Source: Phycisphaerae bacterium
Lineage (GTDB): Bacteria; Planctomycetota; Phycisphaerae; Sedimentisphaerales; UBA12454
Direction of reading: 5' to 3'
NCBI GenBank assembly: GCA_041478555.1
Contig: JBGOWI010000003.1
Span: 8,408 to 72,407, forward strand
DNA length: 64,000 nt
Part shown: positions 1 through 64,000 of the stretch, in pieces
Layout of the letters: the number at the start of each line of letters is the position of its first letter
How positions within the stretch are numbered: the stretch's first letter is position 1
Notes under the pieces: generated by a model
Told to the model about the DNA's origin: nothing
Databases searched by the model: none
What the model saw: only the letters and a program-made list of their open reading frames with translations
Program-made: the position numbers and the translations under genes

Positions 1-644
1 AGGTTTACCTTATTGACGAACCGATGGCTGCCGGCATCGGAGCAGGACTGCCGATTACCGAGCCGACCGCCTCTATGATTGTCGATATCGGTGGCGGCAC
101 CACCGAGGTTGCGATAATGAGCCTTGCCGATATAAGCACCTGCGAATCCATACGCATGGGCGGCGACGATATGGACGAGGGAATAATCAATCATCTCAAG
201 CGCACGTACAATCTCCTTATCGGTGAGCCCAGGGCGGAGCAGGTTAAAATTCAGCTCGGCTCCGCTGCTCCGCTTGAGCAGGAGCTTACGATGGAAATAG
301 CCGGCAGAGATACCATATCAGGACTGCCGAGAAAGATTGTTATAACCAGCGAAGAAATCCGCGAAGCCCTCAAAGAGTCCATCAGCGGCATTATCGAGGC
401 GGTTACAAGAACGCTCGAAAAGGCCGAGCCTGAACTTGCGGCGGACCTCATTGACAATGGAATGCATATTTGCGGAGGCGGTTCCCTGCTTCGAGGAATA
501 GATAAAACTCTTGCAAATGCAACGGGACTGACCGTAAAAAGAGTCGATGAACCCATGACGTGCGTTGCAAGAGGAACGAGCGTATATCTCGAGAACCTCG
601 AACTGTGGAAAGACACGATGGACCACAACGGCTACGGATGGTAA
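1..644 (+). CDS. mreB: Rod shape-determining protein MreB (5' end outside window; frame starts at nt 3)
   Basis: Translation VYLIDEPMAAGIGAGLPITEPTASMIVDIGGGTTEVAIMSL... carries the actin-fold MreB motifs. It is followed by mreC, mreD and mrdA. Confidence 0.92.
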   Translation, partial: VYLIDEPMAAGIGAGLPITEPTASMIVDIGGGTTEVAIMSLADISTCESIRMGGDDMDEGIINHLKRTYNLLIGEPRAEQVKIQLGSAAPLEQELTMEIAGRDTISGLPRKIVITSEEIREALKESISGIIEAVTRTLEKAEPELAADLIDNGMHICGGGSLLRGIDKTLANATGLTVKRVDEPMTCVARGTSVYLENLELWKDTMDHNGYGW

Positions 645-649
645 TAGAA

Positions 650-677
650 CTCAAACCGACCGGTTGGCCGGTTTGAG
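650..677 (+). terminator. 9-bp GC-rich hairpin after mreB (ctcaaaccg / cggtttgag) with no T-run; possible attenuator or terminator
   Basis: Inverted repeat 650-658 / 669-677 with a 10-nt loop, read directly from the sequence. Confidence 0.3.
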
Positions 678-756
678 AATTCAAAAATCAAAAATCAAAA
701 ATCAAAATTTAAAATTTTGGAGTCCGCCTACGGCGGATAACTGTTTCTATGAGCCG

Positions 757-1563
757 ATGGCACGGGTGCGATTCAAACCATCAAAACTTACACTTTTCGT
801 TAGTTTCCTTTTAACGGGTCTTATCCTGCTGCTTATTCCGCAGAATGTAACCTCCAGACTGAATTTTGCATTCATTGACATTTTCAGCTTCTTTCTGAAT
901 ATTGGCTCTTCGGCAGCTTATTATCAGAACCCTGAAAATAATTCGCCTTTCTCTGTATCCCGGCACGAATATAACAGACTGTGGGTTACTTACTCGAATC
1001 TGCAGGCGAAAGTTTTTGAACAGAAAAGACAAATCGACCAGCTCGGCCGGGTCAGAATGACTGAGCCGGACCCGGCTACGGGCCTTGTGCTGGCAAATAT
1101 TGTCAATCGCAGAAAAAATGAATTTATCATAAATCGCGGCAGCGCAGACAATCTCAAGAAGGGACAATACGTGCTCGGAGATAACGCCGTTATCGGCTGT
1201 ATTGAGCAGGTGTCAGCGGATATATCGAGTGTTAAACTGATTACAAGTTCCGCATGCAAACTGCATGTCAAGATATCTGCACCGGATGTTAATTCTTATT
1301 TCAACGGCACAATACAGGGCGATGACAAAGACGGAGCAAAAATCCTCAATGTCCCGAAAAAATACAAAATAAAGGATGGTTTCTATGTTTATGCCGCACC
1401 AAAGCCCGGCATTCTGCAAAGCCCGCGGATTATCGGCAGGATATCCAGATGCGTCGTCGATGAAACTAACCCTGTTCTGTGGGATATAAGTGTTAAGCCT
1501 GCTTACGAATCTGATGATATAGCAGATGTGGCGGTAATTGTTATCAAAACTGAGCCGGACTGA
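757..1563 (+). CDS. mreC: Rod shape-determining protein MreC
   Basis: The ORF track gives 565..1563. An internal ATG at 757 yields MARVRFKPSKLTLFVSFLLTGLILLLI (N-terminal TM), a coiled-coil segment and a beta-rich C-terminus. It sits between mreB and mreD. Confidence 0.8.
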   Translation: MARVRFKPSKLTLFVSFLLTGLILLLIPQNVTSRLNFAFIDIFSFFLNIGSSAAYYQNPENNSPFSVSRHEYNRLWVTYSNLQAKVFEQKRQIDQLGRVRMTEPDPATGLVLANIVNRRKNEFIINRGSADNLKKGQYVLGDNAVIGCIEQVSADISSVKLITSSACKLHVKISAPDVNSYFNGTIQGDDKDGAKILNVPKKYKIKDGFYVYAAPKPGILQSPRIIGRISRCVVDETNPVLWDISVKPAYESDDIADVAVIVIKTEPD

Positions 1564-1567
1564 TTTA

Positions 1568-2089
1568 ATGAGATGGTGGAGATTTACATTCCTGATAATA
1601 CTCGTTGCCGTCCTGCAGACAAGCGCAGCGATGAATTTGCTATCGCTGACGGATTTACGAATCAAGCCCGATATTCTTTTGATACTGCTTGTTTACTTTG
1701 CTGTCTACTGTGACAGCTATGATGCAGTTATAATTTCGTTTGCCCTCGGTTTTGCAGCAGATATTACAGGAGCGGTTATGGGACCGCACTTTATAAGCTA
1801 TGGTATTATCGGCACGGCGGTGGCTCATATCAGAAAAATAATCCTTCTGAAAACCACCCGCCAGCAGGCGCTGACTATTTTCATAACGGGAATTTTAACT
1901 GAAGCGGTTGCTTTGGTGCTTGCAGGCTTAAAAGCCCCCGGACTGGCAAAAACAGGAGTGTTTGAAGTAGTTGCGGTCGCGACATATTCAGCGATTCTGT
2001 GGTTCCTGATAAAATGGCTCGTCGGCGCAGCAGGAAAATGGCTGGGCGTAGGCGTTCATCGGTTCGGAACAAGAATCGACGAACGATAG
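1568..2089 (+). CDS. mreD: Rod shape-determining protein MreD (alternative TTG start at 1538)
   Basis: Small polytopic membrane protein in the mreBCD position. The ATG at 1568 lies 5 nt after the mreC stop. Confidence 0.7.
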   Translation: MRWWRFTFLIILVAVLQTSAAMNLLSLTDLRIKPDILLILLVYFAVYCDSYDAVIISFALGFAADITGAVMGPHFISYGIIGTAVAHIRKIILLKTTRQQALTIFITGILTEAVALVLAGLKAPGLAKTGVFEVVAVATYSAILWFLIKWLVGAAGKWLGVGVHRFGTRIDER

Positions 2090-2096
2090 TGGAACA

Positions 2097-4157
2097 ATGC
2101 ATGACAAAAGATTAAAGATATTTGCGTTATTCTGTGTTTTTTTTGCAGCGGTGTGCATCGCACGGCTTGCATATATTCAGCTCAATCCTCATTCGGCATG
2201 GCAGAGCCAGCTTGAGAAAATCGGCGCCCCGCCAAGCAAAGAGCTGCCGGCACTTCGGGGCAAAATCCTCGACAGAAACGGTAAAGTCCTTGCGACAGAT
2301 GAAGCAAAATTTGCCCTGTGCATAGATTATCAATTCGCAAGACTGGCTGACGAAAGATTCTGGAAGGTACAGCTGCTGCGGAGTCTGGCCGGCTCAGATG
2401 CGGAAAATGCGAGTGAGAAAATACGTGAAAAGTTTGCTGATGATTTTAATACGTTAAATGAGATTATCCATAAATGTGCACAGTTCAGAAATCTTGCCGT
2501 TGAGCAGGTTAAGGCACAGATTAACCAGCAGATAAACGAGCCGATATGGCAGCTGCGGTATTATCTTGCCTGGAAGCGAAAATACCCCCAGCAGGAGTTT
2601 GAGACGGCAGTGCCTGATGCTAATGACAGACTTCTGCTTGCGGCAGAAGTCGACGTGGCGGAAATGCATCAGTCTCAGGAGCTGTTCAAGCTTGAAAACG
2701 ATGATGAAGTTTTTGCGGCTCAGCTTAAATTCCTCGAAACGAGCGGCGTTGAAATCCGGCCTCGAGCGGAAAGGTATTACCCGTTTAAAAGTTCGGCATC
2801 GCAGCTTATCGGCTGGGTCAGGCCGGCAGGTCCCGCCGACAATCAGGACTTTAGCGAGGATGAACTTGAAAGATATATGCACGGCGAGACTATCGGCTTT
2901 TGCGGAGTTGAATATGTCTGTGAGCCGCATCTTAGAGGTAGGCGGGGCAAAATTGTGTATAACATCGACAGAGAAATTGTCAGCGCTACAGAAACGCAGT
3001 TTGGCGGCGATGTAAAACTGACCATCGATATTGACCTCCAGAGAAAAATAGAAAATCTGCTCAAAAACAGAAATCTTAACCCCAACTTTGGCAGTCCTGC
3101 GGCAGTGGTGGTTATTGATGTAAACTCAACCGATATACTTGCGTCTGTGTCCCTGCCGGACTTTGATTTGAACATGGCAAGATGGGAATATTCAAAACTC
3201 CTTGCCGATGCGAATATGCCTGTTGTTAATCGTGTCATCGAAAAACACTATCCGCCCGGCTCGGCTGCGAAACCTGTGATTCTTGCAGCGGGTCTGGCAG
3301 AGAATAAAATCAGCAGCGACCAGATAATCTCCTGCCCTTCACATGCGCCGCCGGCAGGCTGGCCGAGCTGCTGGATTGTAAAAAGCCTCGGCTACGGACA
3401 CGATGAGCAATGGGCCTATGAAGGCGGCAACAAGGCAAGAAATGCATTAAGGGGAAGCTGTAATATTTACTTTTCCCAGCTTGCGGCCAGAATTCCGCCT
3501 GAAAATCTTCAAAAATGGCTGTATAACTTCGGCTTTGGCAAAAGTGCATTAGATATAACAGAACCCAACATAGTGAAGTCTTACCGAAATTGTCCCGTGC
3601 GGAGTTTCAGACAGGTTTCGGGCATTATCTCGAGCAGTGTGCCGCAGACGGATAATTTGCCTTTTGAACAATTGCCGGGTATTGACCCTGCCGAAAGAAG
3701 ATTCTTCGGCATAGGCCAGGGCAACTTTAGGGCGACGGTTCTGCAGGTTGCAAATGCATTTGCAGCTCTCGCAAGGGGAGGAGTTTTTAAAGATGCAAAA
3801 ATTATTGTCTCGCAGCCGGCCGATGAAGGTTACAAGCTCGGCTTGAGTGAAAATGCCCTTTCTACGATTTATGAAGGAACGCACGCTGTTGTCAGTGAAC
3901 AGGGCGGCACCGCATACAAGCAGTTTGCCGACAGCGGTTTTGAAGAAAAAGGCATAAAAGTATTCGGCAAGACAGGTTCAACTGAACAGCCTTGTAATGC
4001 GTGGTTTGCGGGTTTTGCAAAAGACAGCCTCGGTAAATCGATTGCTCTTGCAGTGCTAATTGAAGGCGGCCGGCACGGCTCAAGTGATGCCGGCCCGATT
4101 GCCAGAGACATTGTCAGTTTCTGCATCGAAACAGGTTACCTCGGTCAGAATAGATGA
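2097..4157 (+). CDS. mrdA: Penicillin-binding protein 2 (elongasome class B transpeptidase)
   Basis: 686 aa with an N-terminal TM, a PBP dimerisation region and a transpeptidase domain. Motifs seen: PPGSAAKP (SxxK) and KTGS (KTG). It follows mreBCD. Confidence 0.85.
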   Translation: MHDKRLKIFALFCVFFAAVCIARLAYIQLNPHSAWQSQLEKIGAPPSKELPALRGKILDRNGKVLATDEAKFALCIDYQFARLADERFWKVQLLRSLAGSDAENASEKIREKFADDFNTLNEIIHKCAQFRNLAVEQVKAQINQQINEPIWQLRYYLAWKRKYPQQEFETAVPDANDRLLLAAEVDVAEMHQSQELFKLENDDEVFAAQLKFLETSGVEIRPRAERYYPFKSSASQLIGWVRPAGPADNQDFSEDELERYMHGETIGFCGVEYVCEPHLRGRRGKIVYNIDREIVSATETQFGGDVKLTIDIDLQRKIENLLKNRNLNPNFGSPAAVVVIDVNSTDILASVSLPDFDLNMARWEYSKLLADANMPVVNRVIEKHYPPGSAAKPVILAAGLAENKISSDQIISCPSHAPPAGWPSCWIVKSLGYGHDEQWAYEGGNKARNALRGSCNIYFSQLAARIPPENLQKWLYNFGFGKSALDITEPNIVKSYRNCPVRSFRQVSGIISSSVPQTDNLPFEQLPGIDPAERRFFGIGQGNFRATVLQVANAFAALARGGVFKDAKIIVSQPADEGYKLGLSENALSTIYEGTHAVVSEQGGTAYKQFADSGFEEKGIKVFGKTGSTEQPCNAWFAGFAKDSLGKSIALAVLIEGGRHGSSDAGPIARDIVSFCIETGYLGQNR

Positions 4158-4205
4158 GCAGAAATTACGAAGATTTGGTTGTTTGTATTGTTTGAAATTT
4201 GGAAT

Positions 4206-5894
4206 TTATATTTTGAGGTATGTCAAAGTCTTTTCGAGGATTTCTTTGACGACTGGTGCTGCGACTGACCCGCCAGTATAACCTTTGCCCAGTCTTTTGT
4301 TTGGCTTTCTGATAGAGACCAGAACAACGACGGCAGGCTTATCTACCGGAACGCCGCCGATGAATGATGCAACGTAATTTTCCTCATCGTAGCTGCCGTC
4401 AGTTTGGTTTGCGATATTGGCGGTGCCGGTCTTGCCCCAGACCTGCCATTTTTCCAGCGCAGCACTTTTGCCGGTACCGTTCCTGACAACCTCGACCATT
4501 GCCTTTCTGACCATCCACTGCGCCGTTTTGCTGCTGACGACAAAACCGCCGGTCTGTGCCGGTTCCGTAATTTTGAGCTTTTTGCCGGCATCGGAGACGA
4601 CAGCCTTTACGAGATAAGGCTTTATTACTCTGCCGTCATTGGCAAGAACGCAGTAAGCGAATGCTATCTGCATGGCCGTTACCGAAACCTCATGGCCGAA
4701 TGGCACTCTCGCAACGCTGTAGCCTGTCCACTTGTTAAGATTCCATACAACTCCCGGCTCTTCGCCGGGCAGGTCGATGCCCGTCTTTCGCCCGAAGCCG
4801 AAGAGCCTTATGCCTTCGTAAATCTTTGCAGCCCCCATCTTCTGACCGATTTTTGCCATCCCGATATTGCTCGAATGAGCAAGGATTTCACTGATTGTAA
4901 GATTTCCAAACCCTTCACGATATTCGCCGATTGCACCAAAACCTTTGCCGCTGTAATGGCCGTTCTCGCAGAAAATTGTCTCCTCCGGGTCGATTGAACC
5001 TGTTTCAATTGCCCAGGCAGCGACGACCGGCTTAAAGATGCTGCCCGGCTCATAAGGGTCGCTCAGCACATGATTGCCGAGACTTTTTGCATCCGCATCT
5101 TTTAAGTCTGTCGGATTAAAGTCAGGCAGAGAAACCATCGAAAGGACCGCACCGCTGCACGGGTCCATAACAAGAGCAACCGCAGATTCAGCCTGAAAGG
5201 CTTTAAATTGCTTCAAAAGGGCACAATGTGTGAATTCCTGAATTGTCGAATCAATTGTCGTAATTATATCTGAGCCGTCCTGTGCGAAAGACTCGCACTG
5301 GCCCAGGCGGACAGGTCTTCTTGCAGCGTCGGCAAAAAAAGTGCTCCGGCCTTCAGAGCCGCTCAGAACCTCGTCGTATTTCAATTCCAGCCCCGCAAGA
5401 CCTTGCTGGTCTGTGCCGACAAAACCTATCACGACGGCGGCGGCAGAGCCGAGAGGGTAAAATCTTTTCCATCTGCTTTCAATGCCGATACCGTTCAGCT
5501 TGAGTATCTGTTTTCTCTGCTGGTCGCTGAGTTTTGCATCGGTAACTATAGGCGCATATCCCTGATTACGGGCGGTGAGAATCAGCTTGGAGATTTCGAC
5601 AGGACCGATACCGGTAATGGCCGACAGACTCTCGGCGGTCTTTTTCAGCTCGCCGATTGCACGGGGTTCGGCAAATACGGTATCGATTTTATAGCTTGCT
5701 GCAAGGATTCTGCCTCGACAGTCAAGTATGGCCCCTCTGCGCGGCCTTTCAAGGAAGCTGGATTTCTGAGCCTTTACCGAGGCCTGATAGTAATAATCAG
5801 TCTTGAAATACTGGAGGTAAAAACAGCGGGCTGCCGTCCCCAGAAAACCTGCCGCGATAATTAAAAGCAATGATAAAGCAAATTTGTTTCGCAT
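4206..5894 (-). CDS. ftsI: Peptidoglycan D,D-transpeptidase FtsI (PBP3-like class B PBP)
   Basis: 562 aa with an N-terminal TM and motifs EPGSIFKP (SxxK), HSSN (SxN) and KTGT (KTG). It is the last gene of the mraZ-rsmH-ftsL cluster. Confidence 0.82.
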   Translation of the reverse strand: MRNKFALSLLLIIAAGFLGTAARCFYLQYFKTDYYYQASVKAQKSSFLERPRRGAILDCRGRILAASYKIDTVFAEPRAIGELKKTAESLSAITGIGPVEISKLILTARNQGYAPIVTDAKLSDQQRKQILKLNGIGIESRWKRFYPLGSAAAVVIGFVGTDQQGLAGLELKYDEVLSGSEGRSTFFADAARRPVRLGQCESFAQDGSDIITTIDSTIQEFTHCALLKQFKAFQAESAVALVMDPCSGAVLSMVSLPDFNPTDLKDADAKSLGNHVLSDPYEPGSIFKPVVAAWAIETGSIDPEETIFCENGHYSGKGFGAIGEYREGFGNLTISEILAHSSNIGMAKIGQKMGAAKIYEGIRLFGFGRKTGIDLPGEEPGVVWNLNKWTGYSVARVPFGHEVSVTAMQIAFAYCVLANDGRVIKPYLVKAVVSDAGKKLKITEPAQTGGFVVSSKTAQWMVRKAMVEVVRNGTGKSAALEKWQVWGKTGTANIANQTDGSYDEENYVASFIGGVPVDKPAVVVLVSIRKPNKRLGKGYTGGSVAAPVVKEILEKTLTYLKI

Positions 5895-5899
5895 ATATA

Positions 5900-6145
5900 T
5901 TAGTCCGAACGAAGTCGGTCTGTTGTTTTAATTTTATTTTTAAGAGCTTCGGAAACGGAAGCAGGATTGATGAGAAATTCAAGCTGCAGTTGTTGTTGCC
6001 AGAGCTGCTGTTTGAGTCTTGTCTGTCTTGCCTGGCAGGTGCGAAATCTGTAAAAGGCACAATTCTGGCTCCTGCGAAGGTAAATCGCCGCCAGAAAAAC
6101 AAAAGACAGGACAAGAACTATAAAAATGTAGCGAAAAGCAGTCAA
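5900..6145 (-). CDS. Putative FtsL-like cell-division protein (TTG start)
   Basis: 81 aa with one TM (YIFIVLVLSFVFLAAIYL) followed by a Q/L-rich heptad-like segment. Positioned directly upstream of ftsI, as ftsL is in dcw clusters. Confidence 0.45.
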   Translation of the reverse strand: MTAFRYIFIVLVLSFVFLAAIYLRRSQNCAFYRFRTCQARQTRLKQQLWQQQLQLEFLINPASVSEALKNKIKTTDRLRSD

Positions 6146-6158
6146 GACTATTGAATAA

Positions 6159-6971
6159 TTAACGTGCCGGGAGTTTTAATTTCATACCGACAACGAGAGT
6201 ATCGGCGTCGGTAATCACGGATTTATTTAACTGGATAATTTCATCGTATCTATTGCCATTGCCGAGATATTCGGCGGCTATCTGCCAGAGACTGTCGGAT
6301 TCCTTTACAACGTATTGTCTGAACTGCTCGTTGGACGGTTGAGGGGTTTGGGGAGATGTAATTTTTGAAACCTTTTCAAAAAGGCCCGTTTTCAAAAGTG
6401 CATTTGTCTGATTTTCAAGCGGAGGTATAACCAGTTTTTGTCCGACCTGAATCTGGTCGATTGATTCGAGCTTGTCCTTGTTCGCATTATAAATTTTTTC
6501 AATGGAGGCAAGTTTGTTGCCGTTTTCGGGTCCGTATAATTTCTTTGCGATTTCCGCCAGACTGTCTCCCGGGCAGACAACATAGACCGTTGATGATTGC
6601 TGTTCTGCGGCGGGCTTTATTTCGACAAGTTCTTTTTGCACAGTTTCATTGCTGGTCGTATTTTCTTTTACAGCCTCTTCGGCAGCAGGCAGAATACCCT
6701 GATGGTGAATTTCAGCAGATGTGCTGTTCTGGTCGACTTTCGGAGTTTCTGTTACTACGGTTATGACCGGTTTGTGGCTCAGGGCAGGGGCGATGTTTCT
6801 GCTGGGTCCGACAAGAGCCGGCTGCTGCTCTTTGTAATGGCTTACATAGCCGACAGTGTCCGGAGCCTTGTTGTTTTTACTTAAAAAATCGGGCAGGCCG
6901 TTAATTACAAATGTTATAGCCACAATAAAGATAAGTGCTAAAAGTAATCCAATCTTTGCATCAGTTGTCAT
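6159..6971 (-). CDS. Membrane-anchored protein with two LysM domains
   Basis: N-terminal TM (IGLLLALIFIVAITFVI). Two LysM-like units: YVVCPGDSLAEIAKKLYG...QVGQKLVIP and YVVKESDSLWQIAAEYLG...VVGMKLKLP. Confidence 0.8.
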   Translation of the reverse strand: MTTDAKIGLLLALIFIVAITFVINGLPDFLSKNNKAPDTVGYVSHYKEQQPALVGPSRNIAPALSHKPVITVVTETPKVDQNSTSAEIHHQGILPAAEEAVKENTTSNETVQKELVEIKPAAEQQSSTVYVVCPGDSLAEIAKKLYGPENGNKLASIEKIYNANKDKLESIDQIQVGQKLVIPPLENQTNALLKTGLFEKVSKITSPQTPQPSNEQFRQYVVKESDSLWQIAAEYLGNGNRYDEIIQLNKSVITDADTLVVGMKLKLPAR

Positions 6972-6992
6972 TGACGAAACTCCTTTTTCTTT

Positions 6993-7895
6993 CTATAACT
7001 TGACAGCCATTCTTAACTTTGCACTTCTTGAACGCGGATTTTCGCGCCGCTCGCCAATCGAAGCGGTTACCGGTTTCTTTGTAGCTATCTCATAAATGCC
7101 GGCCGCTTTGTTTTGTCTGAAATTTGTTTTTACGATTCTGTCCTCAAGACTATGAAAACTGATAACCGCGATTTTTCCATTCTCTTTTAACAGATTTGGC
7201 GCTGCCGCCAGAAATTTTTCAAGATTTTTAAGTTCGGAATTTACAGCAATTCTCAGTGCCTGAAAGGTTTTCGTAGCCGGATGAATCCTGCTCTTTCGCG
7301 ATTTCGGACTGCATTTCAGGGCCCGGCATATGATGTTCACAAGTTCCGCAGTTGAGTCGATTTTCTTCTTCCCTCTGGCCTGAATAATGGAACGGGCAAT
7401 CTTCCTTGACGCCCGTTCCTGTCCCAAATTGTATATCAGGTCAGCCAATCCCTTTTCGTCCATGCTGTTGACTATATCAGCGGCTGAATACTCAAGTCTG
7501 TCATCCAGCCGCATATCGAGCTTCATATCTTGGTCAAAGCTGAGGCCTTTGCTCTCATCTGCAAGCTGAACGGAACAAACGCCGAGGTCTGCAAAAATCA
7601 AGTCAGCCTTTTCAATTCCGTTCTGCTTCAGGACTTCCGCAATGTTTGCAAAATTTTCGCGGACAAGCAGTACCTTACACGGCAAAAGAGCCAAATTCTG
7701 CCGGGCAATCGCCAGACAATTGTTGTCAATGTCAAGGCCGAGCAGGACGGCATCTTTGCCGAGAGATTTTGCAAGAATTTTGCTGTGTCCGCCGCACCCT
7801 ATTGTGGCGTCGACAACAACGGCATTTTCTTTTAGGCTTATTCCGGCAGCAAATTCAGCAAGCACAGGTGTATGTTCTGCCGGCATATTATTCAC
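6993..7895 (-). CDS. rsmH: 16S rRNA (cytosine1402-N4)-methyltransferase RsmH (MraW)
   Basis: HTPVL...DATIGCGGHS...FHSLEDRIVK...NPRSRSAKLR are canonical RsmH motifs. The gene sits in dcw context. Confidence 0.94.
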   Translation of the reverse strand: MNNMPAEHTPVLAEFAAGISLKENAVVVDATIGCGGHSKILAKSLGKDAVLLGLDIDNNCLAIARQNLALLPCKVLLVRENFANIAEVLKQNGIEKADLIFADLGVCSVQLADESKGLSFDQDMKLDMRLDDRLEYSAADIVNSMDEKGLADLIYNLGQERASRKIARSIIQARGKKKIDSTAELVNIICRALKCSPKSRKSRIHPATKTFQALRIAVNSELKNLEKFLAAAPNLLKENGKIAVISFHSLEDRIVKTNFRQNKAAGIYEIATKKPVTASIGERRENPRSRSAKLRMAVKL

Positions 7896-7939
7896 TTTTA
7901 AACATCCATAATAATTAACAGCTTAAATAATTATGCCGG

Positions 7940-8149
7940 TTAACTGACAGCGAGTTTCATCTCCTGTTCGACAAGAGCCTGCACGTAAGGTGAGAACTCG
8001 ACGTCGATAAGTGTGCGGTGCAGCTTGCGGACGTTCTCGAGTCTTTCTGCAAGGATGTTTATCGATGCGAAGGTCTGCTCGTCGGTGGTTCTGCCGCCTG
8101 TGAGACTATCACGCACAATTTCAAAGTGGTCCGGTTCGATTGTTTGCAT
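7940..8149 (-). CDS. Hypothetical 69-aa protein between mraZ and rsmH
   Basis: ATG at 8149 has an AAGGAG Shine-Dalgarno 7 nt upstream and lies 11 nt after the mraZ stop. I recognise no family. Confidence 0.5.
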   Translation of the reverse strand: MQTIEPDHFEIVRDSLTGGRTTDEQTFASINILAERLENVRKLHRTLIDVEFSPYVQALVEQEMKLAVS

Positions 8150-8160
8150 AAGCCTTCTCC

Positions 8161-8634
8161 TTAGAGTTCTTTACTTTGTTTTTGCAAAACTGCCTGTCTT
8201 GCCTGCATTGTCTGCTGCTGGAACTGGCGAAAATGGTCTGAAAAATATTTGTCCCAGTCTTCGGTGTTCCACAGTTCAATATGGTCGCGGATGCCTATAA
8301 GCGTCAGGTTGTTCTGCAGGTTCGCTCGTTTTCTGATTTTTTCAGTTATTAATAATCTGCCCTGCCGATCCAGCTCGACCTTGCTGGCCAGAGCGAAACT
8401 CATTCGCTCAAAGACTACTGCCTCATCGGGGGCCACCGTCCCTGGCGACTCGGCAAGGGCAATCTGTCGAAAATATTTTTCAGGATAAAGACACAATATC
8501 CCGTTGGGGCCGAGGGTCAGGTAGAAGCTGCTGCCGTGCTCGTCGCAGTCTATCTGACTGCGGAGCTTGTTGGAGATGAAAACTCTGCCTTTTTCATCAA
8601 CTGTGCCTTCGTATTCTCCTGTTAATAAAAGCAT
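8161..8634 (-). CDS. mraZ: Transcriptional regulator MraZ
   Basis: 157 aa beginning MLLLTGEYEGTVDEKGRVFISNKLR, with the duplicated SpoVT/AbrB-like MraZ fold pattern. It is the first gene of the dcw cluster. Confidence 0.9.
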   Translation of the reverse strand: MLLLTGEYEGTVDEKGRVFISNKLRSQIDCDEHGSSFYLTLGPNGILCLYPEKYFRQIALAESPGTVAPDEAVVFERMSFALASKVELDRQGRLLITEKIRKRANLQNNLTLIGIRDHIELWNTEDWDKYFSDHFRQFQQQTMQARQAVLQKQSKEL

Positions 8635-8664
8635 GGATGTTATTCCACTTCATTGAATAATTCG

Positions 8665-8699
8665 TCCCAACTATTACCACTTTCTCCCACCTCAGTCAA
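8665..8699 (-). promoter_or_regulatory. Putative mraZ promoter/operator: three direct GTGGG/GTGGT/TGGGA boxes at about 10-bp spacing, next to a TTGACT hexamer
   Basis: Minus-strand boxes lie at 8690-8686, 8680-8676 and 8669-8665, with TTGACT at 8699-8694. E. coli MraZ is known to bind repeated TGGGN boxes at 10-bp phasing upstream of its own gene. Confidence 0.3.
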
Positions 8700-8814
8700 C
8701 AGACAAAAACAAATTTTTCAAAAAAATGTAAAAATTTTGTTATAGGACCTGGAGAATATCGACCCCATAAAGTTTCTTTATTTTGCCTATGTTATCAACG
8801 AGACTTATTTAAAA

Positions 8815-8885
8815 AGCGGGCGATGAGAATCGAACTCACATAGCCAGCTTGGAAGGCTGGGGCTTTACCATTAAGCTACGCCCGC
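8815..8885 (-). tRNA. tRNA-Gly (anticodon UCC)
   Basis: The reverse complement GCGGGCGTAGCTTAATGGTAAAGCCCCAGCCTTCCAAGCTGGCTATGTGAGTTCGATTCTCATCGCCCGC folds as a cloverleaf. The anticodon loop is CTTCCAA. Confidence 0.9.
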
Positions 8886-9032
8886 TTTTATAGTTACGAG
8901 TTTAGCCTCAGGATTAAATTTGTCAAATATAAAGACTTTTCATCGCCAACTGCAAAATCATTGTTTAATTACAGAAGGCTTGTTAAAATACCTTTTTTAA
9001 ATTGGCTATTGTGGTAAAACAGGGTTTAAGAT

Positions 9033-10331
9033 ATGGATTTAACAACACTTGCAAAATCGGCCAAAAAAGCAGGTATTCTGCTCTCGGCAGCAAATACCGA
9101 ACGGAAAAACACCGCACTTAAAGCTATCGCCTGGGCTTTGAAGCAGAATGCCGCAGAGATTACAAGGGCAAATGAGCAGGATATCGAACAGGCTAAAGAT
9201 GAAAAATTAGCTCTCGCCTTGCTCAAAAGGCTCAAATTCGGCGAAAATAAAATCAATGACGTATGCAGCGGCATTGAGGACCTGATAAAGCTTGATGACC
9301 CTGTCGGGAAGACGCTCTATGCAATTCAGATGGATAAAGGCCTTGAGCTTTACAAGGTTAGCTGTCCCATCGGAGTAATCGGGGTTATTTTTGAATCCCG
9401 TCCTGATGCTTTGGTGCAGATTTCAACATTGTGTCTCAAGAGCGGCAATGCCGTCATTTTGAAAGGTGGCACAGAAGCGGCAAACACCAATAGTATTCTT
9501 GCCAAAATCATACACGATTCAAGCGTAAAGGCAGGCATACCTGAAAACTGGATTCAGCTCTTGCAAACCCGTTCTGATGTCCATGCGATGCTCGCTCTGG
9601 ATAAGTTCATAGACCTGGTAATTCCAAGGGGCTCAAATCAGTTTGTCCGCTATATTATGGATAGCACTAATATACCTGTGCTCGGCCATGCAGACGGTAT
9701 CTGCCACGTATATGTTGACAACCAGGCCGATATTGATATGGCAGTCAAAATAACAGTTGATTCCAAAACCCAGTATGTCGCGGTGTGCAATGCGGCTGAG
9801 ACGCTTCTGGTTCATAAGGATATTGCCGAAAGATTTCTGCCTGAAGTTAAAAGCGCTCTTGAAGCAAAAGGCGTTGAGCTTCGCGGCTGTGAAAAAACGA
9901 GAAAAATAATAGATATAAAACCTGCCGACGAAAAGGACTGGTTAACCGAGTATCTTGCTGAAATCCTGTCGATAAGGACAGTGGACTCGCTCGACCAGGC
10001 CATAGAACATATAAATACTTACGGCTCACATCATACGGACACGATTGTTACGCAAAGCCAAACGGCTGCTGCCGATTTTTTAGAGCTTGTCGATTCGGCA
10101 AATGTGTTTCTCAACGCAAGCACCCGCTTCAGTGATGGCTACCGTTACGGCCTTGGCGCCGAAGTCGGAATAAGCACCAGCAAAATTCACGCTCGCGGCC
10201 CTGTCGGCCTTGAAGGATTGGTTATATATAAATGGAAACTTCTCGGCAGCGGGCAAATTGTCGCTGATTATAGCGGCCCGAACGCAAAACAATTTACGCA
10301 CAAAAAACTGAAAAAGGGATTTCACTTATAA
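9033..10331 (+). CDS. proA: Gamma-glutamyl phosphate reductase
   Basis: 432 aa aldehyde-dehydrogenase-fold ProA (VIFESRPDA..., GSHHTD...). Its TAATG stop/start overlaps proB. Confidence 0.93.
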   Translation: MDLTTLAKSAKKAGILLSAANTERKNTALKAIAWALKQNAAEITRANEQDIEQAKDEKLALALLKRLKFGENKINDVCSGIEDLIKLDDPVGKTLYAIQMDKGLELYKVSCPIGVIGVIFESRPDALVQISTLCLKSGNAVILKGGTEAANTNSILAKIIHDSSVKAGIPENWIQLLQTRSDVHAMLALDKFIDLVIPRGSNQFVRYIMDSTNIPVLGHADGICHVYVDNQADIDMAVKITVDSKTQYVAVCNAAETLLVHKDIAERFLPEVKSALEAKGVELRGCEKTRKIIDIKPADEKDWLTEYLAEILSIRTVDSLDQAIEHINTYGSHHTDTIVTQSQTAAADFLELVDSANVFLNASTRFSDGYRYGLGAEVGISTSKIHARGPVGLEGLVIYKWKLLGSGQIVADYSGPNAKQFTHKKLKKGFHL

Positions 10332-11431
10332 TGCGAAATTTCAGCAATTCCAAACGAATAGCCATGAAAATCGGCACTAATACGCTCAGCAAAAACGGTG
10401 TCATTGATGCCGGCTATATCCGCTCTGTCGCCTCTCAGGTCGCTGAGCTTGTCAAAGCAGGCAGAGAAATTGTGCTCATAACTTCCGGTGCTATCGGCAT
10501 GGGCGCAGGCAGACTTGAAATAACCGATGCCGTTACGGATATAAAGATGCGTCAGGCCTGTGCCGCAGTGGGTCAGCCTCTGCTGATGACCGAATACAGA
10601 AAGGCCTTTGACAAATTCGGCCTTACCTGTGCGCAGGTGCTTTTGACCGCAGAGGTGCTAAACAAACGCCAGACCTATCTTAATCTGCGAAATGCTATTG
10701 AAACGCTTTTCAAACTGGGTGTTATACCGGTTCTGAACGAAAATGATTGTGTTGCAACCGATGAAATCGGCACCGCCTTTGGCGACAACGACAAACTAAG
10801 CGCACTTATCGCGAGCAAACTCGATGCCGATGTCCTGATAATGTTAAGCGATATTGATGCCCTTTATGACAAGGACCCGCGAAAATTCGATGATGCAAAA
10901 CCCGTAAAAGCCGTTTATGAAATCACGGACCAGATTTTAAAAAGTGCCGGCTCAAAAGGCAGTGCATTTGCTGCCGGCGGAATGAAAAGCAAGCTCGAGG
11001 CTGCAAAAATCGCTTCAAATGCAGGCTGTCGTATCGTCCTTGCAAATGGAAGAATAAAAGATGTTGTTACGAAAATTATTGCAGGCCAGGACATCGGCAC
11101 GGTCTTTATGCCCAAACGCAAACTCAGCAATCGTCTCCGCTGGCTCTTGAATAGTGCTGCTGCAGGGACTATTACAATAGATGATGGGGCAGTCGAGGCA
11201 ATCAAAAGGAAAAAATCCCTGCTGCCAAAGGGTATTAAATCGGTAAGCGGCAGTTTCAATGCCGGCGATGTTGTAATGCTCAATACGTTTGCAAAAGCCG
11301 TGAGCAATTTTAGCAGTGAAGAATTGAAAAAAATTGCCGGTAGGCACAGCAGCGAAATAAAAAATATCCTCGGTGCCGACAAAAAAGACGTCGTCGCAAC
11401 GCCTGAAAATATCGTTTTGATTGATTACTGA
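10331..11431 (+). CDS. proB: Glutamate 5-kinase (with C-terminal PUA domain)
   Basis: KIGTNTLS...ITSGAIGMG...FGDNDKLSA are amino-acid kinase motifs, followed by a PUA-like C-terminus. Confidence 0.93.
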   Translation: MRNFSNSKRIAMKIGTNTLSKNGVIDAGYIRSVASQVAELVKAGREIVLITSGAIGMGAGRLEITDAVTDIKMRQACAAVGQPLLMTEYRKAFDKFGLTCAQVLLTAEVLNKRQTYLNLRNAIETLFKLGVIPVLNENDCVATDEIGTAFGDNDKLSALIASKLDADVLIMLSDIDALYDKDPRKFDDAKPVKAVYEITDQILKSAGSKGSAFAAGGMKSKLEAAKIASNAGCRIVLANGRIKDVVTKIIAGQDIGTVFMPKRKLSNRLRWLLNSAAAGTITIDDGAVEAIKRKKSLLPKGIKSVSGSFNAGDVVMLNTFAKAVSNFSSEELKKIAGRHSSEIKNILGADKKDVVATPENIVLIDY

Positions 11432-11592
11432 TTTGTATTTGGTAAATATAAATTAACCACGAGCCTGTCCTGAGTAAAATCGAAGGGTGAACACGAAGAA
11501 ACACAAATTTTATTTAAAAATATATCTTTGTGTTCTCTGTGGCTGAAAAAATATATCTTTAATTTCTCTGTGGCTATAAAAAATTCTGATTC

Positions 11593-11679
11593 GCCGAAGT
11601 GGCGGAACTGGCAGACGCGCGGGACTCAAAATCCCGTCGGGCTTAAAACCCGGTGTGGGTCCGACTCCCACCTTCGGCA
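11593..11679 (+). tRNA. tRNA-Leu (anticodon CAA), long variable arm
   Basis: GCCGAAGTGGCGGAACTGGCAGACGCGCGGGACTCAAAATCCCG...GTGGGTCCGACTCCCACCTTCGGCA. The anticodon loop is CTCAAAA and there is a class II variable arm. Confidence 0.9.
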
Positions 11680-11775
11680 TTGTTTATTGAGAAATATCAT
11701 CCGCCGAAGCTTTAGCGAAGGCGGACTCCTCAATTCAAAATTAAGAATTAAAAATTCTTGCCTCTTGCTTCTGAC

Positions 11776-14700
11776 TTATGCTACAGCAACAGCTTCTTCT
11801 TCCCGCTGCGGCTCATAACTGTCAAATTTGACGCTTATCTTCTTGCTGACGCCTTTCTGCTGCATAGTGATACCCACCAGCAGATCTGCGATGCTCATAG
11901 TCCGCTTGGCGTGTGTGATTATAATAAACTGCGAGTTTTTCCTGAATTCCTGCACAATCAGATTAAATCTTTCGTTATTTGCCTCATCAAGTGCAGCATC
12001 GACCTCGTCGAGGAAGCAGAACGGCGATGGTTTGGTCTTGAAAATCGCAAACAACAGCGCAATGGCAGTCATGCTTTTTTCGCCGCCGCTTAATAAGCTT
12101 ATGCTTCTTGTCTCCTTGCCCGGCGGACGGGCCATAATCTCTATGCCGCTTTCAAGCACATCTTCAGGCTGTTCAAGAAGTATGTCCGCACGCCCGCCGC
12201 CGAACAGTTTCCTGAAAACCTCTTGGAAATTGATTCTTATCTGCTCGAAGGTCATGGCGAATTTGCCAATTGACTCTTTATTAAGCCGGCTGATTAACTG
12301 CTGAAGCTGGTTTTTGCTCTCGTTGAGGTCTTCTATCTGGCCGGTTAAAAAGTCATTTCTCTTTTCAAGCTCTTCCTGCTGCTCGATTGCATCGATATTT
12401 ACATTGCCGAGCCTTTCGATTTTGCCCCGCAAATCTGCAATTTCATCTCTCACACTGTCCCAGTTGATTTCCTCAGCTTTGTAGTTTTCATACTCGACTG
12501 TTAAATCCATCTGCAGTTCTTCTGCGACGTGCTGAACAAGGTCAGCCGATTTGACCTCAAGCTGGCTAAGTTGGAGTTTTATCTGATGAATCTGCTCATC
12601 GAGCTGGCTCTGCTCTTGCCTTTTGAGCTTTAAGGCCTCTTCGAGTTCTTTCCGCTGCCCGAGCATCTGCTCGACCTGTTCGTGCAGAGCGATACTCTGG
12701 TTATAGGTCGTTTCCTTTTGTGCAAATAGTTCTGATATTTGGGCTTCGATATTCAGAATATCTCTGTGCGACTGCTGTATCTGTTCGCTGCAGGCTGTGA
12801 TATTATTTTGTGCCGACACAAGGGCGGTTTTGGCGCCCTGAATCTGGTTTTCAAGGCTGACAGCCTGCTGTGCCGTCGCCTTTTTCTGCTCGCAGGCCTG
12901 GCCCAGAGCGACTTTCAGTTCCGTAAGCTCAACTGTGCTCTGCTGCAGCAGAGTTTTCTTTTCTGCAAGCATTTTTTCAAGCTGTTCGATTTGTTCGGTT
13001 CTCTGAACGTTGACGGCTTCGAGCTCGGCCAGCTGCTGTTTCGAGGCGTATTCGTTCTGGACGGTTTCGGAAATCTGTTTTTCGAGCTGCTGGATTTCGC
13101 CGGCAAGAACAGGCTGTTCGTCTGTAAGGCGTTTGATATTCTGCTCTATAACGTTCAGGTCGGATGTTATATTTGTTTTTTCTGTATTGGCTTCATATAC
13201 GGAAGTTCTGAAATCCTTGCAGAGTCTTTCGAGGTGTTCATTCTGCCTGACATCGTTATCGAGTTTTTCTTCGAGCCGTTTTATATTCGCCGATATATCT
13301 TCAAGTTCCTGTTTTAGCTGAGCGAGCCTGCTTTTGCGGGAAATCAGACCGACAGCTTTTCCTATCGGCCCTGTGGATATACTGCCGTCTGAATTGATTA
13401 TATCTCCTGCTGTGGTCACAAAGCTGTAGCCTTGCGCACAGAAGTGTGCCAGTTCAAGTGCCTTTTCGATTGATTCGACTATAATCGTTTTTCCAAGCAG
13501 ATTCCAGGCCAGTGGTGCATATTGACAGTCAAAACTTACAAATTCAACCGCTCTGCCGCAGGTGCCGCCTGTTTGTGAAAAGTTCTGGCTGTCGGCGAAA
13601 GGTTCCGTCCTGTCTATGCAGATGAATTTAACTCTGCCCTGCGACTGGTTTAAAATTTCTTTATCGTTTATCAGCAAATTAGTATCGCTGATAATCACCG
13701 CATCGGTTTTGCCTTCGAGTGCCGCTTCGATTGCCGCAGCATATTCCGCCTGTGCCCTGATTACATCGGCAACGATGCCTTTGATAAAGGTTTTCCGTCT
13801 TTCGGCGGCAAGATTAAGTATTTCCCTGACAGCCTTGTTGATGCCCTGTTGTTTGCTTTCCATATCGGCAAGAACTGCCGTTTCACTTTGAACCGCGCTT
13901 CTCTGCTCCCGTGCTCTTGCAAGCTGCTCATTGACTTGTGCAGCGTCCTGGTCGATGTTCTTTATCTGCTGACGCTTGTCTTCGAGTTTGGCACCAAGTT
14001 CGGCGATAACTCTGTTAATATCGCCGAGCCTCGCCTGGTTCTGTGCCTTGGCGCCGAGTAATTGCTCAAGTTGTTGTTTGCTCTGAGAGGCTTTGCCGCT
14101 CAGCCGGTCTTTCTGACCGTGAAGATTGTTGCGGTAAACCGTTATGCTCTGGATTTCATTATGAAGCTGAGCGGTGCGTCTTACGATATCGATAACCCCT
14201 GACTTTTCGTCCCCCAGTTCGGTTTCGAGTTCGCCGCAGCTTATGTTGATGCTGCGGATGTCCTGCCCAAGTTTTTCAAGCTGTGCCGATTTATCGCTGA
14301 TTGTCTTTTCAATCTGTTCGGCGCGGGTTTCACACTGTTTAAGCTGGTCTTCGAAATCCGCAACCTGTCGCTTTAACCGTTCACTCTGCTGCTGTTCCGT
14401 TGAACAGCGGCCTTGCAGCTCTTCGATTCTTTTATGCAGGAATTCTATCCGCTGCTGTTGCTGTTCGATTTTGCTTGTTATGGAAACGAGGGCATTATCG
14501 CAGCGGTTGATTTCGTTTTCCTTTTCAATGATTTCAGTAGCCAAACTGCTGACTCTGGCGTCTTTGTCTGCAACTTGGGCCGCAACTGAGGCAAACTGAC
14601 TTTGCAGGTCGTTGAGAATTTTATCTTTTTCATCTGATTCTGTTTTTATCTGATGATACTGGGCAAGTGAAAAACTGACGCGGAGTTCTTTGAGTCTCTG

Positions 14701-15354
14701 GCTGTATTGCAGGTAGCTTCTTGCCTTGCCTGCCTGCAGTTTTATGCTGCGGAGCTGTTTTTGCACTTCGCCGACGATATCGGCAAGTCGCAGAAGGTTC
14801 TGTTCGGTTCGTTCGAGTTTGCGGAGCGTCTCTTTTTTTTGAGCCTTGTATTTGCTTATGCCGGCCGCCTCTTCGAAGATGACTCTCCGGTCGACTTTTG
14901 AAGCGGTAAGCAGCTGGGCAATCTGTCCCTGTTCGATAATCGAGTATGCTCGCACCCCGATGCCGGTGTCCATGAAAAGTTCGCGAATGTCCCTCAGGCG
15001 GCAGACCTTGTTGTTAATCAGGTATTCGCTCTCGCCGCTCCGGTACAGTCTGCGGCTTATGACGAGTTCATCCTGTTCAAGTCCGAGTAAAGATGCCTGT
15101 GAAAAATGCAGATTGACTTCAGCCATGCCCATCGGCTTTCTGGCCGCCGAACCGTTGAATATGACATCCGCCATCTGCCCTGACCGCAGGCTTTTGGTAC
15201 TCTGTTCACCGAGCACCCATTTCAAAGCGTCAACCACATTGCTTTTGCCGCACCCATTAGGCCCCACAATGGCGGTTATCTGCTGGTTGAAGGAAAAATC
15301 TGTTTTGTCCGCAAAGCTCTTAAAGCCGTCCAGAATAATCTTTTCAAGTACCAA
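11776..15354 (-). CDS. smc: Chromosome partition protein Smc (likely TTG start at 15354, not the 15456 start of the ORF track)
   Basis: N-terminal Walker A (GPNGCGKSNVVDA), long coiled coils, a hinge, and C-terminal LSGGEKS and Walker B (FCFLDEVDAALD). A GGAGG lies 5 nt upstream of the TTG that begins LVLEKIILDGFKSF. Confidence 0.9.
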   Translation of the reverse strand: MVLEKIILDGFKSFADKTDFSFNQQITAIVGPNGCGKSNVVDALKWVLGEQSTKSLRSGQMADVIFNGSAARKPMGMAEVNLHFSQASLLGLEQDELVISRRLYRSGESEYLINNKVCRLRDIRELFMDTGIGVRAYSIIEQGQIAQLLTASKVDRRVIFEEAAGISKYKAQKKETLRKLERTEQNLLRLADIVGEVQKQLRSIKLQAGKARSYLQYSQRLKELRVSFSLAQYHQIKTESDEKDKILNDLQSQFASVAAQVADKDARVSSLATEIIEKENEINRCDNALVSITSKIEQQQQRIEFLHKRIEELQGRCSTEQQQSERLKRQVADFEDQLKQCETRAEQIEKTISDKSAQLEKLGQDIRSINISCGELETELGDEKSGVIDIVRRTAQLHNEIQSITVYRNNLHGQKDRLSGKASQSKQQLEQLLGAKAQNQARLGDINRVIAELGAKLEDKRQQIKNIDQDAAQVNEQLARAREQRSAVQSETAVLADMESKQQGINKAVREILNLAAERRKTFIKGIVADVIRAQAEYAAAIEAALEGKTDAVIISDTNLLINDKEILNQSQGRVKFICIDRTEPFADSQNFSQTGGTCGRAVEFVSFDCQYAPLAWNLLGKTIIVESIEKALELAHFCAQGYSFVTTAGDIINSDGSISTGPIGKAVGLISRKSRLAQLKQELEDISANIKRLEEKLDNDVRQNEHLERLCKDFRTSVYEANTEKTNITSDLNVIEQNIKRLTDEQPVLAGEIQQLEKQISETVQNEYASKQQLAELEAVNVQRTEQIEQLEKMLAEKKTLLQQSTVELTELKVALGQACEQKKATAQQAVSLENQIQGAKTALVSAQNNITACSEQIQQSHRDILNIEAQISELFAQKETTYNQSIALHEQVEQMLGQRKELEEALKLKRQEQSQLDEQIHQIKLQLSQLEVKSADLVQHVAEELQMDLTVEYENYKAEEINWDSVRDEIADLRGKIERLGNVNIDAIEQQEELEKRNDFLTGQIEDLNESKNQLQQLISRLNKESIGKFAMTFEQIRINFQEVFRKLFGGGRADILLEQPEDVLESGIEIMARPPGKETRSISLLSGGEKSMTAIALLFAIFKTKPSPFCFLDEVDAALDEANNERFNLIVQEFRKNSQFIIITHAKRTMSIADLLVGITMQQKGVSKKISVKFDSYEPQREEEAVAVA

Positions 15355-15606
15355 GGCTGCCTCCAAATAGTCGATAGTCGTTGGTATTTGGTGAATAAAA
15401 CCCTGCCGTAAATGGCAGGGCTGAACAAATGCCAAATACCATATACTAAATACCAAATCCGCCTCTGGCGGATAAATACCAAATGCCGACTGCTATACTA
15501 TATTATCGGTCTTGAGTTTAAAACTTCTTTCATATTTAAACAGGATATTTTGCGTAAGAGAGGGAAAATAATACAGGACGCAGCATATCTTCTATGTATA
15601 TCCGGC

Positions 15607-17229
15607 TTATTGTGTTGATGTCAGTGCGGGACCCGGCATAAAAACTGCCTTTACCGCTCCTTTTTCACACATCTTCTTGAGTAGCTCAACTATTTGAGAA
15701 TATGAGACGCCAAGACCCAGCCGTTCTTTTTTGTCTTGTGGGGCAGGTTCATCGCCGAGAATTTTAATTACATCGGCAAGTCTGAAACTGGTTTTCAAAG
15801 GCCCCATCAGTTCGCCGGTAACCGGATGTTTACGCATTATGGAAATTCGGTTTTCATCCGCGAGAGAGTTAATTATGATTTGGCCGTCGTCGGATTCAAT
15901 GAATATGTCTTTTTCGCAGTCAATCGGTGCGCCGAAAAGAACAATTCTCGGCTCAGTCTTTCTTGAGACATAAACGGTTTTGGGGGCCAGCTCGAGCACC
16001 TCGTCTATGTAAAAATCCTGTGCTACAGCCGTTCGGACAATGGACGTATCATCGTATTTCTGCAGGAATTTGTAGGCGGTGTATCTTACGTTAAAATCTT
16101 CATCGCGGACCATTCTGCTCATAAGGGCGATACAATCGCGTTTTTGGCCGGCGTTTCCAACCGCCTCGATTGCAGTGAGGCGGACCGGCGAGGCCCTGTC
16201 CTGGGCAAATTCCCTCAGATACTTCAAAGCCCTGTCATCGCCGATATTAAGCAGGCATCTTGCTGCGCTGAATTTTGTTTGCAGGTCTTCGCTTTCGAGC
16301 AGCGGCAAAAGTCTGTCGACGGCCGGTTTGCCGATGGCTTCAAGGCCGGTTTCGTATTTTTCCTTTTCCGGCTCGGTTTTCAGCTTTTCAACAAGCGAAT
16401 TTATCCGGCTGTCTTCAGCTACTGCGGTTGAACTAATATAAAGCGCCTTTACCAGTTCGATGAATCTTTCTTTTCTGTCCTTGAATTCTCCAGGCAGGGA
16501 CAGATAAATTATGCTTTCAGAAGCGGCAGTTGCGGTATCTCTGCCGAATCGCCCATTTATGCGGTTTCGTATGGCCGCAGCGGCGCGAAAATCAGGCCTG
16601 AAAAGCGCCAGCAGAATCTGATGGTTTTGTATAACTTTGCCGCCGCCGAGCACGTAACCTATCCGCTGGTCGGGTTTTGGCTCTGCAATGTTGTCGATGT
16701 AAACTGCACCGGCTGCGAGAGCGAGTGTCTTTGAAGCCATAATGACTTCTTCGACTCGGCCGACGAGCTTTAGCTCGGTAGTGTAGAGTCTGCCGTCCGC
16801 CAGGGATGTTGTCTGTGTATTGGGCAGAGCCTTTACGCTGACGTCAAAGGCCTTCTGCTTTACGGCGCCGGCAGGTATGAAGCCTTCGACGAGCACAACA
16901 GCGGTATCCATGCTGTTTATCATCATATCAGGGTTGACTGTTTTCCCCTGGCCGACCTGGGCCAAAATGTACTGGTGCAGGTAATCCCTGATGGCAGGAG
17001 GACATTCAGCTGAGCCGGTATTGGAAAGGCCCACTACCAGTCCTATGCCCTTGACGGGTATGGGGTTAAAGGATACGAACTCGGCAAGGTCGCTGATGGT
17101 ACTGTCGAGCTGTATTGGCTGAGCAGGTTCGATTTTTTTCTTTTTGCTTTTCGGCTGTTCGCCGCAGCCGGCAAGAAAAAGCATTAAAATCGCAACGATG
17201 AGGATATTGTAAATATTACGGGTTTTCAT
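15607..17229 (-). CDS. Lipoprotein with a FlgI (flagellar P-ring)-like N-terminal domain fused to HEAT/armadillo-like repeats
   Basis: Lipobox LFLAGC. GIGLVVGLSNTGS and the following roughly 150 aa align by eye to the FlgI core (GYGLVVGLDGTGD...). The C-terminal half carries HEAT-like LLPLLESEDLQTKFSAARCLLNIGDDRA repeats. ATG at 17229 has an AGGTGG SD. Confidence 0.6.
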   Translation of the reverse strand: MKTRNIYNILIVAILMLFLAGCGEQPKSKKKKIEPAQPIQLDSTISDLAEFVSFNPIPVKGIGLVVGLSNTGSAECPPAIRDYLHQYILAQVGQGKTVNPDMMINSMDTAVVLVEGFIPAGAVKQKAFDVSVKALPNTQTTSLADGRLYTTELKLVGRVEEVIMASKTLALAAGAVYIDNIAEPKPDQRIGYVLGGGKVIQNHQILLALFRPDFRAAAAIRNRINGRFGRDTATAASESIIYLSLPGEFKDRKERFIELVKALYISSTAVAEDSRINSLVEKLKTEPEKEKYETGLEAIGKPAVDRLLPLLESEDLQTKFSAARCLLNIGDDRALKYLREFAQDRASPVRLTAIEAVGNAGQKRDCIALMSRMVRDEDFNVRYTAYKFLQKYDDTSIVRTAVAQDFYIDEVLELAPKTVYVSRKTEPRIVLFGAPIDCEKDIFIESDDGQIIINSLADENRISIMRKHPVTGELMGPLKTSFRLADVIKILGDEPAPQDKKERLGLGVSYSQIVELLKKMCEKGAVKAVFMPGPALTSTQ

Positions 17230-17305
17230 AGCACCACCTGAAATTAAAGACACTGCCGCTCAGGATGATATTGCTGATAAGGCGTGCAGTCAAGAAATTA
17301 TATGG

Positions 17306-17783
17306 CTAACCGGCGTTGCCGAGACGCTGGCGCCAGTTACGAAGTGTAGTCAGATGGTTTCTCTCCTCCTGAATAATAGTCTTCAGAACAGCAGCATCAA
17401 TGCCGCCAATAGGAGTCAGACTCGAATAATAGGCAGCAGAATCAACTTCCATTTGCATCGCCATTTCCAGAACCTTTATTATATCGCCGCCCAGCGCAAC
17501 CTGACGGACTTCGTGAGCGGCGGGCAGGATTAGTTTGTAAAACTTTCCGGCAGTTGCTGTAAGCTGTTCTTCAGTCAGCCTCGGGCCGCGTTGCTCGGCG
17601 CCAAGTGAATTTCGCATACGCTCAAAAGGTCTGCAGGTGCTTCTGCTCATCGCCGGCAAGCTTGGCTGCAATAGCTGCTATCTCTGCATTGCCGCATCCG
17701 GCAGCCAAAGACTGGTAAAATGTCTGGCCCAGCCGCTCCATCTGGATTGCAACCTGCAGAGCATTATCTGCTGAATATGACAT
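17306..17783 (-). pseudogene. Rubrerythrin/ferritin-like diiron four-helix-bundle protein, split by a 1-nt frame disruption in a T4 run (plus-strand A4 at 17624-17627)
   Basis: The N-terminal 53-aa ORF (17783..17622, AAGGAG SD) ends ...AGDEQKHLQTF*. The next frame continues ERMRNSLG...IIQEERNHLTTL. Together they give the E / ExxH / E / ExxH diiron pattern. Confidence 0.55.
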
Positions 17784-17803
17784 GATAAAGCTCCTTCACT
17801 TAT

Positions 17804-18214
17804 TTATTTTAATTCTATTTGCGTATATTTCAGGCCGGCACTTTCCATAACGCGGATATTGTCAGGCCTCATCTTTATAATTACATAATGCGGCGAAGCA
17901 GGGTCGGGGATATGCTTTTTCAACTCCGGCAAGGCTTTGTAAAGCCAGAGTTTTTCGGCATTGTCGGTGCTGATGGAACAGGCACCTGCGATGCGGACGT
18001 GTTTGCCTGTCTTGTCACAGAAACAATATTCGGCATAAGGGACCTTTTTAAGCTGGGCTACCTTGTCGGAAGCGTCAAAAGTGGCACATAGTAATTCATT
18101 CCCTTTCCATTCGAAACCACCCATCGGCCTTGCGCCGACTATTCGGCCGTCAGTCGTGGCCAGAGTCCCCCAGCCAACCTGCTTCATAAATTTTTTTAAT
18201 TCTTCAAAATTCAT
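17804..18214 (-). CDS. Pyridoxamine 5'-phosphate oxidase-family (general stress protein 26-like) protein
   Basis: MNFEELKKFMKQVGWGTLATTDGRIVGARPMG... is a split-barrel FMN-binding family pattern. ATG at 18214 has an AAGGAG SD. Confidence 0.7.
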   Translation of the reverse strand: MNFEELKKFMKQVGWGTLATTDGRIVGARPMGGFEWKGNELLCATFDASDKVAQLKKVPYAEYCFCDKTGKHVRIAGACSISTDNAEKLWLYKALPELKKHIPDPASPHYVIIKMRPDNIRVMESAGLKYTQIELK

Positions 18215-18494
18215 TTTAAGACTCCTTATAAAAAACAATTTACGTTTATTATACCTTTAAAGATTGGCGAGACAAGAGGAGGTTTTTAGTCAAAATGCGC
18301 AGGTAAAAACTCGTGCGCTTTGAAAAAATTAAAAATTTTAATTTTGAATTTTTAATTTTATAGATTAGTGTTTATTTGTCCCGATGTATCGGGATTTGTA
18401 GTTAATTTCTTCGTGTCGGAGCTTGTCCGCCGTAGCTGGTTTCTTCGTAGCTTTAGCGAAGTAGAATAGCAAAGGCGGATGCCTTTGTGGCTGC

Positions 18495-19484
18495 ATGGAC
18501 GGATCGATGAAAGGGATTTTGACTGATACGGTTCTGGTAGGCATAGACGAGGCGGGTCTGGGCCCGATTCTGGGGCCCTTGATTGTCTCGGCAGCCTGTT
18601 TTAGCGTACCGGCAGCCGATAGTCAGGCCGATATGTGGCAGCTTCTGGGCGAGAGCATATCGCCTGAAAAGAAACATCTGGCAGGCAGACTCCTGGTTTG
18701 CGACAGCAAAAAGGCATACACTCCTTCAACAGGAATAGCATTTCTCGAAAAAACGGTGCTTTCCTGCCTTCAATATCTCGGCAAAACGCCGGCATCGGTA
18801 ACAGAGCTTATAGACCTGCTCTGTCCCGCCTGCAAAAACAGACTGGCAGAATACCCGTGGCACAAAGACCTTTCACGTCATGATATAAAATTTAACTATG
18901 ATGATATTGCAATTTCGGCCGGGGCTCTCGGCAGAAACCTCGACAAAAACGGGATGGCCCTTATTACTCTGGCGAGCTTCTGCTTCGATGTAGCTTTCTA
19001 CAACGATATGATTCAGAAGGTCAACAACAAGTCCACGGTGCTTTTTATGGCGGTTTGCAGTCTTGTTGATGAGATAATCAAAGGCACTCAGCACCGCAGT
19101 TTCCATTTCATAATAGACCGCCAGGGCGGCAGAACAAGATACACCCGGCAGTTGAGGACGATGTTTCCTGAGATGGAGCTTAAGGTTCTAAAGGAAGAAG
19201 ACAGCGTAAGCAGTTACGAGCTTTACACATCCTACAAGAATGTAAAGATTGATTTCGCTGTAAAGGCCGATGCGATTTTTCTGCCGGTTTGTTTGGCTTC
19301 GATGGTGAGCAAATATCTGCGCGAGCAGCTTATGGGCTGCATTAACAGTTATTTTCTGGAGAAATGCCGGCAATTGAAGCCTACCGCAGGCTACTGGACG
19401 GACGGCAAAAGATTTATAAATGATTTAAAAACAATTGCTCCCGAAATTCAATACGACCCCAATCAGCTTATTCGCTGTCGATGA
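18495..19484 (+). CDS. Divergent, enlarged RNase HII (RnhB)-family protein
   Basis: GIDEAGLGPILGPLIV (the DEAGRG-type motif), LVCDSKK, ASMVSKYLRE and GYWTDG correspond to the four conserved RNase HII blocks. At 329 aa it is about 100 aa longer than typical. Confidence 0.55.
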   Translation: MDGSMKGILTDTVLVGIDEAGLGPILGPLIVSAACFSVPAADSQADMWQLLGESISPEKKHLAGRLLVCDSKKAYTPSTGIAFLEKTVLSCLQYLGKTPASVTELIDLLCPACKNRLAEYPWHKDLSRHDIKFNYDDIAISAGALGRNLDKNGMALITLASFCFDVAFYNDMIQKVNNKSTVLFMAVCSLVDEIIKGTQHRSFHFIIDRQGGRTRYTRQLRTMFPEMELKVLKEEDSVSSYELYTSYKNVKIDFAVKADAIFLPVCLASMVSKYLREQLMGCINSYFLEKCRQLKPTAGYWTDGKRFINDLKTIAPEIQYDPNQLIRCR

Positions 19485-19548
19485 TTTATAGCCACCAAGG
19501 CACAAAGACACAAAAAAATTAATCACTGATTTTACTGATTATTTTTTC

Positions 19549-20478
19549 TCACCTGCTCAACTGTTCAACTGCTCTGTGTCTTCGTCCAAGGAGGGCCAAT
19601 CCGCCAAAAGTCAGCAAAACAATAGATGCAGGCTCAGGAACCCACACCGCGATACCCCACGGCCTCATCAAACCCGAGGCAAACGTTGACCTGTTTCCGC
19701 TCGAGTCGAATTTATAAATCGTCCCGTCGCCCTCGTCAACCACCACGTAGAGATAGCCGCTGCTGTCAAAGGCAAGACCATTAAGAGAGGGAATGATAGG
19801 CCAGGGGTTGTTCCAGCCCGAGGCGAAAAGAGTGCTGTTTCCGTTCGAATCGAACTTCACAATCGTCTCGCTTCCGGTTGTTGCGTAGAGATTGCCGCTG
19901 GCGTCAAACGCAAGGTCCGTAGCGCTGACCCCCGATGCAAAGATAGACTCATTTCCATTCGTATCAAACTTCTCAATTGTATTATTGTAAGTAATGGCCG
20001 CATAGAGATTGTCGCTGCCGTCGAAGGCAAGACCATACGGTTGGTTCGAGCACGAGACGAAGGTTGACCTGTTTCCGCTCGAGTCGAATTTCTCAATCGT
20101 GCCGTCACGGCTGCTTACGTAGAGATTGCCGTTTCTATCAAAAGCAATACCTGAAGACAGGTTGTTCATATCGGCAAAGGTAGATTGATTTCCGCTCGAA
20201 TCAAATTTATAAATTCCCCCTGGCGTCCCCTGCCGGGCGGCCTTCGTAGTTGCGTAGAGATTACCGTTTCTATCAAAAGCGAAACCTGAAGGCAGGTTAT
20301 TCAAAGAGGCAAAGGTGGATTGATTTCCGTTCGAATCGAATTTCTCAATCGTCCCATCACTCGACACGTAGATAGTATCAGCGTATGTGAAACTGCTGAT
20401 TAGCAGGAATAACACAACGATAGGGAGGAACACTGCGCAAAGCGAATAACAGTTTGTCTTCATTTTCTCTTCCTCCAA
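19549..20478 (-). CDS. Six-bladed NHL-like beta-propeller protein with a PEP-CTERM anchor
   Basis: Six repeats of about 40 aa (GTIEKFDSxGNxSTFAS...LAFDxxGNLY) and a C-terminal VPEPASIVLLTFGGLALLGRRHR. An alternative start exists at 20463. Confidence 0.72.
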   Translation of the reverse strand: MEEEKMKTNCYSLCAVFLPIVVLFLLISSFTYADTIYVSSDGTIEKFDSNGNQSTFASLNNLPSGFAFDRNGNLYATTKAARQGTPGGIYKFDSSGNQSTFADMNNLSSGIAFDRNGNLYVSSRDGTIEKFDSSGNRSTFVSCSNQPYGLAFDGSDNLYAAITYNNTIEKFDTNGNESIFASGVSATDLAFDASGNLYATTGSETIVKFDSNGNSTLFASGWNNPWPIIPSLNGLAFDSSGYLYVVVDEGDGTIYKFDSSGNRSTFASGLMRPWGIAVWVPEPASIVLLTFGGLALLGRRHRAVEQLSR

Positions 20479-20549
20479 CCGAAAATCTTCTACTTTCCTC
20501 TTATGTAAATTATACGTGAATTATACCTGAATTGTCAAGAAAAAAGCCT

Positions 20550-21212
20550 TTAAATCCTTCTCATCAGGCCGACGACAACCCCTGCGATTTGGCAGTTCTG
20601 TGTGTAAATCGGCTCATAGGCCGGGTTTGAAGACTCAAGTCGGATTCTGTCGGTTTCCTTGTAGAATCTTTTTACTGTTGCGTTTTCGTTATCGACGATA
20701 GCGGCAACGATTTTGCCGTTTTGAGCGGTTTGGCTTCGTTTGCATACGACATAATCGCCGTCGAAGATGCCGTCGCCTGTCATACTGTCTCCCTGGACTT
20801 TCAGTGCGAAGGTATCTTCGCCTGAACCGAACTCTGTCTGTAAAGAAATGTATTCGGTGTTTTCGATTGCCTCTATTGGAGCGCCTGCTGCAATTCTGCC
20901 AAAAAGCGGAATACAATCAGCCGGTGCTGATTGGCGATCTTCGAGCGATGCCCGCCCTCCGTCGCTAAAGCTATGGAGGGTCTGCGACTCAAGCAACCTT
21001 TGAGCTTTCCGGGTAAGGCTCAAAGAGCGAGCCCTGCCGGACTGTGCTGAAAGAAGCCCTTTTTCTTTTAGGCCTGCGATGTGCTCGAACACCGTTGACC
21101 GGCTTGTGCCTAACAGGTCTGCCAGCTCCTGAAGCGTTATCGAATAGCATCGGCTCTTCTGAAAGTTTTCTACCTGTTTGAGCACCTGGAGCTGTCTGGG
21201 CGTCAGGTTCAT
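20550..21212 (-). CDS. lexA: LexA repressor (alternative TTG start at 21230)
   Basis: N-terminal wHTH (LTPRQLQVLKQV...ITLQELADLLG) and a C-terminal S24 peptidase (GRIAAGAPIEA, VQGDSM, VKRF). Confidence 0.9.
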   Translation of the reverse strand: MNLTPRQLQVLKQVENFQKSRCYSITLQELADLLGTSRSTVFEHIAGLKEKGLLSAQSGRARSLSLTRKAQRLLESQTLHSFSDGGRASLEDRQSAPADCIPLFGRIAAGAPIEAIENTEYISLQTEFGSGEDTFALKVQGDSMTGDGIFDGDYVVCKRSQTAQNGKIVAAIVDNENATVKRFYKETDRIRLESSNPAYEPIYTQNCQIAGVVVGLMRRI

Positions 21213-21495
21213 CTGACTGGTTGAAATCAATTACATCCTCCAAATTTTCAGTTTTTTCAATATTAGTCAGGGCAAAACTGATTTCGTCAGTATTGCTGTT
21301 TTTTAACAGTTCGGCCGTTTTGACATTTCCTATGATTTTAGCGATGGTTTCGAGGACTTTGCCGATTGGGTTGGCCCCCACGCTTGCTGCGCAAGCAGCA
21401 GAGGGGGCGGGCCAGTCGACAACAAAATCCCCGCCGGGACCAAATCTGCAAACCGGCATATCCTTTTCATCAAAATATCTGTTAAATTTGTCCAT
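20989..21495 (-). CDS. Hypothetical ORF upstream of and out of frame with lexA; only 21231-21495 (about 88 codons) is non-overlapping
   Basis: The 168-aa ORF has a protein-like first half (MDKFNRYFDEKDMPVCRFGPGG...). Its second half is an R/K/P-rich read-through across the lexA HTH coding region. See findings. Confidence 0.3.
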   Translation of the reverse strand: MDKFNRYFDEKDMPVCRFGPGGDFVVDWPAPSAACAASVGANPIGKVLETIAKIIGNVKTAELLKNSNTDEISFALTNIEKTENLEDVIDFNQSDEPDAQTAPGAQTGRKLSEEPMLFDNASGAGRPVRHKPVNGVRAHRRPKRKRASFSTVRQGSLFEPYPESSKVA

Positions 21496-21901
21496 TTTTT
21501 ACTTTCACTTTTAGCCACGAAGGCACCAAGACACGAAGATAATTTTAATTATATCTCATTTTTTCTTAGTGCCTTTGTGTCTTGGTGGCTACATTCGGCA
21601 AGAGATGTTATCGGCAGGCAGCAGCAAAGAACCCTAACAAAAACCGAACAAATCCGAAAAATCTTAAAAAAGTTGTAAAAAATGCAAATTTTGAGCGTAT
21701 ATGAGGTTAATATGAGACTGAAAATTGAAGATTTAAGATTTAAAATTGAAGATTTATAAGAGGCACAAAGGCGCAAAGAATTAATACCAATGGCCAAATA
21801 CCAGCAGCTATCGACTAACACCTGTTTTCTTATCTGACCAGGTGTCGAATCGGTGTCAAAGCAGCATTAGTGGTGCTGTAAAGCGGGTTTATGACAGGCA
21901 C

Positions 21902-21930
21902 TTGACTTTTGGCATATTGCAGCATATACT
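21902..21930 (+). promoter_or_regulatory. Putative sigma70-type promoter upstream of dnaG (TTGACT-17 nt-TATACT)
   Basis: Hexamers at 21902-21907 and 21925-21930 with a 17-nt spacer, 120 nt upstream of the dnaG start. Confidence 0.35.
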
Positions 21931-22049
21931 TATTAGCTTTTTGGAGGTTTAAGCTGCAGGAGGCGGACATTGAAGGTCTAAGGAAGGAAAGGCCTGCCGA
22001 CTACTGCTAAACAGAAATTATTCGGACGAGAAATTGGTTTTCAAAGTTA

Positions 22050-23840
22050 ATGAGAATTGAGCACGGAATAATCAGCCGCGTACAACATGCCAACGATATA
22101 GTTGATGTGATTTGTGAACATGTCAATCTCGTCCGAAAGGGCAGAGAGATGGTGGGGCTGTGTCCGTTTCATGACGACCACAAGCCGAGCCTGAATGTCA
22201 ATCCGGACAAGCAGATATTCAAATGCTTTGCCTGCAGCGCCGGCGGCGATGTAATTAAATTCGTCCAGATGCGCGAAGGATTAAGCTTTATGCGGGCGGT
22301 CGAAAGACTTGCCATAAGAGCAGGGATAAAAATCAGCTTTACAAAACAGATGTCGGACAGCACAGAGTCCGAGATTGACCCTGCTGATATAGAAAAAGTC
22401 AATCGCTGGGCGATGAAATTCTGGCGCAAAAATCTGCTCGAAAAGTCCACAGGAGATAAATGCCGCGATTATATAAACAGTCGGCAGATAACAGAAAAGA
22501 CATCTGAGGAATTTTCATTAGGGTTTGCACCTGAACTGTGGGATGATTTTTTAAATGCCGCGAGAAAACAAAAGATACCCGAAAAGCTGATGCTTGCTGC
22601 TGGGTTGGTTGTAGCGGGTGAACAGGGTCATTTTTATGACAAGTTCCGCAATCGGCTGATGTTTCCGATTATAGACGCTTCCTTGCGGGTAGTAGGATTC
22701 GGAGGCAGAACGCTGGGCGATGACCCTGCAAAATATATGAATTCGCCGTCGTCAATTCTTTTTGACAAGAGCAACTGCGTCTATGGCCTTGACAAGGGGC
22801 GGCATGAAATTGTCTCCAGCGGGACGGTTGTGGTTGTTGAGGGTTATACCGATGTGATTATGGCGCACCAGTTCGGGTGCAAAAATGTTGTTGCCACGCT
22901 GGGCACGAGCTTGACGGCCGGCCATACGAGGCTGCTGCGGCGCTTCGCGAAGGATATCGTGCTGATTTTTGACAGTGATGCTGCAGGGACGACGGCGGCC
23001 GAAAGGGCGCTGGGAATATGCCTTGCTGAAAGGATTGATATTCGAGTTACCTGTGTGCCGCAGGGCAAAGACCCGTGCGATTTTGTGCTGTCGGCAGGCG
23101 GCGAAGCTTTTAAGCAGCTTATTGAAAATGCCGTTGAGGTCATGCAGTACCGCTGGAACAGGCTTTCGGAGAAGTTCGAAAAAAGCGACAATCTAACCGA
23201 GCGGCGGCGAACAATCGAAGAATTTCTTCGGACGATTTCGATAACACTGGCAGGCGGAACGGTTGATGCGATAACACAGGGCCTGATAATCAACAGGCTG
23301 GCGCGGATACTGCAGATTCGGCCGGAAGATATAAGGAGAGAAATTGAGCGTCGAAGCGTATCGTCGGGCAGGGCTGTGATAAATACAATCGATAATGCGA
23401 AGGTTGCAAAAATTGAATCAAGCAGCGGTTTCGGCCAAAAGGCCCAGGAAGAAATAATAGAGGTGGTTTTAAACGAGCCTCGTCTTTTTGAATCGGCTGC
23501 GAAGAAAGTCAAGACGGATGATTTTGATGTTCCTGTCCTGAAAGAAAGCTGGAAGCTTATTGAGCGAATATTAGCAGGGAACACAGAGTTTTCGCTGACC
23601 GATTTGCTCGCACAGACCGAATCAAAGGAAGTATCCAGTCTTGTTGTCAAATTGAGCGACAATGGTCAGGATGTTGAAACTCTCAAAAGACGTCTGGAAG
23701 GAGCGATAGGCGCACTTGAGGAATATAATAACAAAAAGCTCAGCCAAAAAGCAAAAGTTCTGGATGACGAACAGCTCAGGAAGATATCGTCTGTTAAGGC
23801 AAAGCCGGACAGGAGAAATCCGGGTCTGATGCCGATATAG
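22050..23840 (+). CDS. dnaG: DNA primase
   Basis: Zinc-ribbon CPFHDDHKPSLNV...FKCFACSAGGD and a TOPRIM region (VVVEGYTDV, IFDSDAAG). Confidence 0.94.
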   Translation: MRIEHGIISRVQHANDIVDVICEHVNLVRKGREMVGLCPFHDDHKPSLNVNPDKQIFKCFACSAGGDVIKFVQMREGLSFMRAVERLAIRAGIKISFTKQMSDSTESEIDPADIEKVNRWAMKFWRKNLLEKSTGDKCRDYINSRQITEKTSEEFSLGFAPELWDDFLNAARKQKIPEKLMLAAGLVVAGEQGHFYDKFRNRLMFPIIDASLRVVGFGGRTLGDDPAKYMNSPSSILFDKSNCVYGLDKGRHEIVSSGTVVVVEGYTDVIMAHQFGCKNVVATLGTSLTAGHTRLLRRFAKDIVLIFDSDAAGTTAAERALGICLAERIDIRVTCVPQGKDPCDFVLSAGGEAFKQLIENAVEVMQYRWNRLSEKFEKSDNLTERRRTIEEFLRTISITLAGGTVDAITQGLIINRLARILQIRPEDIRREIERRSVSSGRAVINTIDNAKVAKIESSSGFGQKAQEEIIEVVLNEPRLFESAAKKVKTDDFDVPVLKESWKLIERILAGNTEFSLTDLLAQTESKEVSSLVVKLSDNGQDVETLKRRLEGAIGALEEYNNKKLSQKAKVLDDEQLRKISSVKAKPDRRNPGLMPI

Positions 23841-23902
23841 ATAAGTTGATAGTTTTGAATTTTTTAATCAAATAACTTTCAGAAGTTTCAGGGAATGGTG
23901 TT

Positions 23903-25768
23903 GTGACAAAGAAGAAAACAGAAAATAAGGCAAAAAAGGAGCAGAAGACGGCTGTAAAAAAGGCGGAAAAGAAAGTCGAAGCGATAGAATCTGCCGAGAC
24001 TGTACAAAGCCAGCAGCAGCAACCACAGCAACAACCACAGCAGCCACAGCCGCCAGCGGCTGGGCAGCCCCAAAAACCCGGCGATATTATTGAGGAGAAA
24101 ATCAAGCTCATTATCGAAAAGGCAAAAAAGAAGGGCTATATAACCTACGAGGAAATGAATAATGAGCTGCCTGACGAGTCGATTTCGCCCAATCGCCTTG
24201 AAAGTCTTATTATGACCCTCGATGAGATGGGAATAACCCTGCTCGACGAGGCTGAGCTCGAAAAGCAGCGGGAGGAAGAAGACGCCTTCGAGGTTGACGA
24301 CGATGTGCTTGTCGATGAGGAGGCGGCAGAAGAAGAGAGCGAAGATTTGCTGCTTGAGACCGAACTGATTGAGGGAACCATCGGCAGGATAGACGACCCG
24401 GTGCGTATGTATCTTACGCAGATGGGCGAGATACCGCTGCTTACGCGGGAGCAGGAAATATCTCTGGCCCGCAAGATTGAGCTTACCCGGATGGTGTTTC
24501 GGCGAAAGGTGCTGGAAAGCGATTATTCCGCGTTGAATGCTATTGAGATTCTGCAGCAGGTCAGCGAAGGAACACTGCCGTTTGACAGGACGATGAAGAT
24601 GAGCAGCGCTGAAAATCTTGTTCGCTCTGTTGTCAGGAGCAGACTGCCTGAAAATATGAAGACGGTCAACAAGCTGCTGGCCAGCAATGTGAAACTTTTT
24701 GCGGATTTTTTAAAGCAGCAGGACGAAGCAGCGAAGAAGAAAGTGATAAAGCAAATTCGGCGAAGTCGCCGAAAGGTTGCCACGCTGCTTGAGGAATTGA
24801 GCCTGCGAACAAGCAGAATACAGCCTATGATGAAGAAACTTGAGGGAATTCTGTCCAAAATGCGGCAGCTTGAGCAGTATATAGCGGCGGGGCCTAATGC
24901 CGATTACATCGAGGAAGATATCGATGCGATGAAACAGGAGTTCAACGGCTTGCAGGAAATGGTGCTTGAGATACCTGAGCAGCTTGAAAAGCGTCTGCGT
25001 GCCGTCAGAGCGGTCTTCGCACAGTATGAGGAGACAAAGAGGCTGCTTGCGAGCGGAAACTTAAGGCTTGTTGTGTCAATCGCCAAGAAATACCGCAACA
25101 GAGGACTCAGTTTTCTTGACATAATCCAGGAAGGCAATACTGGGCTGATGCGGGCAGTCGACAAGTATGAATACCGCAGGGGCTATAAGTTCAGCACTTA
25201 TGCGACGTGGTGGATAAGGCAGGCTATTACACGAGCCATTGCCGACCATGCCCGGACTATCAGAATTCCCGTGCACATGATTGAAATGATGAGCAAACTG
25301 CGGACAGTAAGCAAAGAGCTTCTGCAGAAGTTAGGCAGAGAGCCGACAATTGAGGAAATTGCAACTGAAACGGCATTGAGCGTTTCAGAGGCCCGCAGGG
25401 TTCTGAAGATTTCGAAGCATCCGATAAGCCTTGACAGGCCGATAGGCGAAAGCGAGGACAGTTATTTCGGCGATTTTATTGAGGACGAGACGGCAGAATC
25501 GCCGGTACAGTCCGCCACGCATGAGATGCTCAAGGAGCGAATCGACGAGGTTTTAAAGACCCTGACCTACCGCGAGCGTGAGATTATCAAGCTGCGTTAC
25601 GGCCTTGGCGACGGCTATACCTATACGCTTGAAGAGGTCGGCAGGATTTTCAAGGTAACCCGCGAACGCGTAAGGCAGGTCGAGGCAAAGGCGATAAGAA
25701 AAATTCAGCACCCGGTAAGATGCAGACGGCTGGAAGGATTTATGGACCATAAAGGTGTTGCATTATAA
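23903..25768 (+). CDS. rpoD: RNA polymerase sigma factor RpoD (GTG start), with a Q/P-rich N-terminal low-complexity tract
   Basis: Regions 1.2-4.2 are recognisable ([82 protein letters not shown]). Confidence 0.95.
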
Positions 25769-25793
25769 GGAATAAGCGGGTTAATATTGAATT

Positions 25794-26720
25794 TCAGACA
25801 GCACTCGTTAAGGGTTCGTAATAGTTTTCTGGTTCTGCGCCGATGGTGTTTATGAGTGTGCCGATTTTTTCGATTGTGCATTCGATTTTGTCGCCTGCCT
25901 TGAGGAAGTTTCCCGTTGCCATCGCTACGCCCTCAGGCGTTCCTGTCGCGATGATATCGCCCGGCTCAAGCGTCATTAAATGACTAAGGAATGATACTAT
26001 TTCGTAAACATTAAAAATCATTTCCGATGTATTTGCATTCTGGCGGATTTCGCCGTTGACTTTTAGGGTCATTTGCAAATTCTGCGGATTTTCAATTTCA
26101 TCAGCGGTAACAATGCAGGGGCCCATAGGTAAAAAGCCGTCAGCCCATTTGCCGTTAAGCCAATCGTAAAATTCATCCCACGGCCTTTTTTCTCTGCCGG
26201 CCTTAAAAGTCATACTGCGAGCTGAAATGTCATTTGCAATTGTAAAACCTGCGATATATTTTTTGGCATCTTGAGGGCTGACGCACTTTGCAACTTTGCC
26301 GATGACAACGGCAAGTTCGATTTCGTAATCAATTTCTCTGCTGTAAACCGGCCAGGGAATGGTGCTGTTCGGGTGATTTATAACGGTATCAGGTTTGAGA
26401 AAAGGCCGAGGTACGGTTGTTTTTCGAGGCGAAGCACTCAAACCCAGTTTCAATCCCGCTTCAATGATGTGTTTGGCATAATTGCCTGCGAGAGCGAGAA
26501 TTTTGCCCGGATTAGGTATTGGTGCAAGCAATTCTATTTTATCAGGCTTGATAAATTTTTTGCACCTGGCGATAGTCGATTTAATTTTATTTAAGGTTTC
26601 GTCTCCGCCGGCAATTATGTGTTTTGTGCTCTGGAAGCCGTCCATTAAATTCACAATACCTTTGTCGGTCAGTGCGCCGCAGGAAATTTTTGAATCTTTT
26701 TTAAACGTAACCAGTTTCAT
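25794..26720 (-). CDS. Fumarylacetoacetate hydrolase (FAH)-family hydrolase/isomerase
   Basis: IDYEIELAVVIGK, ANDISAR and LEPGDIIATGTPEGV are FAH-family motifs. Confidence 0.88.
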   Translation of the reverse strand: MKLVTFKKDSKISCGALTDKGIVNLMDGFQSTKHIIAGGDETLNKIKSTIARCKKFIKPDKIELLAPIPNPGKILALAGNYAKHIIEAGLKLGLSASPRKTTVPRPFLKPDTVINHPNSTIPWPVYSREIDYEIELAVVIGKVAKCVSPQDAKKYIAGFTIANDISARSMTFKAGREKRPWDEFYDWLNGKWADGFLPMGPCIVTADEIENPQNLQMTLKVNGEIRQNANTSEMIFNVYEIVSFLSHLMTLEPGDIIATGTPEGVAMATGNFLKAGDKIECTIEKIGTLINTIGAEPENYYEPLTSAV

Positions 26721-26812
26721 CTTTTTAATTTACCTTAATTTAATAGTTTTTTCTTGCTTTTATGGGACTTTGGTCGTAATTATACTGATATATTGACTTA
26801 AGGGAAGAAGTT

Positions 26813-27529
26813 ATGGCGATAAGGGAGTTGATTTCAAGGACCGGCAAATGGTTTTCGGCGAGGAAGGAAAGCCTGTATGAGCCTTTAAGGGAAACGCCGG
26901 TTTCCGACAGGACGGACAATTCTTCCGGCATTATCTCTCGCAGAGGCGAGCCTGTTGACCGCATAGAAACATTGCAGGTGATTCAACGTTCGTTTGAGCA
27001 GCTTGTCGAAAAACTGGGGGGAATAAACGAAAATATCGACCGGCAGATAAAGCAAAATGAAGAGCTCATACAGCGGATGGCTGAATTTCCGCAGCTTTTG
27101 CAGAATTTTCCGGAAAGCCTGAAAAATCAAAAGGCCGTTATCGATGCGATGATTGAGCAATTAAAAGTGCAGGCTCTTAAAAACCAGCAGTTTACAGAGG
27201 CGGTTGAAAAGATTCCTGTCGCTGCCGAGAAACAGACTAATGCTATTTCAGATATGGCGGTGCAGCTTGCAGCTTCCGCTGAGGTTGATGCACAGCTTGC
27301 CGCGGGCTTTGCGAAATTTAACAGCATAACTGATAAATTAAAAGATAATGTTGAGGGCCAGACCGACAGCATAATCCAGTTGAGCAGGACATTTTCCGCA
27401 AGCGACAGATACCTCAAATACATCTTAAATACGCAGCATAAGCGGTTTATGTGGGTTTTTATTGCTGCGTTGAGTGTTTGTGCATTTGCAATTGCAGTGC
27501 TGCTGATTGTAATTTTTCTGCTGAAGTAA
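26813..27529 (+). CDS. Hypothetical coiled-coil protein with a C-terminal TM anchor
   Basis: 238 aa, Q/E/K-rich helical, ending FMWVFIAALSVCAFAIAVLLIVIFLLK. Confidence 0.55.
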   Translation: MAIRELISRTGKWFSARKESLYEPLRETPVSDRTDNSSGIISRRGEPVDRIETLQVIQRSFEQLVEKLGGINENIDRQIKQNEELIQRMAEFPQLLQNFPESLKNQKAVIDAMIEQLKVQALKNQQFTEAVEKIPVAAEKQTNAISDMAVQLAASAEVDAQLAAGFAKFNSITDKLKDNVEGQTDSIIQLSRTFSASDRYLKYILNTQHKRFMWVFIAALSVCAFAIAVLLIVIFLLK

Positions 27530-27602
27530 AAATATTTTAAATTTCCTGTTGCAGACTTTTTTACACCCTGGTATTTTTTGTTTGTTCTTTTGAAAAAAAA
27601 TA

Positions 27603-27795
27603 TCTGATTGCAGGTCCGGCCTTTCAGGTCGGATATGTAAAAGGGAACACGGTGAAAATCCGTGGCGGTCGCGCCGCTGTAAGCGTCTGTCCTGATATAA
27701 TTCAGGAGGCCGAAAGGAGTTGTCCCACTGTTCTTTTTGGATGGGAAGGGTTCTTTCGGCGAAGCGCAAGTCAGAAAACCTGCCTGTGATTGGTG
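27603..27795 (+). promoter_or_regulatory. Cobalamin (B12) riboswitch
   Basis: Core AAAAGGGAACACGGTGAAAATCCGTGGCGGTCGCGCCGCTGTAAG, internal GTCCCACTG, and a B12-box-like AGTCAGAAAACCTGCC (27769-27784) all match the conserved cobalamin riboswitch blocks. Confidence 0.8.
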
Positions 27796-27871
27796 ATTTG
27801 TTGAGGGTTCTCGCGTAAGGAACGCCAGCAAATGCGCCCCTTAGGGGTGTTGTTTGTTTAGATATTTATAA

Positions 27872-27906
27872 GCCGCCGTTCCTTTTGTGGGAACGGCGGC
27901 TTTTTT
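27872..27906 (+). terminator. Intrinsic terminator, probably the riboswitch expression platform
   Basis: 11-bp stem gccgccgttcc / ggaacggcggc with a 7-nt loop followed by T6 (27901-27906). It lies between the aptamer and the RBS GGAGA of the 27969 gene. Confidence 0.65.
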
Positions 27907-27968
27907 ATTGGCTTTTAATTATTCCCACAAAATCCTACGGTTTTTTATGAGAAAAGGAGAAGAAAAGT

Positions 27969-28757
27969 ATGAGTACAAAGATTTTCACGATTTTGTCGGT
28001 AGTTTTAAGCATCGCTTTTATCGTAAATGCTTCAGTTGTAACTTTTGATGATAATCTGCTTTTGCCGGAGAGCCATTGGGGCGGTGCCGGCTCAGGTGAA
28101 ACTGGTTTTAGCAGCGGCGGAGTCAACTTTTATCATAATGATGGAGGGTATTCATGGGACGGATTTATTTACTCAAACATGACCGATACGACCACAGCCG
28201 GTTACGAAAATCAATTTAGCGCTTATGCCGGCGGAGGTGTCAACGGTTCGAATAATTATGCTATATCGGCTCTCAGCCTTAATTGGACCGGCAGTTATGA
28301 TGTTATCCCGACATCGATAAGTTTCGCAAACCCATGCGCAGTTTTTGGGGCTTATTTTACCAACACTACTTATGCTGCTTTAGATATGCTTGCAGGCAGT
28401 GGTTTCAGTAAGAAATTTGGCGGCGATACTGGCGGCGACGAAGACTGGTTTAAATTAACCGTTACCGGCAAAGACGCATCGGATTTGGTAACTGGTACAA
28501 TTGATTTCTATCTTGCTGATTATCGTTTTGAAGACAGTGGTCAGGATTATATAGTCGATAGCTGGGAATATATTGACTTGCATTCACTGGGTACGATAAA
28601 GAGTCTCGAATTTGCCCTCAGTTCCAGTGATGTTGGAGACTGGGGGATGAATACGCCTGCATATTTTGCTATGGATAATCTTGTAATTCCGGAACCGGCG
28701 ACTTTAATTTTGACGGGCTTGAGCGGATTATTGTTGTCTCGAAGGAGGAGAATATAA
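27969..28757 (+). CDS. Secreted DUF4465-like protein with a PEP-CTERM anchor
   Basis: Signal peptide; VVTFDD...ESHWGG...WDGFIYSNMTDTTTAGYENQFSAYAGGG...NYAI...WFKLTVTG...FYLADYRF...NTPAYFAMDNLVI resembles my recollection of the DUF4465 family. The C-terminus IPEPATLILTGLSGLLLSRRRRI is PEP-CTERM. Confidence 0.7.
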   Translation: MSTKIFTILSVVLSIAFIVNASVVTFDDNLLLPESHWGGAGSGETGFSSGGVNFYHNDGGYSWDGFIYSNMTDTTTAGYENQFSAYAGGGVNGSNNYAISALSLNWTGSYDVIPTSISFANPCAVFGAYFTNTTYAALDMLAGSGFSKKFGGDTGGDEDWFKLTVTGKDASDLVTGTIDFYLADYRFEDSGQDYIVDSWEYIDLHSLGTIKSLEFALSSSDVGDWGMNTPAYFAMDNLVIPEPATLILTGLSGLLLSRRRRI

Positions 28758-29669
28758 ATGTTAAAAAAAACTGTTTTGGTTTTTGTCTTTTTCTGCCCTG
28801 TTTTGCTGGGCGGTCCTTATGCTCCGCCGGCAGGTCAGGCAGGCTCAACAGCTATTGATATGAATGACCCCAATATCGTTGCCTGGGCTAAGGCTGCCGT
28901 TATTGAGCGCGGTTATATTGACATCAGCAGGCCTGAATTGGGATATGTCAGCTTTGGTGATGGTACAAATTGTCTCGGTCATGCTCAGTGCGACATTTAT
29001 AACGTGTATAGCGTGGTAAGTCTTGGTGATGGAGGAATGGCTACGCTCAGCTTTCAAAATCCAATAACAAATGGAGATGGATATGATTTCGCGGTTTTTG
29101 AAAACAGCTTCAGCGACAGCTTTTTAGAGCTTGGATTTGTTGAAGTCAGCAGCGATGGCAATAATTTCTTTTGTTTTGATGCTGTTTCGCTTACAGACCC
29201 TAATACTCAAGTCGGTACTTTCGGCAGTGTGGATGCGACTAATATCCATAATCTTGCCGGCAAATATAGAGCAGGTTACGGCACACCGTTTGACCTGCAG
29301 GAGCTTGCCGGTATCGAAGGTTTGGATGTTAATTCGATTACGCATGTAAGGATAATCGATGTGGTGGGCTGTATTCAGTCTGCTGATTTTAATAATGACG
29401 GATTTGTGAATTTTTCTGATTACAGCATACTAAATGCTGCGTATTTAAGTAAACCTCAGGATGCTCGATGGAATCAGCGATGCGATATCGCTGTTCCTTA
29501 TAGGGTTATTGACATGGCTGATATCGAACAGTTTATGTTTGAATGGCTTGCTGAATGGTCAAGCATGGACTCTCTTGGCAATAAAATAAATGACCCCTGG
29601 CCGACCCCCTTTTCCACCGGCGGTTTCGACCTGGATGCGGTAGGCGTGATTCATCAAAAGCAGCCATAG
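28758..29669 (+). CDS. Secreted hypothetical protein with a dockerin-like calcium-loop module
   Basis: Signal peptide MLKKTVLVFVFFCPVLLG; central GYDFAVFENSF...ELGFVEVSSDG block; ADFNNDGFVNFSDYSILNAAYL dockerin-like loop. The start codon directly abuts the upstream stop. Confidence 0.65.
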   Translation: MLKKTVLVFVFFCPVLLGGPYAPPAGQAGSTAIDMNDPNIVAWAKAAVIERGYIDISRPELGYVSFGDGTNCLGHAQCDIYNVYSVVSLGDGGMATLSFQNPITNGDGYDFAVFENSFSDSFLELGFVEVSSDGNNFFCFDAVSLTDPNTQVGTFGSVDATNIHNLAGKYRAGYGTPFDLQELAGIEGLDVNSITHVRIIDVVGCIQSADFNNDGFVNFSDYSILNAAYLSKPQDARWNQRCDIAVPYRVIDMADIEQFMFEWLAEWSSMDSLGNKINDPWPTPFSTGGFDLDAVGVIHQKQP

Positions 29670-29683
29670 GTTGAGAGTGATTT

Positions 29684-30466
29684 ATGATTGCATCAAAAAA
29701 AGCATTTACGCTTGTAGAACTGCTGGTTGTTATGGCAATAATAGCCTTGCTTATGGGTATTTTGATACCTACCCTCGGTTCGGCACGTTCGCAGGGCAAA
29801 GCAGTTGTTTGTAGAAGCAATCTTTATCAGCTTGTGCTGGCAAGTACTGGTTATGCGATGGAAAACGATGGTTATTTCGTCTTGGCGGCGCTGGATATTT
29901 ATACCACGAACAACCAGCGTTGGCATGGTGTACGTTGTAATAACAACAGTCCCTTTGACTCAAGCAAAAGCCCTATTTCCTCCTACCTCGTCGACGGCAA
30001 AATCAAACAATGCCCTCAAAAGGTTAACTTCAGAAAAGGAGACCCGTGGGAGTTTAACTATGAGGATGGATGCGGCGGATACGGCTATAATATGTTTTAT
30101 GTAGGCTCAAGAATATGGGAGGGGGATAGCGATGAAAATTGTAAAAAGCCCGTCAGAAATGTTGAAGTTGCCTCGTCGGCCCAAACAGTAATGTTCGCTG
30201 ATTGTGCAATGGCCAAAGCAGATAGAGGGAAGCCTTATTACTTGGAGTATTCATTTGCTGAACCGCTGTTTAACGGATGGGGCTATGCGTGGCCCTCGAT
30301 ACATTTCAGGCATAGGGGCAGGGCGAATGTCGGCTGGGCGGATGGACATACAAGTTCAGAGACAATGACTGATTTTAATATAGTTATTTATGATGGGATT
30401 AATTCATCCGATGTGATGCTTGGCTGGTTCGGGCCGCTTGACAACAGCTTGTTCGATTTGAAGTAA
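29684..30466 (+). CDS. Prepilin-type N-terminal cleavage/methylation domain protein of the DUF1559 (H-X9-DG) family
   Basis: KKAFTLVELLVVMAIIALLMGILIP (a class III signal) and HRGRANVGWADGH (H-X9-DG). It starts 14 nt after the previous gene. Confidence 0.85.
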   Translation: MIASKKAFTLVELLVVMAIIALLMGILIPTLGSARSQGKAVVCRSNLYQLVLASTGYAMENDGYFVLAALDIYTTNNQRWHGVRCNNNSPFDSSKSPISSYLVDGKIKQCPQKVNFRKGDPWEFNYEDGCGGYGYNMFYVGSRIWEGDSDENCKKPVRNVEVASSAQTVMFADCAMAKADRGKPYYLEYSFAEPLFNGWGYAWPSIHFRHRGRANVGWADGHTSSETMTDFNIVIYDGINSSDVMLGWFGPLDNSLFDLK

Positions 30467-30576
30467 AAATAAGACTCGACCTGGTATGCGCCGAGTCCGG
30501 AGATTGGCAGGTTTGCAAATAACGTACAATTCTGAATCTTCTTTATTTTTCTGCGGCGATTTTTATAATTGCTTCT

Positions 30577-31326
30577 GTGAAAAGGATTATAAATTCGGCT
30601 GGAAATTTTTTTAAGAACCTGCGGCAGATTGCCTGGCGGAATTACTGCCGCCTCTGCGATGCCGCTATTTGTGAAGATGACGAATATTTCTGCTCCGACT
30701 GCTGGCAGAGGCTGGGATTTTGTATTGTTGATTCATACTGTCTCCGTTGCGGCAAAGAGTTAAGCGTTTTTGCAAAGCTGCCGGACGGTTGTGCCGACTG
30801 TCGCGGGCAAAATCTCGATTTTGATTCGATTGCCTGTGCAGGCGTTTATCGGGAACCGTTAAGGAACCTGATTATTAAATTTAAATTGTCTGACCGCACG
30901 TATCTTCTCGAACCTCTTTTGAATCTTGCACGGGATGCGATTCTTCGCTCGGATTTTTCCGACTCTGTGGATTTTATTGTGCCAGTACCGCTGCATTGGC
31001 GAAGGAGATTTCAGCGGGGTTTCAATCAGTCAGCGCTCATCGCCAAAGGCCTAAACTTCGGCAATGCGAGGTTCAACACCGACCTTGTTCGCATCCGTTA
31101 TACCCAACAGCAGACTGAGCTTACAACAGCAGCAGCAAGGAGAAAAAATGTCAAAGGCGCTTTTGCCGTCAGGAAAGGGCATAATTTTAAAGGCAAAAAT
31201 ATCTGTCTTGTTGATGACGTCAAAACGACCGGAGCAACACTGAATGAATGTGCGAAGACCTTGAAAGAGGCAGGGGCGAACAAGGTTTTTGCGTTTGTGT
31301 TGGCTGTTGCAGGACAACACGAGTAG
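30577..31326 (+). CDS. comF: ComF-family protein (phosphoribosyltransferase fold with an N-terminal zinc ribbon)
   Basis: CxxC...CxxC...CxxC...CxxC N-terminus and the PRT motif ICLVDDVKTTGATL. Confidence 0.85.
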   Translation: MKRIINSAGNFFKNLRQIAWRNYCRLCDAAICEDDEYFCSDCWQRLGFCIVDSYCLRCGKELSVFAKLPDGCADCRGQNLDFDSIACAGVYREPLRNLIIKFKLSDRTYLLEPLLNLARDAILRSDFSDSVDFIVPVPLHWRRRFQRGFNQSALIAKGLNFGNARFNTDLVRIRYTQQQTELTTAAARRKNVKGAFAVRKGHNFKGKNICLVDDVKTTGATLNECAKTLKEAGANKVFAFVLAVAGQHE

Positions 31327-31424
31327 GGTATAGGGGTTAGGGTATAGGAAAAAACATCCGCCATAAAACGGATTCCACACTTTTTACTTTTGACTTTTTA
31401 CCTTTTACCTTTTACTTTTTCATT

Positions 31425-33002
31425 ATGTTCAAAGGATTCAGACAGACAGTTTTGCTTACGATTGTCAGCCGCATAACAGGTTTGCTTCGCGATATGGTTT
31501 TTGCGTTCTTTTTTGGTGCGACTGAGCTGATGGACAGCTGGGTAATCGCATTTATGATACCCAATCTTGCGCGAGGCATTTTCGGAGAAGGGGCGGCATC
31601 AAGTTCTCTGATTCCTGTTTACAGCGAGGAACTTGTCGGAGACCGCCAATCCGCCGAGCGGCTTGCTTCAACAGTATTAACCGCTGTTTTTGTAATGCTT
31701 GCAAGTCTTGTTCTGGGCGGAGAGATACTGGTCTGGGTATGGTATTTTTTCTTTTCGCCGATGTCCGCGACGGCGCTTAAACTTTCGCTTACAGGCATAA
31801 TGCTGCCTTATATGATTCTGATATGCCTTGAAGCTATTGCAGGCGGTGTGCTGAACGCCCATCGGCATTTTGCCCTTCCCGCCTTTGCGCCGATAATTCT
31901 AAATGTTGTAATGATAGTTTCGTTGTATTTCGGCAGTTGGATATTCTTAAACAACCTCGACGAACAGGTGCATTTTCAGGCCTGTTCAGTGATAGCCGCC
32001 GGATTTCTGCAGTTCGGCAGTCAGTTGATACCTCTTAAGATTATGGGTGTTCAAGTCAGGCCTGCCTGGCACATACGGTCTGAGGCATTCAGGAAGGTTA
32101 TACTGCTTATGGGGCCGATGATTCTTGGCCTTGTCGCCACGCAGATAAATACACTGATGGACAAATTCATTGCCCTGTTGTTCTCAAGCTCTGTCGAAAA
32201 GGGTATGAGCTTTATGTTTTTCGGCAGAGAGATTGCGTATCCTATGTACGCAGGGACTGTTTCACGAATATTCTATGCTCAAAGACTGTATCAGTTTCCG
32301 TTTGGAGTGTTCGGCATCAGTTTAGCGACGGTAGTATTTCCGGTTATGAGCGCAGATGCGGCCAGAAGGGATACGGCGGCTCTGTGTGCGACAATCGCGA
32401 GAAGCATCAAGGGCGCGATATTTGCAGCTTTCCCTGCAACGGTCGGCCTGATTCTGATTCGAAAACCGTTGATAAGTCTTTTATTCCAGCGCGGCAGATT
32501 TACCGCAGAAGATATGGTTCTTACCGCTCCTATTGTGGTTTGTTATACAATAGGGCTGACCGGCTTTTTTATGCAGCAGATATGTGCGAAAGCTTATTAT
32601 TCAACGCAGGACTCGCGCAAGCCGATGCGAACAACTCTGACAGCGGTAGTATTGAATTTGATACTTAACCTTGTATTGATTTGGCCGATGGGCGCTGCGG
32701 GACTTGCACTTTCAACAAGCCTGTGTTCATATCTTCAGGTAGGGATACTTTTAAAAGGCCTTGCAAAAAAATTCGGCAGAAAGATATTCGACGGCGTAAT
32801 TATCGAACTTGTAAAAACTATAGTTAATACGTCAGTTATGTTTGTTATTACGTTTTTTATATTTAATCTGACTTATTCTTTGCCGCAAGTTGTACAGTTG
32901 CTGGCCGCGGTCTTTGTTGCAGCTTTTTTGTATCTGGCAGGAGCGGTACTTTTAAAAGTTGAGATGCTTTCGCTCATAACGGGCCGTAAGTTGTTAAAAT
33001 AA
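31425..33002 (+). CDS. murJ: Lipid II flippase MurJ (MviN)
   Basis: 525 aa, about 14 TM, N-terminus SRITGLLRDMVFAFFFGA typical of MurJ. Confidence 0.92.
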   Translation: MFKGFRQTVLLTIVSRITGLLRDMVFAFFFGATELMDSWVIAFMIPNLARGIFGEGAASSSLIPVYSEELVGDRQSAERLASTVLTAVFVMLASLVLGGEILVWVWYFFFSPMSATALKLSLTGIMLPYMILICLEAIAGGVLNAHRHFALPAFAPIILNVVMIVSLYFGSWIFLNNLDEQVHFQACSVIAAGFLQFGSQLIPLKIMGVQVRPAWHIRSEAFRKVILLMGPMILGLVATQINTLMDKFIALLFSSSVEKGMSFMFFGREIAYPMYAGTVSRIFYAQRLYQFPFGVFGISLATVVFPVMSADAARRDTAALCATIARSIKGAIFAAFPATVGLILIRKPLISLLFQRGRFTAEDMVLTAPIVVCYTIGLTGFFMQQICAKAYYSTQDSRKPMRTTLTAVVLNLILNLVLIWPMGAAGLALSTSLCSYLQVGILLKGLAKKFGRKIFDGVIIELVKTIVNTSVMFVITFFIFNLTYSLPQVVQLLAAVFVAAFLYLAGAVLLKVEMLSLITGRKLLK

Positions 33003-33125
33003 AACAAGTTAAACCGAATGGGGGACAAATGTGTTTTCGACAGTTGTCTTTGTTGCATAAATACTTCATTTATAAACAGTTATAGCCGATATAAGGATTA
33101 AGGGACACTTTAAATAGATTTGGAA

Positions 33126-35657
33126 ATGTTTAGTAAAAAAGCAGAAATTCTGATTTTGTTTATTCTTATAATTTTTTCCGCTGCCGGTGCTGGTGCAGCC
33201 GTCGAGGCTAATGCAGTTGCCGAGGCTAATATTGTTGCCGACGTTAATACGGCTGCTAAGGTTGATACAGTTGCCAGGACTGATACGGCTGCCAGGGCCG
33301 AGGCGGCTGCCGAGATTAATACGATTGTCGGCACCGGTATGGTTGCCGGGCAGGAAGAATTGCTTTCTCCTCTGACGGCAAAAACTTTTTATGATGTCGG
33401 CTATGAGCTTTATACAGCCAAAGATGCTAATTTTCTTTCAGCGAGGCAGGCGATTATATTTTTCGATGCCGCGGTTAATCTCGACAGCAGGGCAAATTAT
33501 GTTCTGGCTGATATTATTGATATTGCATGGCAATATCCCGAAGAGAATTTTTCAGATGCCGTTAAACTGGCGCTTAATGAATATATCGACCACTCAACAG
33601 ACCTTGAAGTTGCGTCAAAGGCGGTAGGGTATCTGCTTGAAAGACTCGACAGCAGAGAGGAGCGCGAAGAGCTGCTGACGAAACTAATTTATCGGTTCCA
33701 GCAGAAAAATGTCATGTTTGCATCAGACCTCTCGGCGCAGCTTGGGCTTCTGGTGGCTGAAACTGCCGATGCTGCCGAGGCTCAAAGATATCTTGCGCGG
33801 GCTTTTTTAGCGAACAAATACAACCGTCTTGCCTTTGCCAAGCTTGCCGAGCTTGCCGAGACAGGGGGACAACCGCTGCCTGACATTGTCTATCTTCAGA
33901 ATCTCCGTTTCGCAGTAAGGGCCAACCCGCTTGATTTTGACTCTGCCTTGAGATTTGCGCAATATGTAGAAGTACTCGGACTTTATGAGCCTGCTTCGGC
34001 GGCATACCGATACTGTGTGGATTTATTCAGGTATCTTAACAAACAGAAATCTGTAGGACTGGACATTTACAGGCCGTGGATTCTTAACTGTTATAACGCC
34101 CGGCAGTACATCCAGTGTCGGCAGATACTTGAGCAGCTTCGCGACAAAGGTATCTTTGATGTACAGGTCGAAGCAATTGCTTCGGCAGCAGCTTTGCAGA
34201 GCGATGACAAACAGAATCAGAAAGCGATACTCGATAGGATAGAAGCACGTGCAGGTGAAATTCTTGCCGGCAGGCAGAAGGTCTCTGCATCGGAGCTTGA
34301 GGATTTCGCATGGTTTTTCGCTTTTTTAGTCGACGTCAATTCCGAGGAGGTTCTGACCTGGGCGACGAAGGCCTATGATGCCGAGCCGAATTCGGTCAGT
34401 GCTGCTTCGCTTTTTGCTTATGCACTTATAATAAGCGAACAGAGCGAACTTGCCGGGCCGCTGCTGGAAAAAATCGGTACCACGACACAGGCAGCGGGAC
34501 TTGCCAAGGCGATGGTTCTTATGCAAAAGGAAGATGCAAATTCAGCAGCGGACCTGCTTAAGAAGGTGGTTGATACCCTGCCGGGAAGTTTTGAGGCACA
34601 AAAGGCAAAAGCAAAACTTAAAGAGCTCGGCTCTGAATATGAACCTGTGATTGATTCCGCAGCGTTTATAACGGCACTGCAGAGTGATTTTGGGCAGACG
34701 TTTTTCAGTCAGTTTATTGAACCTGAAAAGATGGTATCGCTGGAGTTCAAGGTAAAAGGTTCTGCGTTTTCTTACGGAAGTGAAATCACAGGCAATCTTG
34801 CGATAATAAATAATTATTCGGAGCCGATGGTCGTATGCCCCGATGCGATGCTCAAAGGCAATATAAGAATCGATGCGAAGATAGCCGGCGATTTGACCGA
34901 GCAGATGCCGGCTCTTATTGTTAAAACTGTCCGTCCGTCATACGAAATCAGGCCGGGCGATGCGTTGTTTATTCCGCTGCGGCTCGATACCGGCAGGATA
35001 AAATGTATTCTTGACTGTCACCCGCAGGCGGAACTGAACCTTGAATATACGGCCTACGTTGACCCGCAGGTAACTGCGGACGGCCGGATAAGAAACGCAC
35101 TTGCAATAAAACCTGCACAGGTGATTCTAAGTCGTCGCAAACTTGATATCAGCACCCGCTATCTGCAGCAGAGGCTTGATGCGCTGAAGAAAGGACATCA
35201 GGGTCAGAAGACAAAATCCGCCCAGCTTTTTGCAGGCCTGCTTGCCGAACAGCAGAAGTTCAGACAAACCGGCCCTGCTTACAGATTTCTATATGCGGAG
35301 CCGCAGTTATTAAGTTCGGCACTTGCCAGGTGTCTGGCTGAAGATGACTGGATTTTAAAGGTGCAGACAATCGCTGCAATGTTAAGGCTGAAACTGGATT
35401 ACCGGCTGACAGAAGCAGTATCGGCGGAATTAAATAATCCCAACTGGCCTGTAAGATTAATGGCTGTTTTTGCTCTTGCCAGAACTCAGGATGAAAAGTT
35501 TAAGCCTGTTTTGAGCTGGACAGCGAAAAATGACCCGCAGCCGCAGGTTCGGAAATTGGCCGCGCTCCTTTCAGGCAAAGTTGAAACGGCCCGTGGTGAG
35601 CTTGTCGAACCCAACACCAACGATATCAATCTGCCTAATCCGCCCCCGGCGGATTGA
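33126..35657 (+). CDS. Large secreted TPR/HEAT-like repeat protein (hypothetical)
   Basis: Signal peptide, a tandem hexapeptide region, long alpha-helical repeat architecture and C-terminal HEAT-like LNNPNWPVRLMAVFALA. The ATG at 33126 is preferred over the TTG at 33120. Confidence 0.6.
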   Translation: MFSKKAEILILFILIIFSAAGAGAAVEANAVAEANIVADVNTAAKVDTVARTDTAARAEAAAEINTIVGTGMVAGQEELLSPLTAKTFYDVGYELYTAKDANFLSARQAIIFFDAAVNLDSRANYVLADIIDIAWQYPEENFSDAVKLALNEYIDHSTDLEVASKAVGYLLERLDSREEREELLTKLIYRFQQKNVMFASDLSAQLGLLVAETADAAEAQRYLARAFLANKYNRLAFAKLAELAETGGQPLPDIVYLQNLRFAVRANPLDFDSALRFAQYVEVLGLYEPASAAYRYCVDLFRYLNKQKSVGLDIYRPWILNCYNARQYIQCRQILEQLRDKGIFDVQVEAIASAAALQSDDKQNQKAILDRIEARAGEILAGRQKVSASELEDFAWFFAFLVDVNSEEVLTWATKAYDAEPNSVSAASLFAYALIISEQSELAGPLLEKIGTTTQAAGLAKAMVLMQKEDANSAADLLKKVVDTLPGSFEAQKAKAKLKELGSEYEPVIDSAAFITALQSDFGQTFFSQFIEPEKMVSLEFKVKGSAFSYGSEITGNLAIINNYSEPMVVCPDAMLKGNIRIDAKIAGDLTEQMPALIVKTVRPSYEIRPGDALFIPLRLDTGRIKCILDCHPQAELNLEYTAYVDPQVTADGRIRNALAIKPAQVILSRRKLDISTRYLQQRLDALKKGHQGQKTKSAQLFAGLLAEQQKFRQTGPAYRFLYAEPQLLSSALARCLAEDDWILKVQTIAAMLRLKLDYRLTEAVSAELNNPNWPVRLMAVFALARTQDEKFKPVLSWTAKNDPQPQVRKLAALLSGKVETARGELVEPNTNDINLPNPPPAD
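33207..33332 (+). repeat. Intragenic tandem repeat, 7 x 18 nt (hexapeptide A-[ND]-x-[AV]-A-x)
   Basis: gctaatgcagttgccgag / gctaatattgttgccgac / gttaatacggctgctaag / gttgatacagttgccagg / actgatacggctgccagg / gccgaggcggctgccgag / attaatacgattgtcggc. Confidence 0.8.
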
Positions 35658-35741
35658 TTTTCCCTGTGGCAATTTTTTAGTGCACTACACACGACACATG
35701 ACGAATTGTTGCCTTTGCTTTCGGCCCCCCCCCGTCATATT

Positions 35742-36437
35742 GTTGTGGATTGACATCAGGTCGGGATTTGTTACACTAACCGTCAGGAAAACCGTCAGCC
35801 CCAGTATGTTGTGGATTGACATCAGGTCGGGATTTGTTACACTGCTTTCCAGGCAAAGGATTCAGCTTCGCCGGTTGTGGATTGACATCAGGTCGGGATT
35901 TGTTACACTTATGCGGCCGGCAGATATCGAAACGTCCGGGTTGTGGATTGACATCAGGTCGGGATTTGTTACACTCGATAAGAGCGGAGATGCCTGCAGA
36001 AGCACGTTGTGGATTGACATCAGGTCGGGATTTGTTACACTCTTTGCCATTCCGCATATTCCGTATGATGAGTTGTGGATTGACATCAGGTCGGGATTTG
36101 TTACACTTCGGGCAAGCCGACGTTCACGGACCATGCGGTTGTGGATTGACATCAGGTCGGGATTTGTTACACTGGAAAAGTTGTCCTATAGCTATAACAT
36201 CTAGTTGTGGATTGACATCAGGTCGGGATTTGTTACACTAACATATATTTGCGCCATTAGTCTATTCCCGTTGTGGATTGACATCAGGTCGGGATTTGTT
36301 ACACTGCTCGTAATGGCCGAAGACTACGGCAAGGCGTTGTGGATTGACATCAGGTCGGGATTTGTTACACTCAGATGTTTGATATCATAAAGTGGGTCAT
36401 TGTTGTGGATTGACATCAGGTCGGGATTTGTTACACT
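35742..36437 (+). CDS. PLACEHOLDER Confidence 0.
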
Positions 36438-36468
36438 ACCTGTTCCGCAACCTGAGCAATTGTAAGGA

Positions 36469-36504
36469 CTTGTGGACCGAACAGCCTAAAATAATTCGAG
36501 CTGT
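36469..36504 (+). repeat. Possible degenerate terminal CRISPR repeat (trailer end), overlapping the 3' end of cas2
   Basis: cTTGTGGAccGA matches 9 of the first 12 repeat positions after a 31-nt spacer-length gap. The rest has diverged. Confidence 0.4.
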
Positions 36505-36815
36505 TTGGGTGCTGGAGGTGTCGGTTTTCGCATTTTTCCCCAGAAAATCTGCATTTTTTCAAACTGTTTGTCAGTGATTGTAACAAGCCGAACCTCGCCA
36601 TCCGGCGGCAAAAAAATCTGTATCCTGCGGTAATGAACATCGGCATTTTCCTCACTTGCACAGTGCCTTGCATATACTGAGTATTGTAGCATAGCAAAGC
36701 CGTCTTTTAAAAGGTTTTTTCGAAAATGCGTATAATCTTTTCGTGCCTTTTCCGTATCCGTCGGCAAATCAAACATCGCAAAAATCCACACTGCCCTGTA
36801 CCCGCTTATTATCAT
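36486..36815 (-). CDS. cas2: CRISPR-associated endoribonuclease Cas2
   Basis: 109 aa, VWIFAMFDLPTDTEKARKDYTHFRKNLLKDGFAMLQYSVYARH is the Cas2 ferredoxin-fold pattern. It is adjacent to cas1 and the array. Confidence 0.92.
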   Translation of the reverse strand: MIISGYRAVWIFAMFDLPTDTEKARKDYTHFRKNLLKDGFAMLQYSVYARHCASEENADVHYRRIQIFLPPDGEVRLVTITDKQFEKMQIFWGKMRKPTPPAPKQLELF

Positions 36816-36918
36816 AAATCAATATTTGTTTAGCCGCCGCCGGCACGGCAGCGCGTCATTCCCGCGAAAGCGGGAATCCAGTTCCTTTTTATTTCTGCGG
36901 AATCCGTGAAATCCGCGG

Positions 36919-37806
36919 TTAAATTTTTGGTAATTCAATTTCCTTCTGTTCTCCGCAAAAGCATCTTACAAGCGATGCCGCTGTCCGATGAAGCCCGACC
37001 ATTAGCGGCCCTTTATAATCTGCAATTTCAACCTCATCATAAAGCACCTCAAGCAGTCTTGCTTTTATCGTCTGCGTTAATTCCTCCCAGTCTCCGCCTT
37101 CAACAATTTCCTTAACTTTCGCCTCAACAAATCCTCTGAAAGGCTCGACCAAATCATCTGCAAGGCAAAACGCGTTATACCTGTTTCGATGATGAAGTCC
37201 GACAGAAGGCAATAATCCTGCGCTGCAAATCGCACGCGCCACCGCCGCCCGCATTACCATATAACCGTAATTCAATAGATTATTCGGCGGCTTCCCTTCA
37301 GCATCTCTTCTGAATTCCAAACCTTGAATATAGGCACTCCAGAATAATTTGCTTGCCCTCGCCTCGATATTAGAAGGGTCGCCGCTGCGAACCTGACTTA
37401 TCAATGCTGTTAATGCTTTGTAAGTTTGCGTTTCGTCTTTGATAAGTTTTGCCTGATGTCTGATTTTCGCGCGTACTATCTGCTGCCAGAGTTTCTTTTT
37501 GAGCGGCTCTTTTGCGTTTATCTGTTTTGCGTATCTTTCGGTTTGGATTGTATTGGCTTCTATCGGCAAAAGCATCCCGGCTGGCAAATGATTGCTGTCA
37601 CAAAGCACCACAGCCGCGCCGCATTTTAATAATTCAGTAAAAACACAGTGTGTATAATTTGTCGCTTGATTATCGACTAAAAGTACGCCAATGTCTTCAC
37701 AGGGTATTGAGCTTGTATCTTTACCGTCCTGCTTAATAACTAACTGGCCGTATTTTATTGATAGAGATGTCCTTTCCCGCGAAATCTCTATTATCTTTTT
37801 AATCAA
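36919..37806 (-). CDS. cas1: CRISPR-associated endonuclease Cas1 (type II)
   Basis: 295 aa with conserved Cas1 blocks (NLLNYGYMVMRAAVARAICSAGLLPSVGLHHRNRYNAFCLADDLVEPFR). Confidence 0.95.
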   Translation of the reverse strand: MIKKIIEISRERTSLSIKYGQLVIKQDGKDTSSIPCEDIGVLLVDNQATNYTHCVFTELLKCGAAVVLCDSNHLPAGMLLPIEANTIQTERYAKQINAKEPLKKKLWQQIVRAKIRHQAKLIKDETQTYKALTALISQVRSGDPSNIEARASKLFWSAYIQGLEFRRDAEGKPPNNLLNYGYMVMRAAVARAICSAGLLPSVGLHHRNRYNAFCLADDLVEPFRGFVEAKVKEIVEGGDWEELTQTIKARLLEVLYDEVEIADYKGPLMVGLHRTAASLVRCFCGEQKEIELPKI

Positions 37807-37808
37807 AC

Positions 37809-40800
37809 TTAATCTCTAATTAGTTCCTTAACTTCGCCAAGCGGACTTATCCACACTTTAACAGGTGGTTGCCCTTCTTCAATGCCGAGATGTTGAATAT
37901 CGGAAGGCTTTAAACCGCCTGTTTTGCTGCCCGTTTTTTTGACTTCTTCTCTCGCTTTGGCTTTTTCTGTTTCTTTGTCTCTTCCTGCATCATAGTGAGG
38001 GGTAAAGTGTATTGTGCCGGTGCCATCTATCTTAAAAACAACAAAATACCCCGGCACTTTGGTTTCGGGATGTCGCATATAAACCATCTCGCCGATTGAT
38101 AAGGACATAACAAATTTGCCATTTTGGGAATCATCACGATTAATTGCAGGCAGAGGTTTTAGCCCGCTTGATTTTGGCGGATTTACTCTTTTTGCGGCAT
38201 CAAAATTTCTAATAACCTCACCGGTCCATTTTTCTTTTTCATTTTCTCTGATTTCTATGTGATGGTTATTCTGTGGCTCGTATGCCCTAATTGCTTTTTG
38301 GTGAGGGTCATATTCCATTTTACCGGTGCTTAAATTCCACTGCTTTCGTGGAATTGTTATTACAGTTGGAGACCGCAAAAGAGTAAATTGGCGGATAGGG
38401 ACTCCGCTTTTTAGAAACAGGCCTTTTTCTTTGACAAGTTTTTTTATTTCTTTTTCGCTGAAATTGTCGGGGTCTAACCCTTCAGTTCTCAGGCATTCTC
38501 TTATTTCTTCTCTAAACCATCTATCACGAATTACACCGGATTTCCCGGGTTTTACATCCGGCAGTTTAAGCATTTCTAATCTTATAGATTTTCGTTCCCG
38601 CTTTGATGAGCAGTTTTTCAGTTTTTCCCGCAGTTCATCCCAACCTTTAAGCACTTGTAAATGGTTTGGGGTCAGTTCAATAGCAAATTTGCGTAAGGTA
38701 AATTGTTCGGTCAAATTTCCATCCTTATCAAGTATTGGGCCGTATTGTGTATCATTATGGAAAGCCCCAACTATTTTTCGGGCGGCGGGCCTGTGAGAAA
38801 CTACCAAATTTCTCCATTCATTCATAACCTGCGCACGGAAACTTTCGACATTTCCCCATGGTGGGCTTATCAGTGGTCTCTCCGCAAGTTTTTTGCCCTC
38901 TTCTTCGGCTTTCTCAAGTTTTTGGAATAGCAGCGAAATTTGTTGCACTCTATCCGGCCCTGAGAGCGCTATAGCAACAGCGTCTAAGGCGTGATGCCTA
39001 TGGTCAGAACGGTTTTTTTCAAAAGGTTCTCCCTTTTTGCTGTCTGGGAAAAGCTGCCAATCTCTGCGCAAAAGTGCTGTATATCGCCCGCTTGTTGTAA
39101 AAACTCTTTTGATTCCATCTCTTTCTCCATTATAAAGAACATCTCGAAGCCAGTTAACAACTTGTTTTGCGGCGTATGCTGCATCTGTAAGTTGCGAAGC
39201 TACGAATTCGTCTAAATCTGGCGCATCTTTATGAAGATTATCCCACTTTACTAGATTTTTTTCCTTGAGATGCCTTAACCTCTGTTCAAACTTCTGAAAC
39301 CGTTCTTCGGTGAACCACTCTTTTGGGGTTTTGTTCCCTTTCCCACGGTTACAGCCAGTATGGCAAAGTAATAAATTACTCAGAAAGCTATTTCCTCCAC
39401 GACTCTCTGGTATTATGTGGTCGATTTCAACCCCATTTCCTTCTGCCGCAGTTTTTTCGCTGATAGCGTTGATTCCGTTACCACAATATGCACATTGCTC
39501 TTTCTGCTCTCGACAAAGTAATACCCTTTTAACGGCCTTTTCCTGCTGATTTTTGGTTTTTTGTTCCAAACCAAATTCTTCCATTATTTTTCTTTTTTCT
39601 TCTTCACGCTCTCGATTTTCAGATAGTTTTTTATTTCTCACAACCGCTGATTGTCTGGCTTCTCTTACCAGTTCAACTATTACTCTGTCAGGTTTACAAC
39701 CGAATTTTCTTATATGTTCCTGGATGTGCCGCTTTACTTCATGGATTGCCTTGCGGACAACAGGATTACTTAGCATTGCCGGCGCAGGCGGTAGTAAATC
39801 AGGATGTTTTTGTTGAAATCTCCGCATTGCATGATTACCACTGCCTCCTTTGAAACTATACCGTCTTCTTTGCTCATTCGTTGCTCCATTTGTCGCATCT
39901 TCTGCGAAAAGATTTCTTGCCTCATTAACCGTAAATCCGTCACGCATATATGGAAGCAAATTTTTTATAGCTCTCCTGGAATACTCCAGCCGATCTTCTG
40001 CTTTTGGCCGTTTTGTCCACGCTTCTATAAACTTTTCAGCCTGTTTCTCATCAAAGCCCCACCATTTTTTACAGCCTTCCGCTAAATACTTTTTGTCTTT
40101 TTCAGAGGTCGGGTCAAACTTTAATATGGCTTTATTTACTGAGTCTTTTTGTGCCGATGTAAGCTTCTCCCAATTCGATTCACTAATTGCACTAGAGATT
40201 ATTTCACGATAAAACCACCATGTGTTTAATTTTCTCTTTGGGTCAGCGTCTAAACTCAACGTATAAAGGGTTTTATTTTCTCCTTTATGAAGCCCTAATG
40301 CTTTTCTTGCTGTTGCAGCGGTAACGGTCTTTTGATCTTTTAGAACCTCAAAAACCTTTGGTTTTTCCTCGTTATTCAACGGTCTCGAAACTTCACCTGG
40401 CGGAGTTATCCTTATATTGTTTAATGTCTCAAGGACAAGATAATCCTGAGCGTACATATCAGCCTTGGGGCATTTAAGGTCAGTAGGTTCCAAATCGCAC
40501 CTTCCCATAGTTCCCATATCCCAGTATGTTTTACGCTGACCAAATAATATTCCTTTATATCTCCACGTTGCATCGCTCGAATTGTCATCAAGTTTTTTTC
40601 TGACAGGGTCAGTTAACTGATTTGCAAGTTCACCATTAAAAGATTTCTGTTTTTTCCACAGAGTATCAAATTCATTCCAGAGCAGGTCTCGGTCTGCACA
40701 AAATTCATATGTGGGTTCTTTGGCAGCGTTTGTCCGATTGCGAATTGCCTGTCCCACTTTTATAACATTGCCGTTTGCGTCTTTTTTCTGAAGAGGTGTT

Positions 40801-41357
40801 TTTCTTTCTTCGTAAAGCACTGCCATCAATTCCCCAAAGGTTCTTGCATTGCGATTTTTCATTTCCTCTTTCGCATGGTCGATTGCCCCTTTGATTTTCT
40901 TTGCCTCTTTGTCTTTTGTCTCTGTATTTTTGCTGTTCTCTTGTTCCTCTTTTTCAGTATTTTCTGGTTGTTCCGGCTCCTCGTTAAATCCATACGCTCC
41001 TCGTCGTTGCACAAGGTGCAATAGAACACGACCGAATTCACGAGGCGTAAGCTCTCCGTCAAGGCCTTTTTTTCTCAAAGACCATGGGTTTAATTTCATC
41101 TCTGTATCAGTGGGCGTCCAACTCAACTCCGCTAAGAATTTTCGCATTTGCCATTTCCTTTCGGCACGGCGTTCAATGCTTCTGCGTTGGCCACGATAGG
41201 TTCGTCTTGCTTGGTTTTTAGGTGCGCCGCGTTTGTCTTCTGATTCCTCTACCCCCGCAGGAAACACACCTACGCCCATTTTTATTATTCGCTCGTCTGT
41301 GTCAACTCCTGCTGAACCGACCGAATTTGTACCAATATCTAATCCCAACAATTTCAT
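37809..41357 (-). CDS. cas9: CRISPR-associated endonuclease Cas9, 1182 aa (type II-C architecture)
   Basis: RuvC-I LGLDIGTNSVGSA, Arg-rich bridge helix RRTYRGQRRSIERRAERK, RuvC-II IVELVREA, HNH EIDHIIPESRGGNSFLSNLLLCHTGCNRGKGNKTP and RuvC-III HHALDAVAIAL are all present. AGGAG SD upstream of ATG 41357. No csn2 or cas4 in the locus. Confidence 0.95.
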   Translation of the reverse strand: MKLLGLDIGTNSVGSAGVDTDERIIKMGVGVFPAGVEESEDKRGAPKNQARRTYRGQRRSIERRAERKWQMRKFLAELSWTPTDTEMKLNPWSLRKKGLDGELTPREFGRVLLHLVQRRGAYGFNEEPEQPENTEKEEQENSKNTETKDKEAKKIKGAIDHAKEEMKNRNARTFGELMAVLYEERKTPLQKKDANGNVIKVGQAIRNRTNAAKEPTYEFCADRDLLWNEFDTLWKKQKSFNGELANQLTDPVRKKLDDNSSDATWRYKGILFGQRKTYWDMGTMGRCDLEPTDLKCPKADMYAQDYLVLETLNNIRITPPGEVSRPLNNEEKPKVFEVLKDQKTVTAATARKALGLHKGENKTLYTLSLDADPKRKLNTWWFYREIISSAISESNWEKLTSAQKDSVNKAILKFDPTSEKDKKYLAEGCKKWWGFDEKQAEKFIEAWTKRPKAEDRLEYSRRAIKNLLPYMRDGFTVNEARNLFAEDATNGATNEQRRRYSFKGGSGNHAMRRFQQKHPDLLPPAPAMLSNPVVRKAIHEVKRHIQEHIRKFGCKPDRVIVELVREARQSAVVRNKKLSENREREEEKRKIMEEFGLEQKTKNQQEKAVKRVLLCREQKEQCAYCGNGINAISEKTAAEGNGVEIDHIIPESRGGNSFLSNLLLCHTGCNRGKGNKTPKEWFTEERFQKFEQRLRHLKEKNLVKWDNLHKDAPDLDEFVASQLTDAAYAAKQVVNWLRDVLYNGERDGIKRVFTTSGRYTALLRRDWQLFPDSKKGEPFEKNRSDHRHHALDAVAIALSGPDRVQQISLLFQKLEKAEEEGKKLAERPLISPPWGNVESFRAQVMNEWRNLVVSHRPAARKIVGAFHNDTQYGPILDKDGNLTEQFTLRKFAIELTPNHLQVLKGWDELREKLKNCSSKRERKSIRLEMLKLPDVKPGKSGVIRDRWFREEIRECLRTEGLDPDNFSEKEIKKLVKEKGLFLKSGVPIRQFTLLRSPTVITIPRKQWNLSTGKMEYDPHQKAIRAYEPQNNHHIEIRENEKEKWTGEVIRNFDAAKRVNPPKSSGLKPLPAINRDDSQNGKFVMSLSIGEMVYMRHPETKVPGYFVVFKIDGTGTIHFTPHYDAGRDKETEKAKAREEVKKTGSKTGGLKPSDIQHLGIEEGQPPVKVWISPLGEVKELIRD

Positions 41358-41388
41358 AAAACTCTCCTAATTTTATGTAAAAATTCTC

Positions 41389-41416
41389 TTGCAATATTTA
41401 TCAGAAACCCTATAAT
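41389..41416 (+). promoter_or_regulatory. Putative tracrRNA promoter (TTGCAA-16 nt-TATAAT)
   Basis: Hexamers at 41389-41394 and 41411-41416. The anti-repeat begins 8 nt after the -10 element. Confidence 0.5.
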
Positions 41417-41422
41417 GCCGCT

Positions 41423-41532
41423 TGTGTAACTAATCCCGGCTTGCGTTTTTTCACAACAAGACGAAAAATTCGCAGGCACCGCCGAAAGGCGACCGCTGTA
41501 GCCCGTGCAAACCACGGTTCTACAGCTTTTTT
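41423..41532 (+). ncRNA. Predicted tracrRNA (anti-repeat 41424-41457, internal hairpins, intrinsic terminator ending in T6 at 41527-41532)
   Basis: GTGTAACTAATCCCGGCTTGCGTTTTTTCACAAC is complementary to the CRISPR repeat (14-bp, 6-bp and 6-bp helices around an internal loop). It is followed by a cgcc-gaaa-ggcg hairpin and a gctgtag...ctacagc terminator stem. Confidence 0.75.
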
Positions 41533-41577
41533 ATATCTGCAATTTAGACACCTCATTAGAAAATGTTATTGTAATAA

Positions 41578-41605
41578 ATACCTCAAAATTTAGAGGTATT
41601 TTTTT
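41578..41605 (+). terminator. Second intrinsic terminator-like hairpin downstream of the tracrRNA
   Basis: Stem atacctc / gaggtat followed by a T-run of at least 7 (41599-41605). Confidence 0.4.
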
Positions 41606-42318
41606 CTCCACTGTGGTCTGGCCGCAGGAATTTTACCAAAGGAACCTCGAATTGTCCACATAACAAATTTTGCGCAAGTCGTAGTTGCAAAAAACGCTCG
41701 AAATTCGTAAAAACTCCTCATTTCTTGGTAATTTTAGGGTAAAAAAACGAAAAAAACGAAAAAATTGAAAATTTCCACCCTCATTTTTAGCGTAATTTTA
41801 AAAACTTGCGCAAATGTCAAAAAAACTTGCGCAAATTTTCGAGAAAATCGTTCATAACTCCTTTATTTTCGTGGTAGTTTTTATCATAAGTCTTTATTTT
41901 ATGTAGTCGATTTTGCCTGCCCTGAGCGCCTGTGGTGAGCGTAGTCGAACCATGTCGAATGGGCCATAAGTCCTTATTTTTTATTAACTGTTTGTGTTGT
42001 AAATCCTTATTTCTTGTCGTCGATTTTTTGAAAATTTTGAATTTTGGTAATTCGAATTTGTTTCCACCGTAAGGTGTCCTGTGGAGGATTTCGATATTCG
42101 GATTTCGGATTTCGGATCTATCTTCTTTACGTCCTGAATATGTAATTTTGACTTTAAACCTTTGTTAATATAGGGTTATGAATAAGCTAAATTTATTTTT
42201 TATTTGGATTTTGCCGAATTTTTTGTTGTCAAATTGGCTTGACTTTTGTATTATTTCCGCCTCAAATTGTGTAATTTGTAAAACGTTGCGTTTATGTTGT
42301 TTTTGAAAGGGATTTTTT

Positions 42319-42492
42319 ATGCCGGCAAAAGTAAATGAAGACAAATGCACCGGTTGTGAGGCGTGTATTGATGCCTGCCCGGCTGAAGCGATAAAAATGG
42401 TTGATGGCAAGGCGGTAGTAGATGTCGACACTTGCGTTGACTGTGGTGTTTGTGTTGACGAGTGCCCTGTTGAAGCGATAGAGATGGAGTAA
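42319..42492 (+). CDS. 2x[4Fe-4S] ferredoxin, 57 aa (below the ORF-track length cut-off)
   Basis: MPAKVNEDKCTGCEACIDACPAEAIKMVDGKAVVDVDTCVDCGVCVDECPVEAIEME has two CxxCxxCxxxCP clusters. TTGTCA-17-TATTAT lies at 42226-42254. Confidence 0.8.
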   Translation: MPAKVNEDKCTGCEACIDACPAEAIKMVDGKAVVDVDTCVDCGVCVDECPVEAIEME

Positions 42493-42544
42493 TCCCGGCG
42501 GTACAATCGCGAAAACTGCGTTGGGTGATTGAATTTATATCTTC

Positions 42545-42619
42545 GGCCCCATCGTCTAGGCCGGTCCAGGACACCGGGTTTTCAACCCGGCAACAGGGGT
42601 TCGAATCCCCTTGGGGCTA
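42545..42619 (+). tRNA. tRNA-Glu (anticodon UUC)
   Basis: GGCCCCATCGTCTAGGCCGGTCCAGGACACCGGGTTTTCAACCCGGCAACAGGGGTTCGAATCCCCTTGGGGCTA forms a cloverleaf with anticodon loop TTTTCAA. Confidence 0.9.
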
Positions 42620-42630
42620 GATTATAAAAA

Positions 42631-42658
42631 CAGACGTCTTTTTAAGGCGTCTGTTTTT
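42631..42658. terminator. Bidirectional terminator-like hairpin (A5 - stem - T5)
   Basis: Stem cagacg / cgtctg flanked by aaaaa and ttttt, between tRNA-Glu (+) and the 42733 gene (-). Confidence 0.5.
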
Positions 42659-42732
42659 ATAAATTCAAAATTCAAAAATAAAAATTGTGGAATCCCGATA
42701 AATCGGGATAACGGTTTTATTATTTTTCTGAT

Positions 42733-43260
42733 TTACCTTGCGGCAGAAAGGGACATGATTTCTCTTGCTACGATGTCGGCGATGATAAGCTGTTGAGGCG
42801 AAGCGGGAGCAGAAGGCATTGAATTTACAGGCATTTTTTGAGGCTGAGCTTCCTGCTGCAAATTGCCGTCTGAATTGTTGTTTTGCAGAGGGGATTTTCT
42901 TTTAAGTCCTGCTACTTTTCTTTGTTGAGCAAGAATCTGACTGCCGAGGTCAAGCGAAGGCATTTCGCTTGAGCGGTCCTGCTGCTGGGGACGGCTTATT
43001 TTTTCGACCATTCGACTTACAAACTCTTTTCGGGCTGCAGCGGGCTCCGCCCCGACGAGTGAGCCGGTGTTCTGAACAGGCGGATGTGCCTGTGCGGCTT
43101 TGTTTTTTAAAATATCCTCAAAGACAGGCATGACACGTGGAGCTGATTTTGAATTTTTCGGCTGGGATGATTCGTTCTGCTGCCCGACAGCCTTTAAGAA
43201 GTCCTGTTTGCATCTTGCAATATCTTGCTCAATCCGGTTGTTGTAACTATCGTTTTGCAT
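42733..43260 (-). CDS. Hypothetical Q/P-rich protein
   Basis: 175-aa ORF upstream of the M16 peptidase pair. It is low complexity and I recognise no family. Confidence 0.45.
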   Translation of the reverse strand: MQNDSYNNRIEQDIARCKQDFLKAVGQQNESSQPKNSKSAPRVMPVFEDILKNKAAQAHPPVQNTGSLVGAEPAAARKEFVSRMVEKISRPQQQDRSSEMPSLDLGSQILAQQRKVAGLKRKSPLQNNNSDGNLQQEAQPQKMPVNSMPSAPASPQQLIIADIVAREIMSLSAAR

Positions 43261-43391
43261 AAATCCATCCTTGTTCTATTATTCTATCATTAGCCGGTTG
43301 TTTTGCAAGAGAAAATCCGGCTACGGAGGATGGAATAATGAATAATGAATATCGAAGTTAAAAACAGTGTAAATTCGTGTCCCCAAAGAGG

Positions 43392-44609
43392 TTACTCCGG
43401 GCCAAGCGAAAATTGCGTAAACGGCATAAGCGGAAAATCCCGCAGCAAAGCTGTCAAATCATCGAGGCTAACTTCTTTAATCCGCTGTATTTCATCTTCA
43501 ATGGGCCGATACTGCTTTAGATAGACCCAGTTAAAACCCAGCTCAATTAGTCTTCCCATTGGGATTTCGTTTTTGATTGTAATTGACGACAGAACCTTGT
43601 TTTTTGCTTTCTGGAGTTCGGGGGCGGAGATTTTTTCCTTCTGCAGCGATTTGAAAATATCTTCAACAATCTGCATGACTTTTGAGCCGTTTTCTTCGGC
43701 GGTTCGAATATAGCTGTAATATGCTCCCACGCCATCCATTGCTTCGCAGTGCATGGTGGCAGTTTCAGCGACGGCAGTATCGACAAGCTGCCAGAAGAAT
43801 CTTGAGCCTGTATCGTCACCTATGATTTTTGCAAGCAGTGCAGCGGCATAGCTTCTCTGGTCCTGATAGGAAACAGTCGGACTCATCAGGCAGATGTGCC
43901 GGCAGGTCAGATTTTTTCTTTTCTGGTGTTCTTTTTTTGCAGTTCCTGCGAAATACTCTTTTTTTCTGTCGGCATATTTGGGCTGCCAGTCGGCGCAGCC
44001 AGCCTGGATGCAATCGCAGATTTTTTCAAAGTCGAAGTTTCCTGCCACTGCAGCGGTTACGTTATTGGGAGTGTATCTGCTGCCGAAATATTCTCTCATC
44101 TGTTCGCTTGTCAGAGCCTTTACGCTCTCAACCGAGCCGAGAACACTTTTACCGCAGGGATGCGAGCCGAAATGCAGAGCTCTGCAATTTTCTCTGACAT
44201 CGAAATCCGGCAGGTCTTTGTACATAGCGATTTCCTCGAGGATGACGTTTTTTTCCATATTGAAATCATCATCTCTTATTGCCGGTCGCATAAGCTGACA
44301 CCACAGTTTTGCAGCTTCGTAAAGTTGCTGGGGAAGGGTCGCAGAGTAGTAAACGGTGTTTTCCTCAGTAGTATGGGCATTGTATTGTGCGCCGAGGTCG
44401 TCAAAACAGCGGTTGACATCGTGGGCTGAAAGGCTGTCAGCGCCTTTAAAGAGCATATGTTCGAGGTAATGGCTTGTGCCGTTAATTTTGTCGGTTTCAT
44501 CTCTCGCGCCGGTTCTGACAAAGAAACCTACCGCTGCGGATTGAGCGTCTTTATTAACTTCCGCGATGATGTCGAGGCCGTTTGCAAGTTTTTTGTGTTT
44601 GAATTCCAT
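43392..44609 (-). CDS. M16-family zinc peptidase (catalytic subunit, HxxEH present)
   Basis: GTSHYLEHMLFKG carries the inverted zinc motif HxxEH. 405 aa, pitrilysin fold. Confidence 0.86.
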   Translation of the reverse strand: MEFKHKKLANGLDIIAEVNKDAQSAAVGFFVRTGARDETDKINGTSHYLEHMLFKGADSLSAHDVNRCFDDLGAQYNAHTTEENTVYYSATLPQQLYEAAKLWCQLMRPAIRDDDFNMEKNVILEEIAMYKDLPDFDVRENCRALHFGSHPCGKSVLGSVESVKALTSEQMREYFGSRYTPNNVTAAVAGNFDFEKICDCIQAGCADWQPKYADRKKEYFAGTAKKEHQKRKNLTCRHICLMSPTVSYQDQRSYAAALLAKIIGDDTGSRFFWQLVDTAVAETATMHCEAMDGVGAYYSYIRTAEENGSKVMQIVEDIFKSLQKEKISAPELQKAKNKVLSSITIKNEIPMGRLIELGFNWVYLKQYRPIEDEIQRIKEVSLDDLTALLRDFPLMPFTQFSLGPE

Positions 44610-44610
44610 G

Positions 44611-45843
44611 TTATTGGGGTTTTATCTTTGCTGGTCCTATTGTTATAGAACAGAATTTTTCAAATGTATTATTTTTCAGATATTTAAGAACACTCTGGAT
44701 GCTGATTTTTTCTATCTGCTGTTTTATTTCATCAAGGCTTCTGACTTTGCCGAGCATATAGTAATCCATCGCGGCTGCCTGTGCTCTCGCTATAGTCGAT
44801 TCGCTTTGCATTATAAGGCTGCTTTTGAGTCCGATTTTTGCTCTTTTGAGTTCATCTTCGCTTAGCACGTCGGCAAGTTTTTTGAATTCGGTTATTATTA
44901 CATCATAGGTTTGTTGTGCCTTATCCGGCGTTGTTCCGGCGTAACAGCCGATGCCTGCCATTTCCTTAAGGCTGTGATAGCTTGCGCCGACGGCGTAACA
45001 AAGACCTCTTTTTTCTCTGACCTCTGTGAAAAGCCTTGAGCTCGTGCCGTCTGAAAGGATGGCAACAGCAACTCTTGCGTTGTAATAATCCGCACTTTGA
45101 GGTGTTACGGTCGGGGTCATAATGCCGATGTGCACCTGAGCTCCGTCATATTGCTGATGGTGATAGACAAGAGATTGTTTTTTGGGATTTATATTTTTTG
45201 TTTTTTTGGGTTTTTCAGAGCCGAAGAGTTTTTCGAACAACGAGCAAAGGCTTTTAAAATCATATTTTCCTGCAACGGCGAAGATAATTTCAGAGATATT
45301 GAAATTTTCAGAAATTATCTGTTTACACATTTGTGCTGTCAGGTTCTGCAAATCCTTCTGGCAGCCGAGCGGGCTTCTTCCCAGCGGGTCGGGATAGAAA
45401 TGTTCCCGCAGCAGGAGCATGGTTTTATGCATTGGGTCATCCTGGAGGCTTGACAGTTCGTGTAATGCGAGTTGTCTTGAGAAATCAAACTGTTCGCCGT
45501 TAAGAGCGGGATTAAGAATTATATCTGCGTAAAGCTCGACAGCTTTAAGAAGATTATCCGCTCCGAGAGCCGCTGATAAATTGATATGTTTTGATTTGAC
45601 GCTGCTGCCGCGGTGCAGCCCAAGGCCGTCGAGCATATCGGTAAGTTCTCTGCTTGTCCTGCCGCCTGCGCCTCTGAAAATCCAGTCACAGATTACGGCA
45701 GGCGCGCCGCAGCAGTCGTCAGGCACAACAGAGGCTCCTGCCGGCAGCAGAAAATCAAACGCAGCCGACTGTACGCCGGCCATCGGTATGCCCAGTATCG
45801 TCATCCCATTGGCAAGTTTGTATATGTCGATTTTTTCAGCCAT
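44611..45843 (-). CDS. M16-family peptidase-like protein (non-catalytic partner, no HxxEH)
   Basis: 410 aa, homologous in layout to the adjacent M16 gene but lacking the zinc motif. Its stop is 1 nt before the partner's start. Confidence 0.82.
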   Translation of the reverse strand: MAEKIDIYKLANGMTILGIPMAGVQSAAFDFLLPAGASVVPDDCCGAPAVICDWIFRGAGGRTSRELTDMLDGLGLHRGSSVKSKHINLSAALGADNLLKAVELYADIILNPALNGEQFDFSRQLALHELSSLQDDPMHKTMLLLREHFYPDPLGRSPLGCQKDLQNLTAQMCKQIISENFNISEIIFAVAGKYDFKSLCSLFEKLFGSEKPKKTKNINPKKQSLVYHHQQYDGAQVHIGIMTPTVTPQSADYYNARVAVAILSDGTSSRLFTEVREKRGLCYAVGASYHSLKEMAGIGCYAGTTPDKAQQTYDVIITEFKKLADVLSEDELKRAKIGLKSSLIMQSESTIARAQAAAMDYYMLGKVRSLDEIKQQIEKISIQSVLKYLKNNTFEKFCSITIGPAKIKPQ

Positions 45844-45855
45844 AACAGATAAAGT

Positions 45856-47127
45856 TTAAACGCTCTGGCGTTCGATTTTAGCGCCGACGGCGTTGAGTTT
45901 TTCTTCGATTTTTTCATAGCCTCTGTCGATGTGATAGACGCGGTTTACGGTTGTTTGGCCATAAGCGGCAAGGGCTGCAAGGACAAGAGCGGCTGAGGCG
46001 CGCAAATCGGAAGCCATTACCGGAGCGGCAATAAGTTTTTCAACGCCGCTGACTATTATGTGAGGGCCTTCTTTTCTTAAGTTCGCAGCCATTCTGCTGA
46101 GTTCCGCCACGTGCATAAATCTGTCGGGGAAGATTTTTTCAGTTATTACACTGTTTCCTTTTGCAAGGCACAAACAGGCCATAAACTGGGCCTGCAGGTC
46201 GGTCGGAAAGCCCGGATAAGGAAGCGTTGTGATATCGGTCGGCTGGATGTGGCCATTCGATGAAACTTCGCAGCCGTCCTGGTTTTCTTCGACGGCAACG
46301 TTCATACTTCTGAGTTTATCGATTACTGCCATCAGATGTTCAGGTCTGCAGTTTTTTAATTTCAGTTTTCCCTTAGTTATCGCAGCAGCAGCCATAAAAG
46401 TACCGGCTTCGATTCTGTCCGGTATCACGGTATATTCAACCGGGTTTAAATGTTTTACGCCGTGGATTATCAGTTGAGGCGAGCCGATGCCGGAAATTTT
46501 AGCACCCATTTTGACAAGACAGTTTGCAAGGTCGGTTATTTCCGGCTCGCAGGCAGCGGATTCGATGACAGTTTTTCCTTTTGCCAGAACGGCGGCCGAC
46601 AGGACATTTGCAGTTGCAAGAACACTCGAACCGAACGGCCCGCCTAAAAATATATTTGCTCCTTTAAGACCGCTGTTTGCATGAGCGACTATGTATCCGT
46701 TTTTGAGTTCGATTTTTGCGCCCAGTTCCTGCAGACCCCGCAGGTGAATATCAACGGGCCTGTAGCCGATCGCGCATCCGCCGGGCATTGAAACCTCGGC
46801 TCTGCCGCAGCGTGCAAGCAGAGGGCCGAGGACGCAGACGCCGGCCCGCATCTTACGGACAATTTCATAATCGCCGAACGGTCTGTCGATGGATGCAGAA
46901 TCGATTGAAACAGTGTTGCTGTCAACAGCTGTTTTGCAGCCCATATTTTCTATAAGTTTGCACATTACTGATATATCGCTGAGGTTCGGAATGCCGAACA
47001 GGGTATTTTTGCCCGGTGCGAGGATTGTTGCGGCCATTGTGGGCAGGGCGGCATTTTTTGAGCCGCTGATTGTAACTGTGCCGTTCAAGCTGACAGGGCC
47101 TGTAATTTTAAATATATCAAGAGCCAT
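45856..47127 (-). CDS. murA: UDP-N-acetylglucosamine 1-carboxyvinyltransferase
   Basis: ISGSKNAALP..., GGCAIGYRPVDIHL (catalytic Cys loop) and FPTDLQAQ. Confidence 0.95.
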   Translation of the reverse strand: MALDIFKITGPVSLNGTVTISGSKNAALPTMAATILAPGKNTLFGIPNLSDISVMCKLIENMGCKTAVDSNTVSIDSASIDRPFGDYEIVRKMRAGVCVLGPLLARCGRAEVSMPGGCAIGYRPVDIHLRGLQELGAKIELKNGYIVAHANSGLKGANIFLGGPFGSSVLATANVLSAAVLAKGKTVIESAACEPEITDLANCLVKMGAKISGIGSPQLIIHGVKHLNPVEYTVIPDRIEAGTFMAAAAITKGKLKLKNCRPEHLMAVIDKLRSMNVAVEENQDGCEVSSNGHIQPTDITTLPYPGFPTDLQAQFMACLCLAKGNSVITEKIFPDRFMHVAELSRMAANLRKEGPHIIVSGVEKLIAAPVMASDLRASAALVLAALAAYGQTTVNRVYHIDRGYEKIEEKLNAVGAKIERQSV

Positions 47128-47202
47128 ATTAAAAATCCTTGAAAAGAAAGAGATAATCTAATACAAAAAAGCAGTTTATGCAACTGTAGGCGGAGGTGTT
47201 TT

Positions 47203-48072
47203 GTGTTTTTTGTGGAAATTTTATTATCGGCTGATTCAGCGAACCGGCGTTTTGTTGCTGATTATGCGTCTATTTTTATGATTATTTCGGCCCTGGCCGG
47301 TTTGGCATTGTTTATTTACTGGGCGGTAAAAAACAGGTTTGGCAGAGGCACCCTCGAGCGGGCGATTTTTCGGCAGAATTTTATGCCTTATTATCTGCCT
47401 TTTGCGGTTATTTTCGGCTGGCTCGGCCTTTATCTGGTTATTTCGAATCTGGCTGAGAATCTTACGGCCCAGTTGCCCGACTGGCAGCAAAAACTTGCTG
47501 TTTATTCGAGTTTTGTCCTGATTGAAATTGTTATTATTATATTTATTTTCATCTCAGCCAGAAGATATTTTGAGGGCGGCTTGAGCGGTTTTGGTCTGAG
47601 TTTGAAGGGTATCTTTAAGGATATTGTTTCTGCTGCGGCGATGTTTGTTGCGGTCTGGCCGCTGGTCTTGGCGGCGATTTTTTTGATTATAAGAATCGGC
47701 AGGATTATTGAGGGGCCGGATTTTCAGATGCAGCAGAACGAAGGACTGGCCGTTATTCTTGAAAACAAGCAATGGAGTCTGCGGCTTTTGATGATTTTCT
47801 TTGCGACAATTTTAACGCCGATTTTTGAGGAGCTGATTTTCAGAGGTCTTTTGCAGACTTATTTGCGCGATCTTGATTACAGTCCCTGGCAGAGCATATT
47901 TATTGCTTCGATAATTTTTTCAATTCTTCATCCGCTGATGCACCTGCCGGCGTTGCTGATTTTGTCTGTCTGTATGGGCTATGCCTATGAAAGAAGCGGC
48001 TCGCTGCTGCGGCCGATTTTTATACACCTGTTTTTCAATGCTGCCACAATAGCATTTGCGTTATTAGGATGA
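47203..48072 (+). CDS. CPBP-family intramembrane glutamic endopeptidase (CAAX protease-like)
   Basis: Motifs EELIFRGLLQ, FSILHPLMH and HLFFN in a polytopic membrane protein. Confidence 0.8.
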   Translation: MFFVEILLSADSANRRFVADYASIFMIISALAGLALFIYWAVKNRFGRGTLERAIFRQNFMPYYLPFAVIFGWLGLYLVISNLAENLTAQLPDWQQKLAVYSSFVLIEIVIIIFIFISARRYFEGGLSGFGLSLKGIFKDIVSAAAMFVAVWPLVLAAIFLIIRIGRIIEGPDFQMQQNEGLAVILENKQWSLRLLMIFFATILTPIFEELIFRGLLQTYLRDLDYSPWQSIFIASIIFSILHPLMHLPALLILSVCMGYAYERSGSLLRPIFIHLFFNAATIAFALLG

Positions 48073-48076
48073 AGTG

Positions 48077-48874
48077 CTATTTGAGGCCGAGGACATCAGC
48101 CATTGAGTATCGGGCTGGTTTTTTGCCGACAAGCCACTGTGCTGCTCTGATTGCTCCCGCAGCAAAGGTATCTCTGCTATGTGCGCTGTGCGAAATGGTT
48201 ACGGTTTCGCCGAGCGAGCCGAACATAATAGAATGTTCGCCTACGGTATCGCCCAGTCTAATTGCCTGTATGCCTATTGTGCCTTTTTTTCGCAGGGCCT
48301 CTTTACCTTTTCTGCTGATATCGAGACAGTCTGGAAATTTTTTATTAGTTTGCGCTGCTATTCTTTCAGCGAGCGTCATAGCAGAGCCGCTGGGCGAATC
48401 TTTTTTGAAGCGGTGATGAGCTTCGATGATTTCGATATCGTATTCATCGCCAAGTTTCGCTGCGACTTGTCCGACAAGTTCAAAAAGCAGATTCATACCA
48501 ATGCTCATATTTGTTGCCTGGATGACGGGGATTTTTTTTGCAGCCTCATCGATTTTTTTAATTTGTTCGGCAGACAGGCCGGTAGTACCTGATACGAGGG
48601 CGCAATTTTGTTTAAGACAGTATTCGACTGTGCTGTCAAAAGCGGCAGGTGCGGAAAAGTCAATTACCACATCCGCCTTTGGCGGAAAATCCGGGCTGAT
48701 TTTGACATTGATTGAACCGATTCCGGCCGGAAGTCCTGCATCTTTGCCGATTTCGGGACAGTTTCTGTCTTCAACCGCTCCGATTATATCAAATTGCTTT
48801 GATTCGACAGCGAGAGCGATAATTCGTCCGCCCATTCTGCCGGCAGTGCCAACGACGACCAATTTTGGTTTCAT
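48077..48874 (-). CDS. dapB: 4-hydroxy-tetrahydrodipicolinate reductase
   Basis: MKPKLVVVGTAGRMG (Rossmann fold), EAHHRFKKDSPSGSA and LGDTVGEHS. ATG at 48874 has an AAGGA SD. Confidence 0.93.
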   Translation of the reverse strand: MKPKLVVVGTAGRMGGRIIALAVESKQFDIIGAVEDRNCPEIGKDAGLPAGIGSINVKISPDFPPKADVVIDFSAPAAFDSTVEYCLKQNCALVSGTTGLSAEQIKKIDEAAKKIPVIQATNMSIGMNLLFELVGQVAAKLGDEYDIEIIEAHHRFKKDSPSGSAMTLAERIAAQTNKKFPDCLDISRKGKEALRKKGTIGIQAIRLGDTVGEHSIMFGSLGETVTISHSAHSRDTFAAGAIRAAQWLVGKKPARYSMADVLGLK

Positions 48875-48962
48875 CTTACGTCCTTTCAAGACATTTGACG
48901 TAAGTATAAGCTAAAAAGGAGCTTTTGACAAGCAGTGAGTTTCTACAGCAGGGGCGGTATCC

Positions 48963-51020
48963 CTATTTTTTCGGCTCGACTGAGCTCGCCGAAGTCGGCT
49001 CTGCAAACTGCCGGAAGTATTTAATGCATACATTGCGCCAGAGTTCAGCGTTTTTCTGCTGTTCTTTCAGCCGTTTGCTGACGTGCTCATATCGCTGAGG
49101 GTCGATTTTGCCGTGCAAGGTCTCCCAGATACTGCGCATTTTCTCCACATATTTAACTCCCGCGTCGTAGCGGTATTGAAGCTCGTCCCAGAGTGTTCGG
49201 TCGGACTGCAGCCGATAGTCCCACGGTACATGGTGAAACCAAAGCAGAAACTTCTCAGGGCAGGTTTCTATTTTGTCTAACTGCTCTCGGAGCGGACTGT
49301 GATACAGGCTGACGGTATTGCTGCCGGCGCTGCTGCGGTCGAACCCCAGGCCATTGGCATCAGCCCGGTGGTAGTAAACGGAGCTCCAGTCTGTCCGTCT
49401 CGTTGAGTTAAAGGCAGGATTAGGCCCATAATGATGACCTTCCTGCATAATGTGGTGCAGACCCAGCGGTGTCATATAATCGACGCACGCTTCCCAGGAA
49501 CCGAGCATCATAGTTTTGATTGCATCCAGAACAACCGGGTCATTAGACCATGTCATCCTTATCCATTCATCGCAGATGGATTCGGCGCTTAACTGGTAAT
49601 CCCATGCGAGGCGCCCGAAGGCGTACCAGTTAGCCTGTGCGAAGTGGTGGCCGCACCAGTTACGGTCCGAGCCGGTATTGGCAACGCCGACTATGGCTGA
49701 GGTGGTATAGCCGTACAAAGAGCCGTCTACAATCCTGGCAACCGTCGAGCCTGTTCCTTTGGCGTATGTATCTGAGTCCAGTATCTCCTTCCACATCGGA
49801 GCCAGATAAACCAGATGAACGGCTTGGCCGAGATATTCCTGTGTGATTTGGAGTTCAAGTGCCAGAGGCGTCTTTGACATCGCACCAAACAGAGGGTGGA
49901 ACGGCTCTCGCGGCTGGAAATCGATGGGGCCGTTCTTGACCTCCACAAAAACATTGGGGCGAAAGCTGCCGTCCAGAGGCACAAACTCCTTATATGCACA
50001 CTTGAATCTGTCTGTATCGATTGTTGTGCCATAGACAAAAGCTCGCCACAACACTACCCCGCGGTAGGGTCTCAGTGCCTCAGCCAGCATATTGGCGCCA
50101 TCGTCGTGATTTGCCCCGTAGTCCTGCGGGCCGGGCTGTCCTTCTGAACTTGCCTTAATTTGGAATCCGCCGAAATCCGGTATCATACTGTAAATCTCGT
50201 CGGCCTTTTTCTTCCACCATTGGGCCACTGCCGGGTCTCGCGGATCGCTTGTTGCCAGGCCTCCGAGCTCCGTAGGGGCACTGAAAACAGCTGTCAAATA
50301 CACTCGGATACCGTATGGTCTTAATACATCAGCTAAAGCTGCCATTTTGGCTATGTATTTGGTGGTCAAACTTTCGGCCTGAGCATTGACGTTGTTTAGG
50401 ATAGCGCCGTTGATGCCGACCGACGCACAAGCTCGAGCATAATCGTGGTACCGTGAGTCGATTTTCGCCGGCAGCTGGCCCCATTTCCATAGCGAATGTC
50501 CTGCATAGCCCCGTTCAATTGTGCCGTCAATATTATCCCAGTGGCTGAGCAGCCGATGTCGAATGCGCGGGCAGCTTAAGATATCAATATCTTGAATGTC
50601 TTGCTGTGTCCGGAGAATTCTTAAGAAGTGAAACGTGCCGGTCAAAACGGCAATGTCAGTGTTGGCTGTGATTACAATCCATTTGTTTTCGCCAGTCTGA
50701 TGAAGCCGGATTAGGAAACCTTCATCGTCCAGTTGATGGCGGTCAGCTTGTGATATGTCCACATTTATTTTTTTGAGGTCGTTGACTGTCCCTATCACCA
50801 CCGCGTTGCCGGTCGGTTTATTTGGTCCGATTGGAATTTCCTGGTCGAGTATTGCCGGCAGTGCCCGCTCAAACTCATTTTTGATAATGTCGAATGTTGC
50901 GCCTTTGCCGAGGATTGCCACGCCGCCGACTGCCCGGCGGTATTGTGCCAATCGGTTCGGGTTGTCCACCTTGCGATATCGCAACCACAACTCGTATCCG
51001 TCCTCGCGTTTGTTTGTCAT
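48963..51020 (-). CDS. aguA: Alpha-glucuronidase (GH67)
   Basis: EDGYELWLRYRKV N-terminus and GH67 catalytic-core blocks (WDNIDGTIERGYAGHSLW, GFQIKASSEGQPGP, QITQEYLGQ). The ATG at 51020 (AGGAAAG SD) is preferred over the longer ORF-track start. Confidence 0.87.
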   Translation of the reverse strand: MTNKREDGYELWLRYRKVDNPNRLAQYRRAVGGVAILGKGATFDIIKNEFERALPAILDQEIPIGPNKPTGNAVVIGTVNDLKKINVDISQADRHQLDDEGFLIRLHQTGENKWIVITANTDIAVLTGTFHFLRILRTQQDIQDIDILSCPRIRHRLLSHWDNIDGTIERGYAGHSLWKWGQLPAKIDSRYHDYARACASVGINGAILNNVNAQAESLTTKYIAKMAALADVLRPYGIRVYLTAVFSAPTELGGLATSDPRDPAVAQWWKKKADEIYSMIPDFGGFQIKASSEGQPGPQDYGANHDDGANMLAEALRPYRGVVLWRAFVYGTTIDTDRFKCAYKEFVPLDGSFRPNVFVEVKNGPIDFQPREPFHPLFGAMSKTPLALELQITQEYLGQAVHLVYLAPMWKEILDSDTYAKGTGSTVARIVDGSLYGYTTSAIVGVANTGSDRNWCGHHFAQANWYAFGRLAWDYQLSAESICDEWIRMTWSNDPVVLDAIKTMMLGSWEACVDYMTPLGLHHIMQEGHHYGPNPAFNSTRRTDWSSVYYHRADANGLGFDRSSAGSNTVSLYHSPLREQLDKIETCPEKFLLWFHHVPWDYRLQSDRTLWDELQYRYDAGVKYVEKMRSIWETLHGKIDPQRYEHVSKRLKEQQKNAELWRNVCIKYFRQFAEPTSASSVEPKK

Positions 51021-51291
51021 AATCTTTTTCTTTCCTGTGCTATGGTTCTCATCGCATAGCTGCGATATAAAATAGCAATGATTGTTAGTTTTTCCGACAG
51101 CGATGTCAAGGACGGCCAACCACTTTATTAGCAGGCATAGACAAATCACTCTCCCTGTAATAATAAAGTTTCTGCCGTTCAGTTTCATACTATGGTTTTA
51201 TCTTTAAATAGTGAATATCCAGTTTTCGGAAGTTAACGTAAGTATATAATGGGAATAAGGTTTTGGCAAGTCTTGTTTAGTGTAATAAGAC

Positions 51292-51319
51292 TTGCATTGT
51301 TTGAGAAAAGGTATATAAT
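51292..51319 (+). promoter_or_regulatory. Putative promoter of rpmE (TTGCAT-16 nt-TATAAT)
   Basis: Hexamers at 51292-51297 and 51314-51319, 30 nt upstream of the rpmE ATG. Confidence 0.4.
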
Positions 51320-51349
51320 GTTGTGCTTTACATTTTAAGGTGAAAAGAA

Positions 51350-51598
51350 ATGAAAAAGGACATACATCCTAAATATCAGACGGTAAAGGTCAAATGCGGC
51401 TGCGGGAATACTTTTGAGACCCGCAGCACGGTAAAGGAAATCCACGCTGAAATATGCTCGATGTGCCATCCTTTTTATACCGGCAAGCACAAGTTTGTCG
51501 ATACGGCGGGGCGAATCGAGCGTTTCCAGAAGAAATACGGCCAAAGCTATATCGAAAAGACACAGAAGGACGAAAAGGCACAAAAGAAGGAAAAATAG
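51350..51598 (+). CDS. rpmE: 50S ribosomal protein L31 (zinc-binding type, with a K/E-rich C-terminal extension)
   Basis: [27 protein letters not shown]...[11 protein letters not shown]. Confidence 0.93.
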
Positions 51599-51688
51599 AT
51601 TTTTTTGTTTACAAATTACGCTGTTGGGCTTAATCAAACAAATTATGCACCGGCAGCGTAATTTTTTTATATCTTTTGAGCAGACCTT

Positions 51689-52777
51689 ATGAATGAAACA
51701 GATTCAGCAGTTGTAAAAAAACTTGAGGAACTTGAAGGCCGATATGCTGAAATTGAGGCCCAGCTTCACGACCCCGCTGTTTCCACAGATTCGGCAAGAC
51801 TTATTCCACTTACAAAGGAACAAGGCAAACTCAAACCTGTTGTAACAAAATACCGCGGCTATAAAAAACTGCTTGCGGAAATCGAGCAGGCACAGGCGAT
51901 TTTGAACGACGGCGGGGCGGAAGAGGAATTTAAACAGCTTGCCGCTGAGGATTTGGCGGGGCTTGAGGAGAAGAAGACACGGCTTTTTGAGCAGATAAAG
52001 GATTCTCTTATAATGTCTGACGATGCGGCGGTAGGCTCGGTCATAATGGAGATACGGGCCGGTACAGGCGGCGATGAAGCGGCGCTGTTTGCCCGCGATT
52101 TGTACGATATGTATACTCACTATGCGGACAAGCAGAAATGGAAGGTTGAGCTGCTTGATTTCAGCGCAAATGAGCTTGGCGGTTTTCGCGAGGTTATATT
52201 CAACGTAAAAGGCCCCGGCGTATGGGCTCATCTTGGCTATGAAGGCGGAGGGCATCGTGTTCAGCGGGTGCCGGAGACTGAAACGCAGGGCAGGATACAT
52301 ACATCTGCGGTTACGGTTGCCGTTCTGCCTGAGCCGGAGGAGCTGGCGATTAAAATAAATCCAGATGATGTTGTCGAACATGTCAGCCGCTCAGGCGGTC
52401 CCGGCGGCCAGAGCGTCAACAAGCTCAACAGTGCGGTCAGGCTCGAACATATACCCACAGGCATAACGGTAAATATGCGCGAGGATAGAAGCCAGCACAA
52501 AAACAGGTCAAAGGCCTGGCGGCTGCTGCGAAGCAGGGTTTATGAGCATTTTCAGAGCATCGAAAGTGCGCATCGCGACAAGACTCGAAAGACAATGATA
52601 GGCTCAGGCGACCGCTCCGAAAAAATAAGGACTTATAATTTTCCGCAGAACCGTATTACCGACCATCGGATAAATCTGTCGCTTTACAATCTCGAGAGAA
52701 TTATGGCCGGCGATATGGACGAGTTGATATCCGGCCTGATTGAATACGATAAAAAACTTCGGCTTGAAAGTTTGTGA
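51689..52777 (+). CDS. prfA: Peptide chain release factor 1
   Basis: The tripeptide-anticodon region VQRVPETETQGRIHTS (PxT type) and the GGQ motif SGGPGGQSVNK. Confidence 0.95.
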   Translation: MNETDSAVVKKLEELEGRYAEIEAQLHDPAVSTDSARLIPLTKEQGKLKPVVTKYRGYKKLLAEIEQAQAILNDGGAEEEFKQLAAEDLAGLEEKKTRLFEQIKDSLIMSDDAAVGSVIMEIRAGTGGDEAALFARDLYDMYTHYADKQKWKVELLDFSANELGGFREVIFNVKGPGVWAHLGYEGGGHRVQRVPETETQGRIHTSAVTVAVLPEPEELAIKINPDDVVEHVSRSGGPGGQSVNKLNSAVRLEHIPTGITVNMREDRSQHKNRSKAWRLLRSRVYEHFQSIESAHRDKTRKTMIGSGDRSEKIRTYNFPQNRITDHRINLSLYNLERIMAGDMDELISGLIEYDKKLRLESL

Positions 52778-54189
52778 TGGTGCTTTCTGCTGCTGAATCT
52801 GTCTGTATAAAGCGATGCCGACTGGTTTGTGAAAAAGTATCGGTGCAGGTTGGGCTACAGAAGCTGGTGCGGTATTTTTCATCTCTTTCTAATTCATCTA
52901 TTCTCGGCGGGGCTGATTTAAATCCTGTCAGGAATCGCTATAGTTATTTTGCTGCTGAACCTGTTGAAGTTTTTGAGTTCTTTGGAGATGAGGAAAGACC
53001 ATTTGAAAAATTAAGGACTGTTCTAAAAAAATATTGTCTTGATGACAGTATAGAGGGACTGGAGGGTATTTTCACAGGCGGCTGGATTGGCTTTTTCAGT
53101 TATGACCTTAACAGGTTTATTGAGGATATACCTACCATCACTGCCGACGAGTTGAGATTGCCTTTAATCAGACTCCTGTTTTATGATAAGGTTATCTGTT
53201 TCGACCATCTGAGAAACTGTTTTTATCTTTTTGCAGTTGGACTGCCGGATGACGAAAAAAGCGGCGAAGAAAAAATTACACAGCTTATGGAAATCTTAAA
53301 TCAGGCAGCAGACAGCGAAGATACGATACTTTTGAAACCTTGCGATGATTTTGACATCAGCCAGTTTCAGTCCAATATGACAAAGGATTATTATCTCGAT
53401 GCGATTGCGAAGATAAAAAGATATATTTATGACGGCGAAGTTTATCAGATAAATTTCTCCCAGTGTTTCAAAGCTGAGTTTCATTCAGATGCTTTCAAAC
53501 TTTTTCTATGGCAAAACAAATTCAATCCCAGCCCATATTCAGCGTATATCGATGCGGGAGATTATAAAATCGTAAGCGCTTCGCCTGAACTTTTTATTAA
53601 CATAACTGATGGTTTAATTAGAACCTGCCCCATTAAAGGCACAAGACCGCGAACGCACAACAAATCTATCGATGAAAAAAATTACAATGACCTTGTTGAA
53701 AGCGAAAAGGAAAAAGCGGAGCTGGATATGATAATCGACCTTGAGCGAAACGACCTCGGCAGGATTTGTTCTTACGGCACTATTAAAGTTGTAAAAAGAC
53801 GTGATATAGAGGCCTTTGCGACGGTTTTTCACGCAGTTGCAACAATACAGGGCCGATTGCGGCAGAGGGTTGATTTTGCTGATTGTTTGGCGGCGATATT
53901 TCCGGGCGGGTCGATTACCGGCGCTCCGAAAATTAGTGCGATGAAGATAATTAATGAGCTTGAGCCGACTGCTCGCGGCATTTATACAGGCTCTGTCGGC
54001 TGGATAGATTTGAAGGGCAATGCGTGCTTGAATATAGCCATAAGAACAATTATCATACGCGACGGTTTTGCCTTTGCCCAGACCGGTGGCGGAATCGTTG
54101 CCGATTCTGACCCGCAGGCCGAATGGGCTGAAACGCTTGTAAAAGCAAAGGCCTTGCTTGGCGGCATAAAAGCAGTTGAAGGAAAATAA
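52774..54189 (+). CDS. pabB: Aminodeoxychorismate/anthranilate synthase component I-family enzyme (PabB-like)
   Basis: Chorismate-binding blocks SPELFI, PIKGTRPR, LERNDLGRI, FPGGSITGAPK and GIYTGSVGW. Confidence 0.8.
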   Translation: MMVLSAAESVCIKRCRLVCEKVSVQVGLQKLVRYFSSLSNSSILGGADLNPVRNRYSYFAAEPVEVFEFFGDEERPFEKLRTVLKKYCLDDSIEGLEGIFTGGWIGFFSYDLNRFIEDIPTITADELRLPLIRLLFYDKVICFDHLRNCFYLFAVGLPDDEKSGEEKITQLMEILNQAADSEDTILLKPCDDFDISQFQSNMTKDYYLDAIAKIKRYIYDGEVYQINFSQCFKAEFHSDAFKLFLWQNKFNPSPYSAYIDAGDYKIVSASPELFINITDGLIRTCPIKGTRPRTHNKSIDEKNYNDLVESEKEKAELDMIIDLERNDLGRICSYGTIKVVKRRDIEAFATVFHAVATIQGRLRQRVDFADCLAAIFPGGSITGAPKISAMKIINELEPTARGIYTGSVGWIDLKGNACLNIAIRTIIIRDGFAFAQTGGGIVADSDPQAEWAETLVKAKALLGGIKAVEGK

Positions 54190-55058
54190 TGGCACAGAAG
54201 GTTTTTTTAAATGACGGGATTGTTGATTCTTCGCGAGTCTTTATAAGTCATTCTGACGGCGGATTTTTGTATGGTGCGGGATTGTTCGAGACGATGCGAG
54301 CTTCAAACGGCGTGGTTTTTGTCCTCGATGAGCATTTAGACAGACTTTTTGCCAGTAGCGAAAAGTTTAAAATCAATGTTCGAGGCGATAAAAAATTTAT
54401 TGCTGATGCGGTGTATCAGACGCTTAATGCCAACGGCCTTAAAGATGCCCGCCTGCGCCTGACCGCCACAAGCGGACCGATGAATGCGGAAGAAAGCCAG
54501 CCGACTTTACTTATCACGGCCGTCAATTTCGAGCCTTATCCGAAAAATTATTACGATAAGGGCGTGATGGTTATCTTAAGTTCATACCGTCAAAATCCTG
54601 CCGATGTGCTGGCCGGCCATAAAACGACGAGTTATTTTTCCAGACTATTTGTTTTAGGTGCGGCACATCAAAAGCGTGCTGCTGAGGCGTTGTGGTTTAC
54701 AACTGAAGGTCTTCTTGCCGAAGGATGCGTAAGCAATGTATTTCTCGTGAAGGATTCGGCCCTTTTTACGCCTTCGCTGGATACAGGCATACTGCCGGGT
54801 ATTGCAAGAAAGAATATTCTCAGCCTTGCCGACAAAAATTCCATAAAAGTTGAGGAAAAGGAGCTTACTATTGACGACCTGCTCGGCGCTGATGAAGTTT
54901 TTATTACAAATGTTATAATGCAGGTTATGCCGGTGATAAAAATTGAGGCTCACGATATTGCCGACGCCAGGCCGGGAGCAATGACAAAAAGAATATCCGC
55001 ACTTTTTACGGAATCTTTCAATCAATATTGTTTAGGCAATAAAGGGAATAAAAAATAA
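54189..55058 (+). CDS. pabC: Class IV aminotransferase-fold enzyme, probably aminodeoxychorismate lyase (PabC)
   Basis: Fold-type IV PLP pattern (GLFETMR..., HKTTSY, EGCVSNVF, ILPGIAR). Translationally coupled to the pabB-like gene. Confidence 0.72.
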   Translation: MAQKVFLNDGIVDSSRVFISHSDGGFLYGAGLFETMRASNGVVFVLDEHLDRLFASSEKFKINVRGDKKFIADAVYQTLNANGLKDARLRLTATSGPMNAEESQPTLLITAVNFEPYPKNYYDKGVMVILSSYRQNPADVLAGHKTTSYFSRLFVLGAAHQKRAAEALWFTTEGLLAEGCVSNVFLVKDSALFTPSLDTGILPGIARKNILSLADKNSIKVEEKELTIDDLLGADEVFITNVIMQVMPVIKIEAHDIADARPGAMTKRISALFTESFNQYCLGNKGNKK

Positions 55059-56170
55059 TGAAGGTTAGAGACGTTATAACTCAGATTGAAAGGATTGCTC
55101 CTCCGGCTCTTGCCCAGCAGTGGGATAACACGGGTTTGCTTGTCGGAGATAGTGGTTCAGCAGTGAAAAAAATCCTGCTGACAATTGATATAACGCACGA
55201 GGTGGTAAAAGAGGTTAAGCAGACCGGCTGTAATTTTATATTAAGTTATCATCCGGTTATCTGGGACGGCCTAAAGAAAATCACCCCCGAAGACTCTGGT
55301 TCAGTTGTTTATGAGCTTATCCGTTCGGGAATTTCTGTTTATTCGATGCATACTGCACTCGACGCAGTATCAGGCGGAATAAACGACGGGCTTGCAGAAA
55401 TTGTCGGGATAAAGAATCCTGAGCCGATAGGCGATTTTGTAGAGAGTCCACAAAATCAGAATTACAAACTCGTTGTTTTTGTTCCTGCCGATTCACTTGA
55501 AAAAGTTGCCGAGGCAGTTTTCAGAGCCGGTGCCGGCTGGATAGGCAATTACAGCCATTGCAGTTTCCGTACAGCCGGAGAGGGAACTTTCTTGCCGCTT
55601 GAAGGAGCTAAACCTGCAATCGGCAAAAAGGGCAGGCTTGAAAAAGTCGATGAAATCAGATTTGAGTCGATAGTACGTGGTGAAAAAGTTGCAGACGTTG
55701 TAAGAGCGATGAGAAGTGCACATCCGTATGAGATGCCTGCCTTTGATATTATAAAATTGTATGATTTCGAGGACAAAATCGGTCTTGGCAGGATAGGTTT
55801 CCTCGAAAGAAAAGTGCAGTTAAGTACAATACTTAAGAAGATAAAATCTGCTACCGGCGCCAGAGTTGCAGGAATTGTTGGAAACAGAAATCGGAAGGTG
55901 GAAAAGGCTGCTGTTTGTGCCGGCTCATGCGGCAAACTTATATTAAATGTTATTTCTGAAAAGTGCGATCTCTACGTAACAGGTGAGATAAAACATCATC
56001 AGGCCCTTGCTGCTCAGGAGGCGAACGTTACAGTTGTATGTCTGAGTCATACAGTTTCAGAAAGATTTATACTTAAAAAAATTGCAAAAGAGTTAGAAAA
56101 AAGCTTAAAAGATGTTAAAATCATCATCAGCAAAAAAGACAAAGACCCCTTTGAATGGACGAAGGTATGA
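55058..56170 (+). CDS. Nif3-like dinuclear metal centre protein (GTP cyclohydrolase 1 type 2 homologue)
   Basis: WDNTGLLVG, ILSYHPVIW, YSMHTALD and C-terminal YVTGEIKHH...LSHTVSE, with the inserted PII-like domain typical of the roughly 370-aa form. Confidence 0.85.
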   Translation: MKVRDVITQIERIAPPALAQQWDNTGLLVGDSGSAVKKILLTIDITHEVVKEVKQTGCNFILSYHPVIWDGLKKITPEDSGSVVYELIRSGISVYSMHTALDAVSGGINDGLAEIVGIKNPEPIGDFVESPQNQNYKLVVFVPADSLEKVAEAVFRAGAGWIGNYSHCSFRTAGEGTFLPLEGAKPAIGKKGRLEKVDEIRFESIVRGEKVADVVRAMRSAHPYEMPAFDIIKLYDFEDKIGLGRIGFLERKVQLSTILKKIKSATGARVAGIVGNRNRKVEKAAVCAGSCGKLILNVISEKCDLYVTGEIKHHQALAAQEANVTVVCLSHTVSERFILKKIAKELEKSLKDVKIIISKKDKDPFEWTKV

Positions 56171-56802
56171 GCGAAGAATTTCAGCGTGAAACGGATTTGA
56201 CGAATGTTCATGACGAGCAGCAGCCGGAGCAGGGCATTGAAGAGGCTGCCGTTGTCGAAGAGACCGGCACACAGCAGATAACTGCCGAGTCTGTGATTGA
56301 AGCGATACTTTTTGCTTCTGACGAGCCGTTGTCTGCTGAACGGCTCATCGGCATTGCCGAACTTGCTGGCGGTGTAAAGCAGATTCAAAAATGTGTTGAG
56401 ACGCTTAATGAGCAGTACCGCCAAAGCAGCCGGGCGTTCAGAATAGAGGAGATTGCCGGCGGCTATCAGATGATGACGCTGCCCGAATATAATAGCTGGC
56501 TCAAAAAACTTTTGCGCGAGCGTAGCGACCACAAATTAAGTCCTGCCGCATTAGAGACCATTGCCATCATTGCCTACAAACAGCCTGTAATAAGGGCTGA
56601 TGTTGAGGTGATTCGAGGCGTTGCCTGCGGCGAGCTGATTCGCTCGCTGATGTATAAAGGCCTTGTCAAGATTGTCGGCAAAGCCGAAATCCTCGGCAGA
56701 CCGCTTCTTTACGGCACAACAAGAAAATTTCTCGAAGTATTCGGGTTAAATGACCTAAAAGACCTTCCAAAGGCAGAGGAGCTTAAACAGCCGGAACAAT
56801 AA
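56167..56802 (+). CDS. scpB: Segregation and condensation protein B
   Basis: IEAILFASDEPLS, GGYQMMT and LSPAALETIAIIAYKQPVIRADVEVIRGV. An ATGA overlap joins it to the upstream gene (the ORF-track start at 56155 is also possible). Confidence 0.88.
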   Translation: MSEEFQRETDLTNVHDEQQPEQGIEEAAVVEETGTQQITAESVIEAILFASDEPLSAERLIGIAELAGGVKQIQKCVETLNEQYRQSSRAFRIEEIAGGYQMMTLPEYNSWLKKLLRERSDHKLSPAALETIAIIAYKQPVIRADVEVIRGVACGELIRSLMYKGLVKIVGKAEILGRPLLYGTTRKFLEVFGLNDLKDLPKAEELKQPEQ

Positions 56803-56859
56803 ATATGCATTGATTTTTAGGGCGTTTTCTGCTATAATTTTTCACGTGGAAGCGAGGTA

Positions 56860-57168
56860 GTGAAGAAGGTGTCTGTATATAGGCATGGTCTGATAACATT
56901 GCTGTTGTTAGCGGTTTTTTGCGGCAGCGTTTACGGATTGGCCGGTTCGACCGGAACAGGCGGCTCCAATGCCCGCGTGGTTCACGAACTTGGCATAACC
57001 GGCAGTGGGGTAAATATCGGGGTTGTTGAGATCCTTGGATTGACGACTTTTTCAAGAATAGGTTTGATATTCTATTGGAATATAAGGCTCAGCAGCATAG
57101 CTGAGCAAGGACACGCAATGTTATATGGGAAATCCCGGCTGATACAATACTTTTTTTACAGATCATAA
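56860..57168 (+). pseudogene. Probable remnant of a subtilisin-like (S8) peptidase: signal peptide plus the first conserved block only
   Basis: ARVVHELGITGSGVNIGVVE resembles the S8 Asp-box region (G.GV.VAVIDTG), but the sequence then turns to nonsense in all frames. Confidence 0.35.
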
Positions 57169-57183
57169 AAAGGAGGGTGTGGT

Positions 57184-58262
57184 TTGATGAAGCCTGGGCA
57201 TGGCTATAACGCTTGGCACTGCATATGCTTATGTGTATTGGTGCTGCTGACACCGACTACGGGTCTAAGCATTATTCTGCACGAGGGCGGAGAGCCAAAC
57301 TTACTGACCTGGGCAGATAAGCCGGCAAATGCCGTCGTGGGAAGATGGAGTGTTAACGCCTCATTTGTGGTCGTTTCCCCTAAATGGATTCTTACCACTC
57401 GCCACCAGGGTACCAGCCCGGCAACAGTAGATGTTAATGGTGTTACCTACAATTGTATCTATAACACCACTTACTGGATCGGCGGCCCAGCCGGCGATGT
57501 CGACATTCGTCTCATCCGTCTCAAAATACCGATGGCTCAGACCCTAATCTTGCCTATGCGGCCCCATACACAACTACCGACGAGATAAATAATCCAATTG
57601 TTATTGGCGGTTACGGACGAGGACGAGAAACAACTCTCTATGGCGGCTTTCCACTCTGGGTCTATGGGTATACCTGGGGTACAGGAGGTAATTACAACAA
57701 TAATACGCAGCGATGGTGTACGAATATTATAGATGGAAATGATGTAGTCACCGGCACATGGACATCTGAAGTAATTACTGCTCATTTTAATGATCCTGGC
57801 GATACTCTATACGAAGGAATTCCTGCCGAGTATGATTCCGGCGGCGGATGGTTCATAAAAGTCGGGACCGTCTGGGAGACAGCCGGTCTTACGCGCGGAG
57901 CAGAAGGACATGGTGCCCCCTGGCCGGCTGAGGGAGAAAGCTGGTATCGCAACCCGTCAGACCCTAAACAATATGCACATCCTGACTATATGGATGCCGT
58001 GCGCATAAGTTCATACGCCGTATGGATTCAAACAATAACCACTGCTGACTGCAATGGGCCGGGGCCGGTGCAGGGAGACCTCAACAGCGATTGCAAGGTT
58101 GATATGCTCGACCTTGTCGAGATTGCCAATCAGTGGTTACGGACGGATTGTGGGAGTGAAAATAATTTCTGCAACGGCGCAGACTTTGAACTTGACGGCG
58201 ATGTGGACATGATTGATTTTGCTTTTTTTGCCCAGAATTGGCTTGTAGATAAATCACTGTAA
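57184..58262 (+). pseudogene. Trypsin-like (S1) serine peptidase with a C-terminal dockerin-like module, interrupted by a -1 frame disruption near the A4 run at 57523-57526
   Basis: His block WILTTRHQG and Asp block DVDIRLIRLK lie in the 57184 frame. The Ser block EYDSGGGWF and the dockerin-like GDLNSDCKVDMLD / LDGDVDMIDFAFFAQNWL lie in the next frame, which is open from 57465 to 58262. Confidence 0.6.
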
Positions 58263-58817
58263 CAGGTAGCATAATTTTAATCATCGAGTGTCCGCCATCT
58301 GTTCAGCACTTCAGACCTTTATCAGATTATATCTAACTGGCTCGAGGTTAATGCAGATATCAATATTGTCGCTGACGAAATGGTGAATTGGCTGGATTTT
58401 GCTGAGTTTGCCGACAACTGGCTTAAAATTGAACCGAAATATTACAACCCATAGAGGAGAGATTAAACAATTTTAAGCAGGCAAAGAGGATGCTTTGGGT
58501 CGGGAAATGCCCGCCTAAACTGCTAAAGAGGCTTAAATTATCTGAAAAAAAGTAAATATAAAAAATATTTTGTTGCTATAGAAAGTCAGTGATAGTATTA
58601 TCGTACTGATGAATATGCGCGTAATAGGCTGATGAAATGGCTGAGGTGTGGATCTTATTGCTATCTGTTCATGAGGCGACCTGCCGTTAAAGTCATCTCT
58701 TATTTTGCAGCGTTATTTAACAAAATTGGCGTATAGTGTTCTGAATCTTTAAGGATTCAGAAGTGTTGGCCGAGTTTTCGGCAAAAGTTTTTAATTTTTA
58801 TTTTGAGGGTTTTTGAG

Positions 58818-59159
58818 ATGAACATTTATGTAGGTAATTTGGCAAGAGAGGTGACGGAAGAGCAGTTGCGGCAGGCCTTTGAGGCATACGGCCAGATTGG
58901 GGCTGTAAGCATTATAAAGGATAAGTTCAGCGGCGAATCGAGAGGTTTCGGTTTTGTCGAGATGCCGTCGAAGGATGAGGCACAGGCGGCCCTTGACGGG
59001 TTGAATGGCAAAGACCTGAGCGGCAGGGAAATGAAGGTCAATGAAGCTCACGAACGCGGCAGCAGAGGCGGTGGCGGTGGCAGCAGCAGAGGCCCCCGAA
59101 GGGGCGGTTTTGGCGGCGGCGGCGGCAGAGGTCCTCGCAGCGGCGGCAGCCGTTACTAA
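58818..59159 (+). CDS. RRM-type RNA-binding protein with a Gly/Arg-rich tail
   Basis: MNIYVGNL (RNP2) and RGFGFVEM (RNP1), with C-terminal RGGGGGSSRGPRRGGFGGGGG. Confidence 0.9.
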   Translation: MNIYVGNLAREVTEEQLRQAFEAYGQIGAVSIIKDKFSGESRGFGFVEMPSKDEAQAALDGLNGKDLSGREMKVNEAHERGSRGGGGGSSRGPRRGGFGGGGGRGPRSGGSRY

Positions 59160-59177
59160 CAAGTAGAAAATCAATCT

Positions 59178-59211
59178 ATTCGCCCGGGTCTGAAACAAAA
59201 CCCGGGCGAAT
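59178..59211. terminator. 11-bp GC hairpin between convergent genes
   Basis: Stem attcgcccggg / cccgggcgaat with a 12-nt loop, between the RRM gene (+) and the 59333 gene (-). Confidence 0.55.
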
Positions 59212-59332
59212 ATTTCTTTCATACCATGTTAGGTTTATAATATCATAACAAGGCAGTGTTGTACTATGCTCGTTATGAGTGAAGGGGGCTTATAGTCTGT
59301 GGGGCAGGCAAATTCTCAATATTTCCCTATCG

Positions 59333-60370
59333 TCACGATTTTCTCAAAAAGCGAAGAATTTCGATAACAAGCATAAAAAGCCAGCCGATTTGCAGGACGA
59401 AGAACGCGATGATTTGCACCCACTCTGCGCGGTGTTTCGCCGAGACGGTGAAGTTTTCAACAACTAACGAATATGTATCTTCCAACGATTCGAGTTTGCT
59501 GCGGATGGTTCTTCTCCACTCGTCGATTTTGAATTTTGCCGCAGCCAGTTCATAAAACCTCGCCGAGTACCAGTCGCCGATGAGTTTTATATCGCGTTCC
59601 AGCCGCTGCAGTTCCGAAATGGAGACCATTCGTATTTCCATGGTCTCTTTCATTTTTTGGGTCAGCTCTTTGCCTCGCAGGTGTCTTGTGCCGACCGGAA
59701 TGTTGTGTACCAGCTCTGCCATTCTCGATAGTCTGCCGTCAAGCTGATGGTCGAGAATTCTGCATCTCAGAAGCTGCAGATTCGCAAGCGTCAGCAGTTC
59801 CAAATCTTCTTCGATATCGCCGTTTGGGTCAAAAAGAAACGCACCGTCCCAGTCTATCATCGACATATCATTATTGCCGTATTTTATCCTGCTGCCTAAT
59901 GTGTACTGCACCTCCTGCGGGTCGAGGTCCAGCATTTCTGATTTCAGAAGCGAGACAATGACGTCTCGATGTTTGAGAAACTGTTCCGGGTCTCCCTGAT
60001 AATTGGTAACGGCAAAGACCGAGTACTCTTCGCTGAACAGCAAATCTCCGCCGTATTCTTTGAGGATACGATATGAATGCTCATAAGATTGCTTTTCGAG
60101 TGAAAAGATACCCTCCTTATGAAATATGTTTTCTACATCTATTGTTGTTTGAATAAGGAGCACGTCGGGCTGGTACCCTCGCAGGTGAAATGTTACGTTT
60201 TGGCCGCCGATTGTGAAATTTTCCTGTCCGACGGTTACCTGTCTTGGCACAGCGGCTTTGTAATACACCGGCGAACTCTTGATGACAGTGGGATTAAACA
60301 CTTCGCCGGTCAGTTGTCGCGAAACTTTTCCTAATACGAGCGTAATAAGTTGTTGCTTAATTTCAGCCAT
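59333..60370 (-). CDS. Hypothetical protein with a C-terminal TM helix (layout possibly RMD1/DUF155-like)
   Basis: 345 aa with a soluble N-terminal region and a terminal hydrophobic helix WVQIIAFFVLQIGWLFMLVIEIL. The family assignment is only a guess. Confidence 0.5.
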   Translation of the reverse strand: MAEIKQQLITLVLGKVSRQLTGEVFNPTVIKSSPVYYKAAVPRQVTVGQENFTIGGQNVTFHLRGYQPDVLLIQTTIDVENIFHKEGIFSLEKQSYEHSYRILKEYGGDLLFSEEYSVFAVTNYQGDPEQFLKHRDVIVSLLKSEMLDLDPQEVQYTLGSRIKYGNNDMSMIDWDGAFLFDPNGDIEEDLELLTLANLQLLRCRILDHQLDGRLSRMAELVHNIPVGTRHLRGKELTQKMKETMEIRMVSISELQRLERDIKLIGDWYSARFYELAAAKFKIDEWRRTIRSKLESLEDTYSLVVENFTVSAKHRAEWVQIIAFFVLQIGWLFMLVIEILRFLRKS

Positions 60371-60484
60371 AGCCGGAATTGTAACTGTTTTTTTTGTTTT
60401 AGGCCAGAGGATTTATCTTCGCCGTTTATGGCAAGATTTGTCAGACGCTTGGAATGCAAAACATCAATTATCCGGGATAATCAG

Positions 60485-61060
60485 CTAACGCAGCAGCATT
60501 TCTTTGACAATGAACGGCACAACAAGCAGGAGATTATGAACTTCGGCAACTATGCTGGGAATGAGGTATCTATTAATGTTTGTCTCCTTTATGCTCAAAC
60601 TCCTTAACTTAGGAAGCCATCTGGGAACCTGGTGGGCATAATTCAGATAGGCACTTCCATACTTTTGGTATAGGCGGTTTTCTTCGAATCGTACGACGAA
60701 AGTATAGACTATCGCACAATAAAGTATCTGAACAGGGACAAACCAGAACAACTCGGCAAGCATACAAGTCGCAACAAGCATAATTGTATTTGCGATGTAG
60801 AGCGGGTTTCGAACATAAGCGTATGGGCCGGTCGTTGTTAGTATTTTCTTCATTTTGAGACGATGATGAATGTGCGTTTGTGCCCAGATTCTCAGTGCCA
60901 ATCCTAACGCAAAAGTTGCCCCACCCAATCCAAAACTAAGCCAATTTTCTTCAATTTCGTCCCAGGTGCATAAAACGATAAAGACAATTGGCGGTATCAT
61001 TAGAAATCCGCGGAACTTAAAAATATTTTTCATTGTGATTTTATTTTGTGTCTTTTTCAT
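60485..61060 (-). CDS. Isoprenylcysteine carboxyl methyltransferase (ICMT)/phospholipid methyltransferase-family membrane protein
   Basis: LTTTGPYAYVRNPLYIANTIML...EENRLYQKYGSAYLNYAHQVPRWLP. The ATG at 61060 is preferred over the TTG at 61075. Confidence 0.8.
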   Translation of the reverse strand: MKKTQNKITMKNIFKFRGFLMIPPIVFIVLCTWDEIEENWLSFGLGGATFALGLALRIWAQTHIHHRLKMKKILTTTGPYAYVRNPLYIANTIMLVATCMLAELFWFVPVQILYCAIVYTFVVRFEENRLYQKYGSAYLNYAHQVPRWLPKLRSLSIKETNINRYLIPSIVAEVHNLLLVVPFIVKEMLLR

Positions 61061-61076
61061 ATCAAAGTATTCCAAA

Positions 61077-61149
61077 CTCCCCGAGTAGGGCTCGAACCTA
61101 CGACCTAGCGGTTAACAGCCGCTCGCTCTACCAATTGAGCTATCGGGGA
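61077..61149 (-). tRNA. tRNA-Asn (anticodon GUU)
   Basis: The reverse complement TCCCCGATAGCTCAATTGGTAGAGCGAGCGGCTGTTAACCGCTAGGTCGTAGGTTCGAGCCCTACTCGGGGAG has anticodon loop CTGTTAA. Confidence 0.9.
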
Positions 61150-61362
61150 ATAGCTTTAGAAACAGAGAAATTCTCCAGATTTTTACCGTTTTGTCAAGTG
61201 CAACTATACTTTTTTACAGCGGCAAAAAAGAGGGCTGATACTGGACAAACCGTTAAATTTAAGGTATTATGTTACGTTTTCCAGCCTGAATTAGGTCTTT
61301 AATGTATTTCAGCAGTTGTGAAGTTTGTTTAAAAATATGTTTAAATTGCTATAATATCAGCC

Positions 61363-62205
61363 ATGGCAGTTGACAGGCTCGAACTGGACGGTTTTACAAT
61401 AATTAAGAAGCTCGGCACAGGTGCCCGAAGCACGATTTTTCTTGCGCTCGATGAGGAAAACGGCAGTACAGTCGCTCTTAAACGCTCTATCTATGAAAAG
61501 CCGGAAGATGGCCGAATATTCGAGCAGATAACAAATGAATACAAAGTTTCGAGGATAGTCCAGCACCCATATTTACGCAAATGCAATAAGCTGATTAAAA
61601 TTCGTAAGATGCTCAAGGTCAAGGAGTTATTGCTTTCGATGGAGATGTTTGAAGGCGAAACTCTTGAAAAATTCAAAAGCCTTAGTCTTGGCGATGTGCT
61701 GCTGGTGTTTCGTATGATTGCCGACGGCCTTAATGCTATGCATCAGCAGGGTTATATCCATTGCGATATCAAGCCGAACAACATTCTTATAAACGAATCC
61801 GGTGCTATCAGGATAATCGACCTCGGTCAAGGCTGCAAAATCGGCACCATAAAGCCGAGGATTCAGGGTACGCCTGATTACATTGCGCCGGAGCAGGTTA
61901 AAAGGAAGCATCTCGACCAGCGAACGGATGTCTTTAATCTCGGAGCGACTATGTACTGGGCTCTTACCGGCAAAAATGTTCTGACGCTGATACCGCAGTC
62001 AAACGATATTTCAGCGACACTCGGTCAGCGTAATTTTCCCGCACCGCACCAGCTTCATCGCAGAATTCCGCTCGGCGTCTCAAAGCTCGTAACCGACTGT
62101 GTCAAAGAAGAGCCGGAAAAACGCCCCAGTTCAATGGCCGAGGTGATTTCAAGGCTTGACCTTCTGATTCACAGTATTTTCGCCAAAAAACTCCGGAATC
62201 AGTAA
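61363..62205 (+). CDS. Ser/Thr protein kinase (Hanks type, kinase domain only)
   Basis: GTGARSTIFLA...VALK, HCDIKPNNILI, IIDLGQG and GTPDYIAPEQ. Confidence 0.88.
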   Translation: MAVDRLELDGFTIIKKLGTGARSTIFLALDEENGSTVALKRSIYEKPEDGRIFEQITNEYKVSRIVQHPYLRKCNKLIKIRKMLKVKELLLSMEMFEGETLEKFKSLSLGDVLLVFRMIADGLNAMHQQGYIHCDIKPNNILINESGAIRIIDLGQGCKIGTIKPRIQGTPDYIAPEQVKRKHLDQRTDVFNLGATMYWALTGKNVLTLIPQSNDISATLGQRNFPAPHQLHRRIPLGVSKLVTDCVKEEPEKRPSSMAEVISRLDLLIHSIFAKKLRNQ

Positions 62206-63053
62206 TGGCAAAGGACTTTATAGAACTGCTGCAGGCCGGCATCGGGGCTAATCAGAACGACCGGTATCGGCAGCATAATCTGATAGTTGTGCCGGATACG
62301 GGGAATATGGTTATTGCCGGTGATATTCACGGTCATCGGCGCAATTTCGAACGAATCATTTCTTATGCAAATCTTGAAAAAAATCCCGACAGACATCTCG
62401 TTCTGCAGGAAATCATACACGGCGGACCGGAAGATGAGCAGGGAGGGTGTCTTTCGTTCGAACTGCTGGCCGATGCCGCAAAGCTCAAGATAGATTACCC
62501 CGACAGAGTGCATTTCATCCTCGCAAATCATGATACTGCCTTTATAAACAACAGCGAGGTAATGAAAAACGGGAAAGAAATGAACGCAGCGATGCGTGCT
62601 GCGATGCAAAGACGTTTCGGCAGCCGGACAAAAGATGTGGAAAGTGCGATAGAAAGATTTCTTTTTTCGCAGCCTCTGGCGGTCAGATGTCCCAACCGGA
62701 TATGGATTTCGCATTCGCTGCCTTCCGACAGGATGATTGAAAAGTTTGACTTTTCAATTTTTCACAGGAAGCTGAAAATCAGCGACATTGTAAAACCCAA
62801 TTCGGCGTATCTGCTGACCTGGGGCAGAGGACAAAGCAGCAAGACCCTTGAATTTCTTGCACAACAGCTCGATGTCGATTTGTTTGTGCTGGGCCATCAG
62901 ATACAGGAAACCGGATGGATGAGTAATGATGAAAATCTGATTATAATAGACTCGCAGCACAATCACGGCCATCTGCTGCATATCGACCTGAGTTCCCGGT
63001 ACACAATCGAAAAATTAACAGGCTCTCTTATACCGCTTGCAGGTATTTACTGA
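62205..63053 (+). CDS. Metallophosphoesterase (PPP-family Ser/Thr phosphatase-like)
   Basis: AGDIHGH, ILANHD and LGHQ motifs. A TAATG stop/start overlap joins it to the kinase gene. Confidence 0.78.
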   Translation: MAKDFIELLQAGIGANQNDRYRQHNLIVVPDTGNMVIAGDIHGHRRNFERIISYANLEKNPDRHLVLQEIIHGGPEDEQGGCLSFELLADAAKLKIDYPDRVHFILANHDTAFINNSEVMKNGKEMNAAMRAAMQRRFGSRTKDVESAIERFLFSQPLAVRCPNRIWISHSLPSDRMIEKFDFSIFHRKLKISDIVKPNSAYLLTWGRGQSSKTLEFLAQQLDVDLFVLGHQIQETGWMSNDENLIIIDSQHNHGHLLHIDLSSRYTIEKLTGSLIPLAGIY

Positions 63054-63066
63054 AAGTTCGGCAGAT

Positions 63067-64000
63067 ATGACATTTCTGTATGCAATAGCAATAGCTTCCA
63101 TTCTGATACAGGTCTTATTCGTTTTTCAGATTTTTCAACACTACAGATATGTTCTGAAGAAATTTGCCAGAAAACATACTTCTTACCATCCCAAAGTCAC
63201 ATTGATTATGCCGTGCAAGGGAATTGATACAGCTTTTGATGAGAATATCGGTTCGTTTTACCGGCTTGATTATGATAATTATGAATTAATGTTTGTAGTC
63301 GAAAGTTCCGAAGATGCGGCTTATAACCGTCTGCTCAGTCTTAAAGATAAATTCAAAGACCGAACAAAAGCATTTAAGACAAGTGTTCTTGTCGCAGGCA
63401 TAGCAAAAGACGGCAGCCAGAAGCTGCATAATCTGCTTTATGCGTGCAGAAATGCTGAAAAAGATATTGAGGTTTTTGCATTTGCCGATTCCGATGCCTG
63501 CGTCCGCAGCGATTGGCTCAGCCATCTTGTCTATCCGCTGCGAAAGGAGAAAAACGGCGTGGCCAGCGGCTATCGCTGGTATGTGCCGCTGAAAAATAAT
63601 TTCGCAACACTGGCTCTGTCTGCGATGAATGCCAAGGTTGCTCAGCTTCTCGGGCCGACAATATTCAACTGCGCCTGGGGCGGCTCGATGGCGGTGCGTG
63701 TCGATGTCTTCCGAAGACTTGGAATTGATAAAATCTGGCAAAATGCAGCCAGCGACGATTTGACGCTGAGCAGAGAGGTTAAAAAGGCGAAACTTAAAGT
63801 CATCTTTGTGCCTGCATGTCTTGTCGCTTCTTTTGAACAGACCGATTGGCGCAGTCTTTTTGAGTTTGTAAGACGCCAGTTTGTTATTACAAGGGTCACT
63901 GTGCCGGGAACATGGTGGTTCGGATTTTTCAGCAGTGTGTTTTCTGTTTTCGGGTTATGGGGTTTTGCGGGATTGGCAATTTTTTCATACCTTGCCGGCT
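63067..64000 (+). CDS. GT2-family glycosyltransferase (ceramide glucosyltransferase/HpnI-like), 3' end outside window
   Basis: An ORF open to the window end that is absent from the ORF track. N-terminal TM, VTLIMPCKGID, FADSDA and WGGSMAVR blocks typical of GT2/GT21. Confidence 0.72.
   Translation, partial: MTFLYAIAIASILIQVLFVFQIFQHYRYVLKKFARKHTSYHPKVTLIMPCKGIDTAFDENIGSFYRLDYDNYELMFVVESSEDAAYNRLLSLKDKFKDRTKAFKTSVLVAGIAKDGSQKLHNLLYACRNAEKDIEVFAFADSDACVRSDWLSHLVYPLRKEKNGVASGYRWYVPLKNNFATLALSAMNAKVAQLLGPTIFNCAWGGSMAVRVDVFRRLGIDKIWQNAASDDLTLSREVKKAKLKVIFVPACLVASFEQTDWRSLFEFVRRQFVITRVTVPGTWWFGFFSSVFSVFGLWGFAGLAIFSYLAG

Follow-up and report, generated by a model that had tools for sequence, protein, structure and literature searches.

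Introduction

In Escherichia coli, corrinoids are acquired through BtuB-BtuFCD, that is, a TonB-dependent transporter, the periplasmic protein BtuF and an ABC importer, and the btuB riboswitch, a cobalamin riboswitch, represses acquisition genes at high B12. In Bacteroides thetaiotaomicron, the Btu system (BtuJ, BtuH, BtuK, BtuL, BtuG, BtuB) consists of secreted, surface-tethered corrinoid-handling proteins, likewise under a cobalamin riboswitch. Two components are of particular relevance here: (i) BtuGH (BT1490, PDB 8BLW chain B), in which a BtuG propeller is fused to a BtuH B12-binding domain; and (ii) BtuJ1/BtuJ2, which correspond to the DUF4465 family (PF14717, IPR027828) (PMC12751083, PMC13398666). 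Every DUF4465 member tested so far binds B12, i.e., BtuJ1/BtuJ2 and six divergent homologs, including one from the Phycisphaerae (PMC13398666, PMC12751083). The corrin-binding loop of these proteins is defined by the motif MNTPxY, with a hallmark tyrosine (PMC12751083).

B12-binding DUF4465 proteins have also been described in environmental PVC bacteria (Coraliomargarita D5EK51/9HMU, Mucisphaera and Haloferula), where the reported neighbours of DUF4465 genes are only TonB-dependent receptors, ABC transporters and DUF5074 propellers; that study makes no mention of riboswitch-linked PEP-CTERM versions, of prepilin-type partners or of the family to which gene 2 (see below) belongs (PMC13398666). 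A further point of comparison is provided by the pseudopilins of type II secretion and the H-X9-DG / DUF1559 family (PF07596, TIGR04294), which is expanded in PVC bacteria and for which no member with an assigned function is found in the searchable literature.

The locus considered here lies in a 64-kb window (the whole stretch of DNA analysed, 64,000 nucleotides) from a Sedimentisphaerales-like planctomycete. It comprises a cobalamin riboswitch and three genes which probably form an envelope module that captures corrinoids and is repressed by B12, the repression, the binding and the protein interactions being predicted features. Like B. thetaiotaomicron, the window encodes secreted, surface-tethered proteins under a cobalamin riboswitch, including a BtuJ-family (DUF4465) protein with the MNTPxY loop. 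But BtuB and BtuG are missing from the window and from all PVC-type loci; lipidation is replaced by a PEP-CTERM signal and a dockerin-like module as anchors; the second gene has no detectable sequence relation to BtuH or BtuK; and the third gene, of prepilin type, has no counterpart in Bacteroides. Compared with E. coli, the unit contains neither a TonB-dependent transporter nor BtuF nor an ABC importer.

The cobalamin riboswitch and its expression platform

The Rfam covariance model for the cobalamin riboswitch (RF00174) matches positions 27595-27801 of the + strand with 95.2 bits (E 2e-22), well above the gathering score of 31.5 bits and with full coverage of the model (1-189 of 189). The original prediction had placed the aptamer at 27603-27795, which falls within this match, and the core and B12-box strings that it quoted are present in the sequence.

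An intrinsic terminator follows at 27870-27908 (+). Its stem (27870-27902) has 14 pairs, nine of them G-C, closes on a 5-nt loop and precedes a run of six T, with a folding energy of -24.5 kcal/mol; the earlier description of an 11-bp stem with T6 at 27872-27906 was close to this. Such a hairpin and T-run are located 70-100 nt 3' of the aptamer, and an equivalent structure is found in all nine Planctomycetota leaders examined (9/9). When the stems are aligned, 87.9% of the cells are paired (38-64% with the partners slid), and six of the 12 stem pairs show changes on both sides, i.e., compensatory changes. Homologous aptamers also occur upstream of orthologous cassettes, where both aptamer and terminator are kept.

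The leader thus appears to be equipped with an expression platform linking expression to the binding of the ligand, and the direction of switching can be proposed from structure and conservation. When B12 is sufficient in the cell, the aptamer would bind it, the G+C-rich hairpin with its T-run would form, and transcription would stop before gene 1. Under B12 scarcity, the segment AAGGAACG (27817-27824, +) would pair with the 5' arm of the terminator, thereby allowing read-through transcription. This segment is a candidate anti-terminator, proposed from alternative folds: its predicted duplex with CGTTCCTT (27877-27884), in the terminator's 5' arm, has an energy of -14 kcal/mol, and GGAAC segments that resemble it occur in relatives; the minimum-free-energy fold places it in a hairpin at 27796-27833, where it is sequestered. 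Unlike the E. coli btuB riboswitch, regulation in the window appears to act by transcription termination. A ribosome-binding site, AAGGAG, can be read at 27954-27959 (+), 9 nt before the ATG of gene 1.

Gene 1, a BtuJ-family protein with a PEP-CTERM anchor

Gene 1 (27969-28757, +) encodes a secreted protein of the BtuJ (DUF4465) jelly-roll family. Its residues 62-238 (28152-28682) align with positions 5-176 of the 176 of PF14717 (185.3 bits against a cutoff of 25, E 1.7e-54). It matches the B12-bound structures 9HMU (9hmu_A, E 8e-27), 9FCT (9fct_B, E 3.8e-21) and 9I2L (9i2l_B, E 2.1e-6), and is 41% identical to D5EK51 of Coraliomargarita; both belong to the same family, carry a signal peptide and come from environmental PVC bacteria. 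A relative that is 61% identical to D5EK51 adjoins a TBDT, outside the cassette type described here. Residues 227-232 of gene 1 (28647-28664), MNTPAY, correspond to the MNTPxY corrin-binding loop with its hallmark tyrosine.

At the C-terminus (28686-28751), the tail IPEPATLILTGLSGLLLSRRRRI matches the PEP-CTERM model TIGR02595 (21.2 against a cutoff of 16), while the Pfam model PF07589 stays below its cutoff (16.4 versus 20.7). Both parts of the proposed identification of gene 1, i.e., a DUF4465 protein with a PEP-CTERM signal, were therefore borne out. A PEP-CTERM/exosortase anchor would take the place of the Bacteroides lipid anchor. No exosortase is encoded among the 25 window ORFs scanned, a scan confined to the window within the genome. 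A second PEP-CTERM-like protein is found in the window at 19549-20478.

The earlier suggestion that DUF4465 occurs in BtuH proved to be mistaken, the family being that of BtuJ1/BtuJ2 (PMC12751083, PMC13398666). Judged by its sequence, gene 1 adds one more member to a B12-binding family already in the literature and, since DUF4465 is BtuJ, it is not undescribed. In consequence, the claim of an undescribed system holds only in part: it fails for gene 1, but the gene 2 family and the link with a pseudopilin appear to be undescribed. By analogy with the function shown by others for the family, gene 1 would be a beta-jelly-roll protein that binds corrinoid tightly.

Gene 2, a widespread partner of BtuJ

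Gene 2 (28758-29669, +) is a secreted member of a large family that has no Pfam model and that partners BtuJ in B12 loci. In agreement with its earlier assignment to no known family, the core has no Pfam match in any of 42 members; 33 of the 42 match NF033170 (LIC_13355) weakly and below the cutoff. The family comprises 1,416 clusters at 50% identity (E<=1e-10). Apart from a dockerin-like module, sequence and profile searches detected no homology of gene 2 to any solved protein.

This module, a two-loop calcium module inserted in the beta-sandwich core (approximately 29382-29558, +), had been noted in the original prediction as a dockerin-like Ca loop. The family profile matches the solved dockerin 2y3n_B across both repeats (E 6.8e-4), and nine of the 42 homologs match PF00404 (best E 7.6e-8). 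The window copy itself remains below the PF00404 cutoff (15.6 against 22.9).

Comparative loci identify the gene 2 family as a member of the B12 regulon in several phyla. A same-strand cobalamin riboswitch lies upstream in 58 of 80 species-level loci, as detected with nhmmer, which recovered 12/12 Rfam positives and 0/6 negatives. In Bacteroidota, the homologs sit in TBDT-DUF4465-gene 2-BtuG loci; that is, in environmental members of this phylum, the family is encoded between btuJ and btuG, adjoining btuB. Fusions of gene 2 with DUF4465 exist in both domain orders, in Planctomycetota as well as in Bacteroidota. In one case (P0370), a single protein combines a BtuG propeller and the gene 2 domain in the layout of BtuGH: the DUF5074/BtuG propeller comes first and the accessory domain second, the gene 2 domain being in the position of BtuH.

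These associations place gene 2 as the habitual partner of BtuJ, in the slot of the Bacteroides BtuH domain, and its activity can be proposed from them: gene 2 would most likely receive or hand on corrinoid, or dock the complex via its dockerin-like calcium module. Homology with BtuH was not detectable at the sequence level. In the literature, the BtuH family has been delimited by BLAST E<=0.03 (PMC8941943); gene 2, the 42-sequence profile and two Bacteroidota members all lack a match to 7BIZ or 8BLW at E<=10. In any case, operon membership is no proof of binding, because BtuL, an operon-encoded accessory protein of B. thetaiotaomicron, does not bind cobalamin (PMC12751083).

The precedent of BtuL is also compatible with another role, namely that of an anchor which binds carbohydrate or a surface: with a discoidin/CBM32-like beta-sandwich, gene 2 would tether BtuJ-type binders to the cell wall, the S-layer or a glycan coat, with no contact with corrinoid. 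The AlphaFold2 model of gene 2 (pLDDT 82) finds its top fold matches among F5/8 type C (discoidin) and CBM32 domains, which are generic sugar-binding domains (TM about 0.3-0.5), and gene 2 homologs carry attachment modules (dockerin, PEP-CTERM or T9SS). Nevertheless, both BtuH-domain structures, 8blw_B and 7biz_B, are among the weak Foldseek matches of the same model (probabilities 1.00 and 0.96), and the gene 2 domain sits on a BtuG propeller exactly as BtuH does in BtuGH. Moreover, a pure tether seems redundant, because genes 1 and 2, when separate, usually each have their own anchor. A tethering role without corrinoid contact is, on balance, unlikely.

Gene 3, a prepilin-type H-X9-DG protein

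Gene 3 (29684-30466, +) begins with a prepilin motif (29693-29764) that matches the N_methyl model PF07963 (29 bits against a cutoff of 21.2) and TIGR02532 (26.9 against 16.3). The motif, FTLVELLVV with Glu at +5, is conserved in all 13 orthologs. At the -1 position of the prepilin peptidase site, the window and Sedimentisphaerales copies have Ala, not Gly (KKA|FTL); the orthologs of Verrucomicrobia, Pirellulales and Chthonomonas have RG|FTL. With type II secretion pseudopilins and the H-X9-DG / DUF1559 family, gene 3 shares the N-terminal cleavage/methylation motif with Glu+5, the H-X9-DG motif and a length of approximately 260 aa.

The H-X9-DG motif (30311-30346) is exact (H210-RGRANVGWA-D220-G221), with D220 and G221 invariant across orthologs. 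Regarding the earlier description of gene 3 as a prepilin-type H-X9-DG (DUF1559) protein, the prepilin and H-X9-DG parts are upheld by the PF07963 match and the exact motif; the window copy itself has no match to PF07596 (SBP_bac_10 / DUF1559) at E<=1 and scores 18.6 with TIGR04294, just under the cutoff of 19. Its label as DUF1559-related draws on the H-X9-DG motif and on the orthologs, ten of whose 13 cassette copies match PF07596 (best E 8.9e-7). By the conserved motifs RWHG, GGYGYN, MFADTA and EYxFAEP, cassette gene 3 is a distinct H-X9-DG subfamily tied to B12-riboswitch cassettes. The structure model (pLDDT 45) offers no usable fold or pocket. The predicted course for gene 3 would be processing by prepilin peptidase and then a seat in the inner membrane or in a pseudopilus.

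Organization and conservation of the cassette

As described originally, the three genes are tightly packed behind the terminator, with gaps of 0 and 14 nt, and no convincing internal terminator was found between them. In L087, the cassette is embedded in an unrelated genomic context. Planctomycete genomes contain many H-X9-DG genes, and the riboswitch might accordingly control gene 1 only, with genes 2 and 3 as unrelated neighbours. Such a fortuitous arrangement is effectively refuted by the comparative data: apart from the short gaps, the cassette is kept across four phyla in different flanks, genes 1 and 2 are repeatedly fused, and every prepilin-type ORF found by motif search in the flanks of PVC loci is the cassette ortholog of gene 3, with none elsewhere.

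Downstream of gene 3 lies a ComF/GntX-like phosphoribosyltransferase gene (30577-31326, +), with matches to NF008616 and TIGR00201 that are both below cutoff. No clear terminator was found in the interval between gene 3 and this gene. A comF-like gene is located 3' of gene 3 in the Sedimentisphaerales relatives L002, L003, L005, L006 and L085, and is absent from this position in L087 and in other phyla. It is doubtful that comF belongs to the unit; it would be a syntenic neighbour only.

Gene 3 in place of BtuB and BtuG

The presence of gene 3 separates two types of loci. The gene 2 homolog has a gene 3 ortholog beside it in 11/11 loci from Planctomycetota, Verrucomicrobiota, Kiritimatiellota and Armatimonadota versus 0/65 from Bacteroidota; conversely, a TBDT or BtuG adjoins the gene 2 homolog in 0/11 PVC/Armatimonadota loci versus 43/65 Bacteroidota loci. 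The Chthonomonas locus opens with gene 3, immediately preceded by an AdoCbl-II aptamer that scores below threshold. Among the 11 PVC-type loci, two lack an above-threshold riboswitch although their upstream DNA is intact, and a third is truncated on this side by a contig end.

The original statement that none of the three genes is btuB/btuFCD-like was confirmed and extended by two approaches: a Pfam scan of 25 window ORFs revealed no btuB, btuG or btuFCD, and tblastn gave no match to a TBDT or BtuG anywhere in the 64-kb window. Furthermore, the window and 15 PVC-type cassette loci yielded no TBDT, BtuG, BtuF or BtuCD, also when the coverage filter was removed and a PVC-type TBDT served as query, in a search for which the control locus (L089) was positive. 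None of the cassettes is linked to an inner-membrane B12 transporter, the only ABC system nearby being ZnuABC. Other PVC DUF4465 genes adjoin a TBDT or stand alone and, because of this, PVC bacteria are not uniformly without TonB-dependent B12 uptake.

Thus, in PVC bacteria and Armatimonadota, gene 3 takes the locus position of the TonB-dependent BtuB and the BtuG lid of Bacteroidota. Through a mechanism that can be proposed from this position, it may relay captured corrinoid inward or be needed to deploy genes 1 and 2.

Deployment could also be its sole task: gene 3 would then handle no corrinoid and serve as a pseudopilin dedicated to exporting or displaying genes 1 and 2 through a type II secretion-like machine, co-regulated with them so that the export route is available. 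This is conceivable, if rather unlikely. It agrees with the classic prepilin N-terminus of gene 3, whose only above-threshold matches are to this motif, common to the pseudopilins GspG, GspH and ComG; with the secretion of genes 1 and 2, both with sorting tags; and with the presence of gene 3 orthologs beside gene 2 both where the first gene encodes DUF4465 and where it encodes another PEP-CTERM protein. But the sorting of PEP-CTERM proteins is generally ascribed to exosortase acting after Sec export (PEP-CTERM/EpsH system), with no need of a pseudopilus; Bacteroidota export the same two proteins without such a gene; and so exact a replacement of TBDT and BtuG is not what one would expect of a secretion helper.

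The lack of any transporter linked to the cassette in PVC loci raises, in turn, the question of whether the module serves for extracellular sequestration or storage of corrinoid, as a competitive reservoir, with import via an unlinked transporter elsewhere in the genome. The BtuJ proteins of B. thetaiotaomicron are extracellular reservoirs on vesicles (PMC12751083, PMC13616437), and the PVC relatives with DUF4465 beside a TBDT indicate that such transporters exist in the superphylum. Repression by intracellular B12 follows, however, the logic of acquisition, and a reservoir must still feed an importer; the strict alternation of gene 3 with TBDT/BtuG suggests, in addition, a transfer step within the cassette. 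A pure reservoir is thus improbable.

Conclusions

All the computational tests run support the original prediction of a B12-repressed surface module for corrinoid capture, anchored through exosortase and not through a lipobox, which gives DUF1559-type proteins a functional context. With corrinoid capture as the probable role of the operon, the large H-X9-DG / DUF1559 family of mystery proteins gains its first testable job.

The probable riboswitch-controlled operon

The three genes packed closely behind a cobalamin riboswitch probably constitute, as judged from their sequences, a B12-repressed envelope module for corrinoid capture, which would be built round a binder of the BtuJ family. The riboswitch itself, originally proposed from its core motifs, matches the Rfam cobalamin model RF00174 over the whole length of the model (27595-27801, forward strand; 95.2 bits, E 2e-22, the gathering score being 31.5 bits). 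As had also been proposed, a terminator follows the aptamer: a hairpin at 27870-27902 (forward strand) of 14 pairs (9 G-C), with a 5-nt loop and a folding energy of -24.5 kcal/mol, runs into T6 (27903-27908). A ribosome-binding site, AAGGAG, lies 9 nt 5' of the ATG at 27969, where the first gene begins. The open reading frames of gene 1 (27969-28757), gene 2 (28758-29669) and gene 3 (29684-30466), all on the forward strand, were recovered with the gaps of 0 and 14 nt first read.

A strong hairpin with a T-run is present 3' of the aptamer in all nine Planctomycetota leaders examined, and the sequence of the stem varies among them while its pairing is kept. In these stems, 87.9% of cells are paired (a lower bound, because two divergent sequences are imperfectly in register in the alignment) vs 38-64% when the partners are slid, and changes occur on both sides in six of the 12 stem pairs. 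The segment AAGGAACG (27817-27824), comparable to segments present in the relatives, can pair with CGTTCCTT in the 5' arm of the terminator (-14 kcal/mol); the minimum-free-energy fold, by contrast, places this segment in a hairpin at 27796-27833, where it is sequestered. From the leader sequences we infer that the expression platform, its switching direction included, would be a transcription-termination OFF switch. Two terminator-like matches within gene 2 are at chance level, since 5 were found in the region and 4.3 are expected from shuffling.

Gene 1, a BtuJ-family protein

Gene 1 had been read as a DUF4465 protein with a PEP-CTERM end, and both features are borne out: it matches Pfam DUF4465 (PF14717) with 185.3 bits, and its C-terminal sorting signal, IPEPATLILTGLSGLLLSRRRRI, scores 21.2 with TIGR02595 (cutoff 16). 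DUF4465 does not, as first suggested, occur in BtuH: the literature assigns this family to BtuJ1 and BtuJ2 of Bacteroides thetaiotaomicron, while BtuH has a different fold (PMC12751083, PMC13616437, PMC8941943). Gene 1 is related to the DUF4465 proteins crystallised with B12 (9HMU, E 8e-27; 9FCT, E 3.8e-21; 9I2L, E 2.1e-6) and is 41% identical to D5EK51 of Coraliomargarita across 204 residues. Its residues 227-232, MNTPAY, are the counterpart of MNTPSY, the corrin-binding loop with the hallmark tyrosine (PMC12751083). Besides BtuJ1 and BtuJ2, B12 binding has been shown for six divergent DUF4465 proteins, including one from a member of the Phycisphaerae, Mucisphaera calidilacus (PMC13398666). 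The family match, the binding loop and the B12 binding of the family thus make gene 1 a further, new representative of an already known group of B12 binders; its novelty lies in the PEP-CTERM anchor, because most DUF4465 members are reported as lipoproteins.

The published neighbourhood analysis of DUF4465 lists TonB-dependent receptors (TBDTs), ABC transporters and DUF5074 propellers only (PMC13398666). A 61%-identical relative of the crystallised D5EK51 adjoins a TBDT, outside the type of cassette described here, and a DUF4465 copy of Paludisphaera is solitary, 3' of its own riboswitch.

Gene 2, a widespread family in B12 regulons

The core of gene 2 has no Pfam family in the 42 diverse members scanned. 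Its only named relative is the model of an uncharacterised Leptospira lipoprotein, LIC_13355, to which 33 of these 42 members give weak matches, all of them well under the cutoff. The family is large: an exhaustive search gave 2,042, 1,416 and 779 clusters at 50% identity (E<=1e-3, 1e-10 and 1e-30, respectively), and a genome scan found relatives in at least 546 species-level genomes. According to the family alignment, the conserved core comprises residues about 20-208 and 268-300. In the window's copy, a dockerin-like two-loop module is inserted at about 209-267; elsewhere in the family the module is C-terminal, or a PEP-CTERM or T9SS tail is found instead. The family profile matches a solved dockerin with E 6.8e-4.

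The association of this family with B12 was surveyed in 80 species-level loci, each with a gene 2 homolog. Riboswitches were detected with an nhmmer aptamer profile, which in a benchmark recovered 12/12 Rfam-positive and 0/6 Rfam-negative loci. For 58 of the 80 loci a same-strand cobalamin riboswitch was detected upstream, and the negative loci include several broken-off contigs. In Bacteroidota, two gene orders are typical: (i) TBDT-DUF4465-gene 2-BtuG; and (ii) a 567-aa T9SS protein followed by gene 2-TBDT-BtuG. The propeller in these loci is homologous to BtuG, with E 3.9e-62 against solved BtuG structures. Since operon 2 of B. thetaiotaomicron has the order J2-H2-L-G2-B2 (PMC12751083), gene 2 occupies the slot of BtuH2 and BtuL. 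The 567-aa T9SS-tailed protein, found in the Bacteroidota locus L001 (6083-7786) and with homologs in about 15 loci of that phylum, belongs to an unknown family and has no solved relative by sequence search; it takes the position of DUF4465 5' of the gene 2 homolog in riboswitch-controlled loci. A locus labelled Akkermansia sp. (L081) carries a gene 2 homolog and neighbours with T9SS-type tails, then a TonB-dependent-like receptor, a Bacteroidota-style layout; the contig, from a MAG, may thus be taxonomically mislabelled.

Rosetta-stone fusions of gene 2 are frequent. DUF4465 precedes the gene 2 domain in Planctomycetota (loci L085/L086 and L013) and follows it in Bacteroidota (L044 and L055), and three further DUF4465 fusions occur among the cluster representatives. 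In one representative, P0370, a BtuG-type propeller is followed by the gene 2 domain and then by a T9SS tail, which is the architecture of BtuGH with the gene 2 domain replacing BtuH. These arrangements point to a protein that would work with BtuJ and BtuG-type proteins.

Regarding what gene 2 might do there, two readings stand: it may be (i) a BtuH-like corrinoid binder; or (ii) a tether only. The AlphaFold2 model of gene 2 is good (pLDDT 82), and Foldseek against the PDB returned weak matches only, to generic discoidin/CBM32 beta-sandwiches and to the two BtuH-containing entries: 8blw_B (E 5.2e-4, probability 1.00) and 7biz_B (E 1.5e-2, probability 0.96), both with a TM of about 0.3. The former is BtuG1/BtuGH, in which the propeller is followed by a C-terminal BtuH domain (PMC10404256). 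No sequence link to BtuH was found with the single sequence, the 42-member profile, a Bacteroidota member or the isolated domain of the BtuG fusion; an extended alignment to 8blw_B is best read as over-extension. As BtuL illustrates, membership of such an operon is no guarantee of corrinoid binding (PMC12751083).

Distribution of the cassette and the prepilin-type partner

Gene 3 was expected to be a prepilin-type H-X9-DG (DUF1559) protein. The prepilin assignment holds, with a cleavage/methylation motif (PF07963, 29 bits; TIGR02532, 26.9) and an exact H-X9-DG motif (H210-x9-D220-G221); the window's copy, in turn, has no DUF1559 (PF07596) match and scores 18.6 with TIGR04294, just under the cutoff of 19. 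PF07596 is matched by 10 of 13 cassette-linked orthologs (best E 8.9e-7). These orthologs come from four phyla; their alignments are full-length, with 29-62% identity, and they have in common the motifs RWHG, GGYGYN, MFADTA and EYxFAEP. The structure model (pLDDT 45) is confident at the N-terminal helix only. A motif search of the window and the locus flanks found no prepilin-type ORFs other than these orthologs.

In the survey of 80 loci, the gene 2 homolog has a gene 3 ortholog beside it in 11/11 from Planctomycetota, Verrucomicrobiota, Kiritimatiellota and Armatimonadota vs 0/65 from Bacteroidota; conversely, a TBDT or BtuG adjoins it in 0/11 of the former vs 43/65 of the latter. When the search was repeated with no filter on coverage and with a TBDT query of PVC type, for which control locus L089 was positive, no TBDT or BtuG was found in 15 PVC-type cassette loci or the whole window.

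The cassette also occurs in different genomic surroundings (locus L087), and its composition varies. Several Verrucomicrobia have a first gene other than DUF4465, which leaves gene 2 and gene 3 as their constant core. The alternative first gene of Verrucomicrobia and Kiritimatiellota (L027, 4762-5958; L032, 12-1037; L060, 3131-4096; L067, 196-1212) encodes another conserved PEP-CTERM protein of 320-400 aa with propeller-like repeats (SGPVALDxxGxLYYGA), without a Pfam match for the L027 copy or a solved relative for the L060 copy; it may be another corrinoid binder. In Chthonomonas the order is gene 3-DUF4465-gene 2, directly 3' of a full-length but sub-threshold AdoCbl-II aptamer (30.7 bits vs 36.5, E 5.4e-5).

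Several cassette loci have further features. In the Pirellulales locus L007, a 514-aa PQQ-type beta-propeller with a dockerin-like C-terminus (6863-8407) separates the gene 2 homolog from that of gene 3. In L067, which comes from Kiritimatiellaeota isolate B1221, a second, partial cobalamin-riboswitch match (2894-2947) just 3' of the gene 3 homolog, where the contig ends, suggests another B12-regulated unit immediately downstream. Two downstream candidates for a B12 importer were ruled out: (i) the ABC system of L027, considered as the inner-membrane importer, is ZnuABC; and (ii) the gene at 6127-7581 of the Rariglobus locus L014, on the same strand and about 700 nt 3' of the gene 3 homolog, encodes a CobW-family GTPase. 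No riboswitch was found upstream of the L014 cassette.

The role of gene 3 is the least certain of the cassette. That it stands in for BtuB and BtuG at this position suggests an involvement in relay or uptake; a serious rival explanation is that gene 3 serves as a dedicated secretion or display component for the module. Pursuing the relay or uptake role, it is conceivable, albeit unlikely, that B12 uptake in Planctomycetota, Verrucomicrobiota, Kiritimatiellota and Armatimonadota is TonB-independent and that a dedicated H-X9-DG/DUF1559 prepilin-type protein takes over the task which falls to BtuB-BtuG in Bacteroidota. Assembly of the prepilin-type protein would then fall to a type II secretion or type IV pilus-like machine, and the BtuJ/gene 2 capture pair would pass the corrinoid to it. 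By extension, and no less doubtfully, the hugely expanded H-X9-DG family would supply a range of envelope modules, for uptake or as receptors, each specific to a substrate, and not structural pilins.

Genomic surroundings of the operon

Apart from the operon, the 25 ORFs scanned in the window are housekeeping or unrelated (SMC, DnaG, MurJ, PBPs, aromatic amino-acid genes) or belong to a type II CRISPR-Cas9 locus; a reading of the translation indicates that 23903-25768 is probably rpoD. No B12 enzyme, transporter, secretion machine or exosortase was found among these ORFs. The nearest relatives are labelled Sedimentisphaerales or Phycisphaerae.

The CRISPR array (35742-36439) holds about 10-11 copies of the 36-nt repeat GTTGTGGATTGACATCAGGTCGGGATTTGTTACACT with a 66-nt period, and on the opposite strand are cas1 (36919-37806, reverse strand) and a 1182-aa Cas9 (37809-41357, reverse strand) with RuvC_III, HNH and Cas9 alpha-lobe matches. 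On the reverse strand there are also an unusual 548-aa ORF (15607-17253) combining a flagellar P-ring (FlgI) domain with HEAT repeats, and a beta-propeller (SGL/NHL-like) protein (19549-20478) whose weak PEP-CTERM tail is consistent with wider exosortase sorting in the organism.

On the 3' side of gene 3, 30577-31326 (forward strand) encodes a ComF/GntX-like phosphoribosyltransferase with a double zinc ribbon. In the Sedimentisphaerales loci L002 and L003, the start of comF is within 2 nt of the stop codon of gene 3, and the two may hence be co-transcribed there; the cassettes of L087 and of other phyla lack comF. ComF proteins function together with competence pseudopili, and the presence of one beside a prepilin-type gene may or may not be a coincidence.

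Significance for B12 acquisition

The known part of this system is BtuJ. What is undescribed is two associations: (i) that of the gene 2 family with B12 regulons, of which it is a widespread member; and (ii) that of a pseudopilin-type subfamily with gene 2, as its PVC-specific partner. Nothing relevant was found in the searchable literature linking cobalamin to DUF1559, H-X9-DG or prepilin proteins, or to PEP-CTERM.

The gene 2 family has neither a Pfam model nor a solved relative, yet it is at the core of cobalamin-riboswitch regulons in several phyla. Its presence in B12 regulons and its fusions, repeatedly to BtuJ and once to BtuG, mark it as a leading candidate for a missing participant in B12 scavenging in the environment. 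Likewise, H-X9-DG/DUF1559 proteins form one of the largest paralog expansions of planctomycetes and related bacteria that still lack an explanation, with no function in the searchable literature. As the gene 3 subfamily is tied to B12, a riboswitch and specific partners, its function is directly testable, which provides a first functional handle on the expansion. Finally, the pseudopilin and the TonB-dependent BtuB-BtuG pair alternate cleanly, which suggests that PVC bacteria may move B12 across the envelope differently, and such a route would bear on B12 cross-feeding in sediments, soils and guts.

Follow-up and report, generated by a model that had tools for sequence, protein, structure and literature searches.

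All 11 repeats of the CRISPR array in the window, by which we mean the whole 64,000-nucleotide stretch of DNA that was analysed, carry a motif that resembles a complete sigma70-type promoter, and the cores of its two elements, TTG in the -35 region and TAnnnT in the -10 region, are among the most conserved parts of the repeats in related type II-C loci. This conservation, together with the finding that the TT of the first element is routinely unpaired in the predicted crRNA:tracrRNA duplex, suggests that the repeat is constrained both as DNA (a promoter) and as RNA (the Cas9 handle). The repeat would thus provide a simple and testable case of dual coding, and the family-wide finding is more interesting than the window array itself. 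Judging from the motif and from characterised systems, the repeat-embedded promoters are probably the main source of the crRNA 5' ends. The mechanism is already known, because repeat-embedded crRNA promoters are established in the II-C systems of Neisseria and Campylobacter, and the window locus is an ordinary II-C array that shows no departure from known II-C biology.

The CRISPR-Cas locus and the strand of its crRNAs

In the list of open reading frames, cas9, cas1, and cas2 are contiguous, and all three are encoded on the - strand. The cas9 gene (37809–41357, 1182 aa, type II-C) matches the profile TIGR01865 with E = 7e-156, the cas1 gene (36919–37806, 295 aa) matches TIGR03639, the type II NMENI subtype, with 258.6 bits, and the cas2 gene (36486–36815, 109 aa) matches TIGR01573. 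The Pfam domains HNH, RuvC_III, and Cas9_a were detected on a protein identical to the window Cas9 (P0001), and the residues of the catalytic regions are invariant in an alignment of 18 sequences. The nearest Cas9 proteins, with 57–63% identity, are annotated as originating from MAGs of Sedimentisphaerales, Phycisphaerae, and other Planctomycetota, and the best PDB matches, which cover part of the protein, are II-C Cas9 proteins, those of Neisseria among them (E from about 1e-40 to 1e-46). The genome is probably that of a member of the Planctomycetota (Phycisphaerae). Neither csn2 nor cas4 was found at the window locus or among the syntenic neighbours of the related locus L096. L096 and L097 have the same neighbours as the window locus: genes for a HEAT-repeat protein and MurJ flank one side, and genes for a ferredoxin and M16 peptidases the other. 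The profile matches to cas9, the NMENI cas1, and cas2 bear out the assignment to type II-C that had been made in a preliminary description of this DNA. Judged from its sequence, the locus is almost certainly an intact type II-C CRISPR-Cas9 system with crRNAs on the + strand.

A tracrRNA of about 110 nt is predicted at 41423–41532 on the + strand, located 5' of cas9 and divergent from it. The predicted RNA consists of a 34-nt anti-repeat (41424–41457), identified by wobble-aware local alignment as in the other loci, followed by two small hairpins, a terminator stem (41496–41525), and a T-run (41527–41532). The promoter scan placed a promoter at 41389–41416 (+ strand), 7 bases before the anti-repeat, with the hexamers TTGCAA and TATAAT separated by 16 nt, which is the same spacing as that of the repeat motif. 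In the tracrRNA genes of 14 relatives, a TTGACA-like box and TAnnnT, 16–17 nt apart, likewise precede the anti-repeat by about 7 nt. These tracrRNA promoter motifs indirectly suggest that sigma70-type promoters operate in these organisms.

Rfam searches of the window detected no tracrRNA or CRISPR family at E <= 1; the matches were one tRNA and two weak ones, the latter well below the gathering scores. The tRNA gene lies near the CRISPR-Cas locus, at 42545–42619 on the + strand (RF00005, 60.5 bits). An AT-rich intergenic stretch of some 780 nt (41540–42320) separates the tracrRNA from a small ferredoxin gene, and by eye it contains short direct repeats: CTTGCGCAAAT twice, ATAAGTC(T/C)TTATTTT twice, and TTCGGA three times in tandem. 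The scan also marked a promoter-like site for cas9 at 41658–41630 on the - strand, and the 5' UTR of cas9 would therefore be antisense to the tracrRNA.

The predicted duplex between the anti-repeat and the + strand reading of the repeat has an energy of -42.5 kcal/mol; positions 1–8, 11–13, 16–27, and 29–35 of the repeat are paired, and positions 9–10, 14–15, and 28 are unpaired. Since the anti-repeat on the + strand pairs with the + reading of the repeat, the crRNAs are assigned to the + strand, convergent with the cas operon. Of 56 related loci, 55 have their repeats in this same orientation, opposite to cas9. The preliminary description had placed the crRNAs on this strand by three arguments, of which the promoter motifs and the tracrRNA anti-repeat hold, and the third, a degenerate repeat at the end near 36469, was wrong. 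The repeat matches that stretch at 16/36 positions at best, and does so off-register, at a different offset; 1.1% of window positions reach this level, and the stretch aligns with the conserved II-C leaders of other loci. The reasoning from a degenerate trailer to the strand also fails because spacers in II-C systems are acquired at the last-transcribed repeat, at the cas-proximal end (PMC12080349, PMC12477760).

The leader itself (36438–36485, + strand) is cas2-proximal and follows the last repeat when the array is read in the crRNA sense, filling the 48 nt between that repeat and the cas2 stop codon. It aligns with the flank of the L082 array and with the flanks of more distant loci; an equivalent flank was also seen in L081–L094, L014, L043, L063, and others. 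Its conserved positions A1, C9, A12, and A13 occur in 63%, 69%, 84%, and 90%, respectively, of 51 distinct leader flanks. An imperfect palindrome in the window leader gives a hairpin with z = -1.4, and a strong hairpin (z < -2) was predicted in 15 of the 51 flanks. For the hairpin in the 14 close loci, double-sided changes exceeded those in all 500 shuffles, and 69.5% of the cells paired in register, compared to at most 46.6% with the register slid. The hairpin is not a canonical terminator, because no T-run follows it on either strand; it may act as a signal for integration or as an insulator.

On the other side of the array, the scan showed a terminator-like hairpin with a T-rich tail (35636–35656, + strand) at the end of an upstream gene of 845 aa, about 85 nt before repeat 1, and no promoter-like site between this hairpin and repeat 1. 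A study of II-C arrays describes the Rho-independent terminators in front of them as a shield against read-in transcription (PMC12080349), and the hairpin would insulate the window array from upstream transcription in the same way. L082 has a stronger terminator, AGCCCCCAGTTTCACTGGGGG followed by a T-run, directly before a conserved 36-nt distal flank. In the window, this distal flank occupies 35706–35741 (+ strand), adjoins repeat 1, and reads TTGTTGCCTTTGCTTTCGGC, a C run, and GTCATATT. The C run has 8–9 residues in the two loci, and the sequence farther out differs between them. The distal flank was not accepted as an old degenerate repeat, since a hand count gave 15/36 matches and there is no intervening spacer before repeat 1.

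A protospacer search, meant as an independent source for the PAM side and the strand, compared the 3'-terminal 22 nt of spacers 8, 9, and 10 with viral contigs and gave no exact hit, and none of the spacers matched the window or the collected loci at 23/30 or better. No spacer is shared between the window and the L082/L097 arrays. In the L082/L097 arrays (12936–13960 of the locus), spacers 4 and 5 represent a single target in two versions with 5 differences, which suggests repeated acquisition against a diversifying invader.

The promoter motif in the window repeats and in related arrays

The array (35742–36437, + strand in the crRNA sense) is composed of 11 exact copies of the 36-nt repeat GTTGTGGATTGACATCAGGTCGGGATTTGTTACACT, which start at 35742, 35808, and so on up to 36402, and of ten 30-nt spacers, giving a period of 66 nt. 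Within the repeat, TTGACA occupies positions 9–14, TG positions 28–29, and TACACT positions 31–36. The gap between the two hexamers is 16 nt, and the final base of the -10 hexamer is the final base of the repeat, at the repeat/spacer junction. In repeat 1, these elements correspond to 35750–35755, 35769–35770, and 35772–35777, respectively, and the motif spanning 35750–35777 recurs at 66-nt steps up to 36410–36437. Positions 28–36, TGTTACACT, are present in 11 of the 11 repeats and direct the -10 box towards the spacer. Compared with the sigma70 consensus, the motif matches at 6/6 positions of the -35 hexamer and at 4/6 positions of the -10 hexamer, with the TG of an extended -10 element and a 16-bp spacer; the optimal sigma70 hexamer spacing is 17.

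The promoter scan returned a site in each of the 11 repeats, all on the + strand and each with 10/12 hexamer matches and the TG, and no site on the - strand of the array. Both the scan and the direct reading thus reproduce the motif given in the preliminary description, namely TTGACA, 16 nt, and TGnTACACT ending at the junction in 11 identical + strand repeats. The scan gave a total of 30 sites, compared to 13.4 expected. This excess is not evidence by itself, because the 11 identical copies amount to one independent sequence. When the repeat was shuffled 2,000,000 times, the composite of TTGACA, 16–18 nt, TG, and TAnnnT appeared with a frequency of 1.85e-5. A stronger argument against a chance resemblance than either the shuffles or the scan comes from the comparison of the family.

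For this comparison, arrays were extracted from 97 loci encoding Cas9 relatives, which yielded 51 distinct 36-nt repeats in the crRNA sense; the counts of TG and of the two hexamers were made on 54 repeats, the orientation was compared in 56 loci, and the duplexes were predicted for 45 loci. The most conserved positions among the 51 distinct repeats are the 5' GTTG, T31/A32/A34/T36, and T9/T10/G11. In the -10 region, T31 and A32 are conserved in 100%, A34 in 96%, and T36 in 98% of the repeats, positions 33 and 35 vary, and TAnnnT is found at positions 31–36 in 50 of the 51. The first, second, and last positions are those that matter most in a -10 hexamer. The pattern of T31/A32/A34/T36 is the signature of a -10 hexamer, and fits the repeat-embedded promoters established for II-C systems. 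In the -35 region, the conservation is 92% for T9, 100% for T10, and 98% for G11, with TTG at positions 9–11 in 46 of the 51 repeats. The TTG lies at a fixed distance of 19 nt before the TA, which is the sigma70 geometry with a 16-nt spacer.

The further elements of the window motif are less widespread. TTGAC at positions 9–13 is present in 10 of the 51 distinct repeats, and the full TTGACA in 4, i.e., those of the window, its orthologue L082, L063, and L071. TG at positions 28–29 is present in 11 of 54 repeats, and TTGACA and TG occur together in the window array only. The two-hexamer criterion of the scan (a TTGACA-like -35 and a TATAAT-like -10 hexamer separated by 16–18 bp) was passed by 14 of the 54 related repeats. 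The -35 element is not peculiar to the window array, since its TTG core is conserved throughout the family. The earlier proposal that the window motif is more complete than those of known systems is therefore sustained for the combination of TTGACA and TG, and was overstated in treating the -35 element as a special addition. As far as the sequences tell, the window array has the most complete promoter motif in the sample, which amounts to a minor variation and not to a new mechanism. In four related repeats, CTGCTC replaces TTG and TG is absent as well, so a strong promoter is not universally required. A trade-off between the quality of the -35 element and the presence of TG across the repeats, which would be anticipated if both acted in the promoter, was not significant (Fisher p = 0.43 and 0.14), with a direction that fits.

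Two of the related loci have unusual arrays. In L084, the array (11865–13802) is located directly downstream of cas9 in the same orientation, with no cas1 or cas2 within reach. Its repeat keeps the TTG and has a -10 hexamer of TACACC, which has lost T36, and its first repeat has an internal deletion of 11 nt. Read-through transcription may replace the repeat promoters in this locus. L087 contains three arrays with one and the same repeat, at 6219–8097, 9235–10257, and 11642–12863, and genes for HTH and DDE_3 (transposase-like) proteins lie between the first two, which suggests that an array was split by an insertion element.

In the proposed mechanism, RNA polymerase with the housekeeping sigma factor would bind inside every repeat, at the -35 hexamer TTGACA, the 16-bp spacer, and the extended -10 element TGnTACACT. 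Transcription of the + strand would start about 6–8 nt into the following spacer, i.e., at 35783–35785 for the first crRNA, as estimated from the usual distance between a -10 box and the start site, and at the equivalent position in every other spacer. The products would be nested transcripts that run towards cas2, have a triphosphate at the 5' end, and contain guides of about 22–25 nt. The downstream repeat of each transcript would pair with the + strand tracrRNA (41423–41532), Cas9 would bind the duplex, and RNase III may shorten the repeat within its 3' part, where the -10 box lies. The repeat would thereby have two roles: as DNA it would be the promoter, and as RNA its positions 1 to about 24, including UUGACA, would be the Cas9 handle. 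Spacers would be added at the cas2-proximal leader, and the oldest spacer would therefore be transcribed first. The promoter activity, the start sites, the independence of RNase III, and the contribution of the -35 and TG elements are inferred by analogy to Neisseria and Campylobacter. If the repeats are strong two-element promoters, each spacer would be expressed independently of its position in the array and of RNase III, and the start site would set the length of the guide, which would be useful for the adaptation of the system as a tool and for guide prediction.

Constraints on the TTG and on T28

In the predicted duplexes of 45 loci, T9 and T10 pair with the tracrRNA in 13% and 11% of the loci, respectively, whereas all of the other positions pair in 58–100%. 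Base pairing does not explain the conservation of T9 and T10, because they are so rarely paired. The UU of the crRNA at positions 9–10 lies opposite a conserved UUU(U) of the tracrRNA and forms a conserved internal loop, the tracrRNA side of which is a run of 3–5 U that is conserved across diverse loci. Since no positions other than T9 and T10 are routinely left unpaired, their conservation could reflect the recognition of the RNA by Cas9 instead of a promoter. Two explanations for T9 and T10 remain, a -35 element in the DNA and a sequence-specific reading of the guide internal loop by Cas9, and the two are compatible.

We consider that the chances are about even that the -35 hexamer itself would contribute to transcription. 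More tentatively, and with the balance against it, the TTG may be a general and previously undescribed DNA-level element of the repeat-embedded promoters in a large II-C clade that includes Planctomycetota, Acidobacteriota, Proteobacteria, and others. If so, this would explain why the invariant U9 and U10 sit unpaired in the crRNA:tracrRNA duplex, and the internal loop of the guide would be shaped in part by the need of the repeat DNA to stay a two-element promoter. Such a promoter would be at its strongest in the window array, which combines TTGACA and TG and has lost a base pair with the tracrRNA.

The lost base pair involves T28. The repeat of the orthologous loci L082 and L097, GTTGTGAATTGACATCAGGTCGGGATTAGTTACACT, has the same -35 hexamer TTGACA and has A28 instead of T28. 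L082 shares 96% Cas9 identity and the same gene neighbours with the window, and the loci L082 and L097 are identical. The other ten close relatives, too, all carry A28, and this base pairs with a U of the tracrRNA. T28 is a derived change, because the window tracrRNA keeps the U that pairs with A28 in the relatives. In the window, T28 (35769, and then every 66 nt) faces position 41431 of the tracrRNA in a U-U mismatch that costs 4.6 kcal/mol, and it creates the TG. The duplex energy is -42.5 kcal/mol in the window compared to -48.2 kcal/mol in L082, and T28 is one of three changes that weaken the window duplex. The sequence comparison is suggestive of selection of T28 for promoter strength, as a single event.

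These data also bear on other accounts of the array. As in type II-A, one long precursor could be transcribed from a promoter outside the array and be processed by RNase III together with the tracrRNA, and the motifs in the repeats would then be inactive. The -10 hexamer, which matches the consensus at only 4/6 positions, would agree with inactive motifs, but the terminator-like hairpin about 85 nt upstream and the lack of any promoter-like site from there up to repeat 1 speak against such a precursor. Moreover, the first transcribed repeat is the one farthest from the cas genes, and this position, like the conserved TAnnnT, agrees with the II-C pattern, for which Neisseria and Campylobacter provide experimental precedents (PMC3656092, PMC5965381). 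A long precursor is thus quite improbable. Repeat promoters, by comparison, are supported by the motif in 11 of 11 repeats, on the + strand only, and by the hairpin upstream of the array. A more serious possibility, though still an unlikely one, is that the likeness to a promoter is largely a by-product of RNA constraints, with UUG at positions 9–11 kept for Cas9 and the 3' end kept for pairing with the tracrRNA, so that the -35 element adds little or nothing to a transcription that depends at most on the -10 box alone, as in Neisseria. A function at the RNA level is indicated by the U-run of the tracrRNA, which is conserved rather than evolving to pair, and positions 9–14 lie within the part of the repeat that is kept in the mature crRNA. 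L084, a single case, keeps the TTG even though its -10 hexamer has lost T36, and the TG and the -35 quality show no trade-off. However, covarying changes would be permitted if pairing alone acted on the repeat, and T31, A32, and T36 are nevertheless fixed, with variation at positions 33 and 35; the fixed 19 nt from TTG to TA follow the sigma70 geometry, and the same organisms have TTGACA -35 boxes at their tracrRNA genes. In addition, roles in the RNA and in the DNA are not mutually exclusive.

The greater completeness of the window motif could have arisen without selection: ACA at positions 12–14 and T28 may be neutral drift along the continuum of the family instead of a response to selection for a stronger promoter. 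Partial versions of the motif are spread through the family (TTGAC in 10/51, TTGACA in 4/51, and TG in 11/54 repeats), the orthologue L082 has TTGACA with A28, and the full combination, which is confined to the window array, is a single event. Drift explains T28 as well as selection does, because T28 is one of three duplex-weakening changes in the lineage. Nevertheless, T28 has been fixed in all 11 repeats despite its cost of 4.6 kcal/mol in pairing, and it makes exactly the dinucleotide that strengthens a -10 box. We regard drift as having slightly less than an even chance of being correct.

Comparison with known repeat-embedded promoters

Promoters embedded in the repeats have been documented for type II-C systems (PMC3656092, PMC5965381, PMC7038990, PMC12080349, PMC12477760). 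In Neisseria meningitidis, an extended -10 promoter lies within each repeat, as PMC5965381 and PMC12477760 relate from Zhang et al. 2013, and transcription starts at the 6th nucleotide of the spacer (PMC12477760, legend of Extended Data Fig. 4). The window locus resembles that of N. meningitidis in having only cas9, cas1, and cas2, a tracrRNA adjoining cas9, 30-nt spacers, and a 36-nt repeat with GTTGT at its 5' end and TGnTACAnT at its 3' end. The array is also read opposite to the cas operon and towards the leader, with the predicted start 6–7 nt into the spacers. The Neisseria repeat, which we take to be GTTGTAGCTCCCTTTCTCATTTCGCAGTGCTACAAT, has no TTG at positions 9–11, so that its promoter would presumably consist of the extended -10 element only. 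In contrast, the window repeat adds a consensus -35 hexamer, its host is represented by a Planctomycetota MAG and is not a proteobacterium, and its Cas9 is only distantly related to that of Neisseria.

The minimal II-C array of Campylobacter jejuni also has promoters inside its repeats (Dugar et al. 2013, PMC3656092). As in C. jejuni, the -10 box of the window is located in the 3' part of the repeat, and start sites in the spacers and 3' ends generated by the tracrRNA and RNase III are predicted here. The promoters of C. jejuni generally have no -35 box, according to reference 31 as quoted in PMC3656092, whereas the window repeat has one, and the middle part of the repeat is unrelated. Repeat promoters have also been inferred for Clostridium cellulolyticum (PMC7038990).

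For the II-C repeats of Flavobacterium columnare and F. psychrophilum, a TTG element at -33 has been proposed (PMC8092290, PMC10309648). The likeness to the window lies in a TTG located about 33–35 bp before the spacer and in an array that is read towards the variable, leader end. The Flavobacterium promoter is of the Bacteroidetes type, with TTG at -33 and TAnnTTTG at -7, and was proposed from a handful of reads, whereas both hexamers of the window follow the standard sigma70 consensus. A limited search of the literature found no description of TTGACA, or of a sigma70 -35 hexamer, in II-C repeats.

The layout of the window array also agrees with that described by Feussner et al. 2025 (PMC12080349) in their study of the limits on 'extraneous crRNA', with a terminator upstream of the first transcribed repeat and acquisition at the last one. 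The two differ in that the first, 'extra' repeat of the window is free of mutations, and the paper does not discuss a -35 element. Overall, the window array is an uncharacterised instance of the known II-C arrays with promoters in their repeats.

What the first reader, a model, noticed from the sequence alone, without database searches (positions are those of the whole stretch)
35742..41532. Complete, apparently intact type II-C CRISPR-Cas9 locus with an uncharacterised 1182-aa Cas9
Seen in sequence: the locus runs array (11 identical 36-nt repeats, 10 unique 30-nt spacers, a possible 11th 31-nt spacer and a degenerate repeat), cas2, cas1, cas9, tracrRNA. No csn2 or cas4 is present, which is the type II-C layout. 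All catalytic motifs of both Cas9 nuclease domains are present (DIGTNS, IVELVRE, DHIIP...N, HHALDA). The protein has an acidic low-complexity insertion (EEPEQPENTEKEEQENSKNTETKDKEAKK) after the bridge helix and is longer than most II-C enzymes. By eye, none of the spacers matches anything else in this window, so I see no self-targeting here. The PAM cannot be derived from this sequence alone. A Cas9 from this poorly sampled lineage, with its guide RNAs fully predictable, is a candidate for a new PAM and new tool properties.
Basis: partly seen in the sequence, partly recalled or inferred. Interest (0 to 1): 0.6.

Follow-up and report, generated by a model that had tools for sequence, protein, structure and literature searches.

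The report
Intact type II-C CRISPR-Cas9 locus
This is a complete, apparently working CRISPR-Cas9 immune locus of the Neisseria-like (type II-C) kind in an uncultured planctomycete; its Cas9 has not been studied, but it is one ordinary member of a large clade already seen in metagenomes.

Summary
Window 35742-41532 contains a CRISPR array (11 identical 36-nt repeats, 10 unique 30-nt spacers), cas2, cas1, a 1182-aa cas9 with all catalytic residues, and a tracrRNA gene with its own promoter and terminator. There is no csn2 or cas4, so it is type II-C.

- **Host:** an uncultured Planctomycetota genome (Phycisphaerae/Sedimentisphaerales).
- **Relatives:** more than 100 metagenomic Cas9 homologues share 45-63% identity, and one genome with about 98% identical flanks has a 96% identical Cas9. 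The closest solved structures (Nme1Cas9, ThermoCas9, GeoCas9) share only about 20% identity.
- **Additions:** crRNAs and tracrRNA lie on the + strand, opposite to the cas genes. Every repeat carries a full sigma-70-type promoter (TTGACA-16 nt-TGnTACACT), as in Neisseria and Campylobacter II-C systems. Repeat and anti-repeat covary across nine loci.
- **Correction:** the "11th spacer plus degenerate repeat" is a clade-conserved, covarying 48-nt hairpin element next to cas2, probably the leader.
- **Acidic insert:** it is a disordered linker of variable length found across the whole clade.
- **Targets:** one spacer matches a phage major-capsid gene at 27/30. The PAM remains unknown.

Verdict: a new member of a known kind, of modest interest.

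The parts
35742..36437 (+). CRISPR array: 11 identical 36-nt repeats and 10 unique 30-nt spacers (W1 35778-35807 to W10 36372-36401). crRNA sense is the + strand, so each spacer is followed by the repeat that pairs with the tracrRNA.
   Evidence: Searches give the repeats and spacers. The strand is inferred from the tracrRNA strand.
35750..36437 (+). Repeat-embedded promoters, one per repeat: TTGACA (repeat nt 9-14), a 16-nt gap, then TG-n-TACACT (the last 9 nt of the repeat). Transcripts are predicted to start about 6-8 nt into the following spacer.
   Evidence: One search finds 11 sites, each matching 10 of 12 consensus positions plus TG. The TTG and the TA(C/T)A(C/A)T are kept at the same positions in the repeats of 8 relatives. 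The Neisseria/Campylobacter precedent is in PMC8616872 and PMC12477760.
36438..36485 (.). Conserved 48-nt element between the last full repeat and the cas2 stop codon. It forms a hairpin in relatives but the stem is eroded here. Candidate leader (acquisition end) and/or insulator against read-through into cas2.
   Evidence: 47-49 nt in all 9 arrays, with a conserved repeat-adjacent sequence; 86% of cells paired against 30-45% when slid, and 6 pairs with compensatory changes; z -9.7, -5.9 and -7.5 in relatives, -1.66 in the window.
36486..36815 (-). cas2 (109 aa from the first ATG; relatives are called at 96 or 109 aa).
   Evidence: PF09827; TIGR01573, 68.6 bits; 94% identity to the L015 Cas2.
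36816..36918 (.). cas1-cas2 intergenic spacer containing a perfect palindrome, ATTCCCGCGAAAGCGGGAAT (36858-36877). It is not part of the conserved system, because cas1 and cas2 overlap in most relatives.
   Evidence: and the gene tables.
36919..37806 (-). cas1 (295 aa, TTG start). It begins 2 nt after the cas9 stop codon.
   Evidence: TIGR03639 cas1_NMENI, 258.6 bits.
37809..41357 (-). cas9, 1182 aa. Catalytic residues: RuvC D7, E562, H789, D792; HNH D646, H647, N670. Disordered acidic linker at about residues 124-155.
41389..41416 (+). tracrRNA promoter: TTGCAA, a 16-nt gap, then TATAAT. The predicted start is at about 41423.
   Evidence: A similar hexamer pair (TTGnnn and a -10-like hexamer) can be read at the same place in 12 related loci.
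41423..41532 (+). tracrRNA: anti-repeat 41423-41457, conserved linker AAGACGAAAAAUUCGCAGGCACC, small hairpin GCC-GAAA-GGC at 41481-41490, and a terminator hairpin ending at 41526 followed by a T-run at 41527-41532.
   Evidence: One search shows compensatory pairs in the terminator. Searches give the duplex with the repeat (19/21 and 8/8 pairs) and the covariation across 9 loci.

Best explanation
This is a functional type II-C CRISPR-Cas9 adaptive immune locus in the chromosome of an uncultured Planctomycetota bacterium (Phycisphaerae/Sedimentisphaerales). It works like the Neisseria meningitidis system.

**Shown by sequence and comparison**
- cas9, cas1 and cas2 are intact and lie on the - strand.
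- The array and the tracrRNA gene lie on the + strand.
- The tracrRNA has its own sigma-70-type promoter and intrinsic terminator.
- Its anti-repeat pairs with the repeat as an 8-bp lower stem, an internal loop and a roughly 21-bp upper stem.

**Inferred**
- Each repeat acts as a promoter (TTGACA-16 nt-TGnTACACT). Each crRNA is therefore transcribed on its own, starting about 6-8 nt into a spacer and running into the next repeat. This yields a guide of about 23-24 nt without any need for leader-driven pre-crRNA.
- Cas9 loaded with crRNA:tracrRNA cuts PAM-flanked phage DNA with its HNH and RuvC sites.
- Cas1-Cas2 add spacers at the cas2-proximal end, next to the conserved 48-nt element. That would make W10 the youngest spacer.

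The PAM is unknown.
For: **Genes and catalytic residues:**

**Fold:** the AlphaFold2 model (mean pLDDT 81.7) best matches Nme1Cas9, ThermoCas9, GeoCas9 and HpaCas9 (Foldseek E down to 5e-39). The HMMER search of PDB sequences gives the same families.

**tracrRNA:** it sits at the same place and on the same strand, with promoter and terminator, in 13 loci. Compensatory changes occur in its terminator hairpin. Repeat and anti-repeat covary at 10 or more positions across 9 loci, for example CG/AT, TA/CG and GC/CG swaps. The cofold energy is -69 kcal/mol.

**Repeat promoters:**, with the key bases conserved in divergent repeats. The precedent is II-C crRNAs made from repeat-embedded promoters that start at the 6th nt of each spacer (PMC12477760, PMC8616872).

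**Signs of activity**
- All 11 repeats are identical.
- A relative at the same chromosomal site, about 98% identical in the flanks and 96% in Cas9, has a completely different set of 15 spacers.
- Two of that relative's spacers are variants of one protospacer.
- Window spacer W5 matches a phage major capsid protein E gene at 27/30, in frame.

**Host:** MurA is 85-91% identical to Planctomycetes, Sedimentisphaerales and Phycisphaerae MAG proteins.
Against: - There is no expression or cleavage data.
- Sigma-70 consensus matches are not proof of promoter use, and planctomycete promoters are poorly known. The TG of the extended -10 is lost in the 96% relative.
- Only one protospacer-like match was found. 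It has 3 mismatches, one in the PAM-proximal third, and lies on a GC-rich viral contig that is probably only a relative of the true target.
- All other spacer searches were empty.
- The hairpin in the 48-nt element is eroded in the window (z -1.66), so whatever it does may be weakened here.
- Which end of the array takes up spacers is inferred only from flank conservation, because the two related arrays share no spacer.
Confidence: 0.85

Rival explanations
1. The locus is a decaying or silent remnant: cas genes and array are present but no longer used for immunity.
For: - No exact protospacer was found for any spacer.
- The hairpin of the cas2-proximal element is eroded in the window compared with relatives.
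- One mismatch lies in the upper stem of the repeat:anti-repeat duplex.
- About 100 nt of foreign sequence is inserted between cas1 and cas2.
Against: - All three ORFs are full length, and every catalytic residue is kept.
- All 11 repeats are identical.
- The tracrRNA promoter, anti-repeat and terminator are intact.
- The spacer set has turned over completely between two genomes that are 98% identical in the flanks.
- Missing protospacers are the usual result for environmental spacers.
Confidence: 0.07
2. The array is read from the - strand together with the cas operon (canonical leader-driven pre-crRNA). The guides would then be the reverse complements of what I propose, and the PAM would lie on the other side of the protospacer.
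For: - The array lies directly downstream of cas2 on the same strand, so operon read-through is physically possible.
- The 48-nt element occupies the place where a II-A leader would sit.
Against: - A - strand crRNA could not pair with the tracrRNA. In 13 loci the tracrRNA has its promoter and terminator on the strand opposite to cas9.
- In + sense the repeat begins GTTGTGG, and its first 8 nt pair with the 3' end of the anti-repeat, as in other Cas9 guides.
- The promoter-like hexamers in the repeats face the + direction.
Confidence: 0.04
3. The Cas9 is already characterised, being nearly identical to a published or structurally solved orthologue, so nothing new could be learned from it.
For: NCBI pipelines already label relatives as 'type II CRISPR RNA-guided endonuclease Cas9'. 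Very large Cas9 and PAM catalogues exist, with 62,542 Cas9 clusters (PMC12996302).
Against: - The best solved structures share only about 20-21% identity (HMMER E about 1e-46 over partial stretches).
- Apart from a 96% identical metagenomic relative, the closest sequences are unnamed metagenomic proteins at no more than 63% identity.
- Only one paper in the held library contains both 'Cas9' and 'Phycisphaerae', and it is a general metagenomics software preprint that I did not open.
- The supplements of the 79-orthologue catalogue do not mention Planctomycetes, Phycisphaerae, Sedimentisphaerales or Pirellulales.
- I could not query CRISPR-PAMdb itself.
Confidence: 0.04

Closest known systems
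Neisseria meningitidis type II-C CRISPR-Cas9 (Nme1Cas9 system, strain 8013)
   Same: - The gene content is cas9, cas1, cas2, tracrRNA and array, with no csn2 or cas4.
- Repeats are 36 nt and spacers 30 nt.
- The repeat starts GTTGT and ends in a -10-like hexamer preceded by TG (my recollection of the Nme repeat is ...TGCTACAAT; here it is ...TGTTACACT).
- crRNAs are predicted to be made one by one from promoters inside the repeats (PMC8616872, PMC12477760).
- Nme1Cas9 is the best structural match to the Cas9 model.
- Cas1 matches the cas1_NMENI model.
   Different: - Identity to Nme1Cas9 is only about 21% in the structural alignment, and this protein is about 100 aa longer (1182 against 1082 aa).
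- The repeat also carries a perfect -35 hexamer, TTGACA.
- The tracrRNA lies upstream of cas9 on the opposite strand.
- A conserved hairpin element sits between the array and cas2.
- The host phylum is different (Planctomycetota).
- The PAM is unknown.
ThermoCas9 / GeoCas9 (Geobacillus type II-C Cas9)
   Same: These give the best sequence-level match among solved structures (9ar4, E 2.8e-46; 8jtj, 8uza) and have the same domain order. The Foldseek E-value is about 1e-37.
   Different: Identity is about 20%. The guide scaffolds are different. There is no evidence that the N4C-type PAMs of those enzymes apply here.
Unnamed clade of Planctomycetota Cas9 proteins in MAGs (for example Planctomycetes bacterium B3_Pla, Sedimentisphaerales and Phycisphaerae bacteria, Planctomycetes bacterium GWF2_41_51)
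   Same: - Lengths are mostly 1150-1250 aa, all with an acidic linker.
- They share the tracrRNA position and tail, the repeat family (GTTGYGR...TTAYAMT), the 48-nt element next to cas2, and the II-C gene order.
- The window clearly belongs to this clade.
   Different: - Identity is 45-63%, except for one 96% relative.
- The window pairs a 'group A' Cas9 with the Cas1, Cas2, repeat and tracrRNA type of the GWF2_41_51-like locus.
- No member has been studied experimentally as far as I could find.

Membership tests
Type II CRISPR-Cas (Cas9 systems) | A single large effector with a split RuvC domain and an inserted HNH domain, with catalytic residues intact. | tested here: met
   TIGR01865 scores 521 bits against a cut-off of 100. 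Pfam finds RuvC_III, HNH_4 and Cas9_a. D7, E562, D646/H647, N670 and H789/D792 are invariant in 60 relatives. The fold matches Cas9 structures.
Type II CRISPR-Cas (Cas9 systems) | A tracrRNA with an anti-repeat complementary to the CRISPR repeat. | tested here: met
   The anti-repeat lies at 41423-41457, with 19/21 and 8/8 pairs to the repeat and covariation across 9 loci. No Rfam family reached its gathering score in the cas9-tracrRNA region.
Subtype II-C | The adaptation module is only cas1 and cas2, with no csn2 (II-A) and no cas4 (II-B). | tested here: met
   Cas1 and Cas2 are identified. No other credible ORF lies between the HEAT-repeat gene (ends 35657) and tRNA-Glu (42545), apart from a ferredoxin gene. 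The gene tables of 7 relatives show the same three genes.
Subtype II-C | The Cas9 groups with II-C enzymes rather than with II-A, II-B or II-D. | tested here: met
   The top structural and sequence matches are Nme1, Thermo, Geo and Hpa Cas9, all II-C. The Cas9d (II-D) model scores 159 bits against a cut-off of 375. No formal phylogeny was made.
Neisseria/Campylobacter-style 'processing-independent' crRNA biogenesis | A promoter inside every repeat, with the -10 at the 3' end of the repeat, facing the next spacer. | tested here: met
   There are 11 sites of TTGACA-16-TG-n-TACACT. The TTG and the TAYAMT are conserved in 8 divergent repeats. This is sequence evidence only.
Neisseria/Campylobacter-style 'processing-independent' crRNA biogenesis | crRNA 5' ends map inside spacers, and RNase III is dispensable. 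| not testable with these tools
   This needs primary-transcript RNA-seq or genetics. Precedent: transcripts start at the 6th nt of each spacer in N. meningitidis (PMC12477760).
Functional Cas9 nuclease with a defined PAM | PAM-dependent, RNA-guided cleavage of double-stranded DNA. | not testable with these tools
   Only one 27/30 protospacer-like match was found (3' flank CGTGGTGC), so no PAM can be derived.

The most novel reading that the evidence does not exclude
The planctomycete II-C clade may hold two things not yet described for Cas9 systems.

1. A structured, covarying hairpin 'leader' lies at the transcription-downstream end of an array whose repeats are complete promoters. If so, acquisition and transcription polarity are uncoupled, and the hairpin may also shield cas2 from antisense read-through.
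2. Cas9 genes may exchange freely relative to a shared Cas1, Cas2, repeat and tracrRNA module. If so, Cas9 proteins only about 50% identical would use nearly the same guide scaffold, perhaps with different PAMs.
Probability: 0.3. Interest if true: 0.45.

Novelty: new member of a known kind. Interest (0 to 1): 0.27.

Why it matters
In practice this is one more uncharacterised Cas9 whose two guide RNAs can be predicted with confidence, because promoter, anti-repeat, hairpins and terminator are all supported by comparison across 13 loci. It could go straight into a PAM screen.

It shares only about 20% identity with any solved Cas9, so its PAM and properties cannot be guessed from known enzymes. 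But tens of thousands of Cas9 clusters are already catalogued (PMC12996302), so one more uncharacterised member is not surprising in itself.

The biology of the clade is of some specialist interest for three reasons:
- Repeat-embedded promoters extend to a phylum far from Neisseria and Campylobacter.
- A conserved hairpin element lies beside cas2.
- The effector appears to have been shuffled against the adaptation and RNA module.

Tried and rejected
**Spacer targets**
- BLAST of all 25 spacers (10 from the window, 15 from the 96% relative) against GenBank phages found nothing.
- I used all eight IMG/VR scans. Two were single patterns. Six were merged two-spacer IUPAC patterns of about 40-44 bits, designed.
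- The only hit was W5, at 27/30, in a phage capsid gene.
- Window spacers W2 and W4 were never searched in the viral contigs.
- No PAM could be derived.

**Window's own genome.** The genome-collection scan did not return it, only three relatives at 55-58% identity.

**Recombination inside cas9.** A sliding-window identity profile shows group A closer than group B along almost the whole protein, with no visible breakpoint. The discordance is therefore between genes, not within cas9.

**Acidic insert as a special feature.** Rejected: it is a clade-wide linker of variable length and is modelled as disordered.

**Degenerate terminal repeat.** Rejected in favour of a conserved hairpin element.

**Other copies in the window.** There is no second tracrRNA, orphan repeat or scaRNA-like copy.

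**Palindrome at 36858-36877.** It looks like a repeated-element motif, but it occurs only once in the window.

**Rfam.** No family reached its gathering score in the cas9-tracrRNA region.

**Literature.** The original N. meningitidis paper (PMC3694421) is not held, so I cite later papers for the repeat-promoter mechanism.


Full report
**1. What is there**

Window 35742-36437 holds 11 identical copies of the 36-nt repeat GTTGTGGATTGACATCAGGTCGGGATTTGTTACACT. They recur every 66 nt and enclose 10 different 30-nt spacers.

Three genes follow on the - strand:
- cas2, 36486-36815: PF09827; TIGR01573, 68.6 bits.
- cas1, 36919-37806: TIGR03639 cas1_NMENI, 258.6 bits.
- cas9, 37809-41357, 1182 aa: TIGR01865, 521 bits; Pfam RuvC_III, HNH_4, Cas9_a.

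The neighbours are a HEAT-repeat protein, a ferredoxin gene, tRNA-Glu, a 175-aa ORF with no family match, and M16 peptidases. None is a cas gene, and none recurs next to the related loci. The gene content is therefore type II-C. The type II-D (Cas9d) model scores far below its cut-off.

The window has 45.9% G+C. No spacer matches elsewhere in the window at up to 7 mismatches. There is no further repeat-like or anti-repeat-like copy.

**2. The Cas9**

They are invariant in an alignment of 60 clade members.

An AlphaFold2 model built on that alignment has mean pLDDT 81.7. Its best Foldseek matches are all type II-C: Nme1Cas9 (E 4.9e-39, 21% identity), ThermoCas9, GeoCas9 and HpaCas9. SaCas9 and St1Cas9 follow. 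A HMMER search of PDB sequences gives the same picture, with E about 1e-46 over partial stretches.

The acidic stretch after the RRGAYGF motif is modelled as disordered, with pLDDT below 50 for residues 126-144. Every clade member has an acidic linker at this point. The stretch I measured ranges from 27 to 49 aa, and the window is at the long end. It is a variable linker, not a distinguishing insertion.

**3. Whose genome it is, and how well sampled**

The protein search returned 707 homologues. More than 100 share 45-63% identity and are mostly 1150-1250 aa long. Those that carry a name are labelled Planctomycetes, Phycisphaerae or Sedimentisphaerales MAG proteins. The window's MurA is 85-91% identical to proteins of the same groups. 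The genome-collection scan returned Sedimentisphaerales and 'Pirellulales' MAGs.

One relative is very close. Contig Ga0315291_10000566 (L002; the same locus was also found on an ENA contig, L003) has a 96% identical Cas9 at the same chromosomal site. Its flanks are about 98% identical to the window, and cas1-cas9-tracrRNA about 95%.

The lineage is uncultured but not poorly sampled. I found no paper characterising a Cas9 from it, and it is not mentioned in the supplements of the 79-orthologue catalogue. For scale, 62,542 Cas9 clusters have been catalogued (PMC12996302).

**4. The guide RNAs**

About 65 nt upstream of the cas9 start codon, on the opposite (+) strand, lies a gene with these parts:
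- A promoter, TTGCAA-16 nt-TATAAT, at 41389-41416.
- A 35-nt anti-repeat at 41423-41457.
- A conserved linker.
- A small GCC-GAAA-GGC hairpin.
- A terminator hairpin followed by a T-run ending at 41532.

The same gene, at the same place and on the same strand with a promoter and a terminator, is present in 12 other loci whose Cas9 is 48-97% identical. Its terminator hairpin shows compensatory changes, and the small hairpin swaps a GAAA loop for UUCG.

The repeat and anti-repeat form an 8-bp lower stem, an internal loop and a roughly 21-bp upper stem. In the window, 19/21 and 8/8 positions pair, and the cofold energy is -69 kcal/mol. Across nine loci the two partners change together at ten or more positions.

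The tracrRNA is a + strand RNA, so the crRNAs must also be + strand RNAs. The array is therefore read towards cas2, convergently with the cas operon.

**5. Promoters in the repeats**

The promoter scan found the same site in all 11 repeats on the + strand. It consists of a perfect -35 hexamer (TTGACA), a 16-nt gap, and an extended -10 (TG-n-TACACT) that forms the last 9 nt of the repeat.

In eight related arrays the repeats differ at up to 13 of 36 positions. They still keep TTG at the -35 position and TA(C/T)A(C/A)T as the last six bases, including a perfect TATAAT in L011.

This is the arrangement known from N. meningitidis and C. jejuni, where II-C crRNAs are made individually from repeat-embedded promoters and start at the 6th nt of each spacer (PMC8616872; PMC12477760). 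I infer the same here, giving guides of about 23-24 nt. This step is inferred from sequence and has not been shown.

**6. The supposed 11th spacer**

The 48 nt between the last full repeat and the cas2 stop codon (36438-36485) are not a spacer followed by a decayed repeat.
- The distance is 47-49 nt in all nine arrays.
- The repeat-adjacent part is conserved, for example ACCTGTTCCGCAACCTG in the window against ACCTTTTCCGTTACCTG in L015.
- The element folds into a hairpin that is a perfect 21-bp stem in L014.
- On the alignment, 86% of cells pair, against 30-45% when the partner is slid. Six of 12 pairs show compensatory changes.

In contrast, the other flank of the array is unrelated between the window and L015, although their repeats are 35/36 identical. 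The cas2-proximal element is thus the only conserved array flank.

I read it as the leader, meaning the end where Cas1-Cas2 insert spacers. A leader essential for acquisition is documented for the N. meningitidis II-C array (PMC12477760). It may also stop transcripts from the last repeat's promoter running antisense into cas2. In the window the stem is eroded (z -1.66). This assignment is a hypothesis.

**7. Signs of use**

The 96% relative carries 16 repeats, which differ from the window's repeat at two bases, and 15 spacers. None of those spacers is shared with the window. The array has therefore turned over completely within a species-level distance. Two of the relative's spacers are variants of one protospacer.

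Window spacer W5 (36042-36071) matches the viral contig IMGVR_UViG_3300044922_001097 at 27/30.
- The match lies in frame within a gene that scores 366 bits for phage major capsid protein E. That gene sits next to a head-decoration protein D gene and a tail protein Z gene.
- The spacer encodes FAIPHIPYDD where the contig encodes FVIPHIPHDD.
- The contig region around the match is visibly GC-rich.

I therefore take the contig as a relative of the true target. Its 3' flank, CGTGGTGC, is one unreliable data point, and the PAM stays unknown. All other spacer searches were empty.

**8. Side finding: discordant modules**

The window's Cas9 is 60-63% identical to one group of loci (L009, L010, L014) and 51% identical to that of L015. 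The rest of the locus points the other way:
- Its Cas1 (80%) and Cas2 (94%) are closest to L015.
- Its repeat is 35/36 identical to L015's.
- The tracrRNA tail and the gene spacing are also closest to L015: cas1 starts 2 nt after cas9, and a gap of about 100 nt separates cas1 from cas2.

L016 shows the opposite pairing. No breakpoint is visible inside cas9. The effector and the adaptation/RNA module have therefore been exchanged at least once in this clade. Such exchange is possible because the tracrRNA tail is nearly constant across the clade.

**9. Verdict**

The locus is a new, uncharacterised member of a known kind (type II-C, Neisseria-like biogenesis), within a clade that is already abundant in metagenomes.

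Its practical value is a Cas9 far from any solved enzyme, with well-supported guide RNAs that are ready for a PAM screen. Its biological interest lies in the clade-level features of sections 5, 6 and 8. Interest is modest.

Noticed in passing
L002 about 9525-9680 (- strand of the locus, i.e. the tracrRNA strand); absent from the window, where 41538-41774 replaces a 630-nt stretch: The 96% relative carries a second, diverged tracrRNA-like gene about 230 nt beyond the first. Its anti-repeat (GTGTAACTAATCCTGACCTGTGGTCGTTGTAGTTCACAAT) is closer to the repeat than that of the first tracrRNA. It has a different multi-hairpin tail and its own T-run terminator. It may be a leftover of a module exchange, or a second guide scaffold.
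   Followed up: partly
window 36486-41532 compared with L015, L016, L009, L010 and L014: The genes disagree about relationships. The window's Cas9 is closest to group A (60-63%) and 51% identical to L015's. Its Cas1 (80%), Cas2 (94%), repeat (35/36) and tracrRNA tail are closest to L015. L016 shows the reverse pairing. No breakpoint is visible inside cas9.
   Followed up: partly
window 36816-36918 (palindrome at 36858-36877): About 100 nt lie between cas1 and cas2, which overlap in most relatives. The stretch contains a perfect 20-nt palindrome, ATTCCCGCGAAAGCGGGAAT, that occurs only once in the window. The 96% relative has unrelated sequence at the same spot. It looks like a small variable insert.
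   Followed up: partly
window 41533-42318, next to tRNA-Glu at 42545-42619: About 790 nt of non-coding DNA lie between the tracrRNA and a small ferredoxin gene. They contain a second terminator-like hairpin (41576-41601), a direct repeat (41877-41914 and 41990-42027) and short tandem motifs. Parts differ between the window and the 96% relative. A promoter-like site on the - strand (41658-41630) would send cas9 transcripts antisense through the tracrRNA gene.
   Followed up: no
L002 array, spacers R4 and R5: Two adjacent spacers are 24/30 identical (GCGGTGATTACCCGCAAGCTATTATGTTCG and GCTCTGATTATCCTCAAGCTGTTATGTTCG). The same site was therefore sampled from two variants of one invader. No protospacer was found in the viral or metagenome contigs.
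   Followed up: partly
L015 3322-4611; L009 8170-9184; L011 621-1646; L016 830-1423; L010 278-1329: In other genomes the related II-C loci sit beside mobile-element or phage-like genes: an integrase, a DDE transposase, a CI-like repressor with an S24 peptidase domain, a P4 cII-like gene, and an HTH/Fic pair. This fits horizontal movement of the locus.
   Followed up: no
window 27595-27801 (+): A cobalamin riboswitch (Rfam RF00174, 95 bits) lies upstream of a run of + strand ORFs (27969-30466). It is unrelated to the CRISPR locus.
   Followed up: no

Follow-up and report, generated by a model that had tools for sequence, protein, structure and literature searches.

The window, i.e., the whole stretch of 64,000 nucleotides of Phycisphaerae DNA analysed here, contains a locus that by its sequence is a type II-C CRISPR-Cas9 system of Planctomycetota type, with the tracrRNA gene placed back-to-back to cas9. 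The genes, the array and the neighbouring features are arranged as follows.

35742-36437, + strand: CRISPR array of 11 identical 36-nt repeats (GTTGTGGATTGACATCAGGTCGGGATTTGTTACACT) and 10 spacers of 30 nt
36486-36815, minus strand: cas2, 109 aa (PF09827, 2e-17)
36919-37806, minus strand: cas1, 295 aa (PF01867, 1e-26)
37809-41357, minus strand: cas9, 1182 aa (Pfam RuvC_III, HNH and Cas9_a)
42319-42492, + strand: ferredoxin gene, 57 aa
42545-42619, + strand: tRNA-Glu

The gene set is that of subtype II-C, consisting of cas9, cas1 and cas2 alone with no csn2 or cas4, and no additional ORF was found between cas2 and the array. The start of cas1 overlaps the stop of cas9, and thus neither a tracrRNA nor any other RNA gene can lie between these two genes. 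The 103-nt spacer between cas1 and cas2 contains a perfect hairpin, ATTCCCGCG-AAA-CGCGGGAAT (36846-36875), whose sub-threshold match to the Rfam family FtrB (25.8 bits against a gathering score of 66) is probably meaningless. At E<=1e-20, about 680 relatives of the Cas9 protein were found. The nearest reach about 60% identity, and those of them that are named are Cas9 proteins of Planctomycetota (Phycisphaerae, Sedimentisphaerales and Pirellulales). The best solved relatives of the protein in the PDB are compact chains of 1055-1095 aa, matched at E 1e-46 over partial stretches only. A syntenic relative of 96% identity, from JGI sample 3300031707, is present in the metagenome contigs L081-L083 and L085, and the gene set of L081 (cas9, cas1 and cas2) is identical to that of the window. 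The metagenome scan, performed with a single protein, returned only one close relative, identical to L081. Another protein, P0054 (83% identity), was rejected for comparison, its contig holding only the C-terminal part and lacking the upstream region.

The region upstream of cas9 is a divergent one of 960 nt, without credible ORFs, that extends to the ferredoxin gene. Within it, in intergenic DNA and on the strand opposite to cas9, a tracrRNA gene begins 66 nt upstream of the cas9 ATG and is followed by a second terminator.

41389-41416, + strand: tracrRNA promoter, composed of the −35 hexamer TTGCAA (41389-41394, palindromic), a 16-nt spacer and the −10 hexamer TATAAT (41411-41416)
41423-41532, + strand: tracrRNA of about 109-110 nt, delimited by covariance model R1, co-fold and covariation
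41424-41457, + strand: anti-repeat of 34 nt, GTGTAACTAATCCCGGCTTGCGTTTTTTCACAAC
41458-41480, + strand: conserved core AAGACGAAAAATTCGCAGGCACC (AAGACG...GGCACC)
41480-41491, + strand: CGCC-GAAA-GGCG hairpin
41495-41526, + strand: nested terminator GCTGTAG...CTACAGC, followed by T6 at 41527-41532
41576-41607, + strand: second intrinsic terminator, AAATACCTC-loop-GAGGTATTT followed by a T run (T7)

A preliminary description of this DNA had named the promoter, anti-repeat, core, hairpin and both terminators, and all of these were found where it had placed them. The promoter scored 10/12 in a consensus scan and 12.1 bits in a position-weight scan. The distance from the cas9 ATG (41357) to the tracrRNA −35 hexamer was measured to be 31 nt, the earlier value being 32 nt, and this gap contains the Shine-Dalgarno sequence AGGAGAG (41362-41368, minus strand). 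The gene was found in silico to have its own promoter and Rho-independent terminator (consensus scan and fold), and the fold of the isolated tracrRNA has a z of −4.5 relative to shuffles. The second terminator is located 44 nt past the first and is missing from the 96%-identical L081, in which this segment is non-homologous. Read from the minus strand, it has no more than UUAUUAC as a tail and would terminate transcription only weakly.

Pairing between the repeat and the anti-repeat was observed to involve three helices, exactly as originally proposed. One helix joins anti-repeat nt 1-14 to repeat nt 22-35 and contains a single U-U mismatch; the second is formed by GGCUUG and repeat nt 16-21, with two G-U pairs, and the third by CACAAC and repeat nt 1-6. 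The single mismatch is due to an A28-to-T change on the repeat side relative to L081 and L013. The co-fold that the preliminary description had suggested gave −40.8 kcal/mol, as against −14.1±3.1 kcal/mol for 1000 shuffled anti-repeats, the best of which reached −26.1 kcal/mol. Outside the array, nothing in the locus pairs better with the repeat than this anti-repeat (−42.5, the runner-up reaching −29.8), and it is the only anti-repeat in the window, no second one having been found by repeat pairing or by the model scan. In 18/18 array-bearing relatives examined, the best anti-repeat lies directly upstream of cas9 on the opposite strand. In addition, repeat and anti-repeat co-vary across 13 loci, the cognate duplexes averaging −48.1 kcal/mol versus −34.2 kcal/mol for the non-cognate ones.

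Since the + strand carries the anti-repeat, it is also the strand from which the crRNAs are to be read, so that the array runs towards cas2 and against the direction of the cas genes. Every repeat (11/11) holds TTGACA-16-TGtTACACT, which scored 15.0 bits in the position-weight scan, and the frame TTGnnn-16-TACA[AC]T is kept in the repeats of all 13 relatives examined. A repeat-embedded promoter and an oppositely directed array, the marks of Neisseria-like crRNA biogenesis, were thus both found in silico. No repeat-like sequence (<=12 mismatches) was found outside the array. Repeat position 28 is T in all 11 repeats of the window versus A in the repeats of L081 and L013, and this change creates the TGn of an extended −10 in the repeat-embedded promoter.

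The window, L081 and L013 share the repeat type GTTGTGGATTGACATCAGGTCGGGATT. L013 is from Planctomycetes bacterium GWF2_41_51 (array 6153-8167, tracrRNA 1074-1179). In the best tblastn segment, its Cas9 has only 46% identity to that of the window. The repeats of the two nevertheless agree at 35/36 positions, and the tracrRNA, the tracrRNA promoter (TTGCAA) and the distal promoter discussed below are very similar in L013 and the window. Closer Cas9 relatives (about 60%) carry a different repeat type. A possible reason is that the RNA module, or cas9, has been exchanged as a module.

Comparison among relatives was based on an alignment, A2, of 26 related tracrRNAs, from which the covariance model R1 was built. 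R1 matches the window once, at 41423-41532 (112.5 bits, E 1e-21). In about 67 related loci it likewise has a match, without exception opposite to cas9, and some 55-135 nt separate the 5' end of the element from the start of cas9. The common design in A2 consists of the anti-repeat, CACAAY-AAGAYGAAARATTCGYAGGCACC, a small GC hairpin, GACC and the nested terminator, and the AGGCACC core is invariant in all 26 sequences. In the 3' helices of the tracrRNA, 95.9% of cells are paired, versus 88.8% with shuffled partners and 34-49% with slid partners; double changes were observed in 9/16 pairs of these helices, with 0/500 shuffles performing as well, and the frequent G-U pairs are possible on the + strand only. 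Of the 65 relatives scanned, essentially all have a sigma-70-like promoter at the corresponding position, the 0..+20 bin holding 72 hits. A search of Rfam with 35000-43000 at E<=1 returned no tracrRNA family, the only matches being tRNA-Glu and two chance sRNA matches; this tracrRNA clade is absent from Rfam. Overall, the original tracrRNA call holds, as shown by a conserved family, co-variation with the repeat, compensatory changes in the stems and the same orientation in about 67 loci, and the element is almost certainly the tracrRNA of a type II-C locus. As a tracrRNA it is ordinary, and its place upstream of cas9 is the usual one.

Some relatives carry additional tracrRNA-like genes. L081 contains a second complete one at about 5500-5672 (minus strand, locus coordinates), also present in L082, L083 and L085 and absent from the window. 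It lies about 250 nt beyond the first and has its own promoter and terminator. Its anti-repeat, GTGTAACTAATCCTGACCTGTGGTCGTTGTAGTTCACAAT, pairs with the repeat at −48.6 kcal/mol, as well as that of the first gene, and its −35 hexamer, TTGTCC, is the reverse complement of a cas9-sense TGGACA. A second R1 match upstream of the first was found in L049 (4408-4513), L061 (4673-4777), L026 (741-848) and L027 (4646-4748), at 40-56 bits, and tandem tracrRNA copies thus recur in this Cas9 clade. A truncated tracrRNA paralog is located directly past the tracrRNA terminator, on the minus strand, in L001 (about 1700-1821), L002 (about 4680-4784), L004 (about 4690-4798), L011 (about 4670-4774) and L014 (about 4675-4782), with possible 3' remnants in L007, L015 and L017. 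In this paralog a mini-hairpin, G-CTTGT-CAYR-ACAAG, replaces the anti-repeat and is followed by CGCAGGCAC, a long GC hairpin and AAACCTTTT, so that by sequence the RNA looks like a single-guide or scaRNA scaffold. The idea that the second elements of relatives are natural single guides against the cas9 promoter was rejected, no seed match of at least 9 nt being found in these loci.

Where does transcription of cas9 begin? The ferredoxin gene and tRNA-Glu are both on the + strand, leaving cas9 without a same-strand neighbour for co-transcription, and the cas9 promoter must therefore fall between 41358 and about 42318. (An ORF-based test for same-strand upstream genes in relatives was dropped because the GC-rich contigs made it too noisy.) No cas9-sense promoter in the gap before cas9 scored above 5.3 bits and the best site overlaps the ATG, which confirms the earlier statement that this gap has no convincing minus-strand promoter. 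The palindromic TTGCAA has no −10 at a workable minus-strand distance at which it could serve as a proximal cas9 −35. A repeat-inherited promoter complementary to the anti-repeat was also considered and rejected, the window having TACACA without a −35. A 74-aa ORF called in L081 antisense to the tracrRNA and overlapping the cas9 ATG was taken as a gene-caller artefact; its frame is interrupted in the window (TAA just before), where ORFs of 48 and 53 aa run in other frames. The scan of the remaining upstream region gave one candidate.

41630-41658, minus strand: candidate cas9 operon promoter, composed of −35 TGGACA (41658-41653), a 17-nt spacer and an extended −10 TGgTAAAAT (41638-41630)
41358-41623, minus strand: putative cas9 5' leader of about 266 nt, deduced from the predicted promoter position

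The candidate lies 98 nt beyond the tracrRNA 3' end and faces the tracrRNA promoter, with transcription predicted to begin near 41623. Among all cas9-sense sites in 41340-42330 it ranks first in the position-weight scan, with 13.3 bits versus 9.0 for the next best, and it scored 10/12 plus TG in the consensus scan. The promoter rules for Planctomycetota are not established; the TTGACA/−10 conserved upstream of every tracrRNA suggests, without proving it, that the sigma-70 consensus does apply. The window contains 20 sites of at least 13.3 bits, of which 11 are estimated to be the 15.0-bit CRISPR repeats, leaving about nine per 128 kb (both strands). The pattern TGGACA-N13-15-TGNTANNNT occurs once in the 64 kb, where 0.03 occurrences are expected, a count that is post hoc, since the pattern was derived from the same sequences, although it was a generic matrix that first picked out the sites. 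Among the 89 fetched loci, the pattern occurs only in L013, L059 and the L081 contigs, in each case in the cas9 sense and at a distance of 65-105 nt past the tracrRNA 3' end.

The alignment of the window with L081 and L013 covers the −35, the spacer and TGGTA and continues over about 25 nt of the start region. This motif is kept although its flanks have been replaced: window 41538-41774 is not BLAST-alignable to L081, whose 629 nt at this place include the second tracrRNA. The only close metagenome relative being identical to L081, the conservation of the distal promoter rests on three independent lineages. At the level of the clade, sites of at least 11 bits located 30-170 nt beyond the tracrRNA 3' end were found cas9-sense in 9/68 loci and on the other strand in 0/68, whereas 100 shuffles of this band gave 1.3±1.2 loci with such sites (maximum 6); in the next band out, sites of at least 11 bits were found in 1/65 loci. 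The preliminary description had suggested that cas9 may be transcribed from beyond 41532. This suggestion has gained indirect support from a conserved, strong sigma-70-like site and a clade-wide, strand-specific enrichment, and the start itself is a predicted one. The suggestion is now better founded because there is a conserved candidate and because the clade leaves no room for a conventional promoter. On these grounds the site 41658->41630 is somewhat likely to be the cas9 promoter.

Two other repeated features were noticed in this upstream region. A palindrome, TTGCGCAA (ACTTGCGCAAAT), flanked by A/T, is present in three copies (41664-41679, 41800-41815 and 41821-41836), the first abutting the candidate cas9 −35 on its upstream side, and has partial counterparts in L081; it could be a regulator binding site. 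In addition, units of AAATAAGGAcTTATG, a ribosome-binding-site-like motif plus ATG, are repeated at 41877-42027 of the window and at about 4930-5110 of L081, so that the block is conserved in the close relative. One unit opens a 22-aa ORF, MAHSTWFDYAHHRRSGQAKSTT (41899-41967, minus strand).

Taken together, a II-C tracrRNA gene facing a distal cas9 promoter is a fairly likely explanation of the locus as a whole, and would work as follows. The near-consensus sigma-70-type promoter at 41389-41416 would start tracrRNA synthesis at about G41424, the first base of the anti-repeat. Transcription would head away from cas9 and stop at the GC-rich nested hairpin and T6 (41532), with a back-up terminator ending at 41607. 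The crRNAs would be made from the promoter within each repeat, on the same strand as the tracrRNA, and the 3' repeat part of each would pair with the 5' end of the tracrRNA to form a bulged duplex bound by Cas9. Since cas9 has neither an upstream gene on its own strand nor a usable promoter in the 31-nt gap, it would most likely be driven by 41658->41630, from which the mRNA of the cas9 operon would start near 41623. A cas9 leader of about 266 nt is plausible; it would run antisense across the two terminators, all of the tracrRNA and the promoter of the latter, and would end in the Shine-Dalgarno sequence AGGAGAG (41368-41362). The cas9 message probably starts, then, by reading antisense through the tracrRNA gene. 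A terminator scan found no strong minus-strand terminator between 41623 and cas9, and read-through would be expected because neither terminator has a proper U tract on the minus strand.

What would be the consequence of such an overlap? The two promoters, both predicted and the distal one conserved, would face each other across about 200 bp between their starts. Polymerase coming from the cas9 promoter would traverse the tracrRNA promoter, leading to collision or occlusion and to mutual transcriptional interference, and a 110-bp sense/antisense duplex between tracrRNA and leader could couple the levels of cas9 mRNA and tracrRNA. The second + strand terminator, which is specific to the window, would hold tracrRNA read-through off the facing promoter. 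That the overlap has a regulatory effect is a tentative proposal, and the sign of the effect, i.e., whether it would lower, raise or couple expression, is not readable from the sequence. Equally tentative is the proposal that a tracrRNA nested antisense in the cas9 leader, between convergent promoters, hard-wires the supply of Cas9 and tracrRNA to each other. Such hard-wiring would act through polymerase collision at the strong tracrRNA promoter and through the 110-bp duplex, a mechanism that differs from the guide mechanism of tracr-L. Autoregulation of cas9 by overlap with the tracrRNA is speculative.

The alternative that survives best, though we regard it as rather unlikely, is that a weak or non-consensus promoter, overlapping the tracrRNA promoter back-to-back and sharing the palindromic TTGCAA region, drives cas9, which would give a leader of about 30 nt. 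In that case, 41658->41630 would be either inactive or left over from a second tracrRNA promoter that has been lost. Proximal promoters of this kind do occur in the clade. Cas9-sense promoters interleaved with the tracrRNA promoter were found at 11 bits or more in 7 loci and at 8 bits or more in about 17, and in the 12-17 clade members with such a site, e.g. L017 (14.8 bits) and L009 (14.0 bits), the −10 ends at +28 to +33 from the tracrRNA 5' end. In interleaved loci such as these two, the two TTGACA boxes form an inverted repeat, and the cas9 and tracrRNA promoters, being fully interleaved in this way, would be mutually exclusive. No such site is present in the window. Its homologous hexamer, AATATT (41398-41393), retains A2 and T6 but has no −35 partner, and no proximal site exceeds 5.3 bits. 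As to the relic, TGGACAA in L081 and the −35 (TTGTCC) of its second tracrRNA gene are reverse complements, so that the motif could in part descend from such a −35. The segment around the distal motif is otherwise not conserved between the window and this 96%-identical relative. However, the window, L081 and L013 have no proximal site and yet share both the distal motif and its extended −10, and the latter is not explained by a relic −35.

Less probable still, and in our judgement unlikely, is that 41658->41630 is active but yields only a short antisense RNA, whose synthesis ends at the 41607-41576 hairpin or inside the tracrRNA gene. This RNA would tune the tracrRNA or shield the region, and cas9 would use another start. 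About 16 nt past the predicted start, a transcript would indeed meet this hairpin, with its partly U-rich minus-strand tail, and the hairpin with its flanking A7/T7 runs resembles a bidirectional terminator. Convergent promoters are, moreover, a known way of damping a strong promoter. However, the UUAUUAC tail fails the terminator scan, the promoter but not the hairpin is kept in L081 and L013, and no alternative cas9 promoter was found. Finally, tracrRNAs are thought to derive from degenerate repeats (PMC3737331), but it is highly improbable that the element is merely a decayed CRISPR repeat lying by chance beside cas9 rather than a functional tracrRNA, since its promoter, core, hairpin and terminator are conserved, its stems and the repeat covary across about 67 loci, and the window has no other anti-repeat.

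The analysis provides a comparatively supported pair of tracrRNA and repeat for a little-studied clade of Cas9, and the predicted exact 5' end, core, hairpins and terminator are what the design of a single-guide RNA needs. If the convergent promoter is real, the locus would offer a simple, testable case of how a II-C system without tracr-L adjusts the level of Cas9 to that of its guide scaffold, and would explain why the tracrRNA promoter sits atop the cas9 ribosome-binding site throughout the clade.

How does this locus compare with known systems? A tracrRNA upstream of cas9 is the commonest position in II-A and II-C (Chylinski et al. 2013, PMC3737331), and in II-C loci the direction of the array is opposite to that of the cas genes (PMC3737331, PMC7708072); in the II-C loci of Defluviimonas and Pasteurella, the tracrRNA is upstream of the cas genes and the array is oppositely transcribed (PMC7708072). 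These descriptions are silent on the position of the cas9 promoter relative to the tracrRNA gene. The window differs from other loci with upstream tracrRNAs in that its tracrRNA promoter abuts the cas9 ribosome-binding site (31 nt), and this proximity leaves no room for a cas9 promoter in the gap.

For the type II-C system of Neisseria meningitidis, Zhang et al. reportedly found in 2013 that promoters are embedded in the repeats and that crRNAs start inside spacers. As in that system, the window has cas9, cas1 and cas2 only and an array opposite to the cas genes, its 36-nt repeats start with GTTGT and end in a −10-like TACAAT/TACACT, and the 5' end of the tracrRNA pairs with the 3' part of the repeat. 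In contrast, the Cas9 of the window is only distantly related, and its repeat also has a full −35 (TTGACA). [quoted passage not shown] The scaRNAs are small CRISPR/Cas-associated, sgRNA-like RNAs of Francisella and Neisseria (PMC13431127); relatives of the locus resemble these systems in carrying extra tracrRNA-like genes beside the tracrRNA, whereas the window has none.

The known control of cas9 by a tracrRNA is tracr-L of Streptococcus pyogenes (Workman et al., 2021), described in 10.1101/2023.03.03.530964 as a Cas9-bound guide with an 11-bp match to cas9 promoter DNA, and as needing an extra repeat-like segment 5' of the anti-repeat. A tracr-L-like long form was rejected for the window, in which only 66 nt separate the anti-repeat from the cas9 ATG, with no repeat-like segment and no second model match. 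What tracr-L would have in common with the arrangement proposed here is a tracrRNA gene beside cas9 that is tied to the control of cas9; unlike in that case, any control in the window would come from convergent transcription or antisense pairing. A search of a limited body of literature returned no description of a cas9 leader antisense to a tracrRNA or of a convergent arrangement, which does not prove that none exists. A further parallel is the control by convergent promoters and cis-antisense RNAs in bacteria and phages, with which the predicted arrangement shares facing promoters about 200 bp apart and fully overlapping transcripts. Unlike in cis-antisense control in general, the small RNA of the window would be, according to this proposal, a structural partner of the very protein encoded by the mRNA to which it is antisense.
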